A stretch of 62,080 nucleotides of DNA, filler included. It is 4 parts of 4 records of this genome, joined end to end, with 100 filler letters (N's around TTAATTAATTAA, not from the genome) between each part and the next. Parts side by side here need not be neighbours in the genome. Positions count along the whole stretch, not along the records: positions 21,057 to 37,468 come from SRR20825006_342; 3 more parts are not named here. One strand, given 5' to 3'. Numbering within the stretch: position 1 is the stretch's first letter; each line of letters begins with the position of its first letter. The translations under genes and the position numbers were made by a program. This document shows, in pieces, positions 1 to 62,080 of the stretch. The notes under the pieces are model-generated. The model saw only the letters and a program-made list of their open reading frames with translations, did no database searches and was not told the DNA's origin.

Positions 1-1
1 C

Positions 2-61
2 GACAAGGGCTTGGACGCGTTCGTCAAAGACTGGAAATCAACAGGACAATCAATCCTTTAG
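2..61 (+). CDS. 3' end of transaldolase/fructose-6-phosphate aldolase (partial)
   Basis: Manual translation DKGLDAFVKDWKSTGQSIL* matches the C-terminus of Fsa/TalC-type transaldolases. Confidence 0.7.
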   Translation, partial: DKGLDAFVKDWKSTGQSIL

Positions 62-65
62 TTTT

Positions 66-1184
66 CTAACGCGCGATCCGGCCTCCGGTCAGCGGTTTTG
101 GCGCACCCGTTGTTTTTGGGAAACTGATTGGCAGTCCGCGCAATGTGCGGGCTGCAAGATGCGCGAAACATTCTGCTTCGACCGCATCACCGCGCCAGCC
201 ATGATCTTCCGCCCGATCGATGGTACAGCCCGTACGCACTTCCAGTGCGTTCATAATGGCAGGGTTCTTGCGGCCACCGCCACAAACGATCAATCTTTCA
301 GGCCTTGCTGGCAGCAAATCCAGTGCCTTGCCCACTGCACCCGCTGTGAACGCCGCCAAAGTGGCTGCGCCATCTGCATCACTCAACCCGTCTGCCATTT
401 CCGGGCCGAAATCAAAGCGGTCGAGCGATTTAGGATAGGCTGCCGACAAGTATGGATGGGTCAACAGCGAGGTAAGCCGCTCTTCATCCACAGTGCCAGA
501 CAAGGCCAGCTTGCCGTCCTCATCCATTTTGCCCAAGCCTCGCGCCTTCATAAAATCATTGGTTGGGGCGTTGGCTGGCCCGGTATCAAAGGCAATCAGA
601 TCGCCGGCGGCAGACATCCATGAAATATTGGCCACACCACCCAGATTAAGTACCGAACTTTCTGCACCCGCATTTATGCGTTTCAGCAAAGCCGCATGGT
701 AGATCGCCGATAGCGGCGCACCCTGCCCGCCTTCCGCCATATCCGCGCTGCGGAAATCATAGACAACTGGCACACCCAATCGCTCATGCATCCGTTGGCC
801 ATCCCCAAGCTGACGGGTTTGGCCGATCCGTTCGGGCTGCGGGGCTCGGTGCAAAACGGTCTGCCCGTGAAAACCCACGGCACCGATCTCAGACATTTTC
901 AAACCTGCCTGCGCCACCAGCGCCTTCACCGCGTCTGACTGTGCGTCGGTCAGCGCGGCCTCGGCTTCAGCAAAGATTTTTGGGTCTTCGTCAGCAAACT
1001 GCCATTCGCGTGCTTCCGCCAAAGCCTGCACCAGCATGTCATTGATATGTTCGGGATAAGGCATCAGCTCATAAGGGCCAAACTCAACAATTTCCTCGCC
1101 ATCGGTGCGCAGCAAAGCCACATCGATAAAGCCGTCCAAAACCGTTCCGGTCATCAGGCCCACAGACCAAATTGCACTCATCAT
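66..1184 (-). CDS. anmK: Anhydro-N-acetylmuramic acid kinase
   Basis: [55 protein letters not shown] motifs. Confidence 0.95.
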
Positions 1185-1192
1185 GTTTCCCC

Positions 1193-2209
1193 TTAAGATT
1201 GCACGACTAGGTCGCCCACGGCGCGGCGCAGTTCAGCGATGCCGCTATCGAAATGTCGCGTTGGGTGAATACGGTTGGTCAGCAATGTCCACCCGATTTT
1301 CCGATCAAAATCCACCCACACACCTGTTCCTGTAAAGCCGGTATGACCAATGGTTTCATCGCTGCATTTATCGCCGCCGGGCCATCCGTCATGGCGATGC
1401 TCAAATCCGTGGCTGCGCTTTTCACTTAATTTGGTGCGCATCAGCTCTACTTTTGGGCTGTCTGCGTTTTCCAGCAGATCAGATGCAAAATTTAGCACCG
1501 TATCCGCCGTTCCAAACAAGCCTGCATGCCCTGCCCCTTGCAACGCATAGCAATTATCATCATGCACTTCGCCGCACATGATTTTCGAGCGCCATGTGCA
1601 ATCCTCTGTTGCAGCGCTCACATGTTTAGGTGCACTGAACGCGAACCCCTCTGGCGGTACCATCTCGCGCAATTTGCAGCCTTCAATGCGCTCCAAAGCA
1701 AAGCCGAGCAGGATGAAATTGATGTCAGAATATACCGGGGGCCCTTTGCGCCATTCGCGTTGCAAGACAAAGGCCCGCAGCAGTTCCGGATCGCGGCCAT
1801 AGGTGTAGATCGGCTCGACCGCTGGAAATGGCGTTTGGTGTCCCAAACATTCGCGGAACGTCACCTTACGCTCCCACGCATCAGCATTATATTGGCGCAA
1901 ATCCGGCAACACGCTGATCAAGGGCGCATCCAAATCAATCTGCCCATCAAGGGCATAATCGAGAATGCGCGAGGTCGTGAAAATCACCTTGGTAAGTGAC
2001 GCGAGATCGAACCAGGTGTCTTTTTCCATAGGTCGCTGGTTCGGCACCGTCTGCGCGTTCCCGGCATTTAAAATGGCGCGTTCGCCATCTGCGGTCACAA
2101 TACCCAGAACGCCGCCGGGGATTTTGCCAGTATCTATTGCGGCTTGAACGGGTTCAAACGCCTGTTCAGCGATGGATTCAACATCACTTATTGCGGAAAG
2201 AGATGACAT
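1193..2209 (-). CDS. Serine hydrolase, beta-lactamase/AmpC-like family
   Basis: SxxK (FDLASLTK), YSD, GEVHDDN, GHAGLF, GHTGFTG motifs. Confidence 0.9.
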
Positions 2210-3126
2210 GCCACGGCTCCCTGCGTTTGTGCTTTCAATTCAGGACGGGTTTGTTTGCAAACATCCATCACTCTCGGACATCTTGTGTGGAAGGCGCAGC
2301 CCGATGGCGGATTTGCCGGATCAGGCACTTCTCCAGCCAAAACGGTACGCGCTCGCTTCTCGCCAACGCGTGGAATGGCAGACAAAAGCGACTGCGTATA
2401 AGGGTGCTGCGGGTTTTGCATCACCTCTTCGGTTTCACCCATTTCCACAATCCGCCCGAGATACATAATCGCGATCCGGTCGCTCACATGGCGGATGACA
2501 GACAAATCATGGCTAATGAACAGAATGGAGATGTTGAGCTGTTTTTGCAGTTTGGCGATCAAATTGATGATCTGGCTTTGGATCGACACGTCCAAAGCCG
2601 ACACTGCTTCGTCAGCAACAATCAGCTTGGGATCAAGCGCAAGTGCGCGGGCAATGGCAATCCGTTGCCGCTGGCCACCGGAAAATTCGTGCGGATGCCG
2701 ATCAATGGCATTTTGCGGCAAGCCCACCAAGTCCAGCAAGTCGCGTACTTTCTCCTGTCTCTGCTGTTTGGTGCCAATGCCATGCACCTCCAACGGTTCG
2801 CCGATCACCTTGCCCACTTTATGGCGCGGGTTGAGCGATCCGAACGGATCCTGAAAGATAATCTGCAAATCGCGCCGCATCGGCTTGAGAGCCGATTTTT
2901 TCAGCGGCACAATGTCTTGCCCTTCAAACAGCACTTGGCCGCCGCTGGGTTCAATCAGCCGCAGCAATGAGCGTCCCAATGTCGATTTACCACAACCGGA
3001 TTCCCCCACGACGCCAACCACTTCGCCCGCGGTAATGTCCAGTGACACATCTGACAAGGCCTGCACTTTCGCGCCATTTTTGCCGTGATAGATTTTCGAA
3101 AGATTTTTGATTTCAAGCAAAGTCAT
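2188..3126 (-). CDS. Oligopeptide/dipeptide ABC transporter ATP-binding protein (OppF-like)
   Basis: GESGCGKST, FSGGQRQR, C-terminal CAFHTRC; probable start MTLLEIK. Confidence 0.93.
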   Translation of the reverse strand: MTLLEIKNLSKIYHGKNGAKVQALSDVSLDITAGEVVGVVGESGCGKSTLGRSLLRLIEPSGGQVLFEGQDIVPLKKSALKPMRRDLQIIFQDPFGSLNPRHKVGKVIGEPLEVHGIGTKQQRQEKVRDLLDLVGLPQNAIDRHPHEFSGGQRQRIAIARALALDPKLIVADEAVSALDVSIQSQIINLIAKLQKQLNISILFISHDLSVIRHVSDRIAIMYLGRIVEMGETEEVMQNPQHPYTQSLLSAIPRVGEKRARTVLAGEVPDPANPPSGCAFHTRCPRVMDVCKQTRPELKAQTQGAVACHLFPQ

Positions 3127-4082
3127 TAGGCCGCATTCCAACAACGCAAACGATGGTGATCATCCCCGGTTAACTCGGGCATTTCCTCTGTGCAGATGTC
3201 CAGACAAGCAGAACAACGCGGATGGAAAGCACATCCGCTTGGCCGCGCACCGGGTGGCGGCACTGTCCCGGGAATAGCCGGAAGCTCCACCCCGGGCGGG
3301 TTCGCCGCCGGAATTGTACGCAACAACGCCTCAGTGTAGCGATGGCGCGGATTGGCAAACAGCTCTTCTGCTGGCGCCTCCTCCACCACGCGTCCGCCAT
3401 ACATCACCGCGACGCGACCACAATATTGAGACACCACGCCCAAATCGTGGGTGATCAACAGCACAGCCATCCCCATTTCACGTCGCAAATCTTCGATCAG
3501 TTCGAGAATTTGCGCCTGCACTGTAACATCCAGTGCGGTGGTGGGTTCATCGGCGATCAGCAGTTTCGGGTCACACGCCAAGGCGATGGCAATCATGGCG
3601 CGCTGTCGTTGCCCGCCAGACATTTCATGTGGATATTTTTGTGCTGCTTTTTCCGGGGCTGGAATGCCAACCCTTTCGAGCAATTCAACCGCACGTCGCG
3701 CTGCATCCGCCTTATCACTGGTCTTATGAAGCAATACCACTTCGGCGATTTGATCACCGATGGTAAAAACCGGGTTTAGCGAGGTCATCGGCTCTTGGAA
3801 AATCATCGCGATTTGATTGCCGCGCAGCCGTTCTAATTCAGCGTTAGACATGGCCAAAATATCCTGACCGTCATAGTGGATTGCACCCTGCCTGATGCGC
3901 ATAGGTGGCTCTGCCAAGAGGCGCATGATAGAAAGCGCAGTTACTGACTTTCCGCAGCCGGACTCGCCCACTAATCCTAGCATCTCGCCCGGTTTAATCG
4001 ACAAAGAAACGCCTTCGATAACGGGATTCGACCCAACATCAATCCACAAATCGTCGATTGTGAGTAGCGGCGATTGGGTCAT
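3126..4082 (-). CDS. Oligopeptide/dipeptide ABC transporter ATP-binding protein (OppD-like)
   Basis: GESGCGKS, MSGGQRQR, DEPTTALD. Confidence 0.93.
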   Translation of the reverse strand: MTQSPLLTIDDLWIDVGSNPVIEGVSLSIKPGEMLGLVGESGCGKSVTALSIMRLLAEPPMRIRQGAIHYDGQDILAMSNAELERLRGNQIAMIFQEPMTSLNPVFTIGDQIAEVVLLHKTSDKADAARRAVELLERVGIPAPEKAAQKYPHEMSGGQRQRAMIAIALACDPKLLIADEPTTALDVTVQAQILELIEDLRREMGMAVLLITHDLGVVSQYCGRVAVMYGGRVVEEAPAEELFANPRHRYTEALLRTIPAANPPGVELPAIPGTVPPPGARPSGCAFHPRCSACLDICTEEMPELTGDDHHRLRCWNAA

Positions 4083-4318
4083 AGTTCCTCCCGTTGAAAA
4101 TGGTCAAGATTGATGACCAATTTTGAATGGGTACCGCTCGAAAGAAAAGCAGCTTTCTTTCGATTATAGACCCACTTGCATAGGGAAGAATAATACCATA
4201 ACGTCGAAATTGTCCAGAGTGGTTCTATAGTGGATATATCGCGGCATGGCTGAGAGATGAACCATGAAATCGGACATATGCTTGCGTTGAAACGCAAGTC
4301 TTAGATTTAGGAGGAACC

Positions 4319-5815
4319 ATGTCTATTCAAAAATTCGGGATTGCATTATTTGCATCCAGCATGCTCGCCACAGGCGCATCTGCGGCCAGCTTAAATGTGG
4401 CAATTGATTCATCGCCTGCGGGCCTTGATCCGCATTTGATCACAGCCTTCAACTCTGTTGTTGTGGTGCAAGGCAATATTTATGAAGGCCTGACCGACAT
4501 CAATGCTGACCTCGATGTTGTGCCAGATTTGGCCAAATCATGGGACGTTTCTGAGGACGGCCTTTCCTACACATTCAAATTGCATGATGGCGTAACCTTC
4601 CATGATGGCTCAACCATGGATGCCAATGATGTGGCGGCCTCTATCCGCCGGGTACAGGCAGAAGCTACAGGCTCACCTTTGGCCAGCCGCGTTTCGCCGA
4701 TCACCGGCATTGAAGTTGTTGATGCAACCACTGTTAAACTGACATTGGACGCACCATTTGCGCCAATTCTATCTGCACTCGCTGGCATCGCCATCGTGCC
4801 GGAAGAGTTGGAAAACGACATTGAAAAGCTTCAGCAAACACCAATTGGCACAGGCCCTTTCAAGTTCGACGAATGGCAGCCAAATGGCTATATCGCCCTG
4901 ACCAAATTTGACGGTTATCGCGAAGATGGCTTGCCGAAATTGGATGGCGTGCGGGTGAACTTTGTGCCAGAAGCGGCAACCCGCCAAGTTGGCCTCACCA
5001 GCGGAGATTACGACATTTTGCCAGGCATTGACCCGGCAACCGCACTGCAATTGCATGCGCAGCCTAATGTCTCCGTTTTTGATACACGGGACGTGGCTTA
5101 CACACTGCTGGGCATGAATGTGACCCGTGGTCCTTTGGCAGAGCCTAAGGTGCGTCGTGCGATCAATATGTTGCTGAACCGGCAGGAAATCATTGATGGC
5201 GCTTTGTTTGGCGCAGGTGTGCCTGGTGGCCCACTTTCCCCTGCTCTCAGCTCATGGGCTCTCGATACGTCTGAGTTCGATTGCTACACGCCAGATGTTG
5301 ATGGTGCAAAGGCATTGCTGGAAGAAGCTGGCGTGGATATGCCAATCAAGCTCTCCATTCTTGTGTTGCCACGGCAAGATGCACGCGACATTTCGCAGGT
5401 GATCCAACAACAGTTGGCTGCTGGTGGCATTGAAGTGGAGTTGGTGAACAAGGAAATTGGTGAGTTTGTGCAAGATTGGCGCAATTCAGATTTCGACATG
5501 TTCGTATCTGCCAATGGCGGCAATCCAGATCCTGACCAATATTTCTACCGCACCTTCTATTCAGGTGGCTCAACCAACGTGTTCCAATATGACAATCCTG
5601 AACTGAATGATCTGTTGGACAAAGGCCGCAGCGAGACTGACCAAGCCGCACGTAAAGAAATTTACGATGACGTGCAGCGCATGCTTGCTTGCGAAGGTCC
5701 AGTTGCGCACCTTGCCTATGGCAATTTGTTCACTGCGGTAAATAACAAGGTTGAAGGCTTTGAAATTTACCCAACGGGCCGTTTGACCAGCTTGGTCAAC
5801 GCCGCAATGAAATAA
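4319..5815 (+). CDS. ABC transporter substrate-binding protein, family 5
   Basis: Signal peptide, LAKSWDVSEDGLSYTFKL..GVTFHDG, IGTGPFK. Confidence 0.93.
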   Translation: MSIQKFGIALFASSMLATGASAASLNVAIDSSPAGLDPHLITAFNSVVVVQGNIYEGLTDINADLDVVPDLAKSWDVSEDGLSYTFKLHDGVTFHDGSTMDANDVAASIRRVQAEATGSPLASRVSPITGIEVVDATTVKLTLDAPFAPILSALAGIAIVPEELENDIEKLQQTPIGTGPFKFDEWQPNGYIALTKFDGYREDGLPKLDGVRVNFVPEAATRQVGLTSGDYDILPGIDPATALQLHAQPNVSVFDTRDVAYTLLGMNVTRGPLAEPKVRRAINMLLNRQEIIDGALFGAGVPGGPLSPALSSWALDTSEFDCYTPDVDGAKALLEEAGVDMPIKLSILVLPRQDARDISQVIQQQLAAGGIEVELVNKEIGEFVQDWRNSDFDMFVSANGGNPDPDQYFYRTFYSGGSTNVFQYDNPELNDLLDKGRSETDQAARKEIYDDVQRMLACEGPVAHLAYGNLFTAVNNKVEGFEIYPTGRLTSLVNAAMK

Positions 5816-5872
5816 CCAATAAGCAAGCGCGGCGTCATTTTGTGATGCCGCGCTTTTACTTTGGGTCACAAG

Positions 5873-6829
5873 ATGCGCACTTCTTCTCGATTTATTGTTG
5901 GCAGGTTGATTGATCTTGCCGTTGTCCTTTTTGGTGTGTCGATCATCGTCTTTATGATGATCCGGCTGATCCCCGGCGATGCCGTGGCGATCATGTTGGG
6001 CGCGAACACTGAGATCACACCGGAGCGGATCGCCGAACTGGAAGCCCGCCTAGGGCTAGATAAGCCTATATATGTACAATATTTCGATTGGATTTGGGGC
6101 GCAGTTCGCGGCGATTTCGGCACCTCGATTTGGACCGGCCGTCCAGTTATGTCCGAAATCAGCGCCAATTTGTGGCCTACACTAGAACTCACTTTTCTTT
6201 CCGTGCTGTTTGGTGCTGGTCTTTCCATCCCCATCGGTTGTTTTATGGCCGAAGCGCGGGGCAAAGGCGCAGAAGTCGCTGTGCGCATCGGCGCGATTGC
6301 TGGCCTCACCATTCCATCATTCTGGCTAGGCATTGTTTCAATTTTTATGGTGTCAAAGTTGCTCCCCGGCGTGTCGGCGCTTGGCTACGTGCCCTTTAGC
6401 GAAGATCCCTTGGGCAATTTGCAGCGCATGATTTTGCCCGTGATCGCCCTCGGCCTGCCCATGCTTGCCAACTTATCCCGTCTTGTCCGCTCCGCCATGT
6501 TGGATGCACTTAGCCAGGATTACATCCGCACCGCGCGCGCCAAAGGTGTGCCGCAACGCGGCCTTGTTTATAAACATGCGTTGCGCAACGCGTTGATCCC
6601 TTTCATCACCAGCGTTGGCGTGGCCACGGGCTATCTGCTGGGCGGTGCGATTGTGGTTGAGCAAGTGTTTGCCATTCCCGGCTTAGGCCGCTTGGTACTT
6701 GGTGCCATTGCAGAACGAAATTACCCACTCGTACAGGCGTCCATTCTGGTGATGACCGCCTCCTTCGTGATGGTGAATTTCTTTGTCGATCTGCTTTACG
6801 CCTATATTGATCCGCGGGTGTCCCAATGA
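5873..6829 (+). CDS. Peptide ABC transporter permease (DppB-like)
   Basis: GDFGTS, DYIRTARAKG, HALRNA. Confidence 0.93.
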   Translation: MRTSSRFIVGRLIDLAVVLFGVSIIVFMMIRLIPGDAVAIMLGANTEITPERIAELEARLGLDKPIYVQYFDWIWGAVRGDFGTSIWTGRPVMSEISANLWPTLELTFLSVLFGAGLSIPIGCFMAEARGKGAEVAVRIGAIAGLTIPSFWLGIVSIFMVSKLLPGVSALGYVPFSEDPLGNLQRMILPVIALGLPMLANLSRLVRSAMLDALSQDYIRTARAKGVPQRGLVYKHALRNALIPFITSVGVATGYLLGGAIVVEQVFAIPGLGRLVLGAIAERNYPLVQASILVMTASFVMVNFFVDLLYAYIDPRVSQ

Positions 6830-7653
6830 GACAGTTTATCAAACAAAATAAGCTGCTTAGCTTTGCCATTGGGTTTGTAGCTTTACAGATCGGGCTGGCT
6901 CTATTCGCCCCCATTCTTGGCTTTCAAGACCCGTATCAGCAGGTCATGATCCAGCGGATGAAAGCGCCCAATGCTGTCAATTTTTTGGGCACAGACCAGC
7001 TAGGCCGCGATGTGCTGGCGCGTATTGTTTACGGCTATCGCACCTCATTGGTGACCTGTCTCACTGCTGTGGGCTTGGCTTTGTTGGTTGGCGGCATGTT
7101 GGGCATGTTGGCCGCTTATTATCGCGGCTGGTTTGATCGCATTGTGATGCGGTTGATGGATATTCTTTTTGCTTTTCCCATCCTGCTGCTCGCCATTGGC
7201 GTTATCGCTGTGATCGGGCCAAGCACATGGGGCGCTGCCATTGCGATTGCCATTGTCTACACGCCGATTTTTGCGCGGCTGTTGCGCGGCCCTTCCCTTG
7301 TGATTGTGGAAAGCGAATATGTGATGGGGGCGAAAGCCATCGGCGCGTCTGACCTGCGGATTATCTTTTCGCACCTGTTGCCCAACCTCTCGTCCGTGAT
7401 TTTGGTGCAGGCCAGCTTGCTGCTCTCCGCCGCAATCTTGGTGGAGGCGTCCCTGTCCTTCCTCGGCCTTGGTGCGCAGCCGCCTATACCTTCTTTGGGT
7501 TTGATGTTATCCGAAGGCCGCAATTTTTTATTGCTATCGCCATGGCCTGCTATATTTGCTGGCTTTGCTATTTTATTTTTGTCGTTTGGCTTCAATCTGT
7601 TAGGCGACGCCCTGCGCGACACGTTAGACCCGCGTCTACGCTCTGATAATTAG
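6826..7653 (+). CDS. Peptide ABC transporter permease (DppC-like)
   Basis: LGTDQLGRD, EYVMGAKAIGAS, NLLGDALRD. Confidence 0.93.
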   Translation: MRQFIKQNKLLSFAIGFVALQIGLALFAPILGFQDPYQQVMIQRMKAPNAVNFLGTDQLGRDVLARIVYGYRTSLVTCLTAVGLALLVGGMLGMLAAYYRGWFDRIVMRLMDILFAFPILLLAIGVIAVIGPSTWGAAIAIAIVYTPIFARLLRGPSLVIVESEYVMGAKAIGASDLRIIFSHLLPNLSSVILVQASLLLSAAILVEASLSFLGLGAQPPIPSLGLMLSEGRNFLLLSPWPAIFAGFAILFLSFGFNLLGDALRDTLDPRLRSDN

Positions 7654-7663
7654 GAATGTTTCA

Positions 7664-8476
7664 GTGACCGGAAAATCCGATAAAAGCCAACAACAGCCTA
7701 ACGGGGAAACTGTTTCTGCTTTGTCGGAAAATCCCGTCATGGAAGAAATTTTGCTGAAACTTCAGCATGGCCAAAAGCGCAACGAGACCTTTTATCGCCA
7801 GCTGGCTGGTGTTTTGCGGGAACTTATAGAGCGCGGCGCGTTGCGCGGTGGTGAAGCTTTGCCATCTGAGCGTGAGTTGGTCAAAGCCACTGGCTTTTCC
7901 CGCATCACTGTGCGCAAGGCCATTGAAAGCCTTTTGAATGACGGATTGATTTCCAAGCGCCATGGGGCTGGCACTTTTGTAAAACCACAAATTGATCAGC
8001 CTTTGTCGATTTTGCTGGGCTTCACCGCAGACATGCAACGTCGCGGACAGCAATCCAGCTCCATTCTTTTGGACAAATCGGTTGGCTTGCCGACCGCCAA
8101 TGAAGCGCTGAAACTTGGCATTTCGCCCAGCGAACAAGTCGTGCGCCTGTCGCGCGTGCGCCTTGCCGAAGGTGAGCCACTGGGCATTGAAAACGCCACC
8201 GTGCCGCTTTATGCCGCGCCACCTGAAACTATTGAGGCTTCGCTCTATGAGGCGCTTCGACAGAGTGGCAATATGCCCGTTCGCGCGGTGCAGCGCATGC
8301 ATGCGGCCATCGCCAATGAAGAAGAATCCCGTCTGCTCGGCATAGAAATTGGCTCACCAATTTTCCACACCGAGCGCCACTCCTTCCTCGCCAATGGCCG
8401 CCCAATTGAAGTCACCATGTCCGCCTATCGCGGCGACCGGTACGATTTTATCGCAGAGCTAAATATCGAGCACTAA
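7664..8476 (+). CDS. GntR/HutC-family transcriptional regulator (UTRA domain)
   Basis: LPSERELV..SRITVRKA..GAGTFV wHTH plus UTRA C-terminus; start could be ATG 7739. Confidence 0.92.
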   Translation: MTGKSDKSQQQPNGETVSALSENPVMEEILLKLQHGQKRNETFYRQLAGVLRELIERGALRGGEALPSERELVKATGFSRITVRKAIESLLNDGLISKRHGAGTFVKPQIDQPLSILLGFTADMQRRGQQSSSILLDKSVGLPTANEALKLGISPSEQVVRLSRVRLAEGEPLGIENATVPLYAAPPETIEASLYEALRQSGNMPVRAVQRMHAAIANEEESRLLGIEIGSPIFHTERHSFLANGRPIEVTMSAYRGDRYDFIAELNIEH

Positions 8477-9603
8477 TCCTGCGCGACTTCGGTTTCAAAC
8501 TCCGAGGGCAGCGTGATTTCCAGCAACTCGCAATCGTCAGAGCAATTGCGATAAGCCGCCTTCATAAACGGCGGCACCACAAATGCGTCGCCTGCCACCA
8601 AATCATATGGCTCTTCGCCATCCACCATCAGAGTCATGCTGCCTTCTTTGACGAAGGTGAACAAAATGTCCGTATTGTGGCTGGTGCGCGGTGCCATTTC
8701 ACCTTTGATCGGCCGCGCCACTTGCACGCCGGCCACGCCTTTAGTCGCCGTACCAATGCCCGTATCCCGCGCTTCAAAACCGGGAATGCGCCAAGGCTTC
8801 CAAATGGCTTCCGCTACCTTGTCATAAACAAATTTGGTGCCCTGCCATTCACGATCCGGATCGCACTTTTCCGTCGGCAAAGTCATCTCATGATCAATCG
8901 TCGTCACATGGTCGGCGGGCACACCGATTTCCACAACTTCCACATTGTCTGAAGCTTCCATCACCCGGTGGCGAATTTCCGGTGGTTGGATCACGCAATC
9001 GCCTGCGGTGAGGTGTATCTTCGGGCCTTGGCCTTCATAAAGCACATCGACCCAGCCGCGATAGCAAAAGATCAACTGAAAACCGACCGTGTGATAATGC
9101 ACCATGTCTGGCACCGGCCCGCCATCGGGAATGCGGATGTGCGATGCAATGATGGAGCCGCCCAACCGATCCGGGATCAAATCGCGATAGCGCATCCCGG
9201 CGCGGCCAACTACCCAACTGTCACTATCCTTCAAGCGCCGCACCAAAAAGCTATGTTGCGTTTCGGGCTGCACCAAGGGTGGGTTGGCATCGATAATTTC
9301 GATCTGGGTGCCGTTAGGTGCGGTCAGCTTGGTTTCACCTGCCGCAAACTTGTCAGGATCATCACAATTCAGGCGCAAGCTATGCACCGCGCTGGTCGCA
9401 TCGCGATCCAACCGAATAGACACCCCATGGCCAGAGATCACCGCAACGCTTGGATCATCTGCCGGAAAAATCTTATCCAGCCGAAAGCCCAGCCGCTTCA
9501 TAAAAAATGGCAAATCCTTTTTCAACTCCGGCGTCGACAGCACGATTTCCGCACCCTTCACCAAATCCGGCTTGGTTTGCAATTCTGCATTTTGTGGATC
9601 CAT
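8473..9603 (-). CDS. VOC-like N-terminus plus double cupin domain protein
   Basis: N-terminal FFMKRLGFRL..APNGTQIEI; cupin motifs HYHTVGFQ..GDCVIQPPEIRH and SHNTDILF..GDAFVVPP. Confidence 0.8.
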   Translation of the reverse strand: MDPQNAELQTKPDLVKGAEIVLSTPELKKDLPFFMKRLGFRLDKIFPADDPSVAVISGHGVSIRLDRDATSAVHSLRLNCDDPDKFAAGETKLTAPNGTQIEIIDANPPLVQPETQHSFLVRRLKDSDSWVVGRAGMRYRDLIPDRLGGSIIASHIRIPDGGPVPDMVHYHTVGFQLIFCYRGWVDVLYEGQGPKIHLTAGDCVIQPPEIRHRVMEASDNVEVVEIGVPADHVTTIDHEMTLPTEKCDPDREWQGTKFVYDKVAEAIWKPWRIPGFEARDTGIGTATKGVAGVQVARPIKGEMAPRTSHNTDILFTFVKEGSMTLMVDGEEPYDLVAGDAFVVPPFMKAAYRNCSDDCELLEITLPSEFETEVAQD

Positions 9604-9616
9604 GACCATCTCCTCC

Positions 9617-10048
9617 CTATTGATGTTCAAGGCGCGCTTTCACCAGCATCACCTCGGTCTCATGGCATGTTTTGAGCTTGTGCCAGCGGAAATCGTCCAT
9701 GTCAGCCTGTCGCCAAACCATCAGCGAAAAAACGCTCTGGTCGGCGCCAAGGCCCATGGTCGGGCCGGGCAAAATGCGGGCACTGATCCGGGCTTCAAAA
9801 GGCCCGGCTTCCGTGGCAGATAGCAAATAATGCACCATATGATACGCGGGCTCGTATGCGACTTTGACGTAGATTTCGCTGCGATCAAATAGGCTTTTGC
9901 CTTTGGTCACGCCATCGCCAAGCGTTTCGATTTCCCATGTACCAAAGGTCCATTGGTCCAGATTTTGCGGCGACGCCACGAAATCCACCACCTTGTCATG
10001 GGCCGCATCAATCACGATGGAGGTGATATGGCTATCAAGAATGCTCAT
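9617..10048 (-). CDS. SRPBCC/polyketide cyclase-like protein
   Basis: SIVIDAAHDKVVDFVASPQNLDQW is a typical SRPBCC N-terminus; coupled within the operon. Confidence 0.6.
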   Translation of the reverse strand: MSILDSHITSIVIDAAHDKVVDFVASPQNLDQWTFGTWEIETLGDGVTKGKSLFDRSEIYVKVAYEPAYHMVHYLLSATEAGPFEARISARILPGPTMGLGADQSVFSLMVWRQADMDDFRWHKLKTCHETEVMLVKARLEHQ

Positions 10049-10658
10049 TGATAAAGCCTTCTGATTTGCCATCAATATTGGTCACCACCAAAATCTTCGC
10101 CGGGCCATCACCCCCCGCCACATAGGCGTGAGCCATGCTGCCATCAAAATAAATGCTGTCACCCTCATTGAGCAAAGTCGGCGAATAAAAATCCGTATAA
10201 AAGATCAACTGACCTTCCAGCACATATAGAAATTCTTCGCCCGCGTGGCTGGCCAATCCGCCTGCTTCTTCAAGCGAGCGTTTGGTGACCGTATTCACCG
10301 CCGGATGCATCTTTTTGTTTGCCAAATCGGTGGATAGCACTTCCGCCACATAGCGCGCGGTCTCGATAGGCGGTTGCTCACCTGCCCGCGAAATCGAGCG
10401 TACGCCCGTGCGCATCGGCTGCGCCGCGGCCTCAAAAAAGGCTGTGATATCCACATCCAGCGCCTGGCTGAGAATGTAAAGATTGTGCGCACTCACAGGT
10501 GTTTGTTCATTTTCCACCCGCGACAAGGTCGCCTCGGAAATGCTGGTGATCCGCGCCAATTCGCTCAGCGAATATTTCTTGGCTTTGCGGAAGGCTTTAA
10601 CCTGCGCGCCAACTTTCAAATCTTCAAAATTTGGCTTACGTGAGGGGTCAGTCGCCAT
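10035..10658 (-). CDS. XRE-family HTH regulator with C-terminal cupin
   Basis: VKAFRKAKKYSLSELA..TLSRVEN; HAGEEFLYVLEG..GDSIYFD..H. Confidence 0.92.
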   Translation of the reverse strand: MATDPSRKPNFEDLKVGAQVKAFRKAKKYSLSELARITSISEATLSRVENEQTPVSAHNLYILSQALDVDITAFFEAAAQPMRTGVRSISRAGEQPPIETARYVAEVLSTDLANKKMHPAVNTVTKRSLEEAGGLASHAGEEFLYVLEGQLIFYTDFYSPTLLNEGDSIYFDGSMAHAYVAGGDGPAKILVVTNIDGKSEGFINEHS

Positions 10659-12255
10659 TCTTTTGCTCCTTCTCGTCCGGGTGGCCGAATCCGCCACCGC
10701 CGGGCAATTCTACCACCAGGCTGTCGCCTGCGGGAACTAGGTGAATGCCTTTGCCCTTCAAAGCTGGCCCTGAACCCAAATAGGCCTTACCCAACGCCCC
10801 TGGCTCGCCGCCTTCGCGGCCCGCGGCCGCGTTCTGCAACCGATCAAACGTGGCTGCCGAAATGGTGAAAGGTGCGGCCTCGCGGTTCGCCACTTCAATC
10901 ACCTGCCCATGCCCGCCGCGATATTTGCCCTTGCCGCCACTCTCGCGCAAAATCCGTTTGCGCTTGAACCATAATGGGCACTGGCTTTCTGTAATCTCCA
11001 CCGGAATAGACCCGACACCGGACGGGAACGCCATCGCGTTCAACCCGTCCTTGCCCGGCCGACCGCCAATGCCACCAATAGCCACATTCATCACGTTGAA
11101 GCGGCTTGTGTCTTTCAACTCGCTCGGCAGGGCATGGCCATGGGCAGAGGCCATCGCCAACACCCAAATGCTGCCCGCGCTTTCCGCCTGAACCCGGTTC
11201 GGCAACGCCTGTGCGAGGCAACCAAACACTGCATCAGGCAGCATTTGGCCGATCACATGGCGGGCCGTAACCGGACTGGGAGATACCGGGTCGACGCAAG
11301 TCCCCGGTTCACTGATGAGATCAAAACAACCCAGCGAGCCTGCATTGTTTGGCACATCTGGCGCGATCACGGCTTTCAGGCCAAACACCACATAGGCTTG
11401 GCTATAGGTGCGCGGCGAGTTGATCCCATAATTAGACGCAGGCGAACTGCCCGACAGATCAATGGTGATCTGGTCGCCTTCCACCCGCAATTCGGTTTTG
11501 ATGGTGATCGGGCTTTCATAGCCATCCAGCGGCAAATCATAATGATAGACACCATCCGGCACCTCACGGATCGCCTTTTGCGTCGCGGCTTTGGAGGTCT
11601 CTAAAATATGTGATGCCAGATCGTCCAGCCCGTCGATCTGGAACTCTTCCATCATCTCAACCAGCCGATTGACGCCCGTATCATTGGCGCTGATCAGTGA
11701 CATCAAATCGCCGCGCACTTCCACCGGATTACGCGTATTGGCCAAAATCACACTTAGCAAATCCTCATTGAGTTGTCCCTCGCGCCGCAAATACATATGC
11801 GGCACCAAAGTGCCTTCTTCGTAAATGGAGGTCGCGTCTGCCGAAAAACCGACGCCGCCCACATCGATGACGTGGCAGGTTGAGGCGAAAAGCCCGATCG
11901 CTTTACCGTCGTAAAAAGCTGGTGTCACCACCACAAAATCAAACAAATGCCCGGTGCCCATCCATGGGTCATTGCTCACCAAAACATCGCCGGGTTTCAG
12001 CGTTTCAATCGGAAAGCGTTCCAAAAAATGCACCACTGCATTGGCCATGGTGTTCACATGTCCCGGCGTGCCCGTCACCGCCTGCGCCAACATGGCGCCG
12101 TTCAAATCATAGACCCCGGCAGACAAGTCGCCAGCCTCCCGCGCCACAGCGCCGAAGGCGGTGCGCAGCAAAGATTGTGCCTGCTCTTCCACCACGGAAA
12201 TCAGGCGGTTCCACATCACTTGGGTGCGAATAGCGTCATGAGCGTTCTGGCGCAT
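10648..12255 (-). CDS. Hydantoinase B/oxoprolinase family protein
   Basis: NDPWMGTGHLFD, CHVIDVGG, PVEITE, PGGGGFG. Confidence 0.93.
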   Translation of the reverse strand: MRQNAHDAIRTQVMWNRLISVVEEQAQSLLRTAFGAVAREAGDLSAGVYDLNGAMLAQAVTGTPGHVNTMANAVVHFLERFPIETLKPGDVLVSNDPWMGTGHLFDFVVVTPAFYDGKAIGLFASTCHVIDVGGVGFSADATSIYEEGTLVPHMYLRREGQLNEDLLSVILANTRNPVEVRGDLMSLISANDTGVNRLVEMMEEFQIDGLDDLASHILETSKAATQKAIREVPDGVYHYDLPLDGYESPITIKTELRVEGDQITIDLSGSSPASNYGINSPRTYSQAYVVFGLKAVIAPDVPNNAGSLGCFDLISEPGTCVDPVSPSPVTARHVIGQMLPDAVFGCLAQALPNRVQAESAGSIWVLAMASAHGHALPSELKDTSRFNVMNVAIGGIGGRPGKDGLNAMAFPSGVGSIPVEITESQCPLWFKRKRILRESGGKGKYRGGHGQVIEVANREAAPFTISAATFDRLQNAAAGREGGEPGALGKAYLGSGPALKGKGIHLVPAGDSLVVELPGGGGFGHPDEKEQKNGD

Positions 12256-14348
12256 TAGACAGCCTCCTTGCGGGTCAAAATGATGTAGCTATGGGCGTCA
12301 ATCTCTGCGTCAAATTGCGAAGTAACAATGGTCGACGTCTCATGCTCTGCGATGATGGCTGGACCGGAAATCTTTGCGCCCACGGGCAAGTCAAACCGCC
12401 AATAGACAGGCGTTTCCAACATCGCGCCCTGCGCCCCGTCAAATAATTCGCGATGGCTGCGTGGCGCGATCTCCGCCGCCTCGCCTTCACCAAATGTGGG
12501 CGATACCCCATCGTCAATTTCACACAACACGGTCACGGACCAGGTGACGATCTCGCTCGGCACATTGTCCAAGGTCACGCCGTAAATGGCGCGATATTGC
12601 GTTTCGAACTGATCATGAATCCATTGCGCGTCGGCGGCATCTAGTGTGCCTTCGGGCAACACAACTTGCAGTTCATGCCCCTGCCCCTGATAGCGAATAT
12701 CCACGACACGCTGCACCTGCACTTTGCGAACTCCAGCGGCAGGGCGCACAATATCGCCCGCCTCGCGCGCCATATCTTCAAGCATCTCATTGGCGTGTTT
12801 CATGTCCGGATGGTCCAGCACCATCGGGAAACTACGCGTCACTTCATAAGAAATCGGCGCCCGCAGAAAGCCAATGGCTGAGCCAACCCCGGCCCCGGCA
12901 GGCACAATCATTTTATCAATCGAGAGCTTTTCCGCCAACCGACACAAATGCAGCGGCGCGCCGCCGCCGAAGGCAATCATGGTACTGGCGGCAATATCGC
13001 GGCCACGCTCAATGGCGTGCACCCGCGCCGCATTGGCCATATTCTCTTCTACAATTTCCACCACGCCAGCGGCGGGCCAAAATTCGTCCAACCCGAGGGG
13101 CGCACCAATCTGTTGGCCCAACGCATCTTGCGCCGCATCCGGATAAAGCGGCAGCTTGCCGCCTGCGAAATAAACCGGATCAATTTTGCCGAGCACCAGA
13201 TTGGCATCAGTCACCGTCGCCAATTCACCACCACGGCCATAGCTGACCGGACCGGGTTCAGACCCGGCACTATCCGGCCCCACCTTGATGCGCTGCATGG
13301 CATCAATCCGCGCGATGGACCCACCACCTGCGCCGATCTCCACCATTTCAATCACCGGAATGCGTACGGGCCAGCCGGACCCTTTTGTATCGCGATAGGT
13401 GCGGGCAATCTCAAAATGTCGCGCCCTCTCTGGCACCGCACCAGCGATCAGGCAAATCTTGGCCGTGGTGCCGCCCATATCGAACGACAATACATTGTCC
13501 AAATCACATTGCTTGGCGATATGGCTGGCTAAGATCGCGCCACCTGCTGGGCCAGATTCCACCAACCGAATTGGAAATCGCGCGGCGCTGTCCAGCGTGG
13601 TGAGACCACCGCCGGACATCATCAAAAACAATGGCGCATCAATACCAAGGTCAGAAAGCTCTTTCGCCAAGCGCGTGAGATAGCCTTCGATCAGTGGGCG
13701 CACAGACGCATTGGCGCATGTGGTTGAAAAGCGCTCATATTCGCGGATTTCCGGGCAAACTTCATGGGAGACACAGATGGTCACCCCCTCGCCCAGTTCG
13801 CGCCGCACAATGTCCCGCGCCCGCTTTTCGTGGTCACTATGGGCATAGGCATGCAAAAAGCCGATAGCAACGGCTTCAACTTTCGCAGAGCGCAATTCGG
13901 CGCAGATCGCCACCAACTCATCTTCGTCCAATGCAGAAAGAATTGGCCCGTCTTGCGCCAAACGCTCTGTCACGCCAAACCGCAGCTCCGCAGGCACAAT
14001 AGCGGGCGGCATATCGATCATCAAATCATAATGGTCAAAGCGCTTTTCGTAGCCCAGCTCCAGCACATCTTCGAAACCTTTGGTGGTGATCAGCGCCGTT
14101 TTCGCCACTTTGCGCTCAATCAGCGCGTTGGTGGCCAAGGTTGTGCCATGCACAAAAACGTCAATGTCAGCGGGCGACACACCCGTTTCATCCAACACGC
14201 TGCGCACACCATCTAAAAGGCCAAGCTCTGGATTTTGCACATTGGTCAGCACCTTAGCGCTATGGCGCACGTCCCCAAGCTCCAGCACCACATCTGTAAA
14301 AGTGCCGCCAATATCTACCGCCAGTCGGACAGATTCTTCGCCTCGCAT
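12255..14348 (-). CDS. Hydantoinase A/oxoprolinase family protein
   Basis: DIGGTFTD, HGTTLATNAL, ESGPAGG, DMGGTT, GAGGGSIA. Confidence 0.93.
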   Translation of the reverse strand: MRGEESVRLAVDIGGTFTDVVLELGDVRHSAKVLTNVQNPELGLLDGVRSVLDETGVSPADIDVFVHGTTLATNALIERKVAKTALITTKGFEDVLELGYEKRFDHYDLMIDMPPAIVPAELRFGVTERLAQDGPILSALDEDELVAICAELRSAKVEAVAIGFLHAYAHSDHEKRARDIVRRELGEGVTICVSHEVCPEIREYERFSTTCANASVRPLIEGYLTRLAKELSDLGIDAPLFLMMSGGGLTTLDSAARFPIRLVESGPAGGAILASHIAKQCDLDNVLSFDMGGTTAKICLIAGAVPERARHFEIARTYRDTKGSGWPVRIPVIEMVEIGAGGGSIARIDAMQRIKVGPDSAGSEPGPVSYGRGGELATVTDANLVLGKIDPVYFAGGKLPLYPDAAQDALGQQIGAPLGLDEFWPAAGVVEIVEENMANAARVHAIERGRDIAASTMIAFGGGAPLHLCRLAEKLSIDKMIVPAGAGVGSAIGFLRAPISYEVTRSFPMVLDHPDMKHANEMLEDMAREAGDIVRPAAGVRKVQVQRVVDIRYQGQGHELQVVLPEGTLDAADAQWIHDQFETQYRAIYGVTLDNVPSEIVTWSVTVLCEIDDGVSPTFGEGEAAEIAPRSHRELFDGAQGAMLETPVYWRFDLPVGAKISGPAIIAEHETSTIVTSQFDAEIDAHSYIILTRKEAV

Positions 14349-14410
14349 ATGCGCCTCTTCCTCCTGAGCAACCACATCAAATGCAGTCGCCCGCCCATAA
14401 AATCTATATA

Positions 14411-14602
14411 TTTCATATTTGAAAGATTTTGCAATTGCAACTGTAAATTTGGCAGATTAACGTTGTTCACATTCATATGCGACAATTTGTCAATATATAA
14501 AGCACTGAAATATATAAGTAATTTTTATCTTTATGTATTTTATGTTTAAAATTCTTTGCTTCATATGTGAAATCCGGTTGACAGGTTATTTCAAGTATGA
14601 AA
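14411..14602. promoter_or_regulatory. AT-rich divergent promoter region with repeated TTTCA-N4-TGAAA palindromes
   Basis: Copies at 14411-14424, 14471-14484 (degenerate), 14559-14572 and 14589-14602; TTGACA at 14578-14583. Confidence 0.65.
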
Positions 14603-14629
14603 CTTTTTTAAGCAAGGGGAGCGAGAGAA

Positions 14630-15868
14630 ATGCAAGATTTGTCTGAATTGACACAACGCGCATCAGAGTTGGACGGAAACGACCCAATCGCGCACATTGT
14701 TGAAGAATATGAGCGGCCTGAGGGTTGGATATTCTTTGACTCTAATTCTGTCGGCCCTGTGCCTAAAACAGCGCGCCCTGCCGCCAATGCTTTAATTGAC
14801 GATTGGATTGCCTTGCGTCGCCGCGGATGGGCGGAACGCGATTGGGTGGATATGCCTGCCATTTTGGGTGATTTGCTTTCACCTATGATTGGCGCGGAAA
14901 AAGGCACTACAGTTGTTTGCGACAACACAACCATCAATCTCTATAAGGCGACGGGTCATGCGTTGGCCGTTAATCAAGAGCGCACGATCATTCTGACGCA
15001 AAAAGATAATTTCCCAACTGATATTCATGTTGTTCAGGGCTTTGAGCGCGCCAATCCCAGCTTGGAAGTGCGCTATGTGGAAACGGAAGAAGAAGCGCTT
15101 GCCGCCCTCTCTTCCGATGTGGCTGTGTGTACCTTCAGCCATGTTGGCTACAAGTCTGGCCAACGCTGGAACATGGAAAAGTTCAACCGTGCCGCACAAG
15201 CATTAGGTGTGCTCACGATTTGGGATGTTTCTCACTCCGCAGGCGCTGTGCCGGTTTTGGCGCGCGAAAGCAATGCAGATTACATTGTTGGCTGTGGCTA
15301 CAAATATCTCAGCACTGGCCCAGGCGGCCCTGCCTTTATTTATGTACGTCCAGACTTGAGCGAGAAAGCTTGGCCACCTGTTTGTGGCTGGATGGGACAT
15401 GCAGACATTTATGCATTTGCGGGTGATTACGAGCCGCACGGCGGCATCAAGCGTTTCATATCTGGAACGCCCATGGTAGGCGCCAATCAGATCGCTCATT
15501 GCGCTGCCCAGATTTATCAAAAATTTGCCCCCAAAGACATTTGGGCGCGGCATGAAAGCCTGAGCAATTTCTTTATTGAGGCGCTGCAACAATCTTGCGG
15601 TGATCTTGGTGTCGAAATCGCCTCACCGCTCAATTATGATCAACGGGGTGGTCACGTGACATTTAAGGCCCCCGGCGCAGGCCATGTGGTGGAAGCGTTG
15701 ATTGACGCGAAAGTCGTCTCTTCCTTCCGCAAGCCCGACGCTATTCGATTTGGTTTGAGCCCGGTTTCACTTACCCACGCAAAAGTTGTGGAGGCAGTGG
15801 GCCGGCTTCAAAAAATCCTCAAAGAGGAGATCTGGCGAGATCCGAAATACGCAAATGTCTCCGTTTAA
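14630..15868 (+). CDS. kynU: Kynureninase-like PLP enzyme
   Basis: FFDSNSVGP, NFPTD, WDVSHSAGAVP, VGCGYKYLSTGPGGP, GWMGH, RGGHV. Confidence 0.85.
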   Translation: MQDLSELTQRASELDGNDPIAHIVEEYERPEGWIFFDSNSVGPVPKTARPAANALIDDWIALRRRGWAERDWVDMPAILGDLLSPMIGAEKGTTVVCDNTTINLYKATGHALAVNQERTIILTQKDNFPTDIHVVQGFERANPSLEVRYVETEEEALAALSSDVAVCTFSHVGYKSGQRWNMEKFNRAAQALGVLTIWDVSHSAGAVPVLARESNADYIVGCGYKYLSTGPGGPAFIYVRPDLSEKAWPPVCGWMGHADIYAFAGDYEPHGGIKRFISGTPMVGANQIAHCAAQIYQKFAPKDIWARHESLSNFFIEALQQSCGDLGVEIASPLNYDQRGGHVTFKAPGAGHVVEALIDAKVVSSFRKPDAIRFGLSPVSLTHAKVVEAVGRLQKILKEEIWRDPKYANVSV

Positions 15869-15936
15869 TCCGCGCGCGCTGCAATAAAAAGAATAAAGCG
15901 CAGGATTGTGGGAGAACATCAAAAGGGAGAAGGACA

Positions 15937-17145
15937 TTGAAAAAACCAATTTTAGCCGTTGCTTTATCGGCTCTACTTGCAGCTCAGGCAGGCTTTGCCG
16001 CAGCTGAAGACGTAAAAGTTGGCACTGTTATGGGCATCACTGGCCCATTGGCTAACTTTATTCCACCTATTCTGAACGCAGCCAAATTGGCAGAAGCTGA
16101 TGTGAATGCAGGCGGCGGCATTTTGGGCGGTGGCAAATTCGAACTTGTTGTTGCAGACGGCCAAGCGGCGGCGCAGCCATCGGTTGATGCGGCCACCAAG
16201 CTTGTGAACCTTGAAAATGTGGCGGCCGTTATGGGTGCCCTTTCATCTGGGGCCACCATCGCGGCGGCCAACGCGGTCACCATTCCAAATGGCGTGTTGC
16301 AAGTGTCACCCACCGCCACCTCACCGGCCATGACCGATATGGACGATGGCGATTTCCTTTATCGCATCGTACCAAGCGACAATTATCAGGGCGAAGTGTT
16401 GGCCAAGATCGTGCTGGATGAAGGCATCAACAAAGTTGCTGTTGCTTATGTGAACAATGATTATGGCGTGGGCATTGCGGGCACCTTCAAAGAAAACTTT
16501 GAAAAGCTCGGCGGCACCATCACAGGCTATGAAAAGCACGAAGATAAGAAAAACTCTTATCGCGGTGAATTGGCAACTTTGGCCAATGGCGATCCAGAAG
16601 CGCTGGTTTTGATTGCTTATGCGGGCGGCAGTGGCGCGAAGATTGTAAAGCAATCGCTAGAAGCAGGCCTGTTTGACCGCTTCATCGGCACCGATGGTTT
16701 GCGCGACGATCTTTTGATCGAGCAAGTGGGCGCCAAAGCATTGGCCACCTCCTTCTTCTCAGCGCCAACATCACCTGCTGAAAACCCAGCGGGCGACGCA
16801 CTGCATAAGCGCTTTGATGAGGTCTATGGCGAAGGCTCAGACAAGCCATTTGTTGATCAATCTTATGATGCCACCATGCTGATCGCTTTGGCGATTGAAA
16901 AAGCAGGCAGCACAGATCGTACCGCGATTAAAGACGCGCTGCGCTTTGTGGCCAATGCGCCGGGCGAAATTGTTGGCCCGGGTGAATGGGAAAAAGCTGT
17001 GAAGCTTTTGGCTGAAGGCAAAGACATCAACTATGAAGGCGCCGCTGGTAGCCATGAATTCGACGATAACGGTGACGTCGCCGGCTTCATCGGCAAGTTC
17101 GTAGTTGAAGGTGATAGCTACAAGCAAATCGCCATCTTCGAATAG
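15937..17145 (+). CDS. LIV-type ABC transporter substrate-binding protein
   Basis: Signal peptide, SPTATSP, NNDYG, YDATMLIALA. Confidence 0.9.
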   Translation: MKKPILAVALSALLAAQAGFAAAEDVKVGTVMGITGPLANFIPPILNAAKLAEADVNAGGGILGGGKFELVVADGQAAAQPSVDAATKLVNLENVAAVMGALSSGATIAAANAVTIPNGVLQVSPTATSPAMTDMDDGDFLYRIVPSDNYQGEVLAKIVLDEGINKVAVAYVNNDYGVGIAGTFKENFEKLGGTITGYEKHEDKKNSYRGELATLANGDPEALVLIAYAGGSGAKIVKQSLEAGLFDRFIGTDGLRDDLLIEQVGAKALATSFFSAPTSPAENPAGDALHKRFDEVYGEGSDKPFVDQSYDATMLIALAIEKAGSTDRTAIKDALRFVANAPGEIVGPGEWEKAVKLLAEGKDINYEGAAGSHEFDDNGDVAGFIGKFVVEGDSYKQIAIFE

Positions 17146-17206
17146 TCAAACGCTTTGGTGCTCGCAGCCCCCTCTGCTGCGGGCACACTAAGGTCAGGAC
17201 AAATCC

Positions 17207-17980
17207 ATGATCGCTTTTGAGAACATCACCATGCGCTTTGGCGGCGTTGCCGCGGTGGATCAATGCAGCTTTGAAATACCAGGCGGCAAGATCACCGGAC
17301 TAATCGGCCCCAATGGCGCAGGCAAAACCACCGCCTTCAACGTCATTGCAGGGCATTTGCAACCCACTTCAGGCCGCATCCTCTTGGAGGACGAAGACAT
17401 AACCGGCCTTCCAGCGCATAAACGGCAAGCCAAGGGCGTTGCCCGCACCTTTCAATTGGCACATGAGTTTCACCGCATGACCGTGGTTGAAAATCTGATG
17501 GTGGCGGCCAAAAACGAGCTGGGCGAGAACATCTTAAATGCCATCTTCCGCCCCGGCCAATGCAAGGCGCAAGAACAAGCGGCCTATGACCGCGCAATGG
17601 AAACGCTGAAATTCCTCGAAATTGAACAGCTGAAAAACCAGCTGGCTGGCGACCTTTCCGGCGGACAAAAAAAGCTGCTGGAACTTGGCCGCGCGCTGAT
17701 GCAGCACCCGAAAATCATTTTGCTTGATGAGATTGGCGCGGGCGTCAATCGCACCCTTTTAGGCAAAATTGCCGAAAAGATCATCCAGCTTAACAAAGAG
17801 CATGGCTACACATTCTGCTTGATTGAGCATGATTTGGACTATGTTTCTCGCCTCTGCGACACCGTGATTGTGATGGCGCAAGGCACCCTGCTCACCACGG
17901 GCACCGTTGATGAAGTGCGCAAAGATGAGCGCGTCATTGAAGCCTATTTCGGTGGCGGAAAATATCAGGAAGCCGTATGA
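17207..17980 (+). CDS. LIV-type ABC ATP-binding protein (LivG-like)
   Basis: GPNGAGKTT, LSGGQKKL, IEHD. Confidence 0.92.
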   Translation: MIAFENITMRFGGVAAVDQCSFEIPGGKITGLIGPNGAGKTTAFNVIAGHLQPTSGRILLEDEDITGLPAHKRQAKGVARTFQLAHEFHRMTVVENLMVAAKNELGENILNAIFRPGQCKAQEQAAYDRAMETLKFLEIEQLKNQLAGDLSGGQKKLLELGRALMQHPKIILLDEIGAGVNRTLLGKIAEKIIQLNKEHGYTFCLIEHDLDYVSRLCDTVIVMAQGTLLTTGTVDEVRKDERVIEAYFGGGKYQEAV

Positions 17981-18702
17981 GCAACAAAATTCTCGATGTG
18001 CAAAACCTCACTGCGGGCTATGGCAAGCAAGCGATCATTGAAAATATCAATACCGATGTGAGCGACCAGCAAATCGTTGTGATTGTTGGCCCCAACGGCG
18101 CTGGCAAATCGACTTTGCTGAAATCCGTTTTTGGGCTCAACAATCGTATGGACGGGGATATAACATTTCACGGCCAGTCGATTTTCACGGCCAAAACATC
18201 CGAGCTGGTGCCCATGGGCATTTCCGCTGTGCCGCAATCGCACAATGTGTTTCCCACCCTAACGGTGGAAGAAAATCTTGATGTCGGCACTTTCGCCGCC
18301 CCACCGCAGGATAAAAAAGCGACCAAAGCCAAAATCCTCGACCTGTTTCCTGATCTAAAAGACAAGCTCGGCCAGCAAGCGGGCGAACTCTCTGGCGGAC
18401 AACGGCAAATGGTGGCTGTGGGCCGCGCGCTGATGAGCGAACCGAAACTGATCCTGCTCGACGAACCAACAGCGGGCCTGTCGCCCGCCTATTTGGAAGT
18501 CATTTTCGATTTGCTGCTGCAAGTACGCGATAGTGGCGTCGCCATTTTAATGGTGGAGCAAAACGCCAAGCAAGCGCTGCGCATTGCCGACTATGCCTAT
18601 GTGCTGGTGAACGGCAAAAATGCCTATGAAGGCACGGGTGCAGAATTGCTGCAAGACGACGAAGTGCGCAAATCATTCTTGGGCGGAGGTGCGCCACAAT
18701 GA
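17977..18702 (+). CDS. LIV-type ABC ATP-binding protein (LivF-like)
   Basis: GPNGAGKST, LSGGQRQM, VEQNA. Confidence 0.92.
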   Translation: MSNKILDVQNLTAGYGKQAIIENINTDVSDQQIVVIVGPNGAGKSTLLKSVFGLNNRMDGDITFHGQSIFTAKTSELVPMGISAVPQSHNVFPTLTVEENLDVGTFAAPPQDKKATKAKILDLFPDLKDKLGQQAGELSGGQRQMVAVGRALMSEPKLILLDEPTAGLSPAYLEVIFDLLLQVRDSGVAILMVEQNAKQALRIADYAYVLVNGKNAYEGTGAELLQDDEVRKSFLGGGAPQ

Positions 18703-19586
18703 TGGATTTCATCAATTTCTATCTCATTCCCGGCATCACGCTTGGCTCCATTTATGCTTTGGGCGCTGTAGGCGTTTCCATGATCTTCGGCATTTTGCGC
18801 TTTGCCCATTTTGCCCATGGCGACTTGATGACCGTGGGGGCCTATTTCGCTCTCTCCGCCGTTTGGCTGTTGGGCATTCCCGCCCTCGCCGCCATTCCAA
18901 TTGCGGTGGCGCTAACCTGCTTGGTCGCCCTATTCGCGGATCGTGCCTTTTATAAGCCGCTGCGGCAATTGCCGACCATATACACGGTGATCGCCTCCTT
19001 CGGCGTAGCGCTCATTTTCCGCTCCGTAATCCAACTTATGTGGGGCACCGAAAGCCAAGTCTATTCCGTGGGCTTCCAAAAGCCGATTGTGCTGTTCGAT
19101 AGTTTGCGCATCGCCACTCGCCACATTCAAATCATCGCGGCCACGGCGGTCATCACCATTGCGCTCAACTGGTTTTTGCACCACACGCAAATGGGTAAAA
19201 CCATGCGCGCCGTGTCAGACGATCCGGCTTTGGCCAGCGTCGCTGGACTTGATCCAGAAAAAACCATCCGCTGGACATGGATCATCGGCGCAGGCCTCGC
19301 CGCCATCGCAGGCGTATTTGTTGGCCTCGACACTGATGTGCACACCATGATGGGTTGGAACCTGTTGCTGCCCATGTTCGCCGCCGCCCTGTTGGGTGGC
19401 ATTGGCAAGCCGCTCGGCGCGATTGCTGGCGGCCTGATCATCGGCATCGCCGAAGAAATCTGCACCTACCCCATTTTGGGCGAGAGCCTGATTTCGCCAA
19501 GCTACAAGAGCGCGGTTGCTTTTGTGATCATGTTGCTGATCCTGATCTTCCGCCCCCGTGGCCTATTTAAAGGGAGGCTCCTCTAA
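18699..19586 (+). CDS. LIV-type ABC permease (LivH-like)
   Basis: GSIYAL..FAHGD, LGGIG, FRPRGL. Confidence 0.92.
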   Translation: MMDFINFYLIPGITLGSIYALGAVGVSMIFGILRFAHFAHGDLMTVGAYFALSAVWLLGIPALAAIPIAVALTCLVALFADRAFYKPLRQLPTIYTVIASFGVALIFRSVIQLMWGTESQVYSVGFQKPIVLFDSLRIATRHIQIIAATAVITIALNWFLHHTQMGKTMRAVSDDPALASVAGLDPEKTIRWTWIIGAGLAAIAGVFVGLDTDVHTMMGWNLLLPMFAAALLGGIGKPLGAIAGGLIIGIAEEICTYPILGESLISPSYKSAVAFVIMLLILIFRPRGLFKGRLL

Positions 19587-20539
19587 TGGAACTGAGTGGT
19601 ATGCTTTTTTACCTGGTCTCTTTCTTGATCATGGGCGGCATTTATTCGGTGATCTGCCTGGCCCTCAATATGCAGTGGGGCTTTGGCGGCCTGTTTAACG
19701 CAGGCATCGCAGGCTTTTATGCGGTCGGCGCCTATTCAGCCGCCATCATCACCTCAGCCAATTCAGCCAACCATGTGGGCGGGTTTGACCTGCCAATCGT
19801 GGTCGGGCTTGTCGTCGCCGGCATCCTATCGGGCATTGTCGGCTGGGCCATCGCCCGCATTTGCGTGCGTTTAAAAGCCGACTATTTGGCCATGGCCTCC
19901 ATCGGCATTGCCGAGATTATCCGCTTGGCCGTGATCAATGAAGAATGGCTGACCAATGGCAGCCTTGGCGTGTCGCGCATTCCGCGTCCGTTGGAAGATT
20001 TCTTCACGGGACGCGAAAGCGAATTGGTGTTCTTCATCTTTGTCTGGATCATCGTGGCGATCACTTTCTGGGTTGCCCACCGCCTTTATAAAAGCCCGTG
20101 GGGCCGCGTCATGCGCGCTATCCGCGACAATGAAGCCGCGGCGGAATCTGTAGGCAAAGATGTGCAATCTTTCCGCATCCAAAGCTTTGTGATCGGCGCG
20201 ATCTTTATGGGCGTTGCCGGGGCATTGAGTGCCCACTATTTCAAATTCTTCAGTCCGGACGCCACCGAACCGCTACTCATCACCTTCCTGGCGTGGGTAA
20301 TGTTGATTGCAGGCGGCAGTGGCAACAATAAAGGTGCTGTTGCGGGCGCATTGATCATTTGGGCCATCTGGTCGATGACTGAAATTATCACCCAGCAATT
20401 GCCGCCAGATTGGGCCACACGCTCATCATATATCCGCATGTTGCTGATCGGGCTGTTCCTGCAATTTGTGCTGCAACGCTTCCGCGCGGGTCTATTCCCA
20501 GAGAAAGCGCCGAAACTGAATGTGAAAAGCCATGGCTGA
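19586..20539 (+). CDS. LIV-type ABC permease (LivM-like)
   Basis: VGAYS, DYLAMAS, SPWGRVMRAIRDNE. Confidence 0.92.
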   Translation: MELSGMLFYLVSFLIMGGIYSVICLALNMQWGFGGLFNAGIAGFYAVGAYSAAIITSANSANHVGGFDLPIVVGLVVAGILSGIVGWAIARICVRLKADYLAMASIGIAEIIRLAVINEEWLTNGSLGVSRIPRPLEDFFTGRESELVFFIFVWIIVAITFWVAHRLYKSPWGRVMRAIRDNEAAAESVGKDVQSFRIQSFVIGAIFMGVAGALSAHYFKFFSPDATEPLLITFLAWVMLIAGGSGNNKGAVAGALIIWAIWSMTEIITQQLPPDWATRSSYIRMLLIGLFLQFVLQRFRAGLFPEKAPKLNVKSHG

Positions 20540-20956
20540 ACGTAGCTTCGCCAAAGAGGTTGAAAAACTGCGCCTTGGCGATGGTGACATTTTTCGCGGC
20601 GAAGGCATTTTGGCGATCACCAAGGCGTTGCTGGAAAATGGTGTGGGCTATGTGGGCGGCTATCAAGGCGCCCCCATCAGCCATTTGATGGATGTGTTTG
20701 CCGACGCGGAAGATTTACTTAGCGAACTCGGCGTTCGTTTCGAAGCCAGTGCTTCGGAAGCCACCGCCGCTGCCATGCTTGCCGCGTCGGTGCATTATCC
20801 CATTCGCGGTGCGGTCACGTTTAAATCTACCGTCGGCACCAATGTGGCGTCGGACGCTTTGGCCAATCTCGCCTCTGGCGGGGTCACAGGCGGCGCGCTG
20901 ATCATTGTCGGCGAGGATTATGGCGAAGGCTCCTCCATCATGCAGGAGCGCAGCCA
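20532..20956 (+). CDS. Indolepyruvate ferredoxin oxidoreductase alpha-type subunit (5' part, cut by gap)
   Basis: MAERSFAKEV..GGYQGAPISHL..KSTVGTNVASDAL..GEDYGEGSSIMQERS. Confidence 0.8.
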
Positions 20957-21056
20957 NNNNNNNNNNNNNNNNNNNNNNNNNNNNNNNNNNNNNNNNNNNN
21001 TTAATTAATTAANNNNNNNNNNNNNNNNNNNNNNNNNNNNNNNNNNNNNNNNNNNN
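20957..21056. other. Artificial contig linker
   Basis: 100 bp of N runs around TTAATTAATTAA (stops in all frames). Confidence 0.98.
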
Positions 21057-21057
21057 C

Positions 21058-21867
21058 GCACTTGTCGACAGCCACTGCCATCTGGACTATCCCCAGTTTT
21101 CCGAAGACCTTCCGGGCACAATTGAACGTGCCCGGAATGCTGGTGTCGGTATGATGGTTAGTATCGGCGTCAAGCTTTCGACTTTCGAAAATGTTCGCGC
21201 CGTCGCTGCCAAAGCTGACCACATTTACTGCACGGTAGGTGTCCACCCGCACGAGGCGGGCGAGGAGGGGCTTTCATCACCTGATCGCCTGATCGAAATG
21301 GCATCCGATCCGAAGATTATCGGTATCGGCGAAAGCGGCCTTGATTATTATTACGATCATGCCCCCCGCGAAGCACAGCGCCAAAGCTTTCGCGCCCATA
21401 TTGCCGCATGTCGCGAAACCGGTCTGCCATTGATTGTCCACACACGTGACGCAGACGACGACACGATGGATATCCTTGAAGAGGAATATGAAAAGGGGCC
21501 GTTTACTGGTGTCATTCATTGCTTTTCAAGTTCGGCGACACTGGCGCAACGTGCCTTGAAGATTGGTTTTTATATCTCGTGCTCCGGGATTATTACCTTC
21601 AATTCCGCAAAAGAAATCCAGGCAGCGGTCGCTGATGTTCCGCTTGACCGTTTGCTTGTGGAAACCGATGCGCCATATCTGGCACCAGTCCCGAAGCGCG
21701 GTAAACCAAACGAACCAAGCTATGTCGCACATACAGCGGCAAAACTTGCTCAGATCAAGGGCGTTGATGTTCATGAAATAGCCCGGATAACCAGCGATAA
21801 TTTCTTCACACTATTCAAGAAAGCTGATCGCAAGAATCTTCTGTCCCCGGAGGCGGGCGAACAGTGA
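21058..21867 (+). CDS. tatD: TatD-family hydrolase (5' end cut by gap)
   Basis: Frame extends upstream of the listed ORF to LVDSHCHLD; GVHPHE, GESGLDY, VETDAPYLAP. Confidence 0.93.
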   Translation, partial: ALVDSHCHLDYPQFSEDLPGTIERARNAGVGMMVSIGVKLSTFENVRAVAAKADHIYCTVGVHPHEAGEEGLSSPDRLIEMASDPKIIGIGESGLDYYYDHAPREAQRQSFRAHIAACRETGLPLIVHTRDADDDTMDILEEEYEKGPFTGVIHCFSSSATLAQRALKIGFYISCSGIITFNSAKEIQAAVADVPLDRLLVETDAPYLAPVPKRGKPNEPSYVAHTAAKLAQIKGVDVHEIARITSDNFFTLFKKADRKNLLSPEAGEQ

Positions 21868-22637
21868 CAAAAATCACCATTCTGGGCTGCGGATCATCAA
21901 ACGGTGTCCCATCCGTTGGCTTGGGATGGGGAAAATGCAATCCGAAAAATCCGAAAAACCGTCGTCTGAGAAGTTCAATCCTGATCGAGCAGGCAGGTAA
22001 AAAAATCCTTGTCGATGTGACACCGGATTTTCGTGAACAGGCATTGCGCCATGACATCAATCATGTTGATGCGGTGCTGTTCACACATGCACATGCTGAT
22101 CATGTCCATGGCATAGATGAGCTTCGCTGGATCAATGTCGCGATGCATCGACCGATCAATATTTACGCGTCTGCCGAAACCATCTCCGACATTGATCATC
22201 GTTTTGCCTATGTGTTTGAACCATTGGCCAACGGCACAGACTTTTATTACAAACCTGTGCTGATCCCGCATGTAATATCCGGGCCGTTTGAAGCGGCAGG
22301 GGTTCCGATAACCGTTTTCCTTCAGGATCACGGTTACGGTGAAACACTTGGCTTCAAAGTTGGGAAATTTGCCTATTCAACGGACGTGGTCAATTTCCCG
22401 GAAGAATCTCGAGAACATCTTTACGGGCTGGATGTCTGGGTTGTTGATTGCCTTCGTCATAAACCGCATGCGACGCACGCACATCTTGAAAAAGCGTTGC
22501 AGTGGGTTGAGGAATTCAAACCCAAACAAACTTACTTCACGCACATGAGCATTCTTTTTGATTACGATGAAGCAATGGCAGATACGCCGGATCATGTCGC
22601 GCCAGCGTATGATGGGCTGGTTATTGATCTGGATTGA
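21864..22637 (+). CDS. MBL-fold metallo-hydrolase (PhnP-like)
   Basis: ILGCGSSNGVP, THAHADHVHG, YFTHMS, AYDGL; usual neighbour of tatD. Confidence 0.92.
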   Translation: MTKITILGCGSSNGVPSVGLGWGKCNPKNPKNRRLRSSILIEQAGKKILVDVTPDFREQALRHDINHVDAVLFTHAHADHVHGIDELRWINVAMHRPINIYASAETISDIDHRFAYVFEPLANGTDFYYKPVLIPHVISGPFEAAGVPITVFLQDHGYGETLGFKVGKFAYSTDVVNFPEESREHLYGLDVWVVDCLRHKPHATHAHLEKALQWVEEFKPKQTYFTHMSILFDYDEAMADTPDHVAPAYDGLVIDLD

Positions 22638-22671
22638 AGGTCGGAAAGGTTGTTCGTTCTCCTATATCACA

Positions 22672-22699
22672 AAGTTCTATAATATATATTAGCCGCAAA
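22672..22699 (-). other. dif-like XerC/XerD site, probable left prophage junction
   Basis: Minus strand TTTGCGGCTAA-TATATA-TTATAGAACTT: 11-6-11 layout with a XerD-like arm; lies between the last host gene and the first phage gene. Confidence 0.65.
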
Positions 22700-22785
22700 T
22701 CATGTGTTAATCCGTTGCTATCCTGTTCGCTACTCTAGGGTAGGGCGCAAAATCACGTAGGATATACACAAAGGTAGGATTGCGA

Positions 22786-23079
22786 TCAGGCCGCAATCCC
22801 GTCCATTGCTTTGTGAATATTGTCATGCATCTTAATATAATAAGTCTCGGCGTCCGTTCCTTTGGTGCGCCAGTAATTGAGGTCTAGTAAAGCCTCAAAT
22901 GGATCATTGCCGCCAAGCAAGGCTAACTTGATCATTATTTCATCACCGGGCAGGCCATGCCCGCGATGATAACGCGTCATGTTGATGCTATTGATGCCAA
23001 GTTCGCGGGCGACCGCATTGTTCGAATGCAGGTTTGAATGCCGTCTGGCGTCGTCAATGTAACCGCTGATTGATTTCAT
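22786..23079 (-). CDS. Prophage HTH repressor (resembles inovirus-type repressors)
   Basis: SNNAVARELGINSINMTRYHRG helix-turn-helix; divergent from the phage operon; GGAG RBS. Confidence 0.7.
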   Translation of the reverse strand: MKSISGYIDDARRHSNLHSNNAVARELGINSINMTRYHRGHGLPGDEIMIKLALLGGNDPFEALLDLNYWRTKGTDAETYYIKMHDNIHKAMDGIAA

Positions 23080-23128
23080 CGCTCATATCTCCGTTTCCCG
23101 CAAAGATTGTATCTCCAAAAAAACCCAT

Positions 23129-23188
23129 TTGACAACATACGGGGAGTTGTGGAGTTCTATTTGCAAGTTGCATAGTGATACTGTGCAA
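23129..23188. promoter_or_regulatory. Divergent promoter/operator region of the prophage
   Basis: TTGACA at 23129-23134; inverted repeat TTGCATAGT-GAT-ACTGTGCAA at 23168-23188. Confidence 0.45.
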
Positions 23189-23318
23189 TGTGCGATCCGT
23201 ACCCATAGGGGCACCCCGTTTCCCAAAGCTCGGTGCCCCGTCCGGTACAGAGGATCGCCGGACAAAGGGAAACGAAGATGACGCAATTAGAGCAAGATCA
23301 GGGCATTACGTCCGGGCC

Positions 23319-23528
23319 GTGCATATCCCCTTCAAAAAAAACCAGTTCGGCGCGTATGCGTTCTTTCCGGGCACTGGCCCAAAGGACAAGCGTTGCGCCG
23401 ACTGCATGTATTGCCGCGATCCCGAAAAGAAGCCGACCTGCAATATGGTTGCGGCCTTTCCGGGCCGGTACAAGTCGGGGCCGATAAAGTCGGGTTCGGC
23501 AAGCTGCAAGTATTTCCGGCAGCGATAG
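23319..23528 (+). CDS. Small Cys-rich (putative zinc-binding) phage protein; start uncertain
   Basis: FPGTGPKDKRCADCMYC..C..CKYF; in-frame GTG at 23319, or ATG 23278 via an A8 slip. Confidence 0.55.
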   Translation: MHIPFKKNQFGAYAFFPGTGPKDKRCADCMYCRDPEKKPTCNMVAAFPGRYKSGPIKSGSASCKYFRQR

Positions 23529-23703
23529 CAGTTTCGCCCGTGTGAGGCTGGGGAGCCAAAATTCACGGGGGTTTGGAAGGGGCTTCTGCCTCTCCACAAG
23601 TGGGGAAGGTGGTTTTTGTCAAAATTCTGCCTTCCCCTTCTAAACCTCAAGAAAACCCTCTGCGCGAAGCGCCAATTTCCACATTCCACGAGGATGACGA
23701 ACG

Positions 23704-24084
23704 ATGAACCAGCTTAAATTTTCCGATGATCGCAAGCATGCATCCGGGCAGTTCTCGACGCTGCATTTCGGCCTTGATATTGAAATTCATGCCATTGATG
23801 GCAATTGGGATAAAGGCAAGCCGCCAGTCGGCACCGGCAAAGAGCCGGGGCGTCCGGCCTATGATGTGTTCGGCGCTGGCCGGGGTGGCGCGGTCAAGCT
23901 GGGCGCGGCATGGCTCAAAACCATTCAGAACGGCCCGAACACAGGGAAGCAGTTCCTTACCATGTCACTTGATGATCCCAGCTTCCCATCAGCGTTGAAC
24001 CTGTCGGCGTTCGAAGGTGACGCGCCGGGTATCTATAATCTGAAATGGGAGCGCCCGCGTCAGGCGACCCAAGATGCCGCATAA
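23704..24084 (+). CDS. DUF736-family protein, putative ssDNA-binding
   Basis: GQFSTL..PAYDV..LGAAW..FLTMSLDDPSFP signature. Confidence 0.8.
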   Translation: MNQLKFSDDRKHASGQFSTLHFGLDIEIHAIDGNWDKGKPPVGTGKEPGRPAYDVFGAGRGGAVKLGAAWLKTIQNGPNTGKQFLTMSLDDPSFPSALNLSAFEGDAPGIYNLKWERPRQATQDAA

Positions 24085-24463
24085 GGGCAACGAGCAAGCC
24101 GGGGTTAACGCCCCGGCCTTTCGTATTCCAGACGGTTTTTCGCATGAGACAATGCCGATTTTTGGCGGTGCGTTCTCTCATGCGAAACACTGTTTCGTGG
24201 AATGGTCAGAAGATGGCGAGGAATACGCGGCTTTTCTGCCGACTGATCGCGCTTTCGACTGTCTGGCGGCATGTGAAGCCATGATGAAGGCTAAGAACCC
24301 GCCGATAGAGAGCGCGGAAATCTGGCCTATGTGCCGGTCTGTCACCAAAGGAAACCTTGACCGCCTTTGGAAGCAGGTGCGGCGGCTGCGTGAGCCGGGA
24401 AATCAGAAAACATGGTCAATCGAGTTTGCCCGGTTCGGGTATGGCGGAGGGTTTGAACGATAA
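24074..24463 (+). CDS. Phage hypothetical protein
   Basis: 129-aa ORF overlapping both neighbours. Confidence 0.5.
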   Translation: MPHKGNEQAGVNAPAFRIPDGFSHETMPIFGGAFSHAKHCFVEWSEDGEEYAAFLPTDRAFDCLAACEAMMKAKNPPIESAEIWPMCRSVTKGNLDRLWKQVRRLREPGNQKTWSIEFARFGYGGGFER

Positions 24464-24723
24464 TGGGTGGTTGTCTTTTTACAGGTCCGGCAGGAAGTCA
24501 AAACAGCGCGAAAATTGTTTACCCGTCCGCGTGGGTGCTTGTTGATATTGACTTGAAAACTGGCGATGTCGCCGGGGTTGTGGGGCCGTTTTTCTCTGAA
24601 TTTGAGGCGGATAATTTTGACCGGCAACGTGCTCAGGTGCGGTCCTTCCGTCGGACGCATAAGACGCGGATTTTTTCCGTGACATCACCATACGACGAAA
24701 TGCGGAAAGGATGCGAACGATGA
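24463..24723 (+). CDS. Phage hypothetical protein
   Basis: TAATG coupling to the upstream ORF, GGAGG RBS. Confidence 0.5.
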   Translation: MGGCLFTGPAGSQNSAKIVYPSAWVLVDIDLKTGDVAGVVGPFFSEFEADNFDRQRAQVRSFRRTHKTRIFSVTSPYDEMRKGCER

Positions 24724-24824
24724 GCGGCGTAACGATAATTGCCTTTTTCGTTGGTGTTGTGATCGGTGCGGCGGTTGTTGCTGCCGTGTTCGCGGGCATC
24801 ATTGATGGCTGGTTTAACAACTGA
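24720..24824 (+). CDS. 34-aa single-pass membrane protein (not in ORF track)
   Basis: MSGVTIIAFFVGVVIGAAVVAAVFAGIIDGWFNN*, ATGA overlap. Confidence 0.6.
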   Translation: MSGVTIIAFFVGVVIGAAVVAAVFAGIIDGWFNN

Positions 24825-24832
24825 GGTGAAAC

Positions 24833-25093
24833 ATGGGTAACGGAATGGATGCACTGAGCCGGGAAGAACGCGAAGAAATGCGCGGTAATCGCTTTCCTGA
24901 ATGTTGGTGCGTAATGGTTTCTCGGTCCAAAACCAGTTGGGGCTGGGGTGTTGTCGTTGTTTACGGGCCGGTTGCGCGGCAAGGCGCAGAGGCGCTTGAA
25001 AAGGTTTTGACTGGCGCGGGATTTTTGGCAGAAGCGGTCAAGATGTCAGGGCACACCGTTGATATTGCCGATTTGAGGAAACTGGTTGATTGA
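24833..25093 (+). CDS. Phage hypothetical protein
   Basis: GAGGTG RBS, 86 aa, in operon. Confidence 0.55.
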   Translation: MGNGMDALSREEREEMRGNRFPECWCVMVSRSKTSWGWGVVVVYGPVARQGAEALEKVLTGAGFLAEAVKMSGHTVDIADLRKLVD

Positions 25094-25098
25094 CGGGC

Positions 25099-25129
25099 GA
25101 AGGGGGCATTTTTGTATCACGCCCCCTTC
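25099..25129. other. Candidate rolling-circle double-strand origin hairpin
   Basis: Perfect 9-bp stem GAAGGGGGC/GCCCCCTTC with a 13-nt AT-rich loop, about 20 bp before the Rep start. Confidence 0.55.
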
Positions 25130-25148
25130 TGATTACAGGGTAGGGAAA

Positions 25149-26357
25149 ATGGATTTAATCTACGCAGGGTTTGACGGTCTTGATGTGACGTTTCAGGGAG
25201 TCATCCCGCTTCGGGCGGTTGATGCTTTCGAAGCGGCCAAGGTGGCAGCACAGGAAACCAAACAGGAAACCTTTGCACAGGTCGGCAAATTCAAGGGTCA
25301 TGTTGCCGAAACCGGGGCGCGTGGCGGCTATACGTATCGGGTTGATACCGGCAATCTTGGCTTTACGTGGTTCTTTTCCAAATCCCAGAAGCGCGAAGGC
25401 TGGAATATCCGGGTTTCCTGCAAGTCGGCAACCCTTGCGACATACGGCTTTGAGGGGGCCATAGGGCTTATGTATGCCGATCTTGAGGCCGTGGGGGCGA
25501 CGGTCCTGCAAGAGGCCATTGCAAGGGTCGATTTCGCGATGGATTGGCGCATGCCCGGTGATTTCCGGCTTGATCCGCACCGCTTCGCGCTCCATGGGAC
25601 AACCAAGGCCGACATGCACGGCGAGGAAATCGGGCAGCACTGGCAGAAACGTCAATGCACCGGCTTGACAATCGGTAAAATGCCGGGGCGGCAAATCTGC
25701 ATCTATGACAAGCGCCGCGATATCGTCGCCAAACGCAAAGACGAATGGTGGAAAATCTGGGGGATTGACCGGGACGAATTTGAGAGGTCCGGGGATCAGA
25801 TGTGGCGCATCGAATTGCGGGCCGGAAAGAAGCATTTAAAGGAACAATGGGGCGTTACGTCATGGGCCGATCTTCGCGCCAAATTGGGCGATATCTATGC
25901 GCATGCGCTCCTACGTATACGTTACAAGGCCCGGACATGGGATGAAGACGAAAATATCACCCGCATTGAGGACGATCATATGTGGGAACGCTGCCGGGCT
26001 GTAACGGGTGGAAGCCTGTTTGAGTACACGAGCAATTGCGGGCCGGGTGTCGTCAAACAGGTCATGCAGGAACAACAGCGCCAGACCATCGCCGCGATGA
26101 TGATCGGCTTGTCAGCAAACCTTGCAGTTCTGTCCGGGGTGGACAAAGACCAGCTATGGGAATTGCCGCCCCTGATTTCAAAAATGATTGCCAGCAACAT
26201 CCACGGGGAGGAAAGCGGAAAAGAGTTCAAATCGAAAATGAAGAAGGTCTATCGCCGATATGAAATCTATGACGAAGATGGAGTGATCCTAGATGAAAGA
26301 ACGATTGGACAAATTGGTGGCGGCACAGGAAGCTGCACAGAAAGCGCCTTTGTTTAA
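25149..26357 (+). CDS. Rolling-circle replication initiator, Rep_trans family
   Basis: GFDGLDVT, ARVDFAMD, TIGK..ICIYDK (catalytic Tyr candidate), WRIELR; AGGGA RBS before ATG 25149. Confidence 0.85.
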   Translation: MDLIYAGFDGLDVTFQGVIPLRAVDAFEAAKVAAQETKQETFAQVGKFKGHVAETGARGGYTYRVDTGNLGFTWFFSKSQKREGWNIRVSCKSATLATYGFEGAIGLMYADLEAVGATVLQEAIARVDFAMDWRMPGDFRLDPHRFALHGTTKADMHGEEIGQHWQKRQCTGLTIGKMPGRQICIYDKRRDIVAKRKDEWWKIWGIDRDEFERSGDQMWRIELRAGKKHLKEQWGVTSWADLRAKLGDIYAHALLRIRYKARTWDEDENITRIEDDHMWERCRAVTGGSLFEYTSNCGPGVVKQVMQEQQRQTIAAMMIGLSANLAVLSGVDKDQLWELPPLISKMIASNIHGEESGKEFKSKMKKVYRRYEIYDEDGVILDERTIGQIGGGTGSCTESAFV

Positions 26358-26454
26358 CAAGGCCCATCTGATCGACAAAGCATTAGTCGAATTGGGCGGG
26401 CTGTTGAACGAAATGGTCGAGCGGATCGAGCGGCTGGAAAATGGCAACCGTTGA
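26293..26454 (+). CDS. 53-aa coiled-coil protein (not in ORF track)
   Basis: MKERLDKLVAAQEAAQKAPLFNKAHLIDKALVELGGLLNEMVERIERLENGNR*, GGAG RBS, overlaps the Rep end. Confidence 0.6.
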   Translation: MKERLDKLVAAQEAAQKAPLFNKAHLIDKALVELGGLLNEMVERIERLENGNR

Positions 26455-26812
26455 TCCGGGCACTGTGATTGAAGTTCGCGCTTGTTCAGGGTGTGGGAAC
26501 CCGGTCTACGTCAAGGCGAACAAAAATCAGATTGCATATTACTTTTGCACACCTAACGACGACAACAACGGTCAAGGGTGTTCGCATCATGAAAAATGGG
26601 GACGGGTCGCATCAAACCAGAAATTGAGGGCGTATTGGGAAGCCAGACGCGCCCACGAGCGTAAGGGGGTTGATGATGACCGAAAAGACCGATTGGCTAC
26701 CGGGAGCCAGCCAGACGAAGCCGAAAGCCGGGCCGACGAAAGCCAGCCTGAACCAGTCCACGAGCCTCAACGGGCCATCCTCGCCGGATTTGCCGAATAC
26801 ATCCGATCATGA
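26441..26812 (+). CDS. Zinc-ribbon protein, possible transcription activator (PM2 P14-like position)
   Basis: CSGC..YFC..GCSH; directly after the Rep module. Confidence 0.55.
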   Translation: MATVDPGTVIEVRACSGCGNPVYVKANKNQIAYYFCTPNDDNNGQGCSHHEKWGRVASNQKLRAYWEARRAHERKGVDDDRKDRLATGSQPDEAESRADESQPEPVHEPQRAILAGFAEYIRS

Positions 26813-27317
26813 CGATATTGATGCGGGTGCTGAACATCTGGCGTCGTTCACGGTTGATCCGCTAGAAGGCGAGGCCGACGAATTTGGCGGGCTGGATGGC
26901 CTGTCAAATCTGGCCGATGACAGCGGCGAATTTATCAGTTCGGACGTGTTCTTTTCGTCCTTCTGTACCGCCTTCCAGATCGGCGCATGTGTGCCGCCAT
27001 ATCTGACCAGCCTCAAGATTGATGACAGCGAAATGGATCAGGCGCGCGCCGCGTCCGATGCGCTGTATGATATCTGTCTTGATACACCTTCCATGCATTT
27101 CCTTGTTAAGCCCGGTGGTGTGTGGTTTCAGCGCGTTGCCGCGATTTCGGCCTTTGCCTTGCCTAAGGCAATGGGGGTTGTTTCGGAAATCAAGGCGAAG
27201 AAGGCAAGGCCGGTCAATCAATCCCCTGGACAAGATAAAAAAGCCGAAAGGGCCAAGCCGGAACCAGCCAAAGAACCGCCTGCAAATGGTGGTCAATATG
27301 ACTGGGCTCCGACGTAA
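26673..27317 (+). CDS. Acidic protein preceding the packaging ATPase
   Basis: Acidic N-terminus, hydrophobic C-terminal helix, TAATG coupling to the ATPase. Confidence 0.6.
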   Translation: MMTEKTDWLPGASQTKPKAGPTKASLNQSTSLNGPSSPDLPNTSDHDDIDAGAEHLASFTVDPLEGEADEFGGLDGLSNLADDSGEFISSDVFFSSFCTAFQIGACVPPYLTSLKIDDSEMDQARAASDALYDICLDTPSMHFLVKPGGVWFQRVAAISAFALPKAMGVVSEIKAKKARPVNQSPGQDKKAERAKPEPAKEPPANGGQYDWAPT

Positions 27318-27958
27318 TGGCGGCGTTTTCAGAAGCGGGCCGGATTGGCATCTGGGGTCGATCCGGGTCCGGCAAATCGACGCGGGCAAAGCGTTTGATT
27401 GCGAAACGAAAGCGGGCCGTTGTCTTTGATCCTCAGGACGAATACCAGCACGAGCGCGGCTTTTTCCGGGTAACAACGATTGATCAGGTCCGGGCCTATA
27501 TGGCGCGAAACTGGCGGCGCAATTTCCGGGTGGCTTATGTGCCGCCAGCCGGGCAGGAAATGGCCGCGCTTGATCGGCTATCAAAGTTGTTGAAAGTCGC
27601 CCAACGGCCATTTTTCGACGGGCACGACGAACGGCAAATCTGTTTGCTGGTCGAGGAAATGAACGAATGTTTCCCCGTGACAGGGATACCACGCGCATTC
27701 GGTGGGTTTGGTGATCTCTGTTCGCGGGGGCGGCATTCGGGGATTGAATTGATCGGCGTTTCACAGCGAATTGCAGAAGTCAATACCCGGTTTCGAGGTA
27801 ATTGCACCGAAACTTATGTTTTCCGGCAAAAAGGGCCGCGTGATCTTAAGGCGGCAAGTGACGAGTTGGGCGGCGTGTCAACCGCAGAAATCCAAGCGTT
27901 ACAGCCGCACCATTACATTCACGAGAAAAACGGGACCATTACCAAAGGGAAAAACTGA
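27317..27958 (+). CDS. Genome packaging ATPase (FtsK-HerA/A32-like; PM2 P9-like)
   Basis: Walker A GRSGSGKS, Walker B LLVEE, arginine finger RGRHSGI followed by SQR..V..RGNC. Confidence 0.88.
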   Translation: MAAFSEAGRIGIWGRSGSGKSTRAKRLIAKRKRAVVFDPQDEYQHERGFFRVTTIDQVRAYMARNWRRNFRVAYVPPAGQEMAALDRLSKLLKVAQRPFFDGHDERQICLLVEEMNECFPVTGIPRAFGGFGDLCSRGRHSGIELIGVSQRIAEVNTRFRGNCTETYVFRQKGPRDLKAASDELGGVSTAEIQALQPHHYIHEKNGTITKGKN

Positions 27959-28028
27959 AAAATCGTGAATTTTCCTACGTAAGGTAATGTAACGTTACCT
28001 AGATTTGCCGCCCCCGAAATTGCGGCGT

Positions 28029-28061
28029 AACCCGGTTGTCAGACAGGCGACCGGGTTTTTT
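28029..28061 (+). terminator. Intrinsic terminator-like hairpin between ATPase and structural genes
   Basis: AACCCGGTTGTC-AGACA-GGCGACCGGGTT followed by a T-tract. Confidence 0.6.
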
Positions 28062-28098
28062 GTTTCCCCGGCTGTCACACAGGAAAAAGGGGTTTTCC

Positions 28099-28188
28099 GT
28101 GAGTGCAAAGAGTTTTGCAGTGGGCGTTGCTACCGCGCTGGTCGCGACGGTCATTTATGACAAATTCATCAAGCCGAACATGGCTTAG
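28099..28188 (+). CDS. 29-aa putative virion membrane protein (not in ORF track)
   Basis: MSAKSFAVGVATALVATVIYDKFIKPNMA*, AAGGGG RBS. Confidence 0.6.
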   Translation: MSAKSFAVGVATALVATVIYDKFIKPNMA

Positions 28189-28197
28189 GGGGTCAAT

Positions 28198-28320
28198 TTG
28201 AAGGGTGATATCAAAACGGTCGTTCTGACCGCGTTGGGCGTCATGGTTGCCGGTTACGTCATGAACATGATGTACGACGTGGCGATTGTGAAACAGGCCT
28301 CTGACGGCTTCGATAAGTAA
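28198..28320 (+). CDS. 40-aa putative virion membrane protein (not in ORF track)
   Basis: MKGDIKTVVLTALGVMVAGYVMNMMYDVAIVKQASDGFDK*, AGGGGG RBS; directly before the MCP, as for PM2 P7. Confidence 0.6.
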   Translation: MKGDIKTVVLTALGVMVAGYVMNMMYDVAIVKQASDGFDK

Positions 28321-28332
28321 GGGGGCGGCGCG

Positions 28333-29151
28333 TTGACCAATCGCATTTCCAAAAAAATGCCGAACGGCTCCGGTATCGGTGCGGGACAAACCGCAACGTT
28401 CAACCTGCCGAACGGCGTAACCTATCATCAGCTTTTGTTCCGCATTCAGGCCGATCTGGGCGCGGGCGTGGTTGATGTGCCGAAAGCCAGCCTTGGCACC
28501 GTGCTTGGTGAAATCCGGCTCTATATCGACGGGCAGGAAACCATTCGCATTGACGCTGCCGATCTGGCGGCAATTCTGACCTACAAGGGCCAGACAGTTA
28601 AGGACGGGGCGTTGCCGCTCATGTTCTCTGATCCGGCACAGCGCACCCCGATGGGTGAAGATGCGCCGGCTATCGGCACCGCCGATATTCAGTCACTTTC
28701 CCTTGAGGTTGATATCAAGGCAGGTGTTACGTCGCCGTCACTGGTCGTTTATGGCCTGCTGGGTCCAAACACACCGCTTGGTCAGTTCTACGCGATCAAG
28801 AAATATCCGTTCAACGTCGGTAATACCGGCATCCGCGAATTGCAGGATTTGCCGCGCTCTGACTATCACATCACGAAAATGCATATCAGCACGGATGATA
28901 TTGATAGCGTTCAGGTCGAGGCAAACCAGCGAATTTTGCGTGACTTTGACCGGGTTGTTGGTGCGGCGGCGGCAATTCAGACCGGCAAGGTCTGGCAGAC
29001 CGGCTGGACGCACATTGATTTCACGATCAGTGATCGTCTTTCCGACTTCCTGCCGATGCTGCTTGAAGATTTCCGGGTGCGTCTGGATATGACCGCTACA
29101 GGCAACTTCAACCTGTATACCGAGGAAATTCGCGGGCGCGTTGCCGCCTGA
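28333..29151 (+). CDS. Double jelly-roll major capsid protein (PM2 P2-like)
   Basis: 272 aa, beta-rich; AGQTATFNLPNGVTY, IGT..SLEVDI, ELQDLPRSDYHITKMHI and IDF..EDFRVRLD are colinear with PM2 P2 motifs as recalled. Confidence 0.88.
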   Translation: MTNRISKKMPNGSGIGAGQTATFNLPNGVTYHQLLFRIQADLGAGVVDVPKASLGTVLGEIRLYIDGQETIRIDAADLAAILTYKGQTVKDGALPLMFSDPAQRTPMGEDAPAIGTADIQSLSLEVDIKAGVTSPSLVVYGLLGPNTPLGQFYAIKKYPFNVGNTGIRELQDLPRSDYHITKMHISTDDIDSVQVEANQRILRDFDRVVGAAAAIQTGKVWQTGWTHIDFTISDRLSDFLPMLLEDFRVRLDMTATGNFNLYTEEIRGRVAA

Positions 29152-29206
29152 CAGGTGGATGTAAACCGGGGCGCTAGCGCGTCCCGGCTGGCCTTAAGGG
29201 GGTAAT

Positions 29207-29497
29207 ATGGCTGAAACGACGCAAAGTGCCGGTGGGCTGGAAATTCTTGACAGTATTTTTGGGTATCTGAACAAAACCAAGAATGCCGTTTTTGAAACCT
29301 ATTCCCAATGGCAAGCGACCTTTGGCAGCGAGAACGCCATGGATGGCGGGGGGGATTATGCAACGGGTGAAAATGCCGGTAGCTGGTCAAACCCAAATCC
29401 GTCACCGCCTGCAAGTGGCTCGGCAAATACCGGGCTCTATATCGGTGTCGGTGTGGCTTTGCTGGCCGGAATGATCGTTCTCACGCGCAAAAAATAG
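29207..29497 (+). CDS. Virion membrane protein (PM2 P3-like position)
   Basis: C-terminal TM GLYIGVGVALLAGMIVL followed by RKK; first gene after the MCP. Confidence 0.65.
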   Translation: MAETTQSAGGLEILDSIFGYLNKTKNAVFETYSQWQATFGSENAMDGGGDYATGENAGSWSNPNPSPPASGSANTGLYIGVGVALLAGMIVLTRKK

Positions 29498-29506
29498 GGG
29501 GCGCAT

Positions 29507-29752
29507 ATGTTTCCTGCGCTTTCTGGTCTTACCGGAATGATGGGCGGCGGGGGTGGCGGCGGTAGCTGGCTGGAAACGTCCAGCGAAGCAACTGCCATGT
29601 CCAACGCCCGCGCAACATCCGGGCAGATTTACAGCTACAACACTGCGCCGTTTATCGTCGGAGGTGACGATGACAACGCGGTTTCAATGATCAAGATGGC
29701 CGTTCCGTTTGTGGCCGCTGGGGTGATGGCATGGCTGGTATTGAAACGGTGA
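29507..29752 (+). CDS. Gly/Ser-rich virion membrane protein (PM2 P8-like)
   Basis: MFPALSGLTGMMGGGG..SSEAT.. with C-terminal TM and KR. Confidence 0.65.
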   Translation: MFPALSGLTGMMGGGGGGGSWLETSSEATAMSNARATSGQIYSYNTAPFIVGGDDDNAVSMIKMAVPFVAAGVMAWLVLKR

Positions 29753-30147
29753 CGTTGGGGGTTGTGGCGTGGGATGACACGGCGGCGGAACATTTCCGCC
29801 CCGTTGTCCTGCCAGACAGCCCAACCGGCCTTGAGGGGCTGCAAAACGACGTGGAAGCGGGGGCGGCTTCTGTGCTGGCCGTTATGGCCGATGGGGAGCG
29901 TATCGGGTCGGTTTTGGTCCGGCTTCTGGCGGGCGGGGATGGTCTGCATTTCGTGATTGAATGCGCCAATGCCGATCTGCCGGGGTTTGATCTGGTCGAA
30001 ACCTGCATGCCCGCCCTTGAGGGCTGGGCCGCAAAACTCGGATGTGTCGCGGTCGATGTACCAACGCATCGTCCCGGATTGGTTTTCAAGATGAAACGGC
30101 GCGATTACCAAGTGGTTCAAACCGTGATGCGAAAGGCGATTGCATGA
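29731..30147 (+). CDS. Hypothetical protein, possible GNAT-like fold
   Basis: DGERIGSVLV..ALEGWAAKLGCVAVDV..RPGL pattern. Confidence 0.5.
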   Translation: MAGIETVTLGVVAWDDTAAEHFRPVVLPDSPTGLEGLQNDVEAGAASVLAVMADGERIGSVLVRLLAGGDGLHFVIECANADLPGFDLVETCMPALEGWAAKLGCVAVDVPTHRPGLVFKMKRRDYQVVQTVMRKAIA

Positions 30148-30518
30148 GTTCCGCACTAAGCAATTCCAGTAGCAAAAGTAGCAGCACAACGACCAGCAAC
30201 AACTATGACCAGCGGGCAGGGGCCGAAGATGGTTCTATCGCGGTTTCGGGTGGTGGACAGGTCAATATCGACGCGACCACGCCAGAGGCTTGGGATTTTG
30301 CCGCCGATGTGAATGCAGACGCGCTTGATCTAGCGGCTATCACGGTCGGATCGGCCTTTAGCGCACTGGAAAAGTCCAATCAGACGGTTGGCACCGCACT
30401 TACGGAATTGCGCAAGGCGAATACGTCTGACACCGCAAACACGCTGGAAATGTTGATCAAGATCGGCGTTCCGGTGCTTGGCGCGGCCTTCATCCTTCCA
30501 GCGATCTTTAAGAAATAG
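30144..30518 (+). CDS. Ser/Thr-rich virion membrane protein
   Basis: ATGA-coupled start MSSALSNSSSKSSSTTTSNN; C-terminal TM and KK. Confidence 0.65.
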   Translation: MSSALSNSSSKSSSTTTSNNYDQRAGAEDGSIAVSGGGQVNIDATTPEAWDFAADVNADALDLAAITVGSAFSALEKSNQTVGTALTELRKANTSDTANTLEMLIKIGVPVLGAAFILPAIFKK

Positions 30519-30525
30519 GGGCAGC

Positions 30526-31233
30526 ATGGCCGATAGTTCATTTTTCCAAAGCTACAAAGGATCGGTTCAGCCGGGGGATTTGTTCACGATCCATCGCCGG
30601 GGCCGCTCCGTTGCCATGGTTGCTGCGTCCGATGATCTGGAAATCGTGATCAATGACGGGTCGCGTTCCCGGTTCTTTGCCGGTGCGTCCCTGAGCTTTG
30701 ATGTCGAGTTCGAGAAAATCCAGATTTTCAACCCGAACGCAACGGCGGCGACCTTCGAACTATGGACCGCCATGGGCCGGGTTGATGACAACCGCCTGAC
30801 CGCTTCGGGCGATCTGAATGTGATTGATCCGAACACGGGGGACAGCTTCGCCAACGTGATCGCCAAGAATGCCGAAATTCTGGCGATGATGCAGAGCGAC
30901 ACGGATCAAGGGCACCCGGTAAAGGTGTTAGGGGAGAATGCTGCAACGGCAGGTTTTATAGCGTCCTCTGTGGAAATCATAAGCCCATTGCTAAACACAA
31001 ACGGGGTGATTGTTCGTCATGCTTCGATTTTGACAGCGGCGTCTTATGCTGCTGGGCTTTTTTATGGGGCGTCTGCACCGGGAAGCATGGTTTCAAATCA
31101 TGCGTTAATACGAAGTTCGAACGCTGTGCCGGTCCATGATGGTCAGTTTTTGTTGTCTGCCGGTTTGGGGCTGTGGGCGTTATCCACTGTTGTGAATGGA
31201 TATTACACCGTTAGCTGGGATTATTTGCCATGA
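30526..31233 (+). CDS. Putative penton/spike receptor-binding protein
   Basis: Beta-rich N-terminal domain ending FEKIQIFNP..GRVDDNR, then a linker and a second beta-rich domain; AGGGG RBS. Confidence 0.6.
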   Translation: MADSSFFQSYKGSVQPGDLFTIHRRGRSVAMVAASDDLEIVINDGSRSRFFAGASLSFDVEFEKIQIFNPNATAATFELWTAMGRVDDNRLTASGDLNVIDPNTGDSFANVIAKNAEILAMMQSDTDQGHPVKVLGENAATAGFIASSVEIISPLLNTNGVIVRHASILTAASYAAGLFYGASAPGSMVSNHALIRSSNAVPVHDGQFLLSAGLGLWALSTVVNGYYTVSWDYLP

Positions 31234-31454
31234 GTGATATGGAAGTTTTAAGCCTTGCCTATCAGCGTCAGGCGCAGGGAGACACTCGTGATCTATCGGT
31301 TATCATAGCGGATATCCGGGCAGATCTTGCCACCATGCAATCGCCCGCGCCGGGGCCAACGGATGAAATCGGTTTCAAGTCCGAAGTGATCAAGGGTGTT
31401 CGCACTGAATACAAGATCATGGGTGATGGCTCTATGGTCGAGGTGACGTCATGA
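31230..31454 (+). CDS. Phage hypothetical protein
   Basis: ATGA overlaps at both ends. Confidence 0.55.
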   Translation: MSDMEVLSLAYQRQAQGDTRDLSVIIADIRADLATMQSPAPGPTDEIGFKSEVIKGVRTEYKIMGDGSMVEVTS

Positions 31455-31954
31455 TGAAAGATGCACTCCTTCTGGTCGGGGCTGGTGGGCTTGCTTTTGC
31501 AGCGTTTCAGGTTGCCAAGGGCAAATCGGTCACAACGATCGATCTGACCAATGCCGGACAAATCAGTCAGGAAGTCGACACCATCGCCCGGACGATCTGG
31601 GGCGAGGCGCGGGGCGAGGGTGAACGCGGCATGCATGCCGTTGCCAACGTCATTATGAACCGTGCGCGGGTTGGCGGATGGTGGGGCAATAGCCCGGTGG
31701 AAGTCTGCCTGAAGCCTGCTCAGTTCTCCGCTTGGAACCGCAATGATCCGAATTTTGACCTTGCCCGCAAGGTGACTACGCAGGACCCGCAGTTCCGTCT
31801 GGCCTTGCAGATTGCTGGCAGGGCGATTGCGGGCACCCTGGACGATATCACCGGGGGTGCAACGCACTATTTCAATCCGAATGTGGTCTTGCCGTCTTGG
31901 GCCAGTGCGCTAACGCGCCTTACCGATATCGGCAACCATCGCTTTTACGTTTAG
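31451..31954 (+). CDS. Cell wall hydrolase (SleB/Hydrolase_2) with N-terminal TM
   Basis: ARTIWGEARGE, AVANVIMNR, QFSAWN, GATHYFNP, IGNHRFY. Confidence 0.9.
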   Translation: MMKDALLLVGAGGLAFAAFQVAKGKSVTTIDLTNAGQISQEVDTIARTIWGEARGEGERGMHAVANVIMNRARVGGWWGNSPVEVCLKPAQFSAWNRNDPNFDLARKVTTQDPQFRLALQIAGRAIAGTLDDITGGATHYFNPNVVLPSWASALTRLTDIGNHRFYV

Positions 31955-31961
31955 GTGACGC

Positions 31962-32240
31962 ATGGCGACCTTCGAACCGCATTACGATAGCGCATTGCAT
32001 TCCGTGGAATACATGGACGGGCGCTGGATGACGTGCGGTGTGCTGGATCAGCATGCATGCATGAATTTGGCGCTTGATGCGGCGACAATTGAAGGTGAAG
32101 GCGATCCGGTGGGCGATCCGTTCGAAGATGATACCGGGTTGGTAATTGGTATGCCCCTTGAATACGAAACGATTGATTGGGGCGTGATTGCGCTCATGTG
32201 CGGCGCGGTGCTGTTCATGGCGGCTTTGGAAAGGGGGTAA
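31962..32240 (+). CDS. Acidic protein with C-terminal TM
   Basis: AGGTG RBS; WGVIALMCGAVLFMAAL. Confidence 0.55.
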   Translation: MATFEPHYDSALHSVEYMDGRWMTCGVLDQHACMNLALDAATIEGEGDPVGDPFEDDTGLVIGMPLEYETIDWGVIALMCGAVLFMAALERG

Positions 32241-32296
32241 TCGTGCGTCTGGGCTTGCGATTGCAGATGATCAACAAACAGGAGGGTGATGACGAC

Positions 32297-32389
32297 ATGG
32301 CAAAAGGTAAAAAAGCCAATGGTCGGCTGAAAAAGGGCTATCGCTACGCCAAGGGCGGGCGCGTGGTCAAAGCGAAAGGCCGTAAGTAA
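32297..32389 (+). CDS. 30-aa highly basic protein, putative DNA-binding
   Basis: MAKGKKANGRLKKGYRYAKGGRVVKAKGRK*; GGAGG upstream; TAATG coupling to the next gene. Confidence 0.65.
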   Translation: MAKGKKANGRLKKGYRYAKGGRVVKAKGRK

Positions 32390-32538
32390 TGCCGTTGCCG
32401 CTGATTTATTTTGGCGTCGGCGTGCTGTTTGGCGGCGGGGGCGTCTGGCTTGCCGGGGATGCTGCCAAAAAGGTCGGCAATGCCGCCCTGATCGTCGGCG
32501 GCGTCTATCTCGGCGGCAAATACCTGAAAGCGTGGTGA
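32389..32538 (+). CDS. 49-aa membrane protein with two hydrophobic segments (not in ORF track)
   Basis: MPLPLIYFGVGVLFGGGGVWLAGDAAKKVGNAALIVGGVYLGGKYLKAW*. Confidence 0.6.
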   Translation: MPLPLIYFGVGVLFGGGGVWLAGDAAKKVGNAALIVGGVYLGGKYLKAW

Positions 32539-32609
32539 ATGGCTGATATCACGCTATGGCAGGTTCTATCCGGGGGCGGCGATCTGGCGACAATCGGTTT
32601 TCTGTACTT
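32539..32609 (+). pseudogene. Small hydrophobic phage ORF interrupted by the transposon end
   Basis: MADITLWQVLSGGGDLATIGFLY then runs into the GAGGGTCGGC repeat. Confidence 0.5.
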
Positions 32610-32656
32610 GAGGGTCGGCAACGATTCTGACGCAATCCTCCAAAATTTGCCTTAAC
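32610..32656. repeat. Terminal inverted repeat of Tn3-family element (TnXax1-like GAGGG end); inner limit approximate
   Basis: GAGGGTCGGCAACGATTC.. just downstream of the tnpA stop. Confidence 0.75.
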
Positions 32657-32665
32657 CTATTGTAT

Positions 32666-35638
32666 TTAAATTATTTTGGCGTTGTAGCTCATGGGTGAAA
32701 CCTGCCGATCAAAATCAAGCGTATAATCGCCAAATCGGTTGATATGGTCCGTGCGGTATGGGGCCAGCCCTTTGAGAATATCGTGATCAATATGATGACC
32801 GCGCTCTTTGAGATCTTTAAGGGTTAACGTCATCGACTCCACATTGTGAAGAATGACCAGGTTGGCCACCAAGTGGTTATATTTGATCACCTTCCGTTGC
32901 TCGTGACGGATATTCTCGGCGATCACCCCCTCGCCGCCGAAGAACAGCCATTTCACGAACTGGTTGAACTCTTCCGTTTTGTTCGTCTCCGCATGAATGG
33001 TTCGCCGCAACTCCACGCTGCCAATGTAGTCCAGAAGAAAGGTTGTCCGAACGACCCTCCCCAGTTCCCGGAAAGCAAAGTAGAGTTTGTTCTTGAGGCT
33101 TGCGGTACCTAAACGTCGCAGTACCGTAGACGGTGCGATTTTTCCAGCCTTAATCGATAGCGCCACCCGGAGCATGTCCGGCACATGGGTTTCAATCAGT
33201 TTCCAGTTGATAGTCTCGCTGAACAAAGCATTGATGTGCTCATACCGTTGGCGTTTGTCAGACTTGTAGAACACCAGCTGCTTCAGATTCCGGATGCGGG
33301 GCATCAGGTTGATACCCAGCAGGTAAGCCAACCCGAAGACGGGCGCACTTTGCGCCTGAGTATCGCCATGCAAGGTGTCAGGCTGGATATCGGAGTCGTT
33401 TTTGATCAGTCCATCAAGGATGTAAATGGCCTCATAAACGCCGCAAGGAATGAAGTGGCTGAACAGCGCGATGTATTTGTCCGAGACGTGGTAGTAGCCC
33501 ACCCCGCCATAGCCACCGTACCGTATGTGGTATTCCGATAGCAGATTCTGTTCGTACAGGTTCCATTTTGTGCCATCGGCGGCGGCCCGCTGGCCAGTTC
33601 CCCAGTGTCGCGGCAGCCGGTAGCGGTTGTAGGCATTGATAACCTGTACAATCGCCTGCTCCAGGCGCTCTTCGGTGACGTGCCGCAGGTTGAGCCAGGA
33701 CACCTGCCGGCGATTAAGCGTCGTGATGGATCGCGCGGTCTGAGTTGGCCCGAGATTGCAGCCATAGCAAAATAAGGTCGAAACAAAGCGGGTACGGGGG
33801 TCGTCCAGCTTGCCCTCAAATCCGGAAAGTGGCCCAAAGCGTTTGTGGAGGCCCAGCCATTTTTCGGCTTCCACCAGGATGTCGAGAATGTTCTTTTCGG
33901 GCATATTTTGGGATAACTGCTTATCAATCTCAGCTAACCCATCCGGAGGCGCTCTACGGCGGTGCTTCCGGATCACCAGATCTTCACCATGGAAGACGGC
34001 GTATTCATTCTCCGGGAAGCCACGGTCAATGCGGTCGGCCGTTTCGCTCAACCGGGAGTGGGCTTGTACCACAAAAGCGGCTGGGTCGGATTCGATATCA
34101 ATCATCGCACTGTAGTCCGCTATCTGGGCATCATAGACACTCCAATCCACCAGCTGATCGCGGTAGTCACTGTACTGGTCGCTATTCGCGACCGCGAGAT
34201 CGCCGGAAATCAGTTCACGCTTCACCTGTGTCAGTACGCCCAGCTCGAAATACTTCCGGTAGACCATCCCGGGGGGCAGCTGGCTTGGCCCGGTCCCCAA
34301 TACCAAACGGCGCCAACGCTCCGGTAGCCAGGACACGTCGACGGGTTGACTACTGAGGACAAGGCATTCCTTACGGCTGTGCCGGTGCTTTTTCAGAGTC
34401 GCAATCGCCTCAATCAAAGATTGATCGTGGCTGGTTGCCGCCAGATCCAGTAGTTCAAGGCAATTGAATAACAGGGGGCGTAACGGGCGGTAGGGTTGCA
34501 GCATGAACGGGATGAAGTTATTGCCAGCATAGGCCATGTGTTCCTCACACTCTGCCAGTAATTCATCAGGATCGCTCTGGATGGCAGCCGCCACTCGGGC
34601 ACCTCGCTCGGAGTCCGTTGGCGCTTCCTGGACGGCGGTCAGTACGTCACGCAGTTGAGCCACCAGCCTGTCCATGCGTTTCATGTGATCCAGGTGATAC
34701 TGGTTCAGGTTGGCTTCTGCCTTGGTTTTGATGTTGCGCATCTTGCGAACAAAGATGTCGACCGCATCGTCCATCGCGCGACGCAATTGGGCATGGACCA
34801 GCAGAACCATCAAAGCGTAGCGTTTGGTGCTTTGCATGGCCTTGATGTTGGCCGCGCCCAGCGCTCGTGCTTCCAGTATGAAGTGGTGATATTTGGCGGC
34901 GGGAATGTGATCAACAGCGGGCAATTGTTGACACCAACCCTGAAGCCATTCCAGGTGCTGAAGATACTTCTTCACTTCCGTATTGGTCGGCTTTTTGGGT
35001 TCCTGTTTCAACTTATGCCAACTGGTATGAGGGGAATCATCCGGCACTTGCAGCAACTGGTCAAATTCGTTTTTTTGATGCGCTGTCAAACCCACATTGA
35101 GCGTCCGAAAGTAACCGGTATTGACCGTGCTGCGAGCCTGACGCGCGGTCCGTTGCAACGTTGAAAAACCCGGTAACTCAAAACGCTGGCGCACCAGCTC
35201 TTCAATCACCACATTGATGATGTCCGCCAGGTCCTGCTTGGTGGTGGCCGCTTCACGCGCTAGTTCCCGTACAATTGCCTTGCCTTCAACGGTGAACGCC
35301 TTGATGCCCACCTGTTGACGAACCGTCTCCAGCATCCGCTGACGGGCGCCGCCATTGCGGTCGTAGACCCTGAGCTGGCTCAATGCGAGATGTGAAAGGT
35401 CGTCGCACGCCAGAATGTGCGTTGTAATGGATTGGGGAACGGCTTTGAGATGGACAAAGTAGCCCAGACGCTGCACTGTTTTCAGGAGAATGAGTAGGGC
35501 GCCACGAGCAGCCGGAGTTCGACCGTGCTTTCGGGCAAAGGATCGTTCCTGGGTAGAGGGTGTATAAATTTCTGCCAGTTCTTGATCCGAGACCACCGCC
35601 TTCAATCGCGGATAGGCGGTTTCATGGAGGCTACTCAT
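32666..35638 (-). CDS. tnpA: Tn3-family transposase
   Basis: HETAYPRL, AADGT, HGDTQAQ, ELGRVVRT, NKTEEFN, HINRFGDY. Confidence 0.96.
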   Translation of the reverse strand: MSSLHETAYPRLKAVVSDQELAEIYTPSTQERSFARKHGRTPAARGALLILLKTVQRLGYFVHLKAVPQSITTHILACDDLSHLALSQLRVYDRNGGARQRMLETVRQQVGIKAFTVEGKAIVRELAREAATTKQDLADIINVVIEELVRQRFELPGFSTLQRTARQARSTVNTGYFRTLNVGLTAHQKNEFDQLLQVPDDSPHTSWHKLKQEPKKPTNTEVKKYLQHLEWLQGWCQQLPAVDHIPAAKYHHFILEARALGAANIKAMQSTKRYALMVLLVHAQLRRAMDDAVDIFVRKMRNIKTKAEANLNQYHLDHMKRMDRLVAQLRDVLTAVQEAPTDSERGARVAAAIQSDPDELLAECEEHMAYAGNNFIPFMLQPYRPLRPLLFNCLELLDLAATSHDQSLIEAIATLKKHRHSRKECLVLSSQPVDVSWLPERWRRLVLGTGPSQLPPGMVYRKYFELGVLTQVKRELISGDLAVANSDQYSDYRDQLVDWSVYDAQIADYSAMIDIESDPAAFVVQAHSRLSETADRIDRGFPENEYAVFHGEDLVIRKHRRRAPPDGLAEIDKQLSQNMPEKNILDILVEAEKWLGLHKRFGPLSGFEGKLDDPRTRFVSTLFCYGCNLGPTQTARSITTLNRRQVSWLNLRHVTEERLEQAIVQVINAYNRYRLPRHWGTGQRAAADGTKWNLYEQNLLSEYHIRYGGYGGVGYYHVSDKYIALFSHFIPCGVYEAIYILDGLIKNDSDIQPDTLHGDTQAQSAPVFGLAYLLGINLMPRIRNLKQLVFYKSDKRQRYEHINALFSETINWKLIETHVPDMLRVALSIKAGKIAPSTVLRRLGTASLKNKLYFAFRELGRVVRTTFLLDYIGSVELRRTIHAETNKTEEFNQFVKWLFFGGEGVIAENIRHEQRKVIKYNHLVANLVILHNVESMTLTLKDLKERGHHIDHDILKGLAPYRTDHINRFGDYTLDFDRQVSPMSYNAKII

Positions 35639-35863
35639 ACGCAGTTCTTCGCTATGGGGTTCCAGTGAAAGGCATTAGCCCACAGTACTTTCGCTCTTGA
35701 GGGGGGCATTGCTTATAGTAGGCAGCAATTCGTCAAGACCAAAGGAACCGCCCGTTATTTTGTGAACGCCACGCTCGCTTTACGTTACGGGATTATTCGG
35801 TCATCGATCGCCGGTTCCCCGATTTATTGAATCGTTACACCACACCGCAGACTGATTCGAGCT

Positions 35864-36170
35864 ATGGCCATTGAGCATCTTTCCCCCCCCACTGATCATT
35901 CACACCTACCAACGCCTTTCTAGTGCCCAGCTAATCGCTCTGGCAGGGACCGGGCTAACGACGGTGGCGCTGGCGCCGCTGGCCCATGACTGACGGGCGG
36001 CAGTGCGGGCCAGGTGCTCGGCATTGCGCTGGCCCTGAAGATGATTGCCTACGCCCTAATAGCACCTCTGTTTGGGGCTGTTGCCCAAAAACTTCCCCGC
36101 CGTACTCTGCTGGTCACACTGGACATTCTGAGGGCCTGCGGGGTTGCCCTTTGTCACTGAGGTTTGGCAG
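35864..36170 (+). pseudogene. Frameshifted 5' fragment of NreB-like MFS (nickel resistance) transporter
   Basis: Across frameshifts: [56 protein letters not shown]. Confidence 0.7.
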
Positions 36171-36618
36171 GGGGCCCACTCTGGCTAGGGTAGGTACAAA
36201 ATTTTCGCCCAACCCCTTCATGTAATGACGCAATTAAGGGGCACGAGATATTGCCCTCTTGGGCGCAGCACCGATCAACCATGGCGCTCAGTAAAACCTC
36301 AATTTGCTGTAGCTTTTCGATCTTCCCACGTACGTCGTGCAACTTGCGCTCCGCGAGAGTGCTGGCTTCCTGGCAGTGGGTGCCGTCTTCGAGTCGGAGC
36401 AGGTCGCTGACCTCATCGAGACTGAAGCCTAACTGCTGCGATGTTTTCACAAAGCTCAACCTGCCGATATCGCTGGGACCGTAGCGTCGAATACCCCCGA
36501 GAGGACGCTGGGGCTCAGGTATTAACCCACGTCGCTGGTAGTAGCGGATGGTCTCAACTGAGACGTTCGCCGCCTTAGCCAGCCCCCCGATGGTCAATGA
36601 GTTCATTTCATCCGGCAT
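36154..36618 (-). CDS. merR: Hg(II)-responsive regulator MerR
   Basis: [32 protein letters not shown] (three Hg-binding Cys). Confidence 0.93.
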
Positions 36619-36623
36619 TTGCC

Positions 36624-36654
36624 TTGACTCCGTAGTTGACTACGGCCTCAAGCT
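36624..36654 (+). promoter_or_regulatory. mer operator/promoter
   Basis: TTGACT, a 19-bp spacer containing dyad CCGTAG-TTGA-CTACGG, then CAAGCT at the -10 position. Confidence 0.85.
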
Positions 36655-36691
36655 TAACCTATCGAACAAGGCCGTAGAAGGTGTAATTGCA

Positions 36692-36840
36692 ATATCAGAG
36701 TTGAATTCCGAGTCACAATCCGGTCGCGAGTCGTTAATCGCAGGCGGGGTTGCAGCCTGCTCGCGTCGGCCTGCTGTCTGGGCACCTTGGCCCTGATCGC
36801 CCTGGGGGGTTCCGGTGCCTGGATCGGCAACCTGGCGAAG
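36692..36840 (+). pseudogene. merT: merT remnant (ATA at start position, frameshift, truncated)
   Basis: GRESLIAGGVAA / LASACCLGTLALIALGGSGAWIGNL. Confidence 0.85.
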
Positions 36841-36859
36841 TCTGCGAGGTACCGCAAGT

Positions 36860-37468
36860 GCGCACCGCTTCGAGACACCCCGCTACCTAGGTATCGACGA
36901 GCTGTACCTGAACCGCCGCTACCTCTGCATCCTGACCAACCTGGAGGAGCGTACCTTGTTAGACCTGCTGCCCGGTCGTCAGCAGGAGGCAGTGACGAAG
37001 CGGCTCATGAGCATGACCGAGCGCGACAAGATCGAGATCGTCAGCATGGACATGTGGAAGCCATATCGCCGTGCCGTCCAGGCGGCGCTGCCACAGGCCC
37101 GCATCGTGGTCGATAAGTTCCATGTTGTGCGTATGGCCAACGAAGCCCTGGAGAAGGTCCGCAAGGGGCTCAGGAAGGAGCTGAAGGCCAACCAACGCCG
37201 AACCCTCAAGGGTGACCGGAAGACCTTGCTGAAGCGGGCTCACGACGTCTCCGACCGCGAACGTCTCATCATGGAAACCTGAATGGGGGCCTTCCCCCAG
37301 CTCCTGGCAGCCTACGAGCACAAGGAGCGGTTCTACCACATCTGGGACTGTGCCAGCCGGCGAGATGCTGAGCAGGCGCTGGCTGCCTGGATTGACGACA
37401 TCCCAGTCACCAATGCCTTCACGGAGTCGATCAACCGGCTGGCCAAGGACAAGAACCGCGATGGCCGG
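36860..37468 (+). pseudogene. ISL3-family transposase fragment
   Basis: LGIDE, SMDMW, VVDKFHVV, TNAFTESIN; no N-terminus, in-frame TGA at 37280, internal deletion. Confidence 0.88.
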
Positions 37469-37568
37469 NNNNNNNNNNNNNNNNNNNNNNNNNNNNNNNN
37501 NNNNNNNNNNNNTTAATTAATTAANNNNNNNNNNNNNNNNNNNNNNNNNNNNNNNNNNNNNNNNNNNN
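37469..37568. other. Artificial contig linker
   Basis: N runs around TTAATTAATTAA. Confidence 0.98.
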
Positions 37569-37627
37569 CAGACGGGGAAGGGGATTATAGGGGATGGGCT
37601 CGAAAAGATGGGGGCTCAAAATAAGCA

Positions 37628-40600
37628 TTAGAAGTTTGGCATCGGGCGCCAGTCGCGGTTGATCTTCTGGCCGATGTAGATGGTGTCGCGCCCCTCGTAG
37701 TAGCGCCAATATCGGTTCATAAAGCGCAGGACCTTCTTGGTGTATTCGCGCGCCTGGTCGTAGGGGATCTCCTCGACGAACTCATCCATGGGCATATCGC
37801 CGCGCATGTCGATCCACTCGGCGACGCGGTGTGGTCCGCCGTTGTAACCGGCGATGGCGAAGAGCTCCTGGCCGTGGAACTTGCGCACGAGCCTGGAGAA
37901 GTAGAAGACGCCGTGCCTGACGGCGACGTCTTCGTCCAACAGGTCGTAATGTCCGAAGTCTTCCTCGTGCAAAAGCTCTGCGGTCTTGAGACCAGTTCGG
38001 GGGATGACTTGAAGCAACCCGAGCGCCTCTGCGCGGCTCACGGAGTCGGGGTTATAGGAGCTCTCCACGGTCATCAGGGCCCAGACGAGGTAGGGGTTCA
38101 CGCCCCATTTCTTTGCCTCGGGGAGCACCAGATCGGGGAAGGCGCGCGGGTTCACCTGGAAGCGTCCCTTGGAGCCTCGGATGCCGGTGTCGAGGGTGTA
38201 GCGGCGGACCATGTAGTAATCGCCGACCTCTTTCATGGCGTCGACGAGGACGGGGCGAAGGTCGCGTTTGTTGCGGATGATCTCGCGCTGGCGCTCGAGC
38301 AGCGCCTTCTTGCCTTTCTCGTCCGAGGGCACAGGCCAGCGGTAGTCCTCCTCGATGTAACCCCAGGTCGATTTTTCGACGCGGCGGTTGTCGATGAGCG
38401 GGGTCATACGCTTGGCGCGAAGTTGGATCGGAGTGGCGCCTGGGAGGTAGGAGCGGTAGAGCTCGCGGAACTCCATGGAGACATCGCGGATGGCCCAGCG
38501 AGCCTGTTTTTGAAGGCCGATCTCACTGAGCCACTTGGCGCGCTCGAGCTTTGGAAACAGATGCCCCGCCTTCTCGATCGCGCGATCCAACCCACCGATG
38601 TAGCTATCCTCGCCGTAGGCCGCTGGCGTCTTCGGGTGTGGACCGATCGCTTCGCCGGCGTCGTAGCGCGCGAAGGCGAGCGATGACTTATCGCGACCTT
38701 CCCAGAAGATGCGGGCTTCGGTGGCCCAGTTGATGCGGTCGCGGTTGTTATCCTTGCTGACGAGTTTTTGGCGAGGTCCGGGTTGGATCCAGTCAGCGCC
38801 TTTGTTGGAAGGTTTGACATCTGCGACTGGCGCGGGGCGTTGTTCGCCGCGCGCGACGGCTTCTGGTTCGGCCTCTGTGGCCGGGGCAGGGGAGGTGCCT
38901 CGCGTGGCGAGCGCCGTGGGGGCGCCTTGAGAGGTCGCGATGCCGCAGATCGAGGATCGCGTTCCTTCGCTCTTGTCTCCGCAGATGGTGGGTTCGAGCA
39001 GTGAGCGCAGGCCATCGCCGAGGAAGTCACCGTGGCGAGGTTGCGATCGCTCGGAGACATCCTCGAGCGCGACGCGCGCGGCCATCTGAGCCATGGCGCG
39101 ATCATCGTTCGTGGTAGCGTCGAAGGTTTCGATGACTTCATCACCCGAGCGGGTGACGCGATCGGTCTCGACGAGCAGCGTCGAATCGAGCGCGTCGCGG
39201 CGCTGCATATCATCGAGGCGGTTGTGCGCCTGCAGTCCGTAGTAGGTCCTCGGGTGCTTGTCCCAGACCTCTTCGAAGAGCTTCTTTGCCTCGCGCTTTT
39301 TGCCATCGCGCTCCTTGGTGCGCGCGGCCCAGTAGGTGTAGCGCGCGTTGTTGCGGCCGGAAGATCTGGCCGCGAGCGCCATCAGGTTGGTGTAGGCTTC
39401 CTCGAAGTTGCCGGTCTTGTAGAGGAGCCAGGTGTAGTACCAGCCGCGCTTGCCGCCGGGTGGAGAGATCTTCTCGTAGATCTCGAGCGTGTCCTTGTAT
39501 TTGCCGTGATCGAAGAGGAACTCGGCGCGGGTGCGCAGCCTGGAGATCTCGTTATTGTTGGCGCGATCGAGTTCTTTTAGCGCCTCGTCCATCTTGCCGA
39601 ATTTGGCGAGCATGATGGCCAGGTACTTGTAGGTGGACTCCTGGTAGACGCCCTTGCGGTGGCCTGACTCGTAGGCGTTTTTAAGCTTCGTCAGGTAGTA
39701 GAGCGCCTCTTCGTAGCGCTTGGGGATGTAGGCGTTGAGCGCGAGCTGGAGCCAGATCTGATGGATCATCTCGGCGTGTTCGCCCTCTTCGGCCTCGATG
39801 TCTTCGATGAGCTCGAGGAAGAGGTCGCGCGAGTTATCCCAGTGTTTGTTGATGCGCAGCATACGGTAGCGCGCGTAGCGTTCGGAGAAGGAGTGCTCCT
39901 CGATGGCGTAGCCGGTCTCGACGAGCTCGTCCATGCGCTGCTTTGCCAGCTTGCCGCGCTCCTTGAAGGAGTAATCGAACCAGACCTTCTGGTAGGCCAG
40001 GGCGGCATCCTCGAGCTTGCCGAGTTTATCGAGCGCGATGGCGTACTCGTGCATGGAGCGGTGGCGCCTGGGGTAATCGGTGTAGGTCTCGTTGACGTAG
40101 GCGAGCTCCTTGGCGGCGCGCTCCCACTCCTGGGCGGCGAACAGGGCGTGCGCTCGGGCGACGCGCGCGCGGTGCGCCATCGGGCTGTCTTTATCCGCGG
40201 AGACGACCTTGTAGGCTTTGTAGGCGCTCATATGCTGGCCGAGCGCTTCGTAACTCTGTGCGCGCAGCCAGTGCTTGTAGTCATCGATAGGGGTGCTCCC
40301 CTCGATCCCTTCGAGGACCTCGATGGCGGTGTCTGGGCGATCGGCTTGATGCAGGACGCGCGCGAGCAGCATGCGAACACGAGCGCTCGATTCGCGCGCG
40401 GCGCGTGGGAGCCTCCCATGGTCATCTTCCTGCGCTTCGAGCTTCTCGAGCAACGTGAGCAGCAGGAGCTGCGCCTCGGGGTAGCGCTTCTCTGTGAGGT
40501 AGCCCCTGGCGACCTTCATGGCGTGCTCTTCGCTCTGCGCGAGCGAGGTCGTGAGCGCTTTTTGCGTGGCGCTTTCGGTGCTGACGCGCGCGAGCTCGAT

Positions 40601-40786
40601 GACCGAGGGGGTCCGTAGCCGCGTCTCGATATCGAGGATATCGCTGGCGGTGACAGGGGTCGCGTCGATGGGCGCGACCGGGATCATGCGCTCGGCTTGC
40701 AGGGATGGCGTGAAGAGCGCCATCGTGAGCGCTCCGGTGCCCACCAGGAGGCCGAGAAAGGTGGGGATGCGGCGTTTCGAGCTCAT
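37628..40786 (-). CDS. TPR-containing soluble lytic transglycosylase (Slt-like)
   Basis: ALMTVESSY, ALGLLQVIP, AGYNGG, EEIPYDQAREYTKKV; N-terminal signal peptide and TPR-like helices. Confidence 0.9.
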   Translation of the reverse strand: MSSKRRIPTFLGLLVGTGALTMALFTPSLQAERMIPVAPIDATPVTASDILDIETRLRTPSVIELARVSTESATQKALTTSLAQSEEHAMKVARGYLTEKRYPEAQLLLLTLLEKLEAQEDDHGRLPRAARESSARVRMLLARVLHQADRPDTAIEVLEGIEGSTPIDDYKHWLRAQSYEALGQHMSAYKAYKVVSADKDSPMAHRARVARAHALFAAQEWERAAKELAYVNETYTDYPRRHRSMHEYAIALDKLGKLEDAALAYQKVWFDYSFKERGKLAKQRMDELVETGYAIEEHSFSERYARYRMLRINKHWDNSRDLFLELIEDIEAEEGEHAEMIHQIWLQLALNAYIPKRYEEALYYLTKLKNAYESGHRKGVYQESTYKYLAIMLAKFGKMDEALKELDRANNNEISRLRTRAEFLFDHGKYKDTLEIYEKISPPGGKRGWYYTWLLYKTGNFEEAYTNLMALAARSSGRNNARYTYWAARTKERDGKKREAKKLFEEVWDKHPRTYYGLQAHNRLDDMQRRDALDSTLLVETDRVTRSGDEVIETFDATTNDDRAMAQMAARVALEDVSERSQPRHGDFLGDGLRSLLEPTICGDKSEGTRSSICGIATSQGAPTALATRGTSPAPATEAEPEAVARGEQRPAPVADVKPSNKGADWIQPGPRQKLVSKDNNRDRINWATEARIFWEGRDKSSLAFARYDAGEAIGPHPKTPAAYGEDSYIGGLDRAIEKAGHLFPKLERAKWLSEIGLQKQARWAIRDVSMEFRELYRSYLPGATPIQLRAKRMTPLIDNRRVEKSTWGYIEEDYRWPVPSDEKGKKALLERQREIIRNKRDLRPVLVDAMKEVGDYYMVRRYTLDTGIRGSKGRFQVNPRAFPDLVLPEAKKWGVNPYLVWALMTVESSYNPDSVSRAEALGLLQVIPRTGLKTAELLHEEDFGHYDLLDEDVAVRHGVFYFSRLVRKFHGQELFAIAGYNGGPHRVAEWIDMRGDMPMDEFVEEIPYDQAREYTKKVLRFMNRYWRYYEGRDTIYIGQKINRDWRPMPNF

Positions 40787-41102
40787 CCGATCTCCGTGAT
40801 TGGGAATGTGCTTCGTGGTGCTGTGACCCCTCCACCCGCTTCTGTTACCGAGCTCGAGACATCCTTGTCTCCCGGGGGTTCTCCCATACTAGGGAAGTTC
40901 TTGCGCTGCCGCAAAAAACTATCCGCCCCGGGGTGTCTAAGGTCTGGTTGAAAACCAATGGTCTTCAGTAGTTTAACCGTTTTGAATGCCCAGTTCTTCC
41001 CGTCAGAGCAGACAAACTGGAGAGATCCTGCTGAGATGGTAAGGTAAAAGAGGAGAGAGCGAAGGCGCGCTCACGCGCTCGAGGATGCATCAGGGATTGG
41101 CG

Positions 41103-42602
41103 ATGACGAGCAAAGAGCAAGGCGCAGACGATGCACAGGATGCACAGGAGGCGTCCTCGAAGAAGGGAGGAGGGGACGGGACCTTCCTCGAGCGGGGCGC
41201 GGCCTACATCCGCCATATCCTGCGCACTTACCGCGAGGGGACGCATCACCAGGAGCTCTCTCTGCGCGAGCGCGCCTTCGCGACGCCAGCGCAGCTCATC
41301 CTCTTGACGGCCAGGGAGTTGTTGCGCGATCGACTCGTCGAGCGCGCCTCGAGCCTCTCGTTCTTTTCGGTGCTCTCGATCGTGCCGCTGTTGTCGGTGA
41401 TCACGGCGTTGCTCGGCGCGTTTGGCGTCTTTCACTCGGCGGAGAGCGATCTGGCGGCCTACCTCGTGGTGTTGTTTCCCGCGGTGGGCGCCGAGATGGT
41501 CAAGTACCTCCAGGAGTTCTCGCTGCGGGGCGCCTCCTCCATCGGCGGGATCAACGGCGTGGTGTTGTTGGTGATCTCGATCTTTCTGTTCAATTCGATC
41601 GAGCGCTCGCTGACGGCGATGTGGAACGGGGCGCACAACCGCTCGTTGGTGGCCAAGTTCCTGATGTTTTATACGATGATCACGCTCGGCCCGCTGCTGC
41701 TGATCCTATCGGTGGTGCAGACAGCGAGCGCGCAGTTATTTATCGACAACAGGTTGGGGATCGACACCACAGGGTTTGATCGCCTGCTGCCGCTCGGTTA
41801 CGCGCTGGTGGTCTTCACGCTGATGAACAAGATCTTGCCGAACGTGAAGGTGGATTGGCGGCCGGCGTTGTTTGGAGGGTTGGTCACCGCGCTCGGGTTC
41901 GAGCTGGCGAAGTTCGGGTTCAATCAATACGTGGCGTTCTTTCTCTCGGACTCCTACAACCGCCTCTACGGGGCGCTGGGCACGGTCGCGATCTTCTTTT
42001 TGTGGGTGTACGTGACGTGGATGGTGATCCTGATCGGGTCCGAGCTCGCGTATTGCTACCAGCATATGGAGCGCCTGCTGCAACTGGACACGCCGCTCGA
42101 GGAGACGCTGTTCCAGGGGCGGCACCAGAACGAGCGCCTCTATGATCCGCTGGTCTGTCTGGACGTGTTGACGCCGATCATGGTCGCCTACCGCAGCGGA
42201 GAGGGGGCAGTGAGCGAGGATTACGTCGCGTTCGCCACGGGTTACGACGCGGCGGTCGTGCGGGATGTGGTCGAGCGGCTGGTGGACGAGCGCGTGTTGC
42301 TCGTGACGGGCACGACGCGTCGTGGGGTCAGCCAGATCATGCCCGCCAAGCCGATGGAGAGCATCCTGTTGGTGGACGTCGTGGCGTTGTTTATGGGGGC
42401 GAGATCGAGGTTAAAGGGGGCGGAGGTCTTGCAGAACTTGCGCGAGGATCACTGGGAGCGTTTGATGGATGTGTTGGCGGGGAAGACGGCCTGGGATCTG
42501 GCCAACGCGCAGGTGCTCGACGAGGAGACGCGCGAGATCATCCGCAGAGAGGCAGACAAAGAACGCCTCTCGCTTTCTGAGGAAGGAGAGGCGTTGGCGT
42601 GA
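41103..42602 (+). CDS. YihY/virulence factor BrkB family membrane protein with C-terminal wHTH-like domain
   Basis: RASSLSFFSVLSIVPL, YNRLYGALG, W.VILIGSE. Confidence 0.88.
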   Translation: MTSKEQGADDAQDAQEASSKKGGGDGTFLERGAAYIRHILRTYREGTHHQELSLRERAFATPAQLILLTARELLRDRLVERASSLSFFSVLSIVPLLSVITALLGAFGVFHSAESDLAAYLVVLFPAVGAEMVKYLQEFSLRGASSIGGINGVVLLVISIFLFNSIERSLTAMWNGAHNRSLVAKFLMFYTMITLGPLLLILSVVQTASAQLFIDNRLGIDTTGFDRLLPLGYALVVFTLMNKILPNVKVDWRPALFGGLVTALGFELAKFGFNQYVAFFLSDSYNRLYGALGTVAIFFLWVYVTWMVILIGSELAYCYQHMERLLQLDTPLEETLFQGRHQNERLYDPLVCLDVLTPIMVAYRSGEGAVSEDYVAFATGYDAAVVRDVVERLVDERVLLVTGTTRRGVSQIMPAKPMESILLVDVVALFMGARSRLKGAEVLQNLREDHWERLMDVLAGKTAWDLANAQVLDEETREIIRREADKERLSLSEEGEALA

Positions 42603-42652
42603 GCGTCTGGTGTTTTGAATCTTGCAGAGGGTGAGGGCGTTGAAGATCGCGC

Positions 42653-42868
42653 TCAGGAAGCCGTCAGGCGGCTGATCTGATCCTTGAGGGCGAGCTTGCG
42701 CTTCTTGATGACCATCATCTCGTATTGTTCTTCCGGGCTCAGGGAACGCTGCCTGTCGAGCCTGCCGAGGCGAGAGTCGAGGGCTTCGTGTTCGGCGCGG
42801 AGAGCATCGAGCGTGAGGTTTTTGTCGCGACGACCAAGAAGAGCATTCTTCACCATGAGAGCCTCCAT
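42653..42868 (-). CDS. DUF465/YdcH-like small coiled-coil protein
   Basis: EHEALDSRL..KKRKLALKDQI. Confidence 0.8.
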   Translation of the reverse strand: MEALMVKNALLGRRDKNLTLDALRAEHEALDSRLGRLDRQRSLSPEEQYEMMVIKKRKLALKDQISRLTAS

Positions 42869-43149
42869 GAACAGTACGGTTGCGGTGTGGGTCAGGGCGT
42901 GTGTCGAGGTTGCCTTTGCCCTTGGTGATAAACGTCGGTTTTCATCTCGCGAGCATCACGTGATCCAGATGTGGACAGGGCGGCAACTTTTCAACACAAG
43001 CGCCTGAATTTTATGGGGCTTCTATTTTAGGGTCAAGGTCGCAAAAGGGCTGCGCGCGACCTCGAAAGGGTCGATGGCCGCGGGGGCGCATGTCGCTGCG
43101 GTTTCATGGGAAGCAAAAAATCATCGCTCCAGAGCAGTGAAAAAACGTA

Positions 43150-43178
43150 TTGACAGCCAAACCGAGTTCCCTTAAAAC
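43150..43178 (+). promoter_or_regulatory. Sigma70-like promoter of the tRNA
   Basis: TTGACA-17 bp-TAAAAC preceded by an A-tract. Confidence 0.6.
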
Positions 43179-43229
43179 CTCTCTTCCCTGACCGACCCCG
43201 ATTCTTTTCGGGGAATTCGAGAAGTAGAT

Positions 43230-43301
43230 GGCCCGTTCGTCTAGTGGTCAGGACGCCGGCCTCTCACGCCGGTAACACGGGTTCGAATCCCGTACGGGTC
43301 A
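43230..43301 (+). tRNA. tRNA-Glu (anticodon CTC), CCA not encoded
   Basis: Acceptor GGCCCGT/ACGGGTC, anticodon arm CCGGC-CTCTCAC-GCCGG, T-loop GGTTCGAATCC. Confidence 0.96.
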
Positions 43302-43305
43302 CTTC

Positions 43306-43350
43306 TAAAAATGAGAGCAACGTGCTTGACGCATGTTGCTCTCATTTTTA
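43306..43350. terminator. 20-bp stem hairpin after the tRNA
   Basis: TAAAAATGAGAGCAACGTGC-TTGAC-GCATGTTGCTCTCATTTTTA. Confidence 0.65.
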
Positions 43351-43477
43351 TGTTCGATTCGCGCCCTGGCCCCTTAAAAGGTCAGGGCGCGAATCAAAGA
43401 AAGCATGCAAGGAAAAACGTCGCGCCGGATTTGGCTGACCGAACCCCGACGCGCGTGCAACTCCACAGGAGGATATC

Positions 43478-43672
43478 ATGGCAGGACGTCGTCCAGCGAA
43501 AATTGCTTCGAAGAAGAAAGGTAAGGCGGTAGCAAAGGAGTGCCCTCAGACGGGTAAGCCAATGATGGTCGTCAAGCTCGTGCGCGCCAACGGCCCTAGC
43601 GGCATGTTCTGGGTCCACGAGGACTTCGATGGATCGGAAAAGGCGCTCGGCTACGCACTTCCCGTGCGCTGA
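43478..43672 (+). CDS. Small basic hypothetical protein
   Basis: Strong AGGAGG RBS, 64 aa. Confidence 0.65.
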   Translation: MAGRRPAKIASKKKGKAVAKECPQTGKPMMVVKLVRANGPSGMFWVHEDFDGSEKALGYALPVR

Positions 43673-44014
43673 AATTGCCTTCGACGGCCCCGCGGCCTGC
43701 TATGTCTTGTCGACGCGTGATGCTTTGTTTAAAGCGCGCCTCGGCGGCTAAAATGGCCAGGAATTGAGTGGAGAGGGTTTGTGCTCGAGCAATCGACGAG
43801 CGCAAACCCTCTCTCTTTTTTCGCCTCCCTTTCCTTTGGGGTCGAATCCGACTATCTTTTCGGCTCGTGGAGCGCAGCCATACTGCGCTCTGGCTGGAAT
43901 GGTAGGAGGCGATGCAACCGTTGCTCTCCTGAGGCCTTTGCTCGAACTCTCCCAGAAACATGGCTTTCTGGAGCGGGCGGGCACGCTGGTTTGGTTCCCA
44001 AGAAGGATGACTCG

Positions 44015-46336
44015 ATGAATCCCACCCCCTCGGCGCTTCGCCGTTTGCCTGTCACGATCATTGCCACCTTGATCCTCCTCGCGTTGTCTGCGACCTCCGC
44101 CCTGGCTCAGGGTGGCAGCGTGCGCTACTCCTACGAGAAGATCTATGTCGCGGGCTCCGAGCAGTACGCGCTCGTGCCTCGCGCCGAAATCAAGGACATC
44201 AACGCCAATGGCAAGGTCTCCAAGGGAGACGCCATCAAGGCCTTCGACCTGCTCAAGTCCAGAAAGGGCAACGTCTACGGCAGCGCTTCGGTCAAGATCT
44301 TGCCAGGCAAGTGGCCTGACAAGGCGCGTATTCAGGTCAACATCGACCGCAAATACGCCGCCTACGCCGAGGTCGTCATGGCCGAGGTCGTCTACACCTT
44401 CGCAGAGATGGGCCTTGATGGAGGCGTCGAGTTTCCTGGCTACGCCGACGGCGCGGTCAAGCGCAGTGATATTCGCTTCCCCGTCTACACGCTGACGCTC
44501 CCGATGTGGCAGGCGCTCCCTCCCGTCGAGGCATCGCCCGCTCAGGTCACGCTCTCCAACGGCGAGACGCTCTGGGCAGGGGACTTCTACCAGCGCTGGA
44601 AGAAGAAGGATGATGCGCTCGTCAAGGACCTCTACGGGTTCCTCGAGAGCTCGAACGCGCTGACGGTCGTCTCGGTGATGCGCAAGCTCCCATCGCTCAA
44701 GATCCCTTACACCGCTCAGGTGATCCCGCTGCTCGCGCACTCCAATCAGTTGGTGCGCGCCGAGGCGATCCGCGCGCTCGAGGCCGAGCGTGACGAGGTC
44801 GCCGTCCTCGAAGCGGTCGCCGTCAGGCTCGACGACAAGAAGGAGAGCGTGCCCGCGCTTCAAAAGCAGGCCGCCGAGTTCCTCGGGAAGTCCAAAAACA
44901 AGAAGTACGCCATCCTCGAGCCGATCTGGACCATCCAGAACGCCGAGAAGGAAGACGAGGCCAAGAAGGCGATCGGCGACCTTATCAAGTTCAAGGGCGA
45001 TGATCGCGTCTCCTCGACGCTCGCGAAAGAGGTCGCCGGCAAGCGCCAGGCGGTCGCCGAAGCTGCCATCGATGCGCTCGGCAAGATCAACGATGACGCC
45101 ACGCGCCTTAAACTCCTCGAGGACGAGAAGGTCGACACCGCGCGCCTGATCCTCGTCGCCAAGGATCTTAGCCAGGAGAAGGCAGCCGCACCGCGCGTCG
45201 CGGGCCTGAGCTTTATCGCCGCCAACTCCACCGCACAGCGCGAGGCGGAGCGCGCGATCGAGGAGCTCGCCAAAGGAAAGGACGAGGCGTCTCGCAAGGC
45301 CGCCGAAGCGTTCCTGATGGACAAGATCGACTGGCGACGTCAAGCCGCCGCCGCAGGGCTCGCCGCGCGCGACGCGGTCGAATCACTCCCCGCGTTCGCC
45401 ACCGCGATCAAGAAGTACAAGAACGATCGCGAGCTCGAGGACGCGGGCTACACCATCATGCTCAGCCAATCGCTCAAGACGATCCTCGAGCAGACCAAGG
45501 CCAAGGATAACATCACCCAGCGCCTCGCCTACCGCGCGCTCGGTGAGCGCGCCGTCAAGGAGAAGGCTGGCTCCAAGGTCATGGATACGCTCGAGGCGGG
45601 CGCGAGCAACAAGGACCCCTTGATTCGCGGCGCGTCCGCGCGCGCGCTCGGTGAGTTCGCCAACAAGGACGCCGCCGACATCCTCTCGGGGATGGTCAAG
45701 GATCGCGACGAGGATGTGCGTCGCGATGTGGCGATCGCTATCGGCAAGCTCAAGGATGGCGCGCTCGTCGACGCGCTCATCGGCTACCTCGATGACAAAT
45801 CTCCCGAGGTCGTCGCCGCGGCGATCGACTCGCTCGGCGTCCGCAAGGAAGCCGCCGCCTGGGATCGCATCAAGGGTTACGCCGACAGTAAGGACCCTGT
45901 GATTCGCGCCTCGGCGCTTCGCGGGCTCGCGAGGCTCACCAGCCGCGATGACAAGCAAACCGTCACCGAGGTCATCTCGATCCTCTCTGGCGCCGTCAAC
46001 GATAAGAACCTCGACGTGCGCAAGCGCGCCATCGAGCAGCTCGGCACCTTCAAGGACGAGAACGCCGTGCTCGCCATCGCCGCGCAGCTCCAGGCCAAGG
46101 AGACCGACGTTCGCATCGCCGCCATCCGCGCACTGGGGACCACCAAGCACCCCTCGGCCACGCCGCTCGTGACCGACGCGCTCGAGGACCCCAATGCCGA
46201 GATTCGCCGCGCCGCGACCCTCGCCGTCGCGGACCTCGAGGACAAGTCCGCGCGAAAGGATCTCCAGGCTCAGATGGACAAGGAGCAAGATGACGAGCTC
46301 AAGTCCATGATGCGCGATACGCTCAAGAAGCTTTGA
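44015..46336 (+). CDS. Exported HEAT/PBS-lyase repeat protein
   Basis: Signal peptide after MNPTPS; many D....VR..A..ALG repeats. Confidence 0.85.
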   Translation: MNPTPSALRRLPVTIIATLILLALSATSALAQGGSVRYSYEKIYVAGSEQYALVPRAEIKDINANGKVSKGDAIKAFDLLKSRKGNVYGSASVKILPGKWPDKARIQVNIDRKYAAYAEVVMAEVVYTFAEMGLDGGVEFPGYADGAVKRSDIRFPVYTLTLPMWQALPPVEASPAQVTLSNGETLWAGDFYQRWKKKDDALVKDLYGFLESSNALTVVSVMRKLPSLKIPYTAQVIPLLAHSNQLVRAEAIRALEAERDEVAVLEAVAVRLDDKKESVPALQKQAAEFLGKSKNKKYAILEPIWTIQNAEKEDEAKKAIGDLIKFKGDDRVSSTLAKEVAGKRQAVAEAAIDALGKINDDATRLKLLEDEKVDTARLILVAKDLSQEKAAAPRVAGLSFIAANSTAQREAERAIEELAKGKDEASRKAAEAFLMDKIDWRRQAAAAGLAARDAVESLPAFATAIKKYKNDRELEDAGYTIMLSQSLKTILEQTKAKDNITQRLAYRALGERAVKEKAGSKVMDTLEAGASNKDPLIRGASARALGEFANKDAADILSGMVKDRDEDVRRDVAIAIGKLKDGALVDALIGYLDDKSPEVVAAAIDSLGVRKEAAAWDRIKGYADSKDPVIRASALRGLARLTSRDDKQTVTEVISILSGAVNDKNLDVRKRAIEQLGTFKDENAVLAIAAQLQAKETDVRIAAIRALGTTKHPSATPLVTDALEDPNAEIRRAATLAVADLEDKSARKDLQAQMDKEQDDELKSMMRDTLKKL

Positions 46337-46370
46337 AACCGGGAGCGCCCTCGTGAACAACCTGTCTTCG

Positions 46371-47117
46371 ATGCGTCCTCTCGTGGTCGCCAGCGCGTTG
46401 GTCGCGCTGGCGCTCGCGAGCGGATGTGAGAAAAACCGCGCTCGCGACGACGCCCGCGCCAACGCGCCAGAGACCACCGCGACCGCGACGACAACTGGCG
46501 AGGCCGCCGCCACGACGGGCGGCGCGAGGTCTCCAGCGCCGCCAAAAGAGACCGCCCCTGCGCCCGAGGTCAAACCCTCGATCGCTGATGCGATGAAAGA
46601 GGCCAAGGGGAGCGCCTGTTTCAATGACCAGGGTTGCCCAGGGTATCTGCGATGCCTTGGCGATAAGGTCTGCACCGTGCCGCCCGCCATGACTGGCAAG
46701 CACGACGAGAAGACGCCCGTGGTGACCTTCACGGGCGCAGACGGCAAGGAGATCGCGCGCTACTACTCCGAGCTCGCGGTGAATAACCCGGAGCGGATGC
46801 GCGGGCTGATGTATCGCCCCACGATGAAGCAGGATTGGGGGATGCTGTTTGTCTATCCTCCCGGTGATCGCGACCTGAGCTTCTGGATGAAGAACACCTA
46901 CATCCCGCTCGATATGGTCTTTATCGACACGGGCGGCAAGGTCGTCGGGATCGTCAAGGGCGCCGAACCGCTCACGCTCGGACCGCGCACTCCGGGCAAG
47001 CCCTCACGCTTTGTCCTCGAGCTCGTGGCGGGAGAGGCTGAGAGAGCTGGCATCAAACCGGGTATGCAGATGGAGCTGCTGAACGCACCACGCGATGACT
47101 ACAAACCCCTCCGATGA
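46371..47117 (+). CDS. DUF192-domain lipoprotein
   Basis: Lipobox ASGC; RGLMYR, GMLFVY, FWMKNTYIPLDMVFI, VLEL. Confidence 0.88.
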   Translation: MRPLVVASALVALALASGCEKNRARDDARANAPETTATATTTGEAAATTGGARSPAPPKETAPAPEVKPSIADAMKEAKGSACFNDQGCPGYLRCLGDKVCTVPPAMTGKHDEKTPVVTFTGADGKEIARYYSELAVNNPERMRGLMYRPTMKQDWGMLFVYPPGDRDLSFWMKNTYIPLDMVFIDTGGKVVGIVKGAEPLTLGPRTPGKPSRFVLELVAGEAERAGIKPGMQMELLNAPRDDYKPLR

Positions 47118-49446
47118 AACCGAACGAGCCAGCCGAGGCGACGAGCAATCCGCGCCAACACAGGCTCACCCCGGACGCCGCCGCGATCTGATCATCGGGC
47201 TCGTCATCATGGCGCTGCTCGGCGCCATCCTTTGTTTTATCCCCCTGTTCAACATCCTCGGCTACGAGTCGAGCGCGGCGGTCGGCGTCATCGGCGGTTT
47301 CCTGACCGCGATCCTCACCGCCCGCGCTCTCACGAACCTCTCTCGTGGCCCGCTTACACCATCCGCAGAAGATACCCAGCGGCGTTACGTGCGGTTGCTG
47401 CTCGAGCATATGCTCCTGTTGCTGCCGCCGCTGCTGTTGCTCTCGCTCAACGTATTCAGAGTGGTCAACTGCGACTTCGGCACAGGGTTGCTCTTCTTCC
47501 TGCTGATCGCCCCCGCCGCGATCCTCATCGGGCAGACCTCGGCCTGGGTGATATCCTGCCTCTTCAAAAAGACCTGGGCGCGCGCGCTGGCTGCGTGCGC
47601 GGTGTTACTCGGGGATGGCCTGATGCTCGGGTGGCACATCGCCACGCAACCTCCTATCAACGGACACCAGTGGTTGATCGGCTACCTGAGCGGCTCGATC
47701 TATGACGAGGCGCTCTCCATTCCGCCAAGCCTCGTGTGGTACCGCGCGATGAACGTGGCGGGCGTGATGGCGCTCGTCTGGGGGATCGAGGCGGCGCGAC
47801 GCTGGCGCGCTGATGGTGGGATGAAGAGGGCACGAAGGTTTATCGCGCTCGCCATGACGATGGCGGCGATCTGGAGTGGGATGGGGTGGTTCCAGCAGGA
47901 TTTTGGCGTTCGCATCGATCGCCAGACCATCTCGCGCGTGCTCGGCGGAAAGATCGAGACCGAGCACTTTATCATTCACTACCCGCTGCGACGCTCCTAC
48001 ACCGAGAAGCTCGACCTGCTCGTCGAGGATCACGAGTACCGCTACGCCGAGATGAAGGCTTACTTTGGCACCGATCCTGTCGCGCTTCACGGTCGCAAGG
48101 TGCACAGCTTTGTCTACCCGGACACCGAGACCAAGGGTGACCTGATGGGGGCGCGCAGAACCCTGATCGCCAAGATCTGGCTGCGCGAGATCCACATCAT
48201 CTGGCGAGACTACGGCGATCATCTGCTCGCCCACGAGCTCGCCCACGTGTTCACCGAACCCTTCGGTGCCGGTCCTCTAAAACTGAGCATGCAAAACGGC
48301 GTCGGCGTCAACATGGGCCTCGTCGAGGGGATCGCCACCGCCGCCGATTGGCCAGCGAGCGAGCTCCCTCCACACGTGGCCAGCGCGGCCATGCGCCGGT
48401 TGAACATCGCGCCCGATATTCGAGGATTGGTCGGGGCAGGTGGCTTCTGGACACAATCCAGCGGTCGCGCCTACACCCTGATGGGATCGTTCGTGCGGTT
48501 TCTCGTGGCAAACTACGGGATCGAGAAGTTCAAGATCGCCTACAGGGGAGGAGACTTCCAGAAGGCGTATGGCAAGTCCGCCGATACGTTGGTCGGAGAG
48601 TGGGAGGCGTTTATCGACGAGCTCGAAGTGGACGAGGATCTTCTGGAGCTCGCGCGCTATTACTACGAGCGCCCGAGCATCTTCGGGAAGGTCTGCGCGC
48701 GCACCATCGCAGAGATGCGTCGGCAGGCGCAGATCGCTGAAGAGAGCGGTGATGTCACGCGCGCGCTCGCGCTCCGAGATGAGATCCTCGACTTCGATCC
48801 TCGCAACACCAACTATCAGCTCGAGCGCGCCGAGTTGCTCGTCTCCGCCGATCGCGACGCCGAGGCGCTCGAGCGCCTGAGCGTCCTGCTCGAAAACGAG
48901 GACCTCGTCCCCTCCGAGCGCGTGCAGCTCGAGCATCTGCGCGGTGATATCTACTGGCGACGTGGTGAGCTTCGGCGCGCGGCGAGCACTTACGCCAAGT
49001 GCGAGGCGGTCGGCGTGCCCGAGGTCACGCGGCGTCAGCTCCAGGTCAAGCGCGCGTTGCTCGCGCCTGGTTATGATCAGACGCGTGAGCTCGCCAGGAC
49101 TTATCTGCTCGATGCGCCTCGCGCCGACGCCGCCCTCTATTACCCGATGCGCTGGGTGATGAAGACGCCCGATAACGAGCTCGCCGCATACCTCGCCGCG
49201 CGCCGTTTGTGGGGCGCTGACCTGTATAGAGAGGCCAGAGAGTTGATGCCGCCCGTCGGCGCGAAGCTCCCCTCGCCAGAGCTCGAGCTGGAGCTCAAAT
49301 ACATGCACGCGACCTCGCTCTATCACCTCGGGGATCTGGATGAAGCGGGCAGGTTGTTCAAAGAGCTTGCAGAATCGGACTCGAGTCGACTAAAAACCAA
49401 GTCGCGCGAGTGGCTCGGCAGGGTCGCTTGGCGGCGTGAGGAATAG
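47095..49446 (+). CDS. Membrane protein with gluzincin-type metallopeptidase motif and TPRs
   Basis: Multiple TMs, LAHELAH followed by VEGIA, C-terminal TPR-like repeats. Confidence 0.7.
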   Translation: MTTNPSDETERASRGDEQSAPTQAHPGRRRDLIIGLVIMALLGAILCFIPLFNILGYESSAAVGVIGGFLTAILTARALTNLSRGPLTPSAEDTQRRYVRLLLEHMLLLLPPLLLLSLNVFRVVNCDFGTGLLFFLLIAPAAILIGQTSAWVISCLFKKTWARALAACAVLLGDGLMLGWHIATQPPINGHQWLIGYLSGSIYDEALSIPPSLVWYRAMNVAGVMALVWGIEAARRWRADGGMKRARRFIALAMTMAAIWSGMGWFQQDFGVRIDRQTISRVLGGKIETEHFIIHYPLRRSYTEKLDLLVEDHEYRYAEMKAYFGTDPVALHGRKVHSFVYPDTETKGDLMGARRTLIAKIWLREIHIIWRDYGDHLLAHELAHVFTEPFGAGPLKLSMQNGVGVNMGLVEGIATAADWPASELPPHVASAAMRRLNIAPDIRGLVGAGGFWTQSSGRAYTLMGSFVRFLVANYGIEKFKIAYRGGDFQKAYGKSADTLVGEWEAFIDELEVDEDLLELARYYYERPSIFGKVCARTIAEMRRQAQIAEESGDVTRALALRDEILDFDPRNTNYQLERAELLVSADRDAEALERLSVLLENEDLVPSERVQLEHLRGDIYWRRGELRRAASTYAKCEAVGVPEVTRRQLQVKRALLAPGYDQTRELARTYLLDAPRADAALYYPMRWVMKTPDNELAAYLAARRLWGADLYREARELMPPVGAKLPSPELELELKYMHATSLYHLGDLDEAGRLFKELAESDSSRLKTKSREWLGRVAWRREE

Positions 49447-49558
49447 CGCCCCACGGTTGGATGGTTCCGCAGAAAGAGTTTCTCGTGGACCCTCCTCCCC
49501 GTGACTTGCAATAAACACTCGCCACAGAGATGACCTTCCTACGTGGAGTATTGATCAT

Positions 49559-50101
49559 ATGCGCCTGAACCAATGGTTGATTCGATTTGCCCTTCTCCTC
49601 ACCCTCGGCGTCACGAGCGTGGCGTTCTCTGGTTGCGCCTCGGAGTTTATCCGCAGCGATGAATTTTATGTGGAGGACGCAGACTTTCGCATCGACGAGG
49701 AGGCCAAGATCAAGGACACGGTCGAAAACCGTGAAATCCTCGATGTCATGGCGAAATACCGTCAAGCGATCGTCAAGAAGGACTTCGGCACGCTCAACAG
49801 GATCATCTCCGAGGATTACTACGATAACGCCTCGACCACCAACACCACGCGCGATGACTACGGTCGCGAGCAACTCGATAACCTCTTCGAGCTGCTCGCC
49901 AACCACGCCGAGTCGATCCAGTATCGCATCGTCGTCAAGAGCGTCGAGATCGAGCGCGACGAGGCATTCGTCGACTACGAGTATCGCTACGCCTACCAGT
50001 TCAAGATCGGCGAAGAGGTCTCCTGGGATGCTGGCGTCGAGGTCAACCGGGTGACCTTGAAGCAGGCGGGTGACGAGTGGAAGATCCTCTCCGGTCTTTG
50101 A
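49559..50101 (+). CDS. NTF2-like lipoprotein
   Basis: Lipobox FSGC; YRQAI..D...L..IISEDY, WKILSGL. Confidence 0.7.
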   Translation: MRLNQWLIRFALLLTLGVTSVAFSGCASEFIRSDEFYVEDADFRIDEEAKIKDTVENREILDVMAKYRQAIVKKDFGTLNRIISEDYYDNASTTNTTRDDYGREQLDNLFELLANHAESIQYRIVVKSVEIERDEAFVDYEYRYAYQFKIGEEVSWDAGVEVNRVTLKQAGDEWKILSGL

Positions 50102-50182
50102 TCCTCGCTCGGTCTTCGAGCCTCCAGATGGATCGATAAGAAGGTTCGCGCGGGCGCTACGAAACACCCCGGCGATCCTGGC

Positions 50183-50282
50183 NNNNNNNNNNNNNNNNNN
50201 NNNNNNNNNNNNNNNNNNNNNNNNNNTTAATTAATTAANNNNNNNNNNNNNNNNNNNNNNNNNNNNNNNNNNNNNNNNNNNN
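50183..50282. other. Artificial contig linker
   Basis: N runs around TTAATTAATTAA. Confidence 0.98.
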
Positions 50283-50283
50283 C

Positions 50284-50391
50284 ATCAACAAGGACGAGGA
50301 AGCGCCGATCTTTCAGGTGGCCGACTATGGCATCGTCGGCGATCTCTTTGACATCGTGCCGGAGATGGCTGAAAAACTTCAGGCTCAGTAG
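50284..50391 (+). CDS. etfA: 3' end of electron transfer flavoprotein alpha subunit (partial)
   Basis: [27 protein letters not shown]. Confidence 0.9.
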
Positions 50392-50689
50392 ACATACGAA
50401 ATCTGAACCTGCGCGTATCACGGTATAATTTTACCGCTTCGCAGCATCAAGGGCTTTGGCTGACGGCACACCGCGCTTATGTCAAAGCCCTTTGCTTTAT
50501 CGGCGGCTATGCCGTACAGGCGCCTGAACTTCGAATAAGCCGGACTGGGCCAAAAAGCCATTCAGTTCAACCCTGACATGCAAACAGATTGCTGCAATAG
50601 TGAAATGAAGGCATGTCAGGTTCTTCGGGAAACTTCATTTGAAGCTCCGCGTTTTTTACGCATAGGTCGTGAAGGCGCTATCGTTTTTT

Positions 50690-50703
50690 TGGAACCGATT
50701 CCA
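50690..50703. promoter_or_regulatory. LacI-type operator
   Basis: Near-palindrome TGGAACCGATTCCA with central CG upstream of the LacI gene; related AAGCGTTCCA near 50757-50766. Confidence 0.65.
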
Positions 50704-50813
50704 TTTTCGTGTTCATTATCTTGATTTCTGAAACATTGACTGTCATGTTGGTGAACAAGCGTTCCAAAAATTCGTGATTTCATCCTTAATATCAATCACA
50801 CAAACTTATCATC

Positions 50814-51818
50814 ATGGCCACCTTAAAAGACGTTGCGAAGCTTGCGGGCGTCGGTTCCGGAACGGTCTCACGATACATTTCTGGAAACGGTTCCGTTTCC
50901 AGCAAAGCCGCAGAGAAAATCGAGCGTGCCATCAAGCAGCTCAACTACCGCCCCAACAGCATGGCCCGCTCGCTGTCGTCACGCCGGTCAGACCTGATCG
51001 GCGTCTGGGTGCCATCTCTGGAGGGTCCGTATTATCACATGATCATCCGCGCGGTTGAGCAGGAGCTGCGCCTTCATAACAAGCACATGATCCTCGCCAA
51101 TGCCGAGGACGCCCGGTCCGACGCCGAGCGACTTCAGCATTTCGACTATCTGGTCAATCGCGACTGCGACGGCATTTTGATGTCCTGTTCTTTGCAGGGC
51201 ACATTCGAACTGGCCCGGACATCCGAGCATTTCGCCAATCTCGTCCTGCTCAACCATCGGGCAGAGGAACTGTCCGGTCGGTGTTTTTCGATTGATCATG
51301 AATTGGGCGGAAGGTTGGCAGCCCGCCGCCTTGCGGACCTTGGACACGAAAAAATCGCTGTGATTACCGGCAGGCTTTCCGCGCAGGATGCCCGCCAGCG
51401 CCATGACGGTTTCATGGCGGAGATGGCAAGACGCGGAAGCACCGTGCCTGAAGATTACGTTATTGAAGGGGCTTTCAGTTATGCCGCTGTCGAGCAGTTG
51501 ATCTCGGACTTTCTCGATCAGAATATGGACTTCACCGCTGTTTTCTGTGGAAACGACAAGGTCGCCATGCTGCTGATCTCGGAGTTGAACAATCGCGGGA
51601 TTTCGGTTCCGCGCGATGTTTCGGTTCTCGGCTATGACGATGTCGATTTCGCCGCCTACACCGCCCCGCCCCTGACCACGATCCACGCACCGATTGACGA
51701 GATGGCCCGCTCGGGCTGCCGGCAATTGCTCAATCTTACCTATGACATGGACCTTCCGTTTCAGGAGCGGTTCGAGCCCTCGCTTTGCGTCAGGCGTTCG
51801 ACGGCCGCGCTGAGCTGA
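50814..51818 (+). CDS. LacI-family transcriptional regulator
   Basis: TLKDVAKLAGVGSGTVSR, YRPNSMARSL, VSVLGYDD. Confidence 0.95.
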   Translation: MATLKDVAKLAGVGSGTVSRYISGNGSVSSKAAEKIERAIKQLNYRPNSMARSLSSRRSDLIGVWVPSLEGPYYHMIIRAVEQELRLHNKHMILANAEDARSDAERLQHFDYLVNRDCDGILMSCSLQGTFELARTSEHFANLVLLNHRAEELSGRCFSIDHELGGRLAARRLADLGHEKIAVITGRLSAQDARQRHDGFMAEMARRGSTVPEDYVIEGAFSYAAVEQLISDFLDQNMDFTAVFCGNDKVAMLLISELNNRGISVPRDVSVLGYDDVDFAAYTAPPLTTIHAPIDEMARSGCRQLLNLTYDMDLPFQERFEPSLCVRRSTAALS

Positions 51819-51826
51819 AAGGCCGA

Positions 51827-54217
51827 ATGCTAACACCAACGCACAACGAGAACCGGATGACTTCCTTCATCGAGAGCGGACAGCGCTTCCGCCTGAACGA
51901 CCCGACACTGGCGCCCAACGCGGCAAGCTACCTCTGGAACCGGAAGATGATGATCCAGATGAGTGCGCGCGGTTATGCCGTCAGCCAGTATATGGATCCG
52001 GAACCGCGCAAATATGCCCATGTTCCCACCATCGCGGCGCAAACTTTCATGCAGCCCGAACAGGACTATTTTGCGCACCATCCCGGTCGTTTCTTCTATA
52101 TCCGTGACAATGAGACGGGTAATCTGTTTTCCGCCCCTTATGAACCGGTGCGCGCCAAGCCGGATCATTTCAGCTTCGAACCCGGTATCTCGGATATTCG
52201 CTGGGTTATCGAAAAGGACGGTGTGCGGATAGAGCTTCGCCTTGATCTGCCGGTTGAGGACGTGGCCGAACTTTGGCCCGTGCGCATCACCAATCTGACG
52301 GAGAAAACCAGATCACTGTCCTTCGTGCCGTTTTTCCCGGTCGGCTATTCATCCTGGATGAACCGTGGCGGTCATTTTGATGCTGAACTCAACGCCATCG
52401 TCTGCACCAGCGTGACGCCGTATCAGAAGGTGGAACAGTATTTCGAAAACAAGCACCTGAAGGATATCACCTTCTTTGCCGCAAACCGGAAGCCGGATTA
52501 CTTCGAGGTCGCGCAGGTTGCCTTCGAAGGCGAAGGCGGCCTTCACAATCCATCGGCGCTGCAGGATGGCGGCCATCTTGGCGGCGGTGATGCGATCTAC
52601 GAAAATCCCGCAGGCATCATGCAATGGAACCTGACGATGGAAGGTGGAGCGTCAGAAGACTTCCGCTTCGTCTTCGGCCCGGCCCGCGACAAGGCTGAAA
52701 TCGCTTCACTGACCGAAAAATACATCGACGTAGACATTGAAGCCACCCGCCGTGATTATGACCGCTACATCCGCTCCGGCCTCGGCAGCCTCAAAATCCA
52801 GTCACCGGATCAGGACTTTGACAGTTTCGTCAACGGCTGGCTGCCGCGCCAGGTCTATTATCACGGCGATACAAACCGGCTGACAACAGACCCGCAGACC
52901 CGCAACTATCTGCAGGATGCCCTCGGCATGATTTTCATTGCGCCGGAGGAAACGCGCACCGCAATTCTGAAAACCGCCAGCCAGCAGTTTTCTTCCGGTA
53001 AAGTGCCGGATGGCATTCTGCTGAGGCCGGATACGGAACTGAAATACATCAATCAGGTGCCGCATACCGATCATGCCGTCTGGCTGGTGATTGCCACAAA
53101 GGCCTATATTGACGAAACTGGCGACCGTGCGATCCTTGATGAAAAAATTGTCTGGGTCGACAGTGATGGAAAAGCGCGTCTTTATGAACACGTGACACGG
53201 GCATTGCGTTTTCTCGCCGGTGAGGTTGATAAGCGCGGCCTGCCCTACATCGCCCAGGGCGACTGGTGCGACCCGATGAACATGGTCGGCTACAAGGGCA
53301 AGGGTGTTTCCGGCTGGTTGGCAGAGGCTTCCAGCTATGCCATGTCGTTATGGGCGGAAACCTGCCGACAAGAAGACGACCATGAAGCCGCCGACTGGTT
53401 GAACCGGGAAGCGAACAAGCTGGTCGAGAGCATCAACCGGCATCTTTGGGACGGGAAATGGTATGCGCGCGGCATCACAGATGACGGCGTTGCCTTCGGG
53501 ATTCAGGCCGATCAGGAAGGCCGTATTTTTCTCAACGCGCAAAGCTGGGCGCTTCTCGCCGGTGCGGCCGATGCTCAAAAGAAGGACAGCATGTTGCAGG
53601 CCATTGATGAGCAACTCGACACGCCCTATGGAGCAGCCATGTTTGCCCCTGCCTATACCGCAATGCGCGATGATGTGGGCCGCGTGACCCAGAAATGGCC
53701 GGGCAATGGCGAAAACGGTGCGGTCTATAATCACGCTGCCATCTTCTACGCCGCCTCGCTTTATCACATCGGCGAGAAAGAACGCGGCTTTGACGTGCTT
53801 TCGAAAATGCTGACCCGCCCCGATCCGCAAGACATCAACACACGCGGGCAGTTGCCGCTTTATGTGCCGAACTATTATCGCGGCGCCTATTACCAGTTTC
53901 CACGCACCGCGGGCCGGTCCAGCAACCTTTTCAACACCGGAACGGCTTCCTGGTATTATCGCCTCGTGATCGAACAGCTTTGCGGCTTGCGCGGTGATGG
54001 TGACAGCCTGATCATCGCACCGCAGCCACCGGCAGACTGGGATGCTTTCAGTTTCACCCGCATGTTCAGGGGGGCAACCTTTAACGTCAGGATTGAAAAG
54101 GACGCCGCACTTGAAGAACAAACCGTTGATATCGACGGCATCCGCCTTGATGGAAACCGGTTCGATGCTTTTAAACCGGACCACACTTATGAGGTACTCG
54201 TTCGCCTGCCGGGATAG
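51827..54217 (+). CDS. GH94 phosphorylase, cellobionic acid phosphorylase (NdvB-like); start 51827 or 51857
   Basis: LWNRKMMIQ, FMQPEQ..HHPGRFFY, DPQTRNYLQD, QGDWCDPMN, ENGAVYNHA; followed by gluconokinase. Confidence 0.85.
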   Translation: MLTPTHNENRMTSFIESGQRFRLNDPTLAPNAASYLWNRKMMIQMSARGYAVSQYMDPEPRKYAHVPTIAAQTFMQPEQDYFAHHPGRFFYIRDNETGNLFSAPYEPVRAKPDHFSFEPGISDIRWVIEKDGVRIELRLDLPVEDVAELWPVRITNLTEKTRSLSFVPFFPVGYSSWMNRGGHFDAELNAIVCTSVTPYQKVEQYFENKHLKDITFFAANRKPDYFEVAQVAFEGEGGLHNPSALQDGGHLGGGDAIYENPAGIMQWNLTMEGGASEDFRFVFGPARDKAEIASLTEKYIDVDIEATRRDYDRYIRSGLGSLKIQSPDQDFDSFVNGWLPRQVYYHGDTNRLTTDPQTRNYLQDALGMIFIAPEETRTAILKTASQQFSSGKVPDGILLRPDTELKYINQVPHTDHAVWLVIATKAYIDETGDRAILDEKIVWVDSDGKARLYEHVTRALRFLAGEVDKRGLPYIAQGDWCDPMNMVGYKGKGVSGWLAEASSYAMSLWAETCRQEDDHEAADWLNREANKLVESINRHLWDGKWYARGITDDGVAFGIQADQEGRIFLNAQSWALLAGAADAQKKDSMLQAIDEQLDTPYGAAMFAPAYTAMRDDVGRVTQKWPGNGENGAVYNHAAIFYAASLYHIGEKERGFDVLSKMLTRPDPQDINTRGQLPLYVPNYYRGAYYQFPRTAGRSSNLFNTGTASWYYRLVIEQLCGLRGDGDSLIIAPQPPADWDAFSFTRMFRGATFNVRIEKDAALEEQTVDIDGIRLDGNRFDAFKPDHTYEVLVRLPG

Positions 54218-54290
54218 AAAACTGATCTTGAGTGACAGCCGGTCGCCAGAATGACCCAACGAAGAAAATAAACGCGGAGGAGCATCGCAA

Positions 54291-54806
54291 ATGACCAGAG
54301 CCATTATCGTCATGGGTGTCAGCGGCTGCGGAAAATCATCCGTTGCCCGTGCGCTTTCGGAAAAGCTTGAATATCGCTTCGTCGAAGGCGACGAGCTTCA
54401 CCCCGCAGTCAATGTCGACAAGATGAGCAAAGGCATTCCCCTTGACGATGATGACCGCTGGCCATGGCTCGACCGGATCGGAACTGTTCTTCATGAAGCC
54501 GAAATCCAGAACGATCCCGTTGTGCTGACCTGTTCTGCTCTGAAAAAAATCTACCGCGACCGGTTGCGCGATGCCGCGGGGGCAAACGTTGTGTTTATCT
54601 ATCTTCAGGGCAGTGAGACGTTGTTGAACACACGCATGAGCCAGCGCGAAGGCCATTTCATGCCGCTTTCACTTCTGAAAACCCAGTTGGACACACTGGA
54701 GGAACCGACCGGAGAGCCGGGCGTCGTCACCGTTAATATCGACGCTTCGTTGGAGAAAATCCGCGATGCAGCGATTGAAGGCATCGCGCAGCTGCAATCA
54801 AAGTGA
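54291..54806 (+). CDS. gntK: Gluconokinase
   Basis: MGVSGCGKS, NVDKMSKGIPLDDDDRWPWL, CSALKKIYRD, GHFMP. Confidence 0.93.
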   Translation: MTRAIIVMGVSGCGKSSVARALSEKLEYRFVEGDELHPAVNVDKMSKGIPLDDDDRWPWLDRIGTVLHEAEIQNDPVVLTCSALKKIYRDRLRDAAGANVVFIYLQGSETLLNTRMSQREGHFMPLSLLKTQLDTLEEPTGEPGVVTVNIDASLEKIRDAAIEGIAQLQSK

Positions 54807-54950
54807 TTCCTGCCGCCTGAAGCCGGGTTTGTGTCACCATAACAAACAGTGTTTTGGAAACCTGAATGCCGATCTTGTGAAACCATTGCGAACATGGCTA
54901 GATCGGCCTGACAAGAACACAACCGAGCGGCCAGCAGGAGCGAGAACACG

Positions 54951-56936
54951 ATGCGGACATCTGATGCAAGGGCATGGTTTCACAATCTGGCCCTGCTCAA
55001 GCCCGCGCCGTACAAGCCTTGGCGGCATTCGCTCCGCCTTGCCATTGGCACCGGTCTGCCGCTTTTCATCGGTGTTCTGACAGGCAATCCAGGTGCGATG
55101 ATCTATGTCGCCCTTGGTGCCTTTCTAACGGCGGTGACAGTTCGACTGGACCCCTATCGCGAGCGCTTCCGGGAAATCGCCATTTCCACTTCAGTGGGCG
55201 TGCTTGGCTGTCTCATCGGCCCGGCCGTGGCCGGTCACGGCGTCATGACACTGGTCATGCTGGCCGCACTTGGCCTTTTCTCCGGGCTGATCAGCGGCTA
55301 CGGCGCCGCATTTTCAACCGGTGCGATGAATATGCTGGTGCTGGCGGTCGTCACGTCACACCTGACACATACGGGCTCACCGTGGATCATGATCGCGCAC
55401 TTTCTGTCGGGTGCCCTGTTTGTTGTCGCAATGCTGGCTTTCGGCGTGCTTATGGATCGCGACCGGCCAGAGCGGCGAATGCTCTCACGCCTGCTCATGG
55501 CCACAGCCGAACTGGCATTGGTTGCCGCAGAAACGCCTTCAAGTCGCGACCCGGAAAAGCGTGCCGGACTGGAGGGAAAGCGCCGTGCGGTGACCGATCA
55601 GACCAAGGCGGCCTATGCCTCGCTGATTGAAAAACGCTCGCATGGACGCGCCCGCACCCGCTACAGTCTGCGCGCTGCCGATATACTCAGCCTCGTCAAC
55701 CAGTTGACCATGGCAATCATGGCAGCGACGACGGAGCAGGCCAATCTGCAACTGGCAGCACGGCAACTCCAGATCATTGCAGACAGCTATAACCGCGATT
55801 CCAAGCGGCCGGAAATTGCCCCGTCCGATGCTGCAAAACACAGTGAAGCGCTCAGGCTCGTCGCGCGACTGGCTGATACGATCTGGTCGACCGCGGAAAA
55901 CACAACGGCTGAAGACAAGAGCACAAACAAACCCGCGCCTGTCTTCTCCGGAAACCGGCTTGAAGGTCTTGGACGGCGCCTTGTTCTGGGTCCGGAAGTG
56001 ATCCGGTCCGCCATCCGTCTGGCAGTGTCGATGGGCGTCGCCGTGGTGGTCGGAGAGTTTATCAGCGGCAACCATTCCTACTGGCTGCCGATGACCGTTG
56101 CCATCGTTTTGAAACCGGATTTCGGCTCGGTCTTCGTGCGTGCCATTCACCGCAGTATCGGCACGCTGGCAGGCGTTGCCATTGCCGCAGGCGTTGTTGC
56201 ATTTGTGCACCCGGGCCTTGGCATCGTCGCAATCATCACGCTGTTCTGCGCGCTTATTCCATGGGCCGGGTTACGCAGCTATGCGGCCATGGTAACGTTT
56301 TTAACACCGGTTATCCTGCTGATGATTGCCCTTGTAGTGCCAGGCTCCGCCGAAAACTACGCAGAGCAGCGCCTCGTCGATACGCTGGTTGGCGCGGCGA
56401 TCGCGCTTGTTTTCGGCTACCTGATCTGGCCACGCTCTCAGGCTTCCAATCTGAATGCGTCCTTCGCAAATGCGCTTGAGGCTGTGGGGACCTTTCTGAA
56501 GGCGGCCACCAGTCGAGTACCTGATGATGAAAAGGAGAAGGCTGCTTTTCAAAAAAACGCTGTCGACAGCGAGTTTGCAGCCTATCGACGTCTTTCCGAC
56601 CTTCGAACGCAATTGCAGAAGCTGGTTGCCGAGCCACCACCGGCAGGCCGTGAAGCCGCTTCATGGTTTCCAGCCGTTGCCGGCGCGGAGCGGCTTTGCG
56701 ACCGGATTACGGCCTATGCAGGCGGGCGCAATCTGGGTGATCCGCCGCCGGATGAAAAACGCGCCGAACGGGCGATCAACGCACTGGCCTGGCTTGGCGG
56801 CCATGAAAAGGGAGACAATGTTGCCTTCCACGCCGCAGGCGGGCGTGAAAAGGATGATCGCTTCGGTGAAGTCGAAGCTGAAACTGCATGGCTTTTCAAT
56901 TACCTCAAAGAACGGCGAATGACGAAAATCCGCTGA
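54951..56936 (+). CDS. FUSC-family membrane protein
   Basis: HSYWLPMTVAIVLKPD..RSIGTLAG, RLVDTLVG. Confidence 0.88.
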   Translation: MRTSDARAWFHNLALLKPAPYKPWRHSLRLAIGTGLPLFIGVLTGNPGAMIYVALGAFLTAVTVRLDPYRERFREIAISTSVGVLGCLIGPAVAGHGVMTLVMLAALGLFSGLISGYGAAFSTGAMNMLVLAVVTSHLTHTGSPWIMIAHFLSGALFVVAMLAFGVLMDRDRPERRMLSRLLMATAELALVAAETPSSRDPEKRAGLEGKRRAVTDQTKAAYASLIEKRSHGRARTRYSLRAADILSLVNQLTMAIMAATTEQANLQLAARQLQIIADSYNRDSKRPEIAPSDAAKHSEALRLVARLADTIWSTAENTTAEDKSTNKPAPVFSGNRLEGLGRRLVLGPEVIRSAIRLAVSMGVAVVVGEFISGNHSYWLPMTVAIVLKPDFGSVFVRAIHRSIGTLAGVAIAAGVVAFVHPGLGIVAIITLFCALIPWAGLRSYAAMVTFLTPVILLMIALVVPGSAENYAEQRLVDTLVGAAIALVFGYLIWPRSQASNLNASFANALEAVGTFLKAATSRVPDDEKEKAAFQKNAVDSEFAAYRRLSDLRTQLQKLVAEPPPAGREAASWFPAVAGAERLCDRITAYAGGRNLGDPPPDEKRAERAINALAWLGGHEKGDNVAFHAAGGREKDDRFGEVEAETAWLFNYLKERRMTKIR

Positions 56937-56961
56937 AGGCCGGTTTCAGACAAACATCACG

Positions 56962-57804
56962 TCAAATCGGGCTTTCCGGGCCGCGTCCGGCTTTCAGATA
57001 AGACTGTGGTGGAACGCCGAAACTGCGACGGAAAGCGGCAACGAAAGCGCTGGCGCTTCGATAGCCCAGCCGCGCGGCAATCTCGGCACTGCTCTTGCCA
57101 TGGCTTAAATGATTGACCGCTTCCATCAACCGTAACCGACTGCGCCACTCGGAAAATTTCAATCCGGTTTCCCGCTGGAAAAGTCGCTCCAGCGTGCGCG
57201 CACCTGCACCGGAAAACCGTGCCATCTCTTCAAGGCTCGAGCGATCTTCCGGACTGGCCATCAGCCGGCCGGTAACACGCTGAAGGCGCGGGTCGGTGCC
57301 CGCCGGCAGGCTCAGCGGCGCTTCGGGCAATGTCATCAACTCGTCAATGATGACCTGCGCCAGCCGTGACAGACGATCACTGTCAGGTCCGGCTTCATTC
57401 AACTGACGGAATCTGAGGATCAGATGCCGCATCAGCGGTGTCATGTGCAACACCTCGCAATACCTGGAGCGAGTACGCAAGACAGATGGATCAATATAGA
57501 TGAAACAGGCGGAAACATCGGTTTCCATCATGACTTCATGCAGCGTTCCACCCTTGATCCAGACCGCGTGGCTGGTTGGTACGAGCCAATGCGCACCGCA
57601 GGCGCGGACCCGCAATATTCCGTTTTCCGCCCACAAGAGCTGGCCGCGTGGATGCGAGTGAGTTTCCCGGCCGATCTGGCCTGCATACCAGTCTTGCGCC
57701 CGCACCAGAACCGGCTGTTCGGGATTGTGAACCCACCCTGGACCTTCGAATTGAACAGTTGTCGGAATTTCGATATCGCTTGTCATAGTGTAGCTGTACC
57801 GCAT
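56962..57804 (-). CDS. AraC-family regulator with cupin sensor
   Basis: HSHPRGQL; RTLERLF..LGYRSASAFVAAFRR. Confidence 0.92.
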   Translation of the reverse strand: MRYSYTMTSDIEIPTTVQFEGPGWVHNPEQPVLVRAQDWYAGQIGRETHSHPRGQLLWAENGILRVRACGAHWLVPTSHAVWIKGGTLHEVMMETDVSACFIYIDPSVLRTRSRYCEVLHMTPLMRHLILRFRQLNEAGPDSDRLSRLAQVIIDELMTLPEAPLSLPAGTDPRLQRVTGRLMASPEDRSSLEEMARFSGAGARTLERLFQRETGLKFSEWRSRLRLMEAVNHLSHGKSSAEIAARLGYRSASAFVAAFRRSFGVPPQSYLKAGRGPESPI

Positions 57805-57862
57805 TCATCTGCCTTGCAATAGAATAACGATCATCAAAAAGCAAACTGACAGACTGCGCGAT

Positions 57863-59245
57863 ATGATCACTTACAAACATGTTCTTGTTGCCACGATTAC
57901 TGTTCTGGCTGTGGTGTTTGCCGTCTTCCCGCAAACACTGATGACAGGTGATCAGGCACGCACGCTCGGTATTGTGCTTGTAACCCTGACACTCTGGGCC
58001 ACCGGCATTGTTCCGGGCTATCTCGCCAGCCTTTTATTCTTCGCCGTTGCCCTGATCTTAAAACTTGCGCCACCGACAACCGTATTTTCCGGCTTCTTCT
58101 CATCCGCGATCTGGCTGGTCTTTGCCGGCTTCGTCATCGCCGCAGCGGTCAACAAGTCCGGGCTGAGCGAAAAACTGGGCTTGTGGCTCGGCCAGTATTT
58201 GACCGGACATTACCTGTCGCTGATTGGCGGTCTCTATACAATCTCGGCGCTTTCGAGTTTCATCATGCCCTCGTCGCTTGGCCGCTTTTTCATGGTGGCA
58301 CCGATTGCCTTTGCACTTGCCGACCGTGTGGGCTTCGCAAAAGGCTCGACCGGGCGCACGGCGATCGCACTGACTGTCACCTTTGCATGCCACATTCCGG
58401 GCTTTGCGGTTTTGCCCTCCAATGTGCCGAACCTTGTCCTGAGCGGTGCTGCCGAAACGATCTACGGTTTGAACTTCACCTATCTGAGCTATCTGATTTT
58501 GCACTTCCCGGTTCTGGGTATCCTGAAGAGCCTGATCATCGTCGCCTTGATCATAAAGCTGTTCCCGGCCAGGCCCGAGGTCATCGAAGGCCACACGAAC
58601 GAAACAATGGACCGCGTCCCGGTCACAGGTCGCCAATGGTATGTCATTGTAATTCTTATGATTACGCTGGCATTCTGGATGAGCGACAGCGTTCATGGCA
58701 TTAATCCGGCCTGGATCGGCATCTGCGCGGCCATTGCACTGATGCTGCCCGGTATCGGTCCGGTTCAGGAAGAGACATTCAAGACCAGCGTCAACTTTGG
58801 CGTTATCATCTTCACAGCCGGTATTCTCGCCGTTGGCGCGGTCGTCAATGTCACCGGCCTCGGCACGGTGATTGCGCGGGGACTTGAGCATATTCTTCCG
58901 CTTGAACCCGGCCACGACTTCCTCAACTTCGTCTCGCTTTCGTTCATGGCGTTCGTGACCGGCCTTTTGACCATTCTGCCGGGCGTTCCCGCTGTTTTGA
59001 CACCGATGGCCGGTGAACTGGCCGATCTGACGGGGTTCAGCCTGACGGCCGTTTTAATGACGCAGGTCATCGGTTTCTCCACCGTCATCTTCCCCTATCA
59101 GTCCGGGCCGCTGACGGTTGGTATGCTCTATGCTGAAGAACCTGTTGCCAGACTGCTGAAGCTGACGATCCCACTGACGCTGATCACAGCCTTCATTCTG
59201 GTTCCGCTCGATTTTCTGTGGTGGAAATTTCTGGGCGTTATTTAG
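57863..59245 (+). CDS. SLC13/DASS family permease
   Basis: VFSGF, MPSSLGR, NVPNLV, FPYQ; highly hydrophobic. Confidence 0.85.
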   Translation: MITYKHVLVATITVLAVVFAVFPQTLMTGDQARTLGIVLVTLTLWATGIVPGYLASLLFFAVALILKLAPPTTVFSGFFSSAIWLVFAGFVIAAAVNKSGLSEKLGLWLGQYLTGHYLSLIGGLYTISALSSFIMPSSLGRFFMVAPIAFALADRVGFAKGSTGRTAIALTVTFACHIPGFAVLPSNVPNLVLSGAAETIYGLNFTYLSYLILHFPVLGILKSLIIVALIIKLFPARPEVIEGHTNETMDRVPVTGRQWYVIVILMITLAFWMSDSVHGINPAWIGICAAIALMLPGIGPVQEETFKTSVNFGVIIFTAGILAVGAVVNVTGLGTVIARGLEHILPLEPGHDFLNFVSLSFMAFVTGLLTILPGVPAVLTPMAGELADLTGFSLTAVLMTQVIGFSTVIFPYQSGPLTVGMLYAEEPVARLLKLTIPLTLITAFILVPLDFLWWKFLGVI

Positions 59246-59301
59246 AGCGCCGTGCCGTGCAGCCCTTGATGAACCATGCTTACAGGCATAAGTGAAACCC
59301 A

Positions 59302-59796
59302 ATGACACATCCGTTTCGCATAGCGCTTTATCAGCCGGATATCGCCGGGAACACCGGCACAATCCTGAGGCTTGCCGCCTGCCTCGGCCTTGCCGTCGAT
59401 ATCATCGAACCGGCCGGGTTTGCGCTGTCTGATAAAAACCTGAAACGTGCGGGTATGGACTATATCGCCAAGGCTGCGATGACCCGCCATATCGACTGGG
59501 AAGCATTCGAAATCTGGCGTCAGAAATCGGGAAAACGTCTGGTACTGGCTTCGACAAAAGCCCGTACGGGTTATACCGATTTTCCGTTTGAAGAAGACGA
59601 CATCATTCTCTTCGGCAGAGAAAGTGCCGGTGTGCCGGAAAGCATTCATGAAATTGCAGATCACCGGATCACCATTCCGATGGCCGAAGGGCAGCGCTCG
59701 ATTAATCTGGCGGTTTCCGTGGCCATGATTGCCGGAGAAGCCATGCGCCAGACCGGTGGCTTTGCAGGGCTTGGCGGCGGATCACCCGCGGCCTGA
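59302..59796 (+). CDS. trmL: tRNA (cytidine/uridine34-2'-O)-methyltransferase
   Basis: PDIAGNTG, RAGMDY, FGRESAG, RSINLA. Confidence 0.92.
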   Translation: MTHPFRIALYQPDIAGNTGTILRLAACLGLAVDIIEPAGFALSDKNLKRAGMDYIAKAAMTRHIDWEAFEIWRQKSGKRLVLASTKARTGYTDFPFEEDDIILFGRESAGVPESIHEIADHRITIPMAEGQRSINLAVSVAMIAGEAMRQTGGFAGLGGGSPAA

Positions 59797-60048
59797 TCAA
59801 TCGGCAGACGATAGTCGCCGCATGATGAAATCGATCCGCCCGTCCGGCGCCACACGCCAGCTTTCAACGGTTGTCCAGTATGCGGCTTTCGGATAGCTCT
59901 CGAACCACTCCCGCGCCTTGGCTCTCGCCTCTTCCCGGTTCAGGCAATAGTGTTCCCGCACGAAGCCATCATCATCTGCACGCTTGCGATGATTGTCTAT
60001 GCGCCGTTTCAGGCCGTCCATGGAAGGCGGCTTTGGAAGATTGGCCAT
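59797..60048 (-). CDS. Small hypothetical protein
   Basis: REEARAKAREWFESYPKAAYWT.VESWR; plausible composition. Confidence 0.6.
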   Translation of the reverse strand: MANLPKPPSMDGLKRRIDNHRKRADDDGFVREHYCLNREEARAKAREWFESYPKAAYWTTVESWRVAPDGRIDFIMRRLSSAD

Positions 60049-60163
60049 CCCGCTATCCTTCATCTTCTAAAAAAGATAAGGTTTTTGCTTACAGAATGCG
60101 AGTCAAATCAAAGGCCCTGCCGGGTGGTCTCCGGCACGGACGAAAAAGACGAGGAAGCGCCAT

Positions 60164-61075
60164 ATGGAACGGCCGCAACTGCCTGAAGGCCTGCCGGACG
60201 ACATCGAAGAAAAGAAGGCTGCGGCCAGAGCCTGGTTCGAGTCGCTCCGGGATACGATCTGTTCCGGTTTCGAAGCGATCGAAAAAGAACTCACCGGCCC
60301 GCTGAGCGATTATGAACCCGGCCAGTTCAAACGGGAGGACTGGACGCGCGAAAACGGCGAAGGCGGCGGCTGCATGTCGACCATGACCGGCCGGGTGTTC
60401 GAGAAAGTCGGCGTCCATACATCGACCGTTGAAGGCGAATTTTCGGAAGAGTTTGCGAAGAACATGCCGGGCACTGACAAGAATGCACACTATTGGGCCT
60501 CCGGCATCTCGCTCATTGCCCATCCCGTCAATCCCAATGTGCCGGCTGTGCATATGAACACCCGCATGATTGTAACCTCCTCATGGTGGTTCGGCGGCGG
60601 AGCGGATCTGACGCCGGTGCTGACACGGCGACGTAAGCAGGAAGATCCGGATACGATGCTGTTTCACCGTGCCATGGAAATTGCCTGCAACCGCCACAAC
60701 GCGATTGTGGATTACAAGGCTTTGAAGAAATGGTGTGACGAGTATTTCTATCTGCATCACCGGAAAGAACCGCGTGGCGTCGGCGGCATTTTCTTCGACT
60801 GGCAGCATTCCGATGATGAAAAGGGCGGCCTTGATGCCGATTTTGCGCTGGTTCAGGACGTCGGACGGGCGTTCAACATGGTTTATCCACGTCTGGTGCG
60901 CAGCAATTTCAATCGGGAATGGACATCGGAGGACCGCGACGAGCAGTTGGTTCGGCGTAGCCGCTATGTCGAATTCAACCTGCTTTATGATCGTGGCACC
61001 GTTTTCGGCCTGAAGACAGGTGGCAATGTTGATGCCATTTTATCGTCTATGCCGCCGGTCGTGCGCTGGCCCTGA
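60164..61075 (+). CDS. hemF: Oxygen-dependent coproporphyrinogen III oxidase
   Basis: [35 protein letters not shown]. Confidence 0.97.
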
Positions 61076-61230
61076 AGAACGGGTACGTTCCTCATTTATC
61101 AACTGTCTGCAATTCAAACGATATAGTTAATTTTCTCCAAAGATTCGCCTTGTTCTCCTTGCATGTCAGTGCTTCACTTCCCACTTGAAAGTGATACTGG
61201 AAACCAGAACTTGCTCGGGAGGAGCGGGAA

Positions 61231-61402
61231 AATGGCACAGACAGTTAAGACCCCTGAAAAGAAACCTGCATCGACCAACTTAAAGCCGCGCCCGCATAAG
61301 GTCGCGCCGACCGATGACAGCAAATATGCAGCCGATATGGCCTACCGAAACGGTCGTCCGTGTGAATCTTCGGCTGTATTTGAGGCATGGGCCCAACACT
61401 AA
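61231..61402 (+). CDS. Small hypothetical protein
   Basis: GGAGGAG RBS before MAQTVKTP. Confidence 0.4.
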
Positions 61403-61633
61403 AGGCGGCTGACCAAAGTCAATTCGCATCAGGCCCGAAGCAGACGCATACCCGTCATATGTGAACCTTTTCTCTGAGGACATTTCGCCAGCGGGTATGC
61501 ACATCATATCTGCGAAATGTGCTGGTGGTTCATGAACAATCAACGCTCCGGCGCGTTTCGATAAGACAACGGATGCGGAAAGCCGGCAACGGTTCTCCGG
61601 CAAACGTTACTTGACGAGACAAAGGAGGAAATC

Positions 61634-61819
61634 ATGAAACGTTTTGATTGCGGTTCACTTGTTCCCGGCTGCCCCTGGCACACCAGTGCCGACGAAGAGG
61701 CAGAAGTTGTCCGCCGTGCCGTGGAGCATATGAAAACCACTCATGGCGAAACCTTCATTCGCGAAAACATGGTTGAGAACATCAAGGAGCGGATCAAGGA
61801 CGAGGAGCCGGTCAGCTAA
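61634..61819 (+). CDS. DUF1059 family protein
   Basis: FDCGSLVPGC..EEAEVVRRAVEHM..H; AAGGAGG RBS. Confidence 0.85.
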   Translation: MKRFDCGSLVPGCPWHTSADEEAEVVRRAVEHMKTTHGETFIRENMVENIKERIKDEEPVS

Positions 61820-61854
61820 ACCGGCTTATCCGAAGCTGCACAATGTCACTCAAC

Positions 61855-61883
61855 ATGCCCGGGCTTGCCCGGGCATTATTTTT
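61855..61883 (+). terminator. GC-rich hairpin, terminator or REP-like
   Basis: ATGCCCGGGC-TT-GCCCGGGCAT followed by TATTTTT. Confidence 0.55.
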
Positions 61884-62080
61884 GGATACCAGACAGGGTG
61901 CATGAAGAAACGAGCGAGCGGCTGTTCACAACTGGATCATCGAACGATTAGAGCGCCGTGCATCCGTTCGGACACACCAAGGATGCTCTTACCTATTGAA
62001 TCTACGCATCGTGGTTTTCGAATTTGAAATTCGCACTCGCGGTTGCTGCAATAATGAAGCGAATTTCAAATTCACCACAC

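What the first reader, a model, noticed from the sequence alone, without database searches (positions are those of the whole stretch)
22672..32609. Apparently integrase-less, dif-anchored tailless (PM2-like double-jelly-roll) prophage in an alphaproteobacterial-type chromosome
Seen: a ~10 kb operon after tatD/MBL hydrolase encoding repressor, Rep, Walker ATPase, a 272-aa beta-rich protein, many tiny TM proteins, a spike-like protein and a muralytic enzyme. No terminase, portal, tail or integrase is present. Known: this gene order, ATPase type and MCP size match corticovirus PM2, which has an internal membrane. Inference: a temperate DJR virus that joins a corticovirus virion module to a CTXphi-like strategy (host XerCD integration, Rep_trans rolling circle). 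Comparable dif-integrating tailless prophages are, to my recollection, described mainly from Vibrio, so this may be an undescribed lineage. Tail-centred prophage tools would probably miss it.
Basis: partly seen in the sequence, partly recalled or inferred. Interest (0 to 1): 0.92.

Follow-up and report, generated by a model that had tools for sequence, protein, structure and literature searches.

The report
Tailless PM2-like prophage at Thalassospira dif
A small tailless, membrane-type virus genome sits exactly in the chromosome-dimer resolution site of a marine Thalassospira bacterium, has no integrase of its own, and has been split by a mercury-resistance transposon; this kind of element is already known from Vibrio and Rhodobacter.

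Summary
Window 22674-32609 holds about 9.9 kb of a 10.8-kb PM2-like (Vinavirales) prophage. It encodes a P2-type double-jelly-roll capsid protein, a packaging ATPase, C-terminally anchored small membrane proteins, a two-barrel virion protein, a SleB-type hydrolase and a Rep_trans-fold replication initiator. No integrase is present.

The left junction lies inside the Thalassospira chromosomal dif site. That 26-mer occurs in 37 of 37 Thalassospira genomes. In a complete chromosome it sits where GC skew and GGGNAGGG polarity flip. Homology to the closest prophage-free relative stops inside the site. Two complete relatives are flanked by dif-like sites and carry no tyrosine recombinase.

The right end is cut at 32610 by a Tn3-family mercury transposon of about 13.8 kb. 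In public contigs the last 0.89 kb of the prophage and a perfect dif lie beyond it.

- The window is a concatenation of unrelated contigs; only 21057-37468 is Thalassospira.
- The lineage is not undescribed in kind. dif-type DJR prophages (Vibrio), Jorvik (Rhodobacter) and an alphaproteobacterial Vinavirales clade with SleB hydrolase and Rep_trans are published.
- This copy is probably no longer packageable.

Verdict: a new member of a known kind, of moderate interest.

The parts
20957..21056 (.). Contig-joining linker (N44-TTAATTAATTAA-N44). Sequence to its left is an unrelated contig.
21057..21867 (+). tatD-family hydrolase gene, 5' end cut by the contig start. Host flank.
   Evidence: Pfam TatD_DNase 1.8e-76; 97% aa identity to L027
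21864..22637 (+). MBL-fold hydrolase gene. Host flank, directly upstream of dif in 17 of 30 Thalassospira dif loci.
   Evidence: Pfam Lactamase_B_2 1.9e-35
22674..22700 (+). attL, a hybrid dif site: host arm GTTCTATAA plus central TATATA, then a degenerate phage arm. Homology to the empty site of the closest relative ends at 22691.
22786..23079 (-). 97-aa HTH repressor-like terminal gene, divergently oriented.
   Evidence: phrog_638 2.4e-10 and phrog_4441 1.5e-07; 78% identical in L007
23704..24084 (+). DUF736 early protein.
   Evidence: Pfam DUF736 8.6e-12
25149..26357 (+). Rolling-circle replication initiator with the Rep_trans fold (402 aa from the ATG at 25149; the ORF is open from 25086).
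   Evidence: 15 of 34 homologues hit Pfam Rep_trans; the model's top 6 PDB matches are 4cij/4cwc/4cwe
26441..26812 (+). Zinc-ribbon protein with an acidic tail; function unknown.
   Evidence: Zn_ribbon_recom 3.8e-04, below the Pfam cut-off; conserved in relatives
27317..27958 (+). Packaging ATPase of FtsK/HerA type, in the P9 position.
   Evidence: phrog_2666 6.6e-24; Pfam DUF87 9.1e-06; 32.5% identity to the NO16 ATPase
28036..28188 (+). [quoted passage not shown]
   Evidence: gene order described in a PMC1950889 passage
28333..29151 (+). [quoted passage not shown]
   Evidence: Pfam P2_N and P2_C; PDB 9t9v and 2vvf; phrog_8536
29207..30518 (+). Four ORFs (96, 81, 138 and 124 aa). Three have a C-terminal TM anchor: putative virion membrane proteins.
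   Evidence: conserved in L001, L006 and L007; no family hits
30526..31233 (+). 235-aa virion protein with two beta-barrel domains joined by a helix. Probably a vertex or spike protein; its C-terminal part varies between elements.
   Evidence: model pLDDT 91; best viral fold matches are autolykivirus proteins at 1.1e-09 and 2.0e-08
31451..31954 (+). SleB-type cell-wall hydrolase with an N-terminal TM or signal anchor.
   Evidence: Pfam Hydrolase_2 2.4e-22
31962..32538 (+). Small ORFs (92, 30 and 49 aa). Two have a TM segment; one is Lys/Arg-rich.
32539..32609 (+). 5' part of a small ORF (42 aa in L001), cut by the transposon.
   Evidence: compared with L001 7739-7868; transposon homology starts at 32610
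32610..37468 (.). One end of a Tn3-family mercury transposon, about 13.8 kb in all: 36-nt terminal repeat 32610-32645, transposase 32666-35638 (-), merR 36154-36618 (-), and an ISL3 transposase fragment 36815-37282. It runs to the contig end.
   Evidence: Pfam; 98.1% identity to a Marinobacter salarius plasmid; second inverted repeat 13.8 kb away in public contigs

Best explanation
This is a prophage of a small tailless, internal-membrane dsDNA phage (order Vinavirales, PM2-like) in a Thalassospira chromosome. It has no recombinase. Its attP copies one arm and the central region of the host dif site, so the host XerC/XerD recombinases insert the roughly 10.8-kb circle into dif. This gives a degenerate hybrid site next to the repressor gene (window 22674-22700) and a regenerated perfect dif next to a second HTH gene at the far end. 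After excision it would replicate by rolling circle from a Rep_trans-fold initiator. A P9-like ATPase would package it into a P2-type double-jelly-roll capsid lined with small membrane proteins, and a SleB-type hydrolase would help release it. In this strain a 13.8-kb Tn3-family mercury transposon has landed in a small ORF 0.89 kb from the right end. The two dif-like sites now bracket about 24.7 kb, and the copy is probably no longer packageable. Shown: gene identities, position in dif, absence of an integrase, and the transposon. Inferred: Xer catalysis, rolling-circle replication, virion formation and loss of packageability.
For: Capsid: Pfam P2_N 4.3e-20 and P2_C 6.2e-21; PDB 9t9v 3.2e-16 over residues 4-264 and PM2 P2 at 2e-06. 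ATPase: phrog_2666 6.6e-24. Rep: 15 of 34 homologues hit Rep_trans, best 4.2e-09; the model (pLDDT 88.7) has Rep_trans initiators 4cij, 4cwc and 4cwe as its top 6 PDB matches, from 2.1e-09. dif: the 26-mer is present in 37 of 37 Thalassospira genomes, as a single copy in 33, and the reversed control gives 0. In a complete 4.55-Mb chromosome, GC skew is positive in 9 of 10 20-kb bins to the left and negative in 10 of 10 to the right; GGGNAGGG counts are 42 forward/1 reverse on the left and 1/41 on the right. Empty sites: window 21174-22691 matches the closest relative at 94.4% and the match stops inside dif. The same holds for G020 against G016. Complete relatives L006 and L007 are flanked by dif-like sites 10.7-10.9 kb apart. 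No PF00589 hit lies inside them, and none lies on the G012 replicon that carries one. XerD scores above the NCBIfam cut-off in 5 of 5 Thalassospira genomes, each with a second paralogue. Public contigs from 4 of 4 runs laid show a second copy of the dif left half continuing as a perfect dif. In a 79-kb contig it lies 0.89 kb beyond the transposon's other inverted repeat.
Against: No whole genome is held for the window, so XerC/XerD and dif uniqueness were shown only in relatives. No excised circle, attP junction or particle was observed; the runs laid were contigs, which cannot show them. The window's own Rep gives no Pfam hit. tblastn did not find PM2 or Jorvik capsids even at E<=10; the nearest isolated phages are Vibrio phages at 24-28% identity. 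The terminal HTH protein shows no DUF3653/XafT signal. The transposon means this copy may be inert.
Confidence: 0.85

Rival explanations
1. Insertion and excision are carried out by an element-encoded function, not by host XerCD. Candidates are the Rep_trans nickase or the terminal HTH protein, and the dif-like ends would only be target mimicry.
For: The terminal HTH gene is always next to the regenerated dif. Its nearest language-model look-alikes are resolvase-type HTH domains, but scores are only 0.77-0.81, a lead at best. Xer dependence was not tested.
Against: The HTH proteins are 149-187 aa with no catalytic domain found. Breakpoints fall within the 26-bp dif, with the central region identical at both junctions (TATATA, or TAAAGA in L007). 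That is the signature of tyrosine-recombinase exchange at dif. XerD and a paralogue are present in 5 of 5 relatives.
Confidence: 0.06
2. The Thalassospira elements are cryptic or domesticated Xer-mobilised islands that no longer make virions. The capsid genes would be relics or serve another role.
For: No particle, plaque or circular form was seen here. Only 3 of 37 Thalassospira genomes carry it. The window copy is interrupted by a transposon.
Against: 16 to 21 of the window's 23 ORFs have homologues in each of three other elements that are only 65-70% identical in DNA, with no frameshifts in the capsid, ATPase or Rep genes. This fits purifying selection on a whole virion module. MCP or Rep homologues also lie on metagenomic contigs of 10.2-10.75 kb, about genome size.
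Confidence: 0.12
3. The prophage-dif-transposon arrangement is an assembly chimera of a metagenome contig.
For: The window is stitched from unrelated contigs, and the contig ends in a repeated ISL3 element.
Against: Contigs from four runs of four studies, two of them labelled as organism A and about 5 Mb in size (probably isolate genomes; an inference), cover 21057-36922 or more without a difference. One 79-kb contig spans the whole contig. These runs may include the source. The same junction type recurs in independent genomes.
Confidence: 0.02

Closest known systems
dif-type double-jelly-roll prophages of Vibrio (NO16-like and PM2-like; PMC9966536, PMC12715192; passages read)
   Same: About 10-kb tailless DJR prophage with no integrase, integrated at chromosomal dif. 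attP mimics the full site or only the left or right arm. One junction regenerates dif. The terminal genes are a repressor and a second regulator.
   Different: The host is an alphaproteobacterium. Only the ATPase and MCP are detectably similar to NO16 (32.5% and 24.5% identity). The replicase has the Rep_trans fold and the hydrolase is SleB-type. The terminal HTH protein has no detectable XafT/P15 (DUF3653) similarity.
Rhodobacter phage Jorvik and Jorvik-like prophages (PMC10589892; passages read)
   Same: Alphaproteobacterial host, circular membrane-containing Vinavirales phage of about 9 kb, no integrase, dif-like attP/attB, and XerCD proposed.
   Different: Jorvik integrates inside the RuBisCO operon and its attB location is described as variable. 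Here the target is the terminus dif itself. The Jorvik replicase is a 212-aa P1 RepL-like protein; here it is a 402-aa Rep_trans-fold protein. tblastn found no Jorvik capsid match at E<=10; I did not check whether Jorvik is in that collection.
Vinavirales 'clade A' (proposed Mestraviridae) of Alphaproteobacteria (PMC9502842; passages read)
   Same: Alphaproteobacterial prophages with no cultured member, a SleB-superfamily hydrolase in place of PM2 P5, and Rep_trans among the replicases.
   Different: That paper states that the integration mechanisms of these prophages 'remain unclear'. Here the junctions are resolved to dif. Placement of this MCP in clade A was not tested by phylogeny, and the supplements could not be read.
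Pseudoalteromonas phage PM2 (Corticoviridae; PMC1950889 passages)
   Same: P2-type DJR capsid, a P9-position ATPase, a small gene between them, a late operon of small membrane proteins, divergent early regulators and rolling-circle replication.
   Different: PM2 is described as virulent. Its Rep (P12) and lysis genes are of other types. Capsid similarity is remote (phmmer 2e-06 to 2vvf).
CTXphi, VGJphi and TLCphi filamentous IMEXs of Vibrio cholerae (search listing; details recalled)
   Same: They use host XerCD at dif and replicate by rolling circle. That RstA belongs to Rep_trans is recalled, not tested here.
   Different: They are ssDNA filamentous virions without a capsid module. Which strand-exchange pathway the Thalassospira element uses is unknown.

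Membership tests
Vinavirales / PM2-like DJR phages | [quoted passage not shown] | tested here: met
   Pfam P2_N 72.2 bits and P2_C 75 bits (cut-off 25 each). Full-length alignment to solved DJR capsids 9t9v and 2vvf. The MCP itself was not folded here.
Vinavirales / PM2-like DJR phages | FtsK/HerA-type packaging ATPase next to the MCP, with a short gene between | tested here: met
   phrog_2666 6.6e-24, DUF87 26.4 bits (cut-off 23.2) and the NO16 ATPase. Order is 27317-27958 / 28036-28188 / 28333-29151.
Vinavirales / PM2-like DJR phages | Circular genome of about 9-12 kb | tested here: inconclusive
   att-to-att distance is 10.7-10.9 kb in L006 and L007 and about 10.8 kb here without the transposon. 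No circular form was observed.
Vinavirales / PM2-like DJR phages | Internal lipid membrane and tailless virion | not testable with these tools
   The only evidence is predicted single-TM small proteins in the late operon.
IMEX (integrative mobile elements exploiting Xer) | No recombinase of its own | tested here: met
   No recombinase family in the window ORFs. No PF00589 hit inside the complete relatives or within the fetched 19-20-kb loci (about 9-10 kb either side of the MCP) of 5 of 5 distant relatives. Only 0.89 kb lies beyond the transposon. Serine recombinase and DDE families were not searched genome-wide.
IMEX (integrative mobile elements exploiting Xer) | Integrated in the host dif site and flanked by dif-like repeats | tested here: met
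   the site is dif; breakpoints inside dif; both junctions.
IMEX (integrative mobile elements exploiting Xer) | Integration depends on XerC/XerD | not testable with these tools
   XerD (above cut-off) and a paralogue are present in 5 of 5 relatives. The window's own genome is not held.
Rep_trans rolling-circle initiators (PF02486) | Sequence match to the family model | tested here: inconclusive
   The window protein has no hit at E<=0.1. The L001 homologue scores 0.0054, below the cut-off. 15 of 34 aligned homologues hit, best 4.2e-09.
Rep_trans rolling-circle initiators (PF02486) | Rep_trans fold | tested here: met
   Foldseek top 6 are 4cij, 4cwc and 4cwe at E 2.1e-09 to 2.9e-07, probability 1.0, target-normalised TM 0.45-0.54.
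Rep_trans rolling-circle initiators (PF02486) | Catalytic tyrosine and a nick site at the origin | not tested
   An invariant Tyr (Y186 of the 402-aa form) exists in the alignment. It was not mapped onto the active site, and no origin was sought.
Vinavirales clade A ('Mestraviridae', PMC9502842) | Alphaproteobacterial host and a SleB-type hydrolase replacing P5 | tested here: met
   paper passage.
Vinavirales clade A ('Mestraviridae', PMC9502842) | MCP falls within clade A in a phylogeny | not tested
   The clade's sequences are in supplements that could not be opened.
Jorvik-like phages | Jorvik-type short replicase and regulatory set | tested here: not met
   The replicase here is a 402-aa Rep_trans-fold protein. 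Jorvik Gp2 is 212 aa and P1 RepL-like (paper passage).
XafT-type Xer activation factor (DUF3653), for the terminal HTH protein of intact relatives | DUF3653 domain | tested here: not met
   Only generic HTH_23/HTH_28 hits below the cut-off. Atlas look-alikes score below 0.9. Only 4 homologue clusters exist, none with a Pfam domain.

The most novel reading that the evidence does not exclude
Thalassospira Vinavirales prophages carry an exchangeable lysogeny cassette: repressor, a 149-187 aa HTH protein, and a one-armed attP. The cassette decides which arm of dif is mimicked and hence the orientation of insertion. The HTH protein, always next to the regenerated dif and unrelated in sequence to XafT, would be a new type of Xer activation or directionality factor that lets a dsDNA phage enter and leave dif without FtsK. 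The dif-bracketed 24.7-kb prophage::Tn composite would then be a Xer-mobilisable mercury-resistance island.
Probability: 0.15. Interest if true: 0.65.

Novelty: new member of a known kind. Interest (0 to 1): 0.4.

Why it matters
It extends 'dif-type' tailless prophages from Vibrio to a marine alphaproteobacterial genus. The evidence for the target is unusually clean: a conserved single-copy site at the skew and KOPS switch, plus two empty-site comparisons. It gives a concrete answer for a group whose integration mechanism a 2022 survey called unclear. It shows left-armed and right-armed attP variants within one genus. It also documents a transposon turning such a prophage into a larger dif-flanked block. 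Practically, it is a reminder that prophage finders centred on tails and integrases, and readers of stitched metagenome windows, can misjudge such loci.

Tried and rejected
- The window's own genome is not held, so GC skew and dif uniqueness were tested in relatives.
- GC skew within the window was rejected as evidence because the window is a concatenation of contigs.
- A second dif-like site, the second transposon repeat and the missing right-end genes were sought in the window and not found. They lie off the contig.
- G001's tatD-MBL locus has no dif downstream. In G020 three other genes lie between MBL and dif, and G001's MBL gene is likewise followed by another gene, so G001 gave no empty-site comparison.
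- Rep against the PDB by sequence and by profile gave only chance hits. Rep against phage records gave no match.
- The 235-aa protein against the PDB gave nothing by sequence. By fold it gave only bicupins with TM 0.14-0.26, uninformative beyond 'two beta-barrels'.
- The ATPase against the PDB gave weak HerA hits only, E 0.16-0.34.
- Rfam on the contig gave no match.
- The terminal HTH as an XafT homologue is not supported.
- My first reading, that the L006 HTH is unrelated to that of L001, was wrong. They are 25% identical, pairwise E 5e-08.
- RNA-labelled runs hold parts of the stretch.

Full report
WHAT THE WINDOW IS. The window contains three runs of N44-TTAATTAATTAA-N44, at 20957-21056, 37469-37568 and 50183-50282. 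These are six-frame-stop linkers between contigs. The finding lies on a 16,412-nt contig, 21057-37468. The host part of this contig is 94.4% identical over 1,518 nt to a Thalassospira genome. The neighbouring contigs (1000-20900 and 37569-50182) give only short conserved matches to two Thalassospira genomes, and the second has 60-65% G+C against about 54% for the finding's contig. Nothing outside 21057-37468 can therefore be used as chromosomal context. No whole genome is held for the window.

OBSERVATION.
- tatD and an MBL-fold hydrolase form the host flank.
- A divergently oriented 97-aa HTH repressor follows (phrog_638 2.4e-10).
- Early genes include a DUF736 protein.
- A 402-aa Rep, a zinc-ribbon protein and a Walker ATPase come next.
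- A 50-aa TM ORF precedes the 272-aa capsid protein.
- Four small ORFs follow, three with a C-terminal TM anchor.
- A 235-aa beta-rich protein and a SleB-type hydrolase (Hydrolase_2 2.4e-22) come after them.
- More small ORFs follow, two with a TM segment.
- No terminase, portal, tail or integrase family was hit.

The stated ends, 22672 and 32609, are right to within two bases.

VIRION MODULE. The 272-aa protein matches Pfam P2_N (4.3e-20) and P2_C (6.2e-21), both far above the cut-off. It aligns over residues 4-264 with a solved 'double jelly roll capsid protein' (9t9v, 3.2e-16) and over 17-257 with PM2 P2 (2vvf/2w0c, 2e-06).

The ATPase matches phrog_2666 (6.6e-24), HerA/DUF87 (26.4 bits against a cut-off of 23.2) and the NO16 ATPase (32.5% identity). 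The order ATPase, short TM gene, MCP is the conserved corticoviral core described in PMC1950889 (passage).

The 235-aa protein has 104 homologues at E<=0.001 among 1.84 billion representatives. It models with confidence (pLDDT 91) as two beta-barrels joined by a helix. Its best viral fold matches are uncharacterised proteins of two autolykiviruses, at 1.1e-09 and 2.0e-08. PDB matches are only generic bicupins. Calling it a vertex or spike protein is an inference. Its C-terminal quarter does not align between the Thalassospira elements.

REPLICATION. The Rep protein has 119 homologues, and those that are named come from Alphaproteobacteria. The window's copy has no Pfam hit, but 15 of 34 aligned homologues hit Rep_trans (best 4.2e-09) and 2 hit Phage_CRI. 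The AlphaFold model (pLDDT 88.7) has the Rep_trans initiators 4cij and 4cwc/4cwe as its six best PDB matches, with E from 2.1e-09 to 2.9e-07 and probability 1.0. TATA-binding-protein folds follow. Rolling-circle replication is therefore well supported as an inference. No origin was sought.

THE SITE IS THE CHROMOSOMAL dif.
- The 26-mer GTTCTATAATATATATTATGACAAAT occurs, with up to 3 mismatches, in 37 of 37 Thalassospira genomes.
- It occurs once in 33 of them and two or three times in 4. The reversed control pattern occurs in none.
- In a complete 4.55-Mb chromosome, GC skew is positive in 9 of 10 20-kb bins to the left of the site and negative in 10 of 10 to the right.
- In the same chromosome, GGGNAGGG is 42 forward and 1 reverse on the left, and 1 forward and 41 reverse on the right.
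- tatD-MBL lies directly upstream of the site in 17 of 30 dif loci fetched, as in the window.
- XerD scores above the NCBIfam cut-off, with a second paralogue, in 5 of 5 genomes tested.

Naming the TTATGACAAAT arm the XerD arm rests on recalled similarity to other dif sites.

JUNCTIONS. Homology between the window and the closest relative (MBL hydrolase 97.7% identical in protein) stops at 22691, after GTTCTATAATATATATTA. The relative continues with the second dif arm and then MarR-family regulator and acetyltransferase-like genes (the latter read by eye, not scanned against a family library). The window continues with a degenerate arm and the repressor gene.

MCP homologues of 78-81% identity occur in 3 of 37 Thalassospira genomes.
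- In G020 (L006), the element lies between a perfect dif and a site with a degenerate first arm. An empty dif between the same two flanking genes exists in G016.
- In G012 (L007), the element lies on a second replicon. Both of its junction sites share the central TAAAGA.
- In G001 (L001), the right junction is a perfect dif, and the left junction is lost at a contig end.

In all cases the degenerate junction is next to the repressor gene, and the perfect dif is next to a 149-187 aa HTH gene. Relative to dif, the G020 element is inverted and mimics the other arm. Its repressor is 35% and its HTH protein 25% identical to the others. This is one case only.

No PF00589 recombinase lies within the complete elements, and none lies anywhere on the G012 replicon that carries one.

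THE RIGHT END AND THE TRANSPOSON. From 32610 the contig is 98.1% identical to a Marinobacter salarius plasmid segment annotated as a Tn3-family transposase and a Hg(II)-responsive merR. The insertion cuts a small ORF that is 42 aa long in L001. The missing genes are not elsewhere in the window.

All sampled words of 22650-32640 are held by 13 runs of 7 studies. Ten rows are flagged as possible sources, so these are not independent. I laid contigs from four of the runs, with these results:
- All four give a second copy of 22671-22691 that continues as a perfect dif.
- In three of the four runs (X1, X4, X5) a contig also holds the transposon's terminal 36 nt in inverted orientation; in X9 only a loose end at 32645 points to it.
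- In a 79-kb contig that spans the whole stretch, the inverted repeat lies 13.8 kb from 32610, and the perfect dif lies 0.89 kb beyond it.

The prophage is therefore complete apart from the insertion, at about 10.8 kb of phage DNA. No room for an integrase remains. The two directly repeated dif-like sites now bracket about 24.7 kb. That this exceeds the capsid's capacity is an inference.

BEYOND THALASSOSPIRA. The MCP query found matches at E<=1e-05 in 8 of 401 sampled alphaproteobacterial genomes, G001 included. I fetched five of the seven others. All five show the same module order. All five have a dif-like ATAA-N6-TTAT palindrome near the expected right end, and a partial second copy was found in two. 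None has a PF00589 hit within the fetched 19-20-kb locus, about 9-10 kb either side of the MCP. The loose pattern is expected by chance about once per locus, and I did not show that these sites are the chromosomal dif.

WHAT IS KNOWN.
- PMC1950889 described PM2-like prophages and mentioned XerC/D only by analogy with CTXphi.
- PMC9502842 defined an uncultured alphaproteobacterial clade of Vinavirales, with SleB hydrolase and Rep_trans among the replicases. It wrote that the integration mechanisms 'remain unclear'.
- PMC9966536 (NO16) and PMC12715192 described dif-type DJR prophages in Vibrio. The latter covers full, left-armed and right-armed attP and terminal repressor/regulator gene pairs.
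- PMC10589892 (Jorvik) reported an integrase-less alphaproteobacterial Vinavirales phage with dif-like attP/attB, proposed XerCD, and counted 849 P9/P2 prophages in Alpha-, Beta- and Gammaproteobacteria.
- NCBI names a 93%-identical homologue 'major capsid protein P2'.
- My searches found no paper linking Thalassospira with such prophages. Supplementary lists could not be read and may contain them.

For all these papers I read passages found by term, not the whole text.

VERDICT. The novelty claim is not: this is a new member of a known kind. Three details are new:
- The target is the bona fide terminus dif in an alphaproteobacterium.
- Left-armed and right-armed attP variants occur within one genus.
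- A mercury transposon has been inserted into the prophage.

Excision, Xer dependence and particle formation remain untested.

Noticed in passing
window 20957-21056, 37469-37568, 50183-50282: The window is stitched from at least four contigs with N44-TTAATTAATTAA-N44 linkers. The contigs beside the finding are not Thalassospira-like, and 37569-50182 has 60-65% G+C.
   Followed up: yes
window 32610-37468: A Tn3-family mercury transposon, 98.1% identical to a Marinobacter salarius plasmid segment, itself interrupted by an ISL3 element. It is about 13.8 kb long in public contigs. This suggests recent transfer between marine Gamma- and Alphaproteobacteria.
   Followed up: partly
G012:C1/C2, G013, G022, G032, G037: The four genomes with a second or third dif-like site (4.9-5.8 Mb) have them on other contigs, several with the central TATATC. 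G032 (5.2 Mb) has a single site, which also has that centre. In G012 the prophage sits at a site with central TAAAGA on a 908-kb contig that has no tyrosine recombinase. These may be dif sites of second replicons.
   Followed up: no
L038-L057 (G005:C1, 400 kb around dif): GGGCAGGG is almost perfectly strand-polarised towards dif: 33 forward and 0 reverse on the left, 1 forward and 35 reverse on the right. This is a KOPS-like motif for Thalassospira.
   Followed up: partly
L006 337-5997 and L002: In G020, three genes (318, 1063 and 450 aa, - strand) lie between the MBL hydrolase and dif; in G001 another - strand gene follows the MBL hydrolase. Neither block is present in the window or in G021. 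I did not annotate them.
   Followed up: no
L066-L070: Five distant alphaproteobacterial relatives (MCP 26-33% identical) share the Rep, ATPase, MCP and 75-aa ORF order. Each has a dif-like palindrome at the expected end and no tyrosine recombinase within the fetched 19-20-kb locus.
   Followed up: partly
proteins P0120, P0123, P0136, P0138, P0003: MCP and Rep homologues lie on metagenomic contigs of 10.2-10.75 kb, about the size of the whole element. These may be complete or circular genomes. Not checked.
   Followed up: no
window 30526-31233 vs L001/L006/L007: The two-barrel virion protein aligns only over its first 185-190 residues (about 46% identity). The C-terminal part differs between elements, as expected for a host-recognition domain.
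   Followed up: no

Follow-up and report, generated by a model that had tools for sequence, protein, structure and literature searches.

The analyzed stretch of DNA (62,080 nucleotides in full, referred to below as the window) is composed of four contigs joined by N44-TTAATTAATTAA-N44 linkers at 20957-21056, 37469-37568, and 50183-50282, so its parts need not adjoin in the genome. The site described here is located on the contig at 21057-37468 (Table 1). This contig begins inside the host gene tatD: the linker ends at 21056, and the homology of all 23 compared Thalassospira loci to the window begins at 21057-21061. The gene that follows encodes an MBL-fold hydrolase with 97% protein identity to that of Thalassospira sp. 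MCCC 1A03138. We also noticed that the contig at 37569-50182 has a G + C content of 58-65% over most of its length, vs 48-57% for most of the remaining window, and carries genes for an SLT/TPR protein and a BrkB-family protein as well as a tRNA-Glu (43230-43302); it may be an island or a mis-binned contig.

Downstream of the hydrolase gene lies the 28-mer at 22672-22699, with the plus strand AAGTTCTATAATATATATTAGCCGCAAA and the reverse complement TTTGCGGCTAA-TATATA-TTATAGAACTT. The latter is identical to the minus-strand 28-mer singled out by an earlier sequence-only reading of this DNA, which had also placed the site correctly at 35 bp after the host stop codon: the TGA occupies 22635-22637, a gap of 34 nt follows, and the 35th base is the first of the site. 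Even with up to 3 mismatches allowed, the 28-mer has no second copy in the window, and 100 shuffles gave no match; its resemblance to dif is not by chance. No tRNA gene was found at the junction, and the first phage gene begins 87 nt past the 28-mer.

TABLE 1 Features of the locus and of related elements, with positions along the window unless a locus is named
Feature	Position	Strand	Evidence
Host tatD, 5′ end cut by contig start/linker	21057..21867	+	Pfam TatD_DNase 1.8e-76, profile positions 31-253 only
Host MBL-fold hydrolase gene (257 aa), conserved left neighbor of dif	21864..22637	+	Pfam Lactamase_B_2 1.9e-35
XerD-type arm of dif, host-derived, TTATAGAACTT on minus strand	22672..22682	-	Same as native arm in L001, L002, L003, L008, L018
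6-bp central region TATATA, strand-exchange zone	22683..22688	.	Same in native dif of relatives and in reciprocal site of same genome
XerC-type arm: inner TTA (22689-22691) common to dif; outer 8 nt (22692-22699, GCCGCAAA) degenerate, phage-derived	22689..22699	-	Homology of L001/L018 ends at 22691; native arm TTATGACAAAT
Main part (9.9 kb) of PM2/corticovirus-like (Vinavirales-type) prophage	22692..32609	+	Gene content; collinear with elements in three other family genomes
97-aa HTH regulator adjoining att site	22786..23079	-	PHROG 638 transcriptional regulator 2.4e-10
423-aa protein, where replication genes sit; no recognizable recombinase	25086..26357	+	86-88% identical in G014 and G022 elements
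Packaging ATPase, P9-like, FtsK/HerA type	27317..27958	+	Pfam DUF87 9.1e-06; PHROG 2666 6.6e-24
Double-jelly-roll major capsid protein, PM2 P2-like	28333..29151	+	Pfam P2_N 4.3e-20, P2_C 6.2e-21; PHROG 8536
Endolysin (cell-wall hydrolase)	31451..31954	+	Pfam Hydrolase_2 2.4e-22; PHROG 938
First 4.9 kb of 13.8-kb Tn3-family transposon: tnpA 32666-35638, merR 36154-36618, ISL3 fragment	32610..37468	-	Pfam; plasmid similarity
~187-aa protein, weak C-terminal HTH, beside far att site of three relatives	L069 14360-14923; L041 10031-10588; L068 5289-5729	minus in L069	HTH_23, 0.00091

The DNA beyond the 28-mer belongs to a prophage of ~10.8 kb in total, made up of the 9.9 kb listed in Table 1 and a tail of 0.89 kb. 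A P2 double-jelly-roll capsid protein, with both the P2_N and P2_C matches above the Pfam cut-offs, together with a P9-type ATPase in a ~10-kb genome identifies it as PM2-like; with the capsid proteins of Vibrio tailless phages, the identity is 24-28%. The genes from 22786 onward also include one for a DUF736 protein and small membrane-protein-sized ORFs. The 97-aa HTH protein, which takes the same position as gp1 of phage Jorvik and has a weak RstR-family match (0.0028, below the cut-off), is likely the lysis-lysogeny regulator. The 423-aa protein has no match in Pfam, PHROGs, NCBIfam, or the PDB sequence search, and no integrase, resolvase, or transposase domain was detected in 21 ORFs of the window (Pfam E ≤ 0.001; PHROGs). 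In IMG/VR no relative was found, either by a scan with the capsid protein or by the 25-mer of the phage-side junction.

The prophage is interrupted at 32610, and the sequence from there to the contig end matches a Marinobacter salarius plasmid at 98.1% identity. The protein-level phage homology of the relatives, their tails included, reaches the window only up to this position, and the second inverted repeat of the transposon, an inverted copy of 32610-32645, is found 13.8 kb further on in a 79-kb public contig. The 13.8-kb Tn3-family transposon landed in the prophage after integration, and the prophage carrying it can probably no longer be packaged. In one metagenome run the tnpA region has many variant letters and a higher depth, and other copies of the transposon are therefore probably present there.

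Native dif of Thalassospira and the replication terminus

A search with the hydrolase protein gave 33 loci, the closest from Thalassospira, and 23 Thalassospira loci were compared. In prophage-free relatives the native dif, AAGTTCTATAA-TATATA-TTATGACAAAT, occupies the same place after the same MBL-hydrolase gene. A full dif (up to 2 changes allowed) lies within about 100 nt after the gene in 11 of the 23 loci, and it is this native site that the first 20 nt of the 28-mer reproduce; elsewhere dif is 3.8 kb off (one locus), inverted (one locus), or without a full site within the covered DNA (10 loci). A similar site is found directly 3′ of the orthologous MBL gene in SAR116 loci. The core pattern TCTATAA-N6-TTATGACAAA (up to 1 mismatch) is present in all 37 family genomes, 32 of which have a single copy and five have two or three, while its reversed control gave one match in total in the same set. 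Both the Thalassospira dif sequence and its conserved place after tatD and the MBL gene, SAR116 loci included, are useful for annotation.

The sequence-only reading had proposed to check whether this locus is at the GC-skew terminus and at KOPS convergence, and both coincide with the orthologous dif of T. australica ABH-489. On this complete chromosome (4,548,855 bp), sampled in twenty windows of 20 kb, dif is located at about 2,088,166, within the 60-kb gap where the sampled GC skew switches from positive (9 of 10 sampled windows at 0-2.06 Mb, the other being −0.002) to negative (10 of 10 at 2.12-4.32 Mb). KOPS (GGGNAGGG) shows plus-to-minus counts of 25:3 left of dif and 3:36 right of it, and GGGCAGGG is the most strand-skewed octamer in the sample, with 53 leading vs 3 lagging occurrences. 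Because the skew switch and the KOPS convergence both occur there, the native site is the terminus dif. An XerD above the curated cut-off and an XerC-best paralogue are encoded in each of five relatives' genomes (5/5), far from the elements described below.

Some irregularities around dif were also observed. Extra copies of the XerD arm directly precede dif in L008 (AAGTTCTATCAT-AAGTTCTATAA…) and L009 (TAGTTCTATAA-TAGTTCTATAA…), at about 10820-10870 in both loci; these partial or full copies may be scars of earlier Xer events. In L006, L012, and L015, immediately 3′ of the MBL gene, the sequence breaks off within the XerD arm or at its edge and ordinary transporter and metabolic genes follow; on the complete T. 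lucentensis chromosome (entry G002:C1:1612494-1612519) dif is 101 kb from the MBL gene and inverted relative to it. Such an arrangement suggests an inversion with one end at dif. Other mobile elements 3′ of the MBL gene were considered and set aside, as ordinary metabolic and transporter genes are carried both by the L016 insert, located between the MBL gene and dif, and by the DNA after the break in L015. Second dif-like sites with a host-type XerC arm and the spacers TATATC or TCTATG/TCTATC are present at G004:C1:294012, G015:C89:88658, G023:C183:20182, G033:C2:260551, G005:C133:729, G022:C4:240960, and G018:C67:224507; each may be a second replicon's dif or a junction of some other element that exploits Xer.

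The two ends of the element

The blastn homology to the closest relative (MCCC 1A03138, 94.6% DNA identity) ends at 22691, and the two furthest-aligning relatives (L001 and L018) both lose homology at the same position. When aligned to prophage-free relatives, the site has the XerD arm, the spacer, and the TTA in common with them and differs in the outer XerC arm (8 nt). This is the arrangement that had been predicted from the letters, with a conserved XerD-like arm on the host side and a divergent XerC-like arm on the phage side. A dif-like site at the host/prophage junction was likewise well recognized: the break in synteny falls at 22691, within the 28-mer and not outside it, and the phage genes lie beyond.

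A reciprocal dif-like partner was not found within the window, because at 32610 the prophage gives way to the 13.8-kb transposon, within which the contig ends. Candidates at 32645 on the minus strand (9 mismatches; within the inverted repeat of the transposon) and at 14485 on the minus strand (9 mismatches), as well as the 11-mer TTATGACAAAT at 28156 in phage DNA, were rejected as having no dif structure or the wrong orientation, and the direct and inverted repeats in 22000-44000 are only short chance pairs and N-linkers.

The far junction was located in public assemblies, where in all four runs compared (4/4) a contig matches 22671-22691 and then continues into TGACAAAT and its flank. The continuation past 22691 (TGACAAATTAAACGTTATCTG…) corresponds to the host XerC arm followed by DNA resembling the L001 flank after dif. 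A 79-kb contig from an isolate run covers this locus in full, including the inverted copy of 32610-32645 and the 21-nt site copy. By its coordinates, the transposon measures 13,836 bp and is followed by 888 bp of phage tail and then a perfect dif, the tail and the far site being known from these coordinates and from a 30-nt loose-end consensus. The overall order is the MBL gene, the hybrid site, 9.9 kb of phage, 13.8 kb of transposon, 0.89 kb of phage, dif, and host DNA. The reciprocal site that had been expected at the far prophage end is thus a perfect dif with the orthologous host flank in the same genome, and the element is flanked by two direct dif-like sites, the hybrid at 22672-22699 and the perfect dif beyond the phage tail. 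The run of the 79-kb contig may be the source of the window; it confirms the structure and adds no independent lysogen, and the four runs compared are for the same reason not all independent.

The host-phage junction is present in full in 18 public runs of 9 studies, 14 of these runs being possibly the source of the window. One contig from a metagenome matches 22274-32692 (10,419 bp) at 100% identity and stops inside the transposon end, without a far end. A small depth bump at 22153-22700, which could be read as coming from an empty site, fits the 21-nt copy at the far junction instead. The runs with the junction (queried with 22300-23300) include isolate-sized sets, marine, sediment, and subsurface metagenomes, and runs labeled with four other organisms; the lysogen is either widespread or a frequent companion or contaminant.

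Related elements and their attachment sites

The capsid protein finds relatives in 3 of the 37 family genomes (G005, G014, and G022), all collinear with the element in the window, and their junctions are on contigs of 0.9-2.0 Mb from independent genomes. Written as XerD arm, spacer, and XerC arm, the G005 element is bounded by AAGTTCTATAA-TATATA-TTACTGTATAG on the left and AGGTTCTATAA-TATATA-TTATGACAAAT on the right, and the G014 element by AAACTCTATAA-TAAAGA-AACTGTCTAAT and AGGTTCTATAA-TAAAGA-TTATGACAAAT, the latter being the sole dif-type site of its genome. The G022 element has a perfect dif on the left and GTATTCAATGG-TATATA-TTATGACAAAT on the right, and its phage genes run the other way. 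For the G005 and G022 elements, the DNA on either side shows synteny with that bordering dif on its two sides in empty genomes. Within each genome the central regions of the two junctions are identical, TATATA in the window's genome, G005, and G022, and the unusual TAAAGA in G014.

Assuming simple site-specific recombination, attP of the G005 and G014 phages would have a canonical XerD arm and a degenerate XerC arm, a design that the left junction in the window fits, and for attP of the G022 phage the reverse would hold, with the XerC arm canonical and the XerD arm degenerate. In all of them, the arm turned toward the HTH regulator gene is the degenerate one. The complete G014 element was scanned at a relaxed threshold, and none of its 20 ORFs gave a recombinase domain of the tyrosine, serine, DDE, or HUH type (Pfam E ≤ 1).

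Route of integration and comparison with known systems

Very probably, the 28-mer is the left junction of a ~10.8-kb circular, integrase-less, tailless, membrane-type PM2/corticovirus-like phage that recombined into the chromosomal dif of a marine Thalassospira. The element has the features of an integrative mobile element that exploits Xer (IMEX), being inserted at the chromosome dif between two direct dif-like sites and with no element-encoded integrase detected, and integration by host XerCD is the best reading of its sequence. The phage attP would be a dif mimic, with a canonical XerD arm, a central region identical to that of the host, and a degenerate XerC arm in which the inner TTA alone is retained. 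Brought together with dif by host XerC and XerD, this attP would recombine through strand exchange at the edges of the central region, leaving beside the MBL gene a hybrid of host XerD arm, spacer, and phage XerC arm, and at the far end a perfect dif of phage XerD arm, spacer, and host XerC arm. Since one of the two resulting sites is degenerate but the other is a good dif, chromosome-dimer resolution would be preserved. We infer Xer catalysis and the order of strand exchange, the dependence on Xer being suggested by the anatomy of the sites and by the absence of a recognizable phage recombinase. The sequence-only reading had taken the site for the hybrid left by XerC-mediated integration; a hybrid site of an Xer-exploiting element is what we also find, but the mediation by XerC does not follow, as identical central regions fit either order of exchange or a complete two-step exchange.

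In CTX/VGJ-type elements, partial central-region homology, with non-homology on the XerD side, stops the reaction after the XerC exchange, and CTXphi uses a folded ssDNA attP. A comparable route, with exchange of a single strand pair by XerC alone and a Holliday junction that is resolved by replication, would give end products of the same arm composition as those seen here (host XerD with phage XerC, and the reverse), yet we regard it as rather unlikely for this element. The central regions are identical at 6 of 6 positions at both junctions in the window's genome, G005, G014, and G022; even the different spacer TAAAGA of G014 is present at both junctions, the right one being the only dif-type site of that genome, and for a dsDNA phage a folded ssDNA attP would not be expected. 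Because the central regions are fully identical, a complete two-step exchange is favored over an XerC-only exchange resolved by replication. On the other side, the attachment sites of XerC-first IMEX tolerate degenerate arm positions (PMC9226527).

Integration by XerCD has to be weighed further against a phage-borne recombinase that escaped recognition, or a protein retargeting another enzyme, for which dif would merely be attB. Many phage ORFs are without a family, several of the proteins concerned (the 423-aa protein and the ~187-aa HTH protein) could be a novel recombinase or cofactor, the latter is the neighbor of the far att site in each of the three relatives that are complete or nearly so, and Vibrio tailless prophages at dif regularly carry integrases; these points also count against the XerCD reading. 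Nevertheless, attP copies dif arm by arm, including the host-matched spacer, as a substrate of Xer must and that of a foreign integrase need not, and together with the scan of the 20 G014-element ORFs this makes a dedicated recombinase very improbable. That there is no junction at all, the 28-mer being the strain's own mutated dif or a chance palindrome with phage genes adjacent by coincidence or misassembly, can practically be dismissed. The contig does come from a draft assembly stitched with linkers, but homology breaks at 22691, a perfect dif with host flank lies at the other end of the element, and the same join recurs in the metagenome contig, in the 79-kb isolate contig, and in the public runs counted above, possible sources of the window among them; moreover, independent genomes have the same architecture.

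Integration at dif is already proposed for related phages (Jorvik and NO16), and the element in the window is a further case. Rhodobacter phage Jorvik (OP588643) has no integrase and has a dif-like attP and attB, and in the consulted part of its description integration by XerCD is proposed on the evidence that both sites resemble dif motifs, with Jorvik-like prophages said to be abundant in Alphaproteobacteria (PMC10589892). It is likewise a small circular dsDNA, membrane-containing, tailless phage of an alphaproteobacterial host without an integrase (PMC10589892, same part). Its annotated attP, TCCGATAATCAGTATT, is placed with the lysis end on one side and the HTH regulator gene on the other, a layout as found here, and one arm of it looks canonical and the arm adjoining the HTH gene degenerate. 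However, the tblastn identity is 25% over 204 aa for the ATPase and 29% over 89 aa for a part of the capsid protein, the Jorvik replicase has no match here, and Jorvik has 8.8 kb vs about 10.8 kb here and a different replication gene; by comparison of capsid, ATPase, and replicase, the element in the window would fall outside the Jorvik-like group. The Jorvik attB is described inside the cbbII operon and attB location is called variable (PMC10589892, same part), whereas attB here is the terminus dif.

NO16 (‘Asemoviridae’) and the tailless Vibrio prophages at dif are also ~10-kb double-jelly-roll tailless temperate phages with dif-like sites, and the use of XerCD is suggested from genomics (PMC9966536, PMC11630473), but their hosts are gammaproteobacteria and their capsid identity to the present phage is 24-28%, as given above. 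The dif-targeting tailless prophages of V. cyclitrophicus often carry integrases, and the authors left the mechanism open (PMC9966536, PMC11630473); none is detectable in the element of the window. In site design, the TLCphi type of IMEX in V. cholerae is similar, with a central region fully homologous to dif, one degenerate attP arm, and a prophage flanked by an attP-like site and a functional dif (PMC9226527, PMC6744903). The G022 sister element shares with it a degenerate XerD arm, whereas in the window's element the degenerate arm is that of XerC and the XerD arm is canonical. TLCphi is also a filamentous satellite and not a capsid-encoding dsDNA phage, and no DUF3653/XafT-like protein was found at Pfam E ≤ 1 among the 20 scanned ORFs of the G014 element. 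By analogy with the TLCphi type, the full identity of the central regions would allow complete exchange.

Elements of the CTXphi/VGJphi type (XerC-first; in part PMC4246890) resemble the present one in having no integrase, using dif, and leaving hybrid flanking sites, but they have partial central-region homology and the central regions here are identical, which sets this element outside that type. With PM2 and the corticoviral prophages it shares the P2-type capsid, the P9-type ATPase, the ~10-kb genome, and aquatic hosts (PMC1950889, in part). It differs from the elements of that 2007 survey in that several of those have integrases or transposase fragments, and the part of the survey available describes no dif junctions and mentions XerC/D use only as a possibility, by the example of CTXphi (PMC1950889). 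Among the papers listed by a literature search, judged by titles and the beginnings of abstracts, none dealt with dif prophages of Thalassospira. What is added by the present case is a dif located at the terminus, both junctions defined, and sister phages with apparently mirror-image attP sites. Nature offers here a clean example in which a dsDNA phage with its own capsid gene sits at an alphaproteobacterial dimer-resolution site, and the empty sites of relatives serve as controls.

In the relatives, the ~187-aa HTH protein encoded next to the far att site is 89% identical between G014 and G005, both of the XerD-arm design, and only 25% identical to the G022 version; its Atlas scores reach only 0.82 and give HTH-type leads at most. 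One tentative and rather doubtful idea raised by the mirror-image sister phages is that attP and the adjoining HTH gene form an exchangeable module, with the HTH protein acting as a Xer activation or directionality factor. If so, the protein would be analogous in role to XafT and unrelated to it in sequence, and Xer could use sites with either arm degenerate. The opposite degenerate arms, together with the host-matched unusual spacer, offer a comparative set for asking which Xer protein starts the reaction and whether a phage factor replaces FtsK. The possible crossover zone comprises the inner 7 nt of the XerD arm and the spacer in G014, and extends from position 3 of the XerD arm through the inner TTA of the XerC arm in G005.

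Follow-up and report, generated by a model that had tools for sequence, protein, structure and literature searches.

A dif-integrated tailless double jelly-roll prophage of a Thalassospira-like alphaproteobacterium probably carries a replication cassette with a separate history

Results

Our analysis indicates that the segment 22672-26357 is very probably the arm for lysogeny and replication in a tailless prophage of ~10-11 kb, of the membrane-type double jelly-roll (DJR) kind, that sits at dif (Vinavirales, alphaproteobacterial 'clade A') in a Thalassospira-like host, with a Rep cassette that has a separate history. The host is a marine alphaproteobacterium, Thalassospira-like. The window, the whole 62,080-nt stretch that we analysed, consists of four contigs joined by N spacers, and the element's own contig occupies positions 21057-37468 (SRR20825006_342). 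An early rightward operon, composed of a structured element, DUF736, a 129-aa ORF, small ORFs and Rep, continues into the packaging, capsid and lysis genes, the order after Rep being a PM2-type packaging ATPase, a double jelly-roll capsid gene and a SleB-type lysin. The same gene order is found in L080, a viral contig of 10.7 kb that is circular and has a terminal repeat of 60 nt. The features of the element are the following:

22672..22699, no strand: hybrid dif junction (attL), recognised as a unique site and from the intact dif of relatives
22786..23079, minus strand: 97-aa HTH repressor of the P16 / RstR class (PHROG 638), transcribed leftward
23106..23135, minus strand: promoter-like site of the repressor (TTGTCA, 18 nt, TACAAT), 10/12 matches in a consensus scan
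23528..23676, plus strand: conserved structured element of ~145 nt (conservation, fold, covariation)
23704..24084, plus strand: DUF736 protein, 126 aa, predicted eight-strand beta-barrel (PF05284)
24074..24463, plus strand: 129-aa ORF of no known family, conserved in the cassette (homologues in L088, L089)
24463-24723 and 24833-25093, plus strand: two putative 86-aa ORFs (ORF list)
25149..26357, plus strand: Rep, 402 aa, probable rolling-circle replication initiator of a divergent Rep_trans-superfamily branch (relatives and predicted fold)
26441-26812, plus strand: Zn-ribbon protein (Zn_ribbon_recom 3.8e-04, under the cut-off)
26670-27317, plus strand: 215-aa ORF conserved in related prophages
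27317..27958, plus strand: FtsK/HerA-type packaging ATPase (PHROG 2666 6.6e-24; DUF87 9.1e-06)
28333..29151, plus strand: major capsid protein (MCP) of the double jelly-roll type (PF18628, P2_N, 4.3e-20; PF25513, P2_C, 6.2e-21)
29207..31454, plus strand: small late-operon ORFs (membrane and structural), partially conserved in L029, L005, L058, L087 and L088
31451..31954, plus strand: SleB-superfamily cell-wall hydrolase, the endolysin (PF07486 2.4e-22; PHROG 938 1.1e-23)
31962..32601, plus strand: last small ORFs, reaching the transposon junction (ORF list)
32666-35638, minus strand: tnpA, Tn3-family transposase (PF01526 1.4e-145)

The region of the Zn-ribbon and 215-aa ORFs (26441..27317) has homologues in L029, L024, L016, L005 and L080, and the small late ORFs (29207..31454) received no family name from Pfam or PHROG.

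The element occupies the chromosomal dif, and its left junction is a hybrid of host and phage dif. The left part of this junction is the host dif arm, the central hexamer and the first bases of the second arm (AAGTTCTATAA-TATATA-TTA), and the right part is the phage-derived remainder GCCGCAAA. The 28-mer is present in a single copy in the window, against 0 expected from shuffles, and its first 19-20 nt are the dif of three of four Thalassospira relatives (L082, L084 and L085), which carry an intact site, AGTTCTATAATATATATTATGACAAA, just past the same MBL-fold gene. The prophages of L005, L029 and L039 are flanked on both sides by direct dif repeats of 17-19 nt, with a partial copy at the 3' end of the repressor on the left and a full dif on the right. 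Because dif is intact in relatives and repeated around related prophages, we conclude that the element is an Xer-type integrative prophage; no integrase family was found by a Pfam scan among the ORFs of 22786-32240. A double-stranded circle would be integrated at dif by the host XerC/XerD, a working dif being regenerated on one side. The first-pass annotation had suggested that ssDNA intermediates may be the integration substrate, which the simple direct repeats of the relatives do not support: they agree with a double-stranded attP and do not require a folded ssDNA site of the CTX type. Only the left junction is visible on the element's contig, which holds no second dif-like site and thus no attR, and the right-end ~1-2 kb is missing with it. 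No dif-like site was recognised in the circular relative L080, and no attP could be read.

The divergent HTH repressor of ~100 aa that the annotation placed by a dif-like site is present next to this junction. Its PHROG matches are 638 'transcriptional regulator' (2.4e-10) and 4441 'HTH DNA binding protein' (1.5e-07), and it matches no Pfam family. Calling it RstR was not sustained, its score against NCBIfam phage_RstR being 17.9 bits (E 0.0028) for a cut-off of 80. A BLASTP match across the HTH links it to PM2 gp c (E 0.015), the HTH gene in the leftward early operon of PM2 (NC_000867). Homologues with 34-35% identity occupy the same position in L005, L029, L039 and L089, and PM2 and CTX phages are absent among its 24 tblastn matches. 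Contigs of RNA libraries (4 runs, 4 studies) span 22640-23126 at 100% identity, the rest of 22640-26400 having just one, of 150 nt, inside Rep; this is a weak hint of repressor expression because DNA carry-over is not excludable from contigs. The promoter consensus scan returned 3 sites against 2.0 expected, so the promoter-like site of the repressor is insignificant by itself. In lysogens, the repressor would silence the rightward operon.

The DUF736 gene, also announced by the annotation, was confirmed by Pfam (PF05284, 8.6e-12, 45.3 bits; cut-off 22.1). Its AF2 model (pLDDT 92.2) is an eight-strand beta-barrel whose best fold matches are generic barrels (Z <=6.5). The top 50 rows of the fold search include neither an OB fold nor an SSB, the protein has no SSB tail, and the analogy with RstB that the annotation suggested found no support. 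DUF736 adjoins Rep in only 15 of 81 loci and is therefore dispensable for the Rep family; it may be an accessory in the single-strand phase. The 129-aa ORF that follows has 60% identical counterparts in L088 and L089. Neither this ORF nor the two 86-aa ORFs matched a family in Pfam, PHROG or NCBIfam, and the latter had no tblastn match in related elements.

The listed Rep ORF (25086-26357, 423 aa) begins with TTG, but homologues at 85-100% identity are 402 aa long, making the ATG at 25149 the likelier start. The motifs quoted in the annotation are real and make up the family's conserved core: R126, D128, D132, Y186, K188, R220, E222 and R224 (402-aa numbering) are invariant in 37/37 aligned members, and Y186 (codon 25704-25706) is the candidate nucleophile. 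A comparable sequence setting, I-Y-N-K, surrounds the tyrosine of pT181 RepC. The proposed assignment to Rep_trans by Pfam stood for the family, 20 of the 37 members matching PF02486 (best 4.2e-09) and 2 matching Phage_CRI, the inovirus gpII N-terminal family, but not for Rep itself, which has no Pfam match at E up to 10 and no NCBIfam, PHROG or PDB sequence-model match. In a Foldseek search with the AF2 model (pLDDT 88.1), the top six rows were 4cij, 4cwc and 4cwe (E 1.7e-09 to 2.3e-07), with modest TM-scores of 0.33-0.38 on the query and 0.45-0.54 on the target; we take 4cij-type proteins to be PF02486 members. Family relatives and predicted fold together support Rep as a probable relative of the Rep_trans-type rolling-circle initiators, the superfamily to which CTXphi RstA belongs. 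Known initiators of this kind (pT181 RepC/RepD, CTXphi RstA, 4cij/4cwc/4cwe) give Rep its best PDB fold match and share its conserved Y-x-K motif and acidic residues; Rep differs from them in ~130 extra C-terminal helical residues and in scoring under every Pfam threshold. The initiator is unlike that of PM2, as the annotation had held, the Rep profile and PM2 P12 giving an hhalign probability of 0.3%. After induction, Rep would nick its cognate origin via Tyr186 and start rolling-circle replication; our searches identified no origin or nick site for it.

The structured element ends 28 nt 5' of the DUF736 start codon and is almost unchanged in L088 and L089, though Rep is just 68% identical. 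Its fold z-score is -3.4, and in an alignment of 21 sequences made with MAFFT only, compensatory changes occur at 13 of the 17 pairs predicted. Iterated nhmmer gave 57 matches in 56 of 86 sources, and in the rows checked the match is upstream of DUF736 or Rep; an Rfam search returned no match. This covarying element preceding the cassette is new here. It may act either as the operon's leader RNA or, once the single strand has been displaced, as its plus-strand (lagging-strand) origin. If the element is a cis-regulatory leader (5' UTR) for DUF736-Rep, translation or attenuation at the first gene would be under its control and it would not be a DNA origin; we place this reading a little short of an even chance. 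In its favour, the distance to the first start codon is near-constant (28 nt in the window, 27-41 nt in L012, L081, L036, L040 and L016), 56 of the 57 matches are on the gene strand, and G.U pairs outnumber A.C mismatches (26 vs 10, same alignment), which speaks for a sense-strand fold. Moreover, a covarying noncoding motif immediately 5' of DUF736 genes is listed in the available part of a 2026 preprint (10.64898/2026.10.21.760802). However, a rolling-circle replicon's displaced plus strand predicts a sense-strand fold equally, the consensus scan found no promoter upstream of the element, and in the rows checked it occurs wherever the Rep family does, with or without DUF736, as expected of a cognate origin. 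That no RNA-library contig covers it counts for little.

The history of Rep differs from that of the capsid genes. Rep is 73% identical to that of L087 and 68% to that of L088, but 36% to that of L029, whereas the MCP is 56% identical to that of L029, but 30% and 29% to those of L087 and L088. AU tests, on groups named post hoc with the trees already seen, reject the other module's grouping for the MCP (p 0.0017), the ATPase (p 9e-06) and Rep (p 4e-17), and this incongruence shows that module exchange is real. The nearest genomic Rep relatives of the window, L001-L004 (~60%), have no capsid-gene match, and Pfam finds no capsid gene in the L001 neighbourhood. One 36-row Rep clade (SH-aLRT 100) contains 9/9 capsid-linked Reps and 7/9 DUF736-only rows. 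Among 35 capsid-less Rep neighbourhoods, a tyrosine integrase is present in 25 and defence genes in 18, showing that the cassette is common to capsid-less, integrase-bearing islands with anti-phage defence genes. Since capsid genes were sought by iterated HMM, which divergent ones may escape (L020 has an ATPase match and a lysin with no MCP detected), the 'capsid-less' tally is an upper bound. The exchange foreseen by the annotation thus took place, but instead of inoviruses, the partners that can be seen are other tailless prophages of Alphaproteobacteria and defence islands with an integrase.

Discussion

The missing right end, lost to a Tn3-family insertion and the contig end, means that the prophage is possibly defective. 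The left arm could be merely carried in the chromosome as part of a dead remnant whose right end the insertion removed, which we consider unlikely though deserving of attention. The transposase abuts the final phage ORFs (junction at ~32.60 kb, read by eye), the contig lacks attR, and L086, from a second assembly, repeats the identical phage/transposon junction, to 32692. However, every ORF from the repressor through the lysin is open, and the missing part may sit past the transposon, on another contig. In addition, an identical 3.76-kb stretch occurs in 13 DNA runs from 8 studies, which fits an active element and a widespread strain equally well.

That the repressor, DUF736 and Rep, as a module for control and replication, came from a CTXphi-like filamentous phage, with DUF736 in place of RstB and ssDNA integrating, is improbable. 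Rep does belong to the superfamily of RstA, with the PF02486 and Phage_CRI matches of its relatives, the repressor matches phage_RstR faintly, the prophage lies at dif as CTXphi does, and the structured plus-strand element upstream of the Rep operon may be likened to the f1 intergenic origin region. In the available text of Ma and Zhang (2025, PMC12715192), Vibrio dif-type DJR prophages and CTX-I inoviruses have in common RstR/P16, XafT/P15 and a dif-like attP. Against this origin, tblastn with Rep found no match in 50,697 phage records, inoviruses included (E up to 0.01), and Zot or another inovirus hallmark occurs in 0 of the 35 capsid-less neighbourhoods; the RstR score, the repressor's tblastn matches, the DUF736 model and the direct dif repeats described above also count against it.

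We therefore return to the DJR prophage with an exchanged Rep cassette, the bulk of which is an idea already published (Krupovic and Bamford, 2007; Yutin et al., 2022; Ma and Zhang, 2025). It was reported before that replication genes of PM2-like prophages are swapped, Rep_trans among them, and that lysogeny parts are common to dif-type tailless prophages and CTX-like inoviruses. The Vinavirales 'clade A', alphaproteobacterial prophages for which Mestraviridae has been proposed (Yutin et al., 2022, PMC9502842), resembles our element in its FtsK/HerA ATPase and DJR capsid protein of the P2 type, a lysin from the SleB superfamily instead of PM2 P5, a P16-class regulator and an alphaproteobacterial host. 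In the sections of that paper available to us, replication genes, Rep_trans types included, are exchanged along with 2-3 short upstream ORFs, and integration of most of the prophages is called unclear; dif integration is shown here from junctions, and the DUF736 gene and the structured element were not found in those sections.

Vibrio dif-type DJR prophages, as covered by the accessible part of their description (PMC12715192), likewise have no integrase of their own, a dif-like attP of 17-28 nt, and a repressor beside the junction, with one junction regenerating dif. They differ in host (Gammaproteobacteria, against Alphaproteobacteria here) and in P15/XafT (DUF3653), which is not visible in the part of our element on the contig, whose repressor is just faintly RstR-like and whose replication protein is probably Rep_trans-related. 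PM2 (NC_000867), strictly lytic as described (Krupovic and Bamford, 2007, PMC1950889), shares the leftward regulator, the rightward early operon with the initiator last, and the succession of ATPase, MCP, membrane proteins and lysis; its P2 is 23% identical to the MCP (BLASTP E 1e-10), but its P12 initiator is unrelated to Rep. The CTXphi RS2 module (RstR, RstA, RstB) and other Xer-exploiting elements (IMEX) likewise combine a divergent repressor with an initiator of the Rep_trans superfamily and use host recombinases to integrate at dif. In contrast to these, the prophage has neither an RstB homologue nor inovirus morphogenesis genes, its junction type suits a double-stranded attP, and the nearest relatives of its Rep lie in integrase-bearing islands.

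A tailless prophage with exchanged replication genes

Each junction of the window (20957-21056, 37469-37568 and 50183-50282) consists of two 44-N blocks with 12 bases between them; the window thus joins four contigs, and the order of genes across the junctions carries no meaning. The element lies on the contig 21057-37468. This opens with a TatD-like and an MBL-fold gene, after which comes a co-oriented gene block of positive GC skew (about 22.7-32.6 kb). Its features are:

21864-22637, MBL-fold gene, preceded by the TatD-like gene
22672-22699, dif-like site
22786-23079, leftward, HTH repressor of 97 aa (PHROG 638 "transcriptional regulator", 2.4e-10; PHROG 4441 "HTH DNA binding protein", 1.5e-07)
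23528-23676, structured element
23704-24084, DUF736 gene (PF05284, 8.6e-12, 45.3 bits against a cut-off of 22.1)
25149-26357, Rep
27317-27958, FtsK/HerA-type packaging ATPase (PHROG 2666, 6.6e-24; DUF87)
28333-29151, PM2 P2-type capsid protein, MCP (PF18628, 4.3e-20; PF25513, 6.2e-21)
31451-31954, SleB-superfamily cell-wall hydrolase (PF07486, 2.4e-22)
32666-35638, minus strand, Tn3-family transposase (PF01526, 1.4e-145)
36154-36618, MerR-like regulator, read by eye, followed by a fragment of another transposase to the contig end

Every item listed by the first-pass annotation (the repressor, the dif-like site, the DUF736 gene and a Rep with the motifs it quoted) was thus recovered. The P2-type double jelly-roll MCP with an FtsK/HerA ATPase before it is a Vinavirales trait. 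The MCP is 23% identical to PM2 P2 (BLASTP, E 1e-10); among phage records it has 47 matches, each of them a tailless Vibrio phage (24-28% identity). In the alphaproteobacterial clade A of the Vinavirales a SleB-superfamily hydrolase replaces PM2 P5, and the same is seen here. Clade A members also have a P16-type regulator, and TR_Z1 in place of P15; the stretch in which TR_Z1 would be expected is lost here to the transposon. The element is a Vinavirales clade-A-type prophage with a Rep_trans-superfamily initiator, located at dif, and an ordinary member of a known group. The 10,681-nt viral contig L080 shares the gene order of the window element and has a terminal repeat of 60 nt, and hence represents a circular genome of this type.

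The last phage ORF is interrupted by the end of a Tn3-family transposon and its transposase (32602-37468); a search of 32400-37468 for the transposon's inverted repeat gave nothing. A second, independent contig from a marine metagenome (L086) matches window 21057-32692 at 100% identity and breaks off at 32692. The 3.76-kb stretch 22640-26400 occurs whole and identical in 13 DNA runs from 8 studies, among them runs labelled as single organisms as well as marine, subsurface and sediment metagenomes. The strain or element is geographically widespread.

Conflicting histories of Rep and the capsid module

We compared the window proteins by identity with eleven capsid-bearing elements, three of which are given in the table.

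Table. Identity to the window protein in three capsid-bearing elements.
Protein: L087, L088, L029
Rep: 73%, 68%, 36%
Capsid protein: 30%, 29%, 56%
ATPase: 34%, 38%, 61%

The Rep tree places the window with L087 and L088 in a 100/100 clade, whereas the capsid tree separates L087 and L088 (100/99) from the window, L029 and L024. In AU tests, whose p-values are descriptive as the groups were picked after the trees had been seen, the grouping of the window with L087 and L088 was rejected by the capsid data (p 0.0017) and the ATPase data (p 9e-06), and that of the window with L029 and L024 by the Rep data (p 4e-17). The conflicting trees together with these rejections demonstrate that the module exchange is real, and the incongruence between Rep and MCP that the first-pass annotation had proposed to look for is confirmed. 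The exchange is not new. Thirteen PM2-like prophages with four replication systems have been described, the replication genes being called interchangeable (Krupovic and Bamford, 2007, PMC1950889), and Rep_trans has been counted among the often displaced replication proteins of the Vinavirales, the short ORFs upstream of Rep, two or three in number, being replaced along with it (Yutin et al., 2022, PMC9502842). The main reading is thus an ordinary one, one more PM2-like prophage with exchanged replication genes, in a pattern known since 2007. The value for follow-up lies in dif-type integration outside Vibrio, in a cassette common to a virus and defence islands, and in the structured element that accompanies DUF736.

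A divergent Rep_trans-superfamily initiator

The Rep ORF was called from a TTG at 25086, but homologues of 85-100% identity have 402 aa, which favours the ATG at 25149 as the start. The motifs already picked out in the sequence prove to be the invariant core of the family (R126, D128, D132, Y186, K188, R220, E222 and R224 in a 37-sequence alignment), and the candidate active-site residues Y186, K188, D128, D132 and E222, matched to the family by sequence alignment only, are invariant in 37/37.

The window Rep itself has no match in Pfam (E up to 10), NCBIfam or PHROGs. When it was searched by sequence against the PDB, as a single protein and as a 37-sequence profile, the sole profile match was a designed helical repeat (E 0.026). 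The family comprises 119 clusters at E up to 0.001, the named ones all alphaproteobacterial or close, with Thalassospira nearest. PF02486 matches 20 of the 37 aligned members scanned singly (E up to 0.1, best 4.2e-09) and, in precomputed form, 6 of the 119 homologues; Phage_CRI matches two of the 37.

An AlphaFold (AF2) model built on the 37-sequence alignment (pLDDT 88.1, pTM 0.80) had as its top six Foldseek matches 4cij chains A-D, 4cwc and 4cwe (E 1.7e-09 to 2.3e-07), all of them rolling-circle initiators, from Geobacillus (4cij) and Staphylococcus (RepDE, 4cwc and 4cwe), followed by TATA-binding proteins from E 3.9e-04. TM-scores to the initiators are modest (0.45-0.54 on the target). The predicted structure recovers the TBP-like pseudo-symmetric fold of the solved RepSTK1/RepDE initiators, which are Rep_trans members. 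Between the Rep family profile and the PM2 initiator P12, hhalign found no relation (probability 0.3%). The first-pass annotation had proposed to search Rep for Rep_trans, with a match to HUH or another family as the contrary outcome. That outcome did not come about, and the PF02486 matches in relatives and the predicted fold match uphold the Rep_trans assignment at superfamily level, where Rep appears as a divergent Rep_trans branch with a predicted helical C-terminal extension of about 130 residues.

On a Micavibrio contig (L044:9665-12324) two tandem Rep genes, separated by zero-length branches in the tree, follow one DUF736 gene; the pair reflects a tandem duplication or else an error of assembly.

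Integration at dif

We searched the left flank in four Thalassospira genomes that were reached via Rep loci. In three of them (L082, L084 and L085) the MBL-fold gene is followed by an intact dif, AGTTCTATAATATATATTATGACAAA; in the fourth (L083) no dif was seen in the 230 nt inspected after this gene. The window reads AAGTTCTATAATATATATTAGCCGCAAA at 22672-22699, which agrees with the relatives' dif over 19-20 nt, through one arm, the central hexamer and the start of the second arm. Beyond these the two differ, the mark of recombination inside dif. Both ends could be compared in the related prophages with a repressor homologue and enough flank.

Table. Flanking dif copies in three related prophages.
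Prophage: left copy; right copy; nt common
L005: ATTTTCCATAATATACATT... at 7403; full 28-nt dif-like site at 18497; 19
L029: 8310; 19223; 17
L039: 6776; 19412; 17

In all three the left copy abuts the repressor gene at its 3' end, and the spans are 10.9-12.6 kb. Among the window ORFs scanned with Pfam (22786-32240) there was no integrase or transposase family, and the missing right end could still carry one. There is no second dif-like site on the contig 21057-37468, which holds only attL, because the transposon interrupts the right end and 37468 is the last position of the contig. No dif-like attP was recognised in L080, the circular relative. The hybrid junction, the flanking dif repeats and the lack of an integrase among the ORFs scanned identify the window element, L005, L029 and L039 as Xer-type integrative prophages. 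A "dif-type" class with 17-nt one-armed attP sites is known from 258 Vibrio DJR prophages (Ma and Zhang, 2025, PMC12715192), and the integration of most Vinavirales prophages has been called unclear in an account of the order (Yutin et al., 2022, PMC9502842). The alphaproteobacterial junctions extend the Vibrio result: alphaproteobacterial members of this virus order, too, integrate at dif via host Xer.

The repressor beside the junction

The gene next to attL encodes an HTH protein of the right size and in the right place for a repressor, and L005, L029, L039 and L089 each have a homologue of 34-35% identity at the corresponding position. Its links to named repressors are faint. It has no Pfam family match, and its best phage match by tblastn is a Burkholderia phage HTH protein (E 1e-03). 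PM2 gp c, the 92-aa HTH gene of the PM2 leftward operon (NC_000867), is matched by BLASTP with E 0.015 over 41 residues in register. The parallel drawn with RstR of CTX phage is not supported: the protein scores 17.9 bits against NCBIfam phage_RstR (NF041951), whose cut-off is 80, and neither CTX phage nor PM2 is among its 24 tblastn matches. RNA-library contigs from 4 runs of 4 studies are 100% identical to 22640-23126. The rest of the 3.76 kb has one further RNA-library piece, of 150 nt inside Rep, and none on 23144-25537 or 25790-26400, where the lack of coverage proves nothing. These contigs fit a lysogen that transcribes its repressor and give a weak hint of one, DNA in the libraries being also possible.

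A covarying element upstream of DUF736

The sequence 23528-23676 is nearly invariant between the window and the related loci L088 and L089, although Rep there is only 68% identical, and its single variable stem is preserved through compensatory changes. It folds better than 200/200 shuffles (z -3.4). An Rfam scan of 22500-32700 returned two chance-level matches only, and none for this element. A covariance model made from the three sequences found five further sites, all upstream of DUF736 or Rep. In the resulting alignment of 8 sequences, which leans towards the model, 94.7% of cells pair, against 43-58% with slid partners, and double changes occur in 24 of 42 pairs. When 21 sequences were aligned with MAFFT, independently of any structure model, compensatory changes were seen in 13 of 17 predicted pairs. 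This alignment also holds 26 G.U pairs against 10 A.C mismatches; selection for folding therefore acts on the sense strand. A template-strand promoter for DUF736 is at odds with this strand count. An iterated sequence-only nhmmer search gave 57 matches in 56 of 86 sources, 56 of the 57 on the gene strand; profile drift is possible in such a search, and the match positions are nevertheless consistent. Among the rows checked, the element lies just before DUF736 where this gene is present and otherwise 100-560 nt before Rep, and in the permuted prophage L016, where DUF736 is far from Rep, it remains with DUF736. From its end to the DUF736 start codon there are 28 nt in the window and 27-41 nt in five other loci. 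A covarying noncoding motif directly upstream of DUF736 genes has been described (bioRxiv 10.64898/2026.10.21.760802), and DUF736 is present on all Mesorhizobium ICEs examined in another study (PMC8627217); the passages on DUF736 in these two sources report no function for it.

Among 1.84 billion cluster representatives, all of which were scanned, the DUF736 protein has 248 relatives (E up to 0.001), and its model from a 78-sequence alignment (pLDDT 92.2) is all-beta with eight strands. Neither sequence nor profile searches against the PDB gave anything relevant, and Foldseek found no match to the model at E up to 0.001. An exhaustive structural alignment (VIA wide search) reached at best Z 6.5, which falls in the aligner's unspecific range, to haemophore, avidin-like and designed barrels. 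OB-fold or SSB chains were absent from the best 50 rows of this fold search, with which ssDNA binding is still compatible; the C-terminus (...RQATQDAA) is without the acidic tip of bacterial SSBs. There was no match at E up to 1 in NCBIfam. The earlier suggestion that DUF736 may be an analogue of RstB is a guess by analogy. The position of the gene supports a putative role in the replication cassette, which is tempered by its presence with the Rep family in only 15 of 81 loci.

Two readings fit the element: it may be an operon leader RNA, or it may be the plus-strand single-strand origin of a rolling-circle replicon. An inverted repeat at 24132-24193 (24-nt arms, 83% complementary, 14-nt loop) lies within a 129-aa ORF 3' of DUF736. 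This hairpin could be a double-strand origin, and both it and the structured element are candidate nick origins for Rep. A more specific proposal, which we consider rather unlikely, is that the element and DUF736 would make up a portable module acting in the replicon's single-stranded phase, in which a plus-strand ssDNA fold, origin- or promoter-like, is combined with a non-OB protein acting on the displaced strand, and which would serve the rolling-circle replicons of tailless phages and capsid-less defence islands alike. If this were true, defence islands with the same Rep and element could be satellites replicating from the same type of origin. The covarying element of about 145 nt marks the cassette and offers a concrete target for work on the origin and on DUF736 function.

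A replicon shared with defence islands

We compared 81 Rep loci, 79 from one-genome-per-species contigs and 2 from viral contigs. Iterated profile searches that started from the window proteins detected a P2-type capsid gene in eight (L005, L016, L024, L029, L039, L049, L058 and L080) and DUF736 in 15. Pfam scans of 35 capsid-less neighbourhoods (in batches of 9, 10 and 16, the last with ORFs of at least 140 aa only) found a tyrosine integrase beside the cassette in 25 and recognisable anti-phage genes in 18. The latter include Type ISP and Eco57I-type restriction enzymes, NgoMIV with GmrSD, McrBC, SIR2 with HerA, KAP NTPases, OLD/Gabija-like nucleases with UvrD, Shedu SduA, a CBASS set, a TIR protein and AAA_21 with DUF4276. 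In a Rep tree of 82 rows, one 36-row clade (SH-aLRT 100) contains 9/9 capsid-linked Reps and 7 of the 9 rows that have DUF736 without a capsid gene; the remaining 46 rows are almost all integrase islands. Around the nearest genomic relatives of the window Rep (L001-L004, about 60% identity) the profile search found no capsid gene, nor did Pfam around L001.

The description of the replication module as inovirus-style stands in part. The superfamily and the use of Xer are indeed shared, but Zot or any other inovirus hallmark was found in 0/35 of the capsid-less neighbourhoods (Pfam), and tblastn of Rep against phage records gave no match. Exchange can be demonstrated with other tailless prophages of alphaproteobacteria and with defence islands that carry an integrase, and one replicon type thereby ties a capsid-encoding virus to islands rich in anti-phage systems.

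In a recurrent island layout a tyrosine integrase is followed by an ORF of about 230 aa without a name, then by the structured element, in some cases by DUF736, and by Rep, with the anti-phage cargo last (L009, L012, L014, L017, L032-L034, L036, L037, L040, L042, L044, L050, L055, L061, L074 and L081). The cargo comprises Type ISP and other restriction systems, McrBC, SIR2-HerA, a KAP NTPase, a Gabija-like pair, Shedu, CBASS and TIR. Rep lies at about 10 kb in most of these islands; the family is widespread in alphaproteobacteria and the islands are small. Such integrase-bearing islands may be replicative defence islands or phage satellites.

One further locus (L020:9992-18756) has Rep, then an ATPase match, numerous small ORFs, a lysin with an SLT domain and, at a distance, DUF736. 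No capsid gene was detected in it, probably because this is a tailless prophage with a capsid protein that has diverged beyond the reach of the profile.
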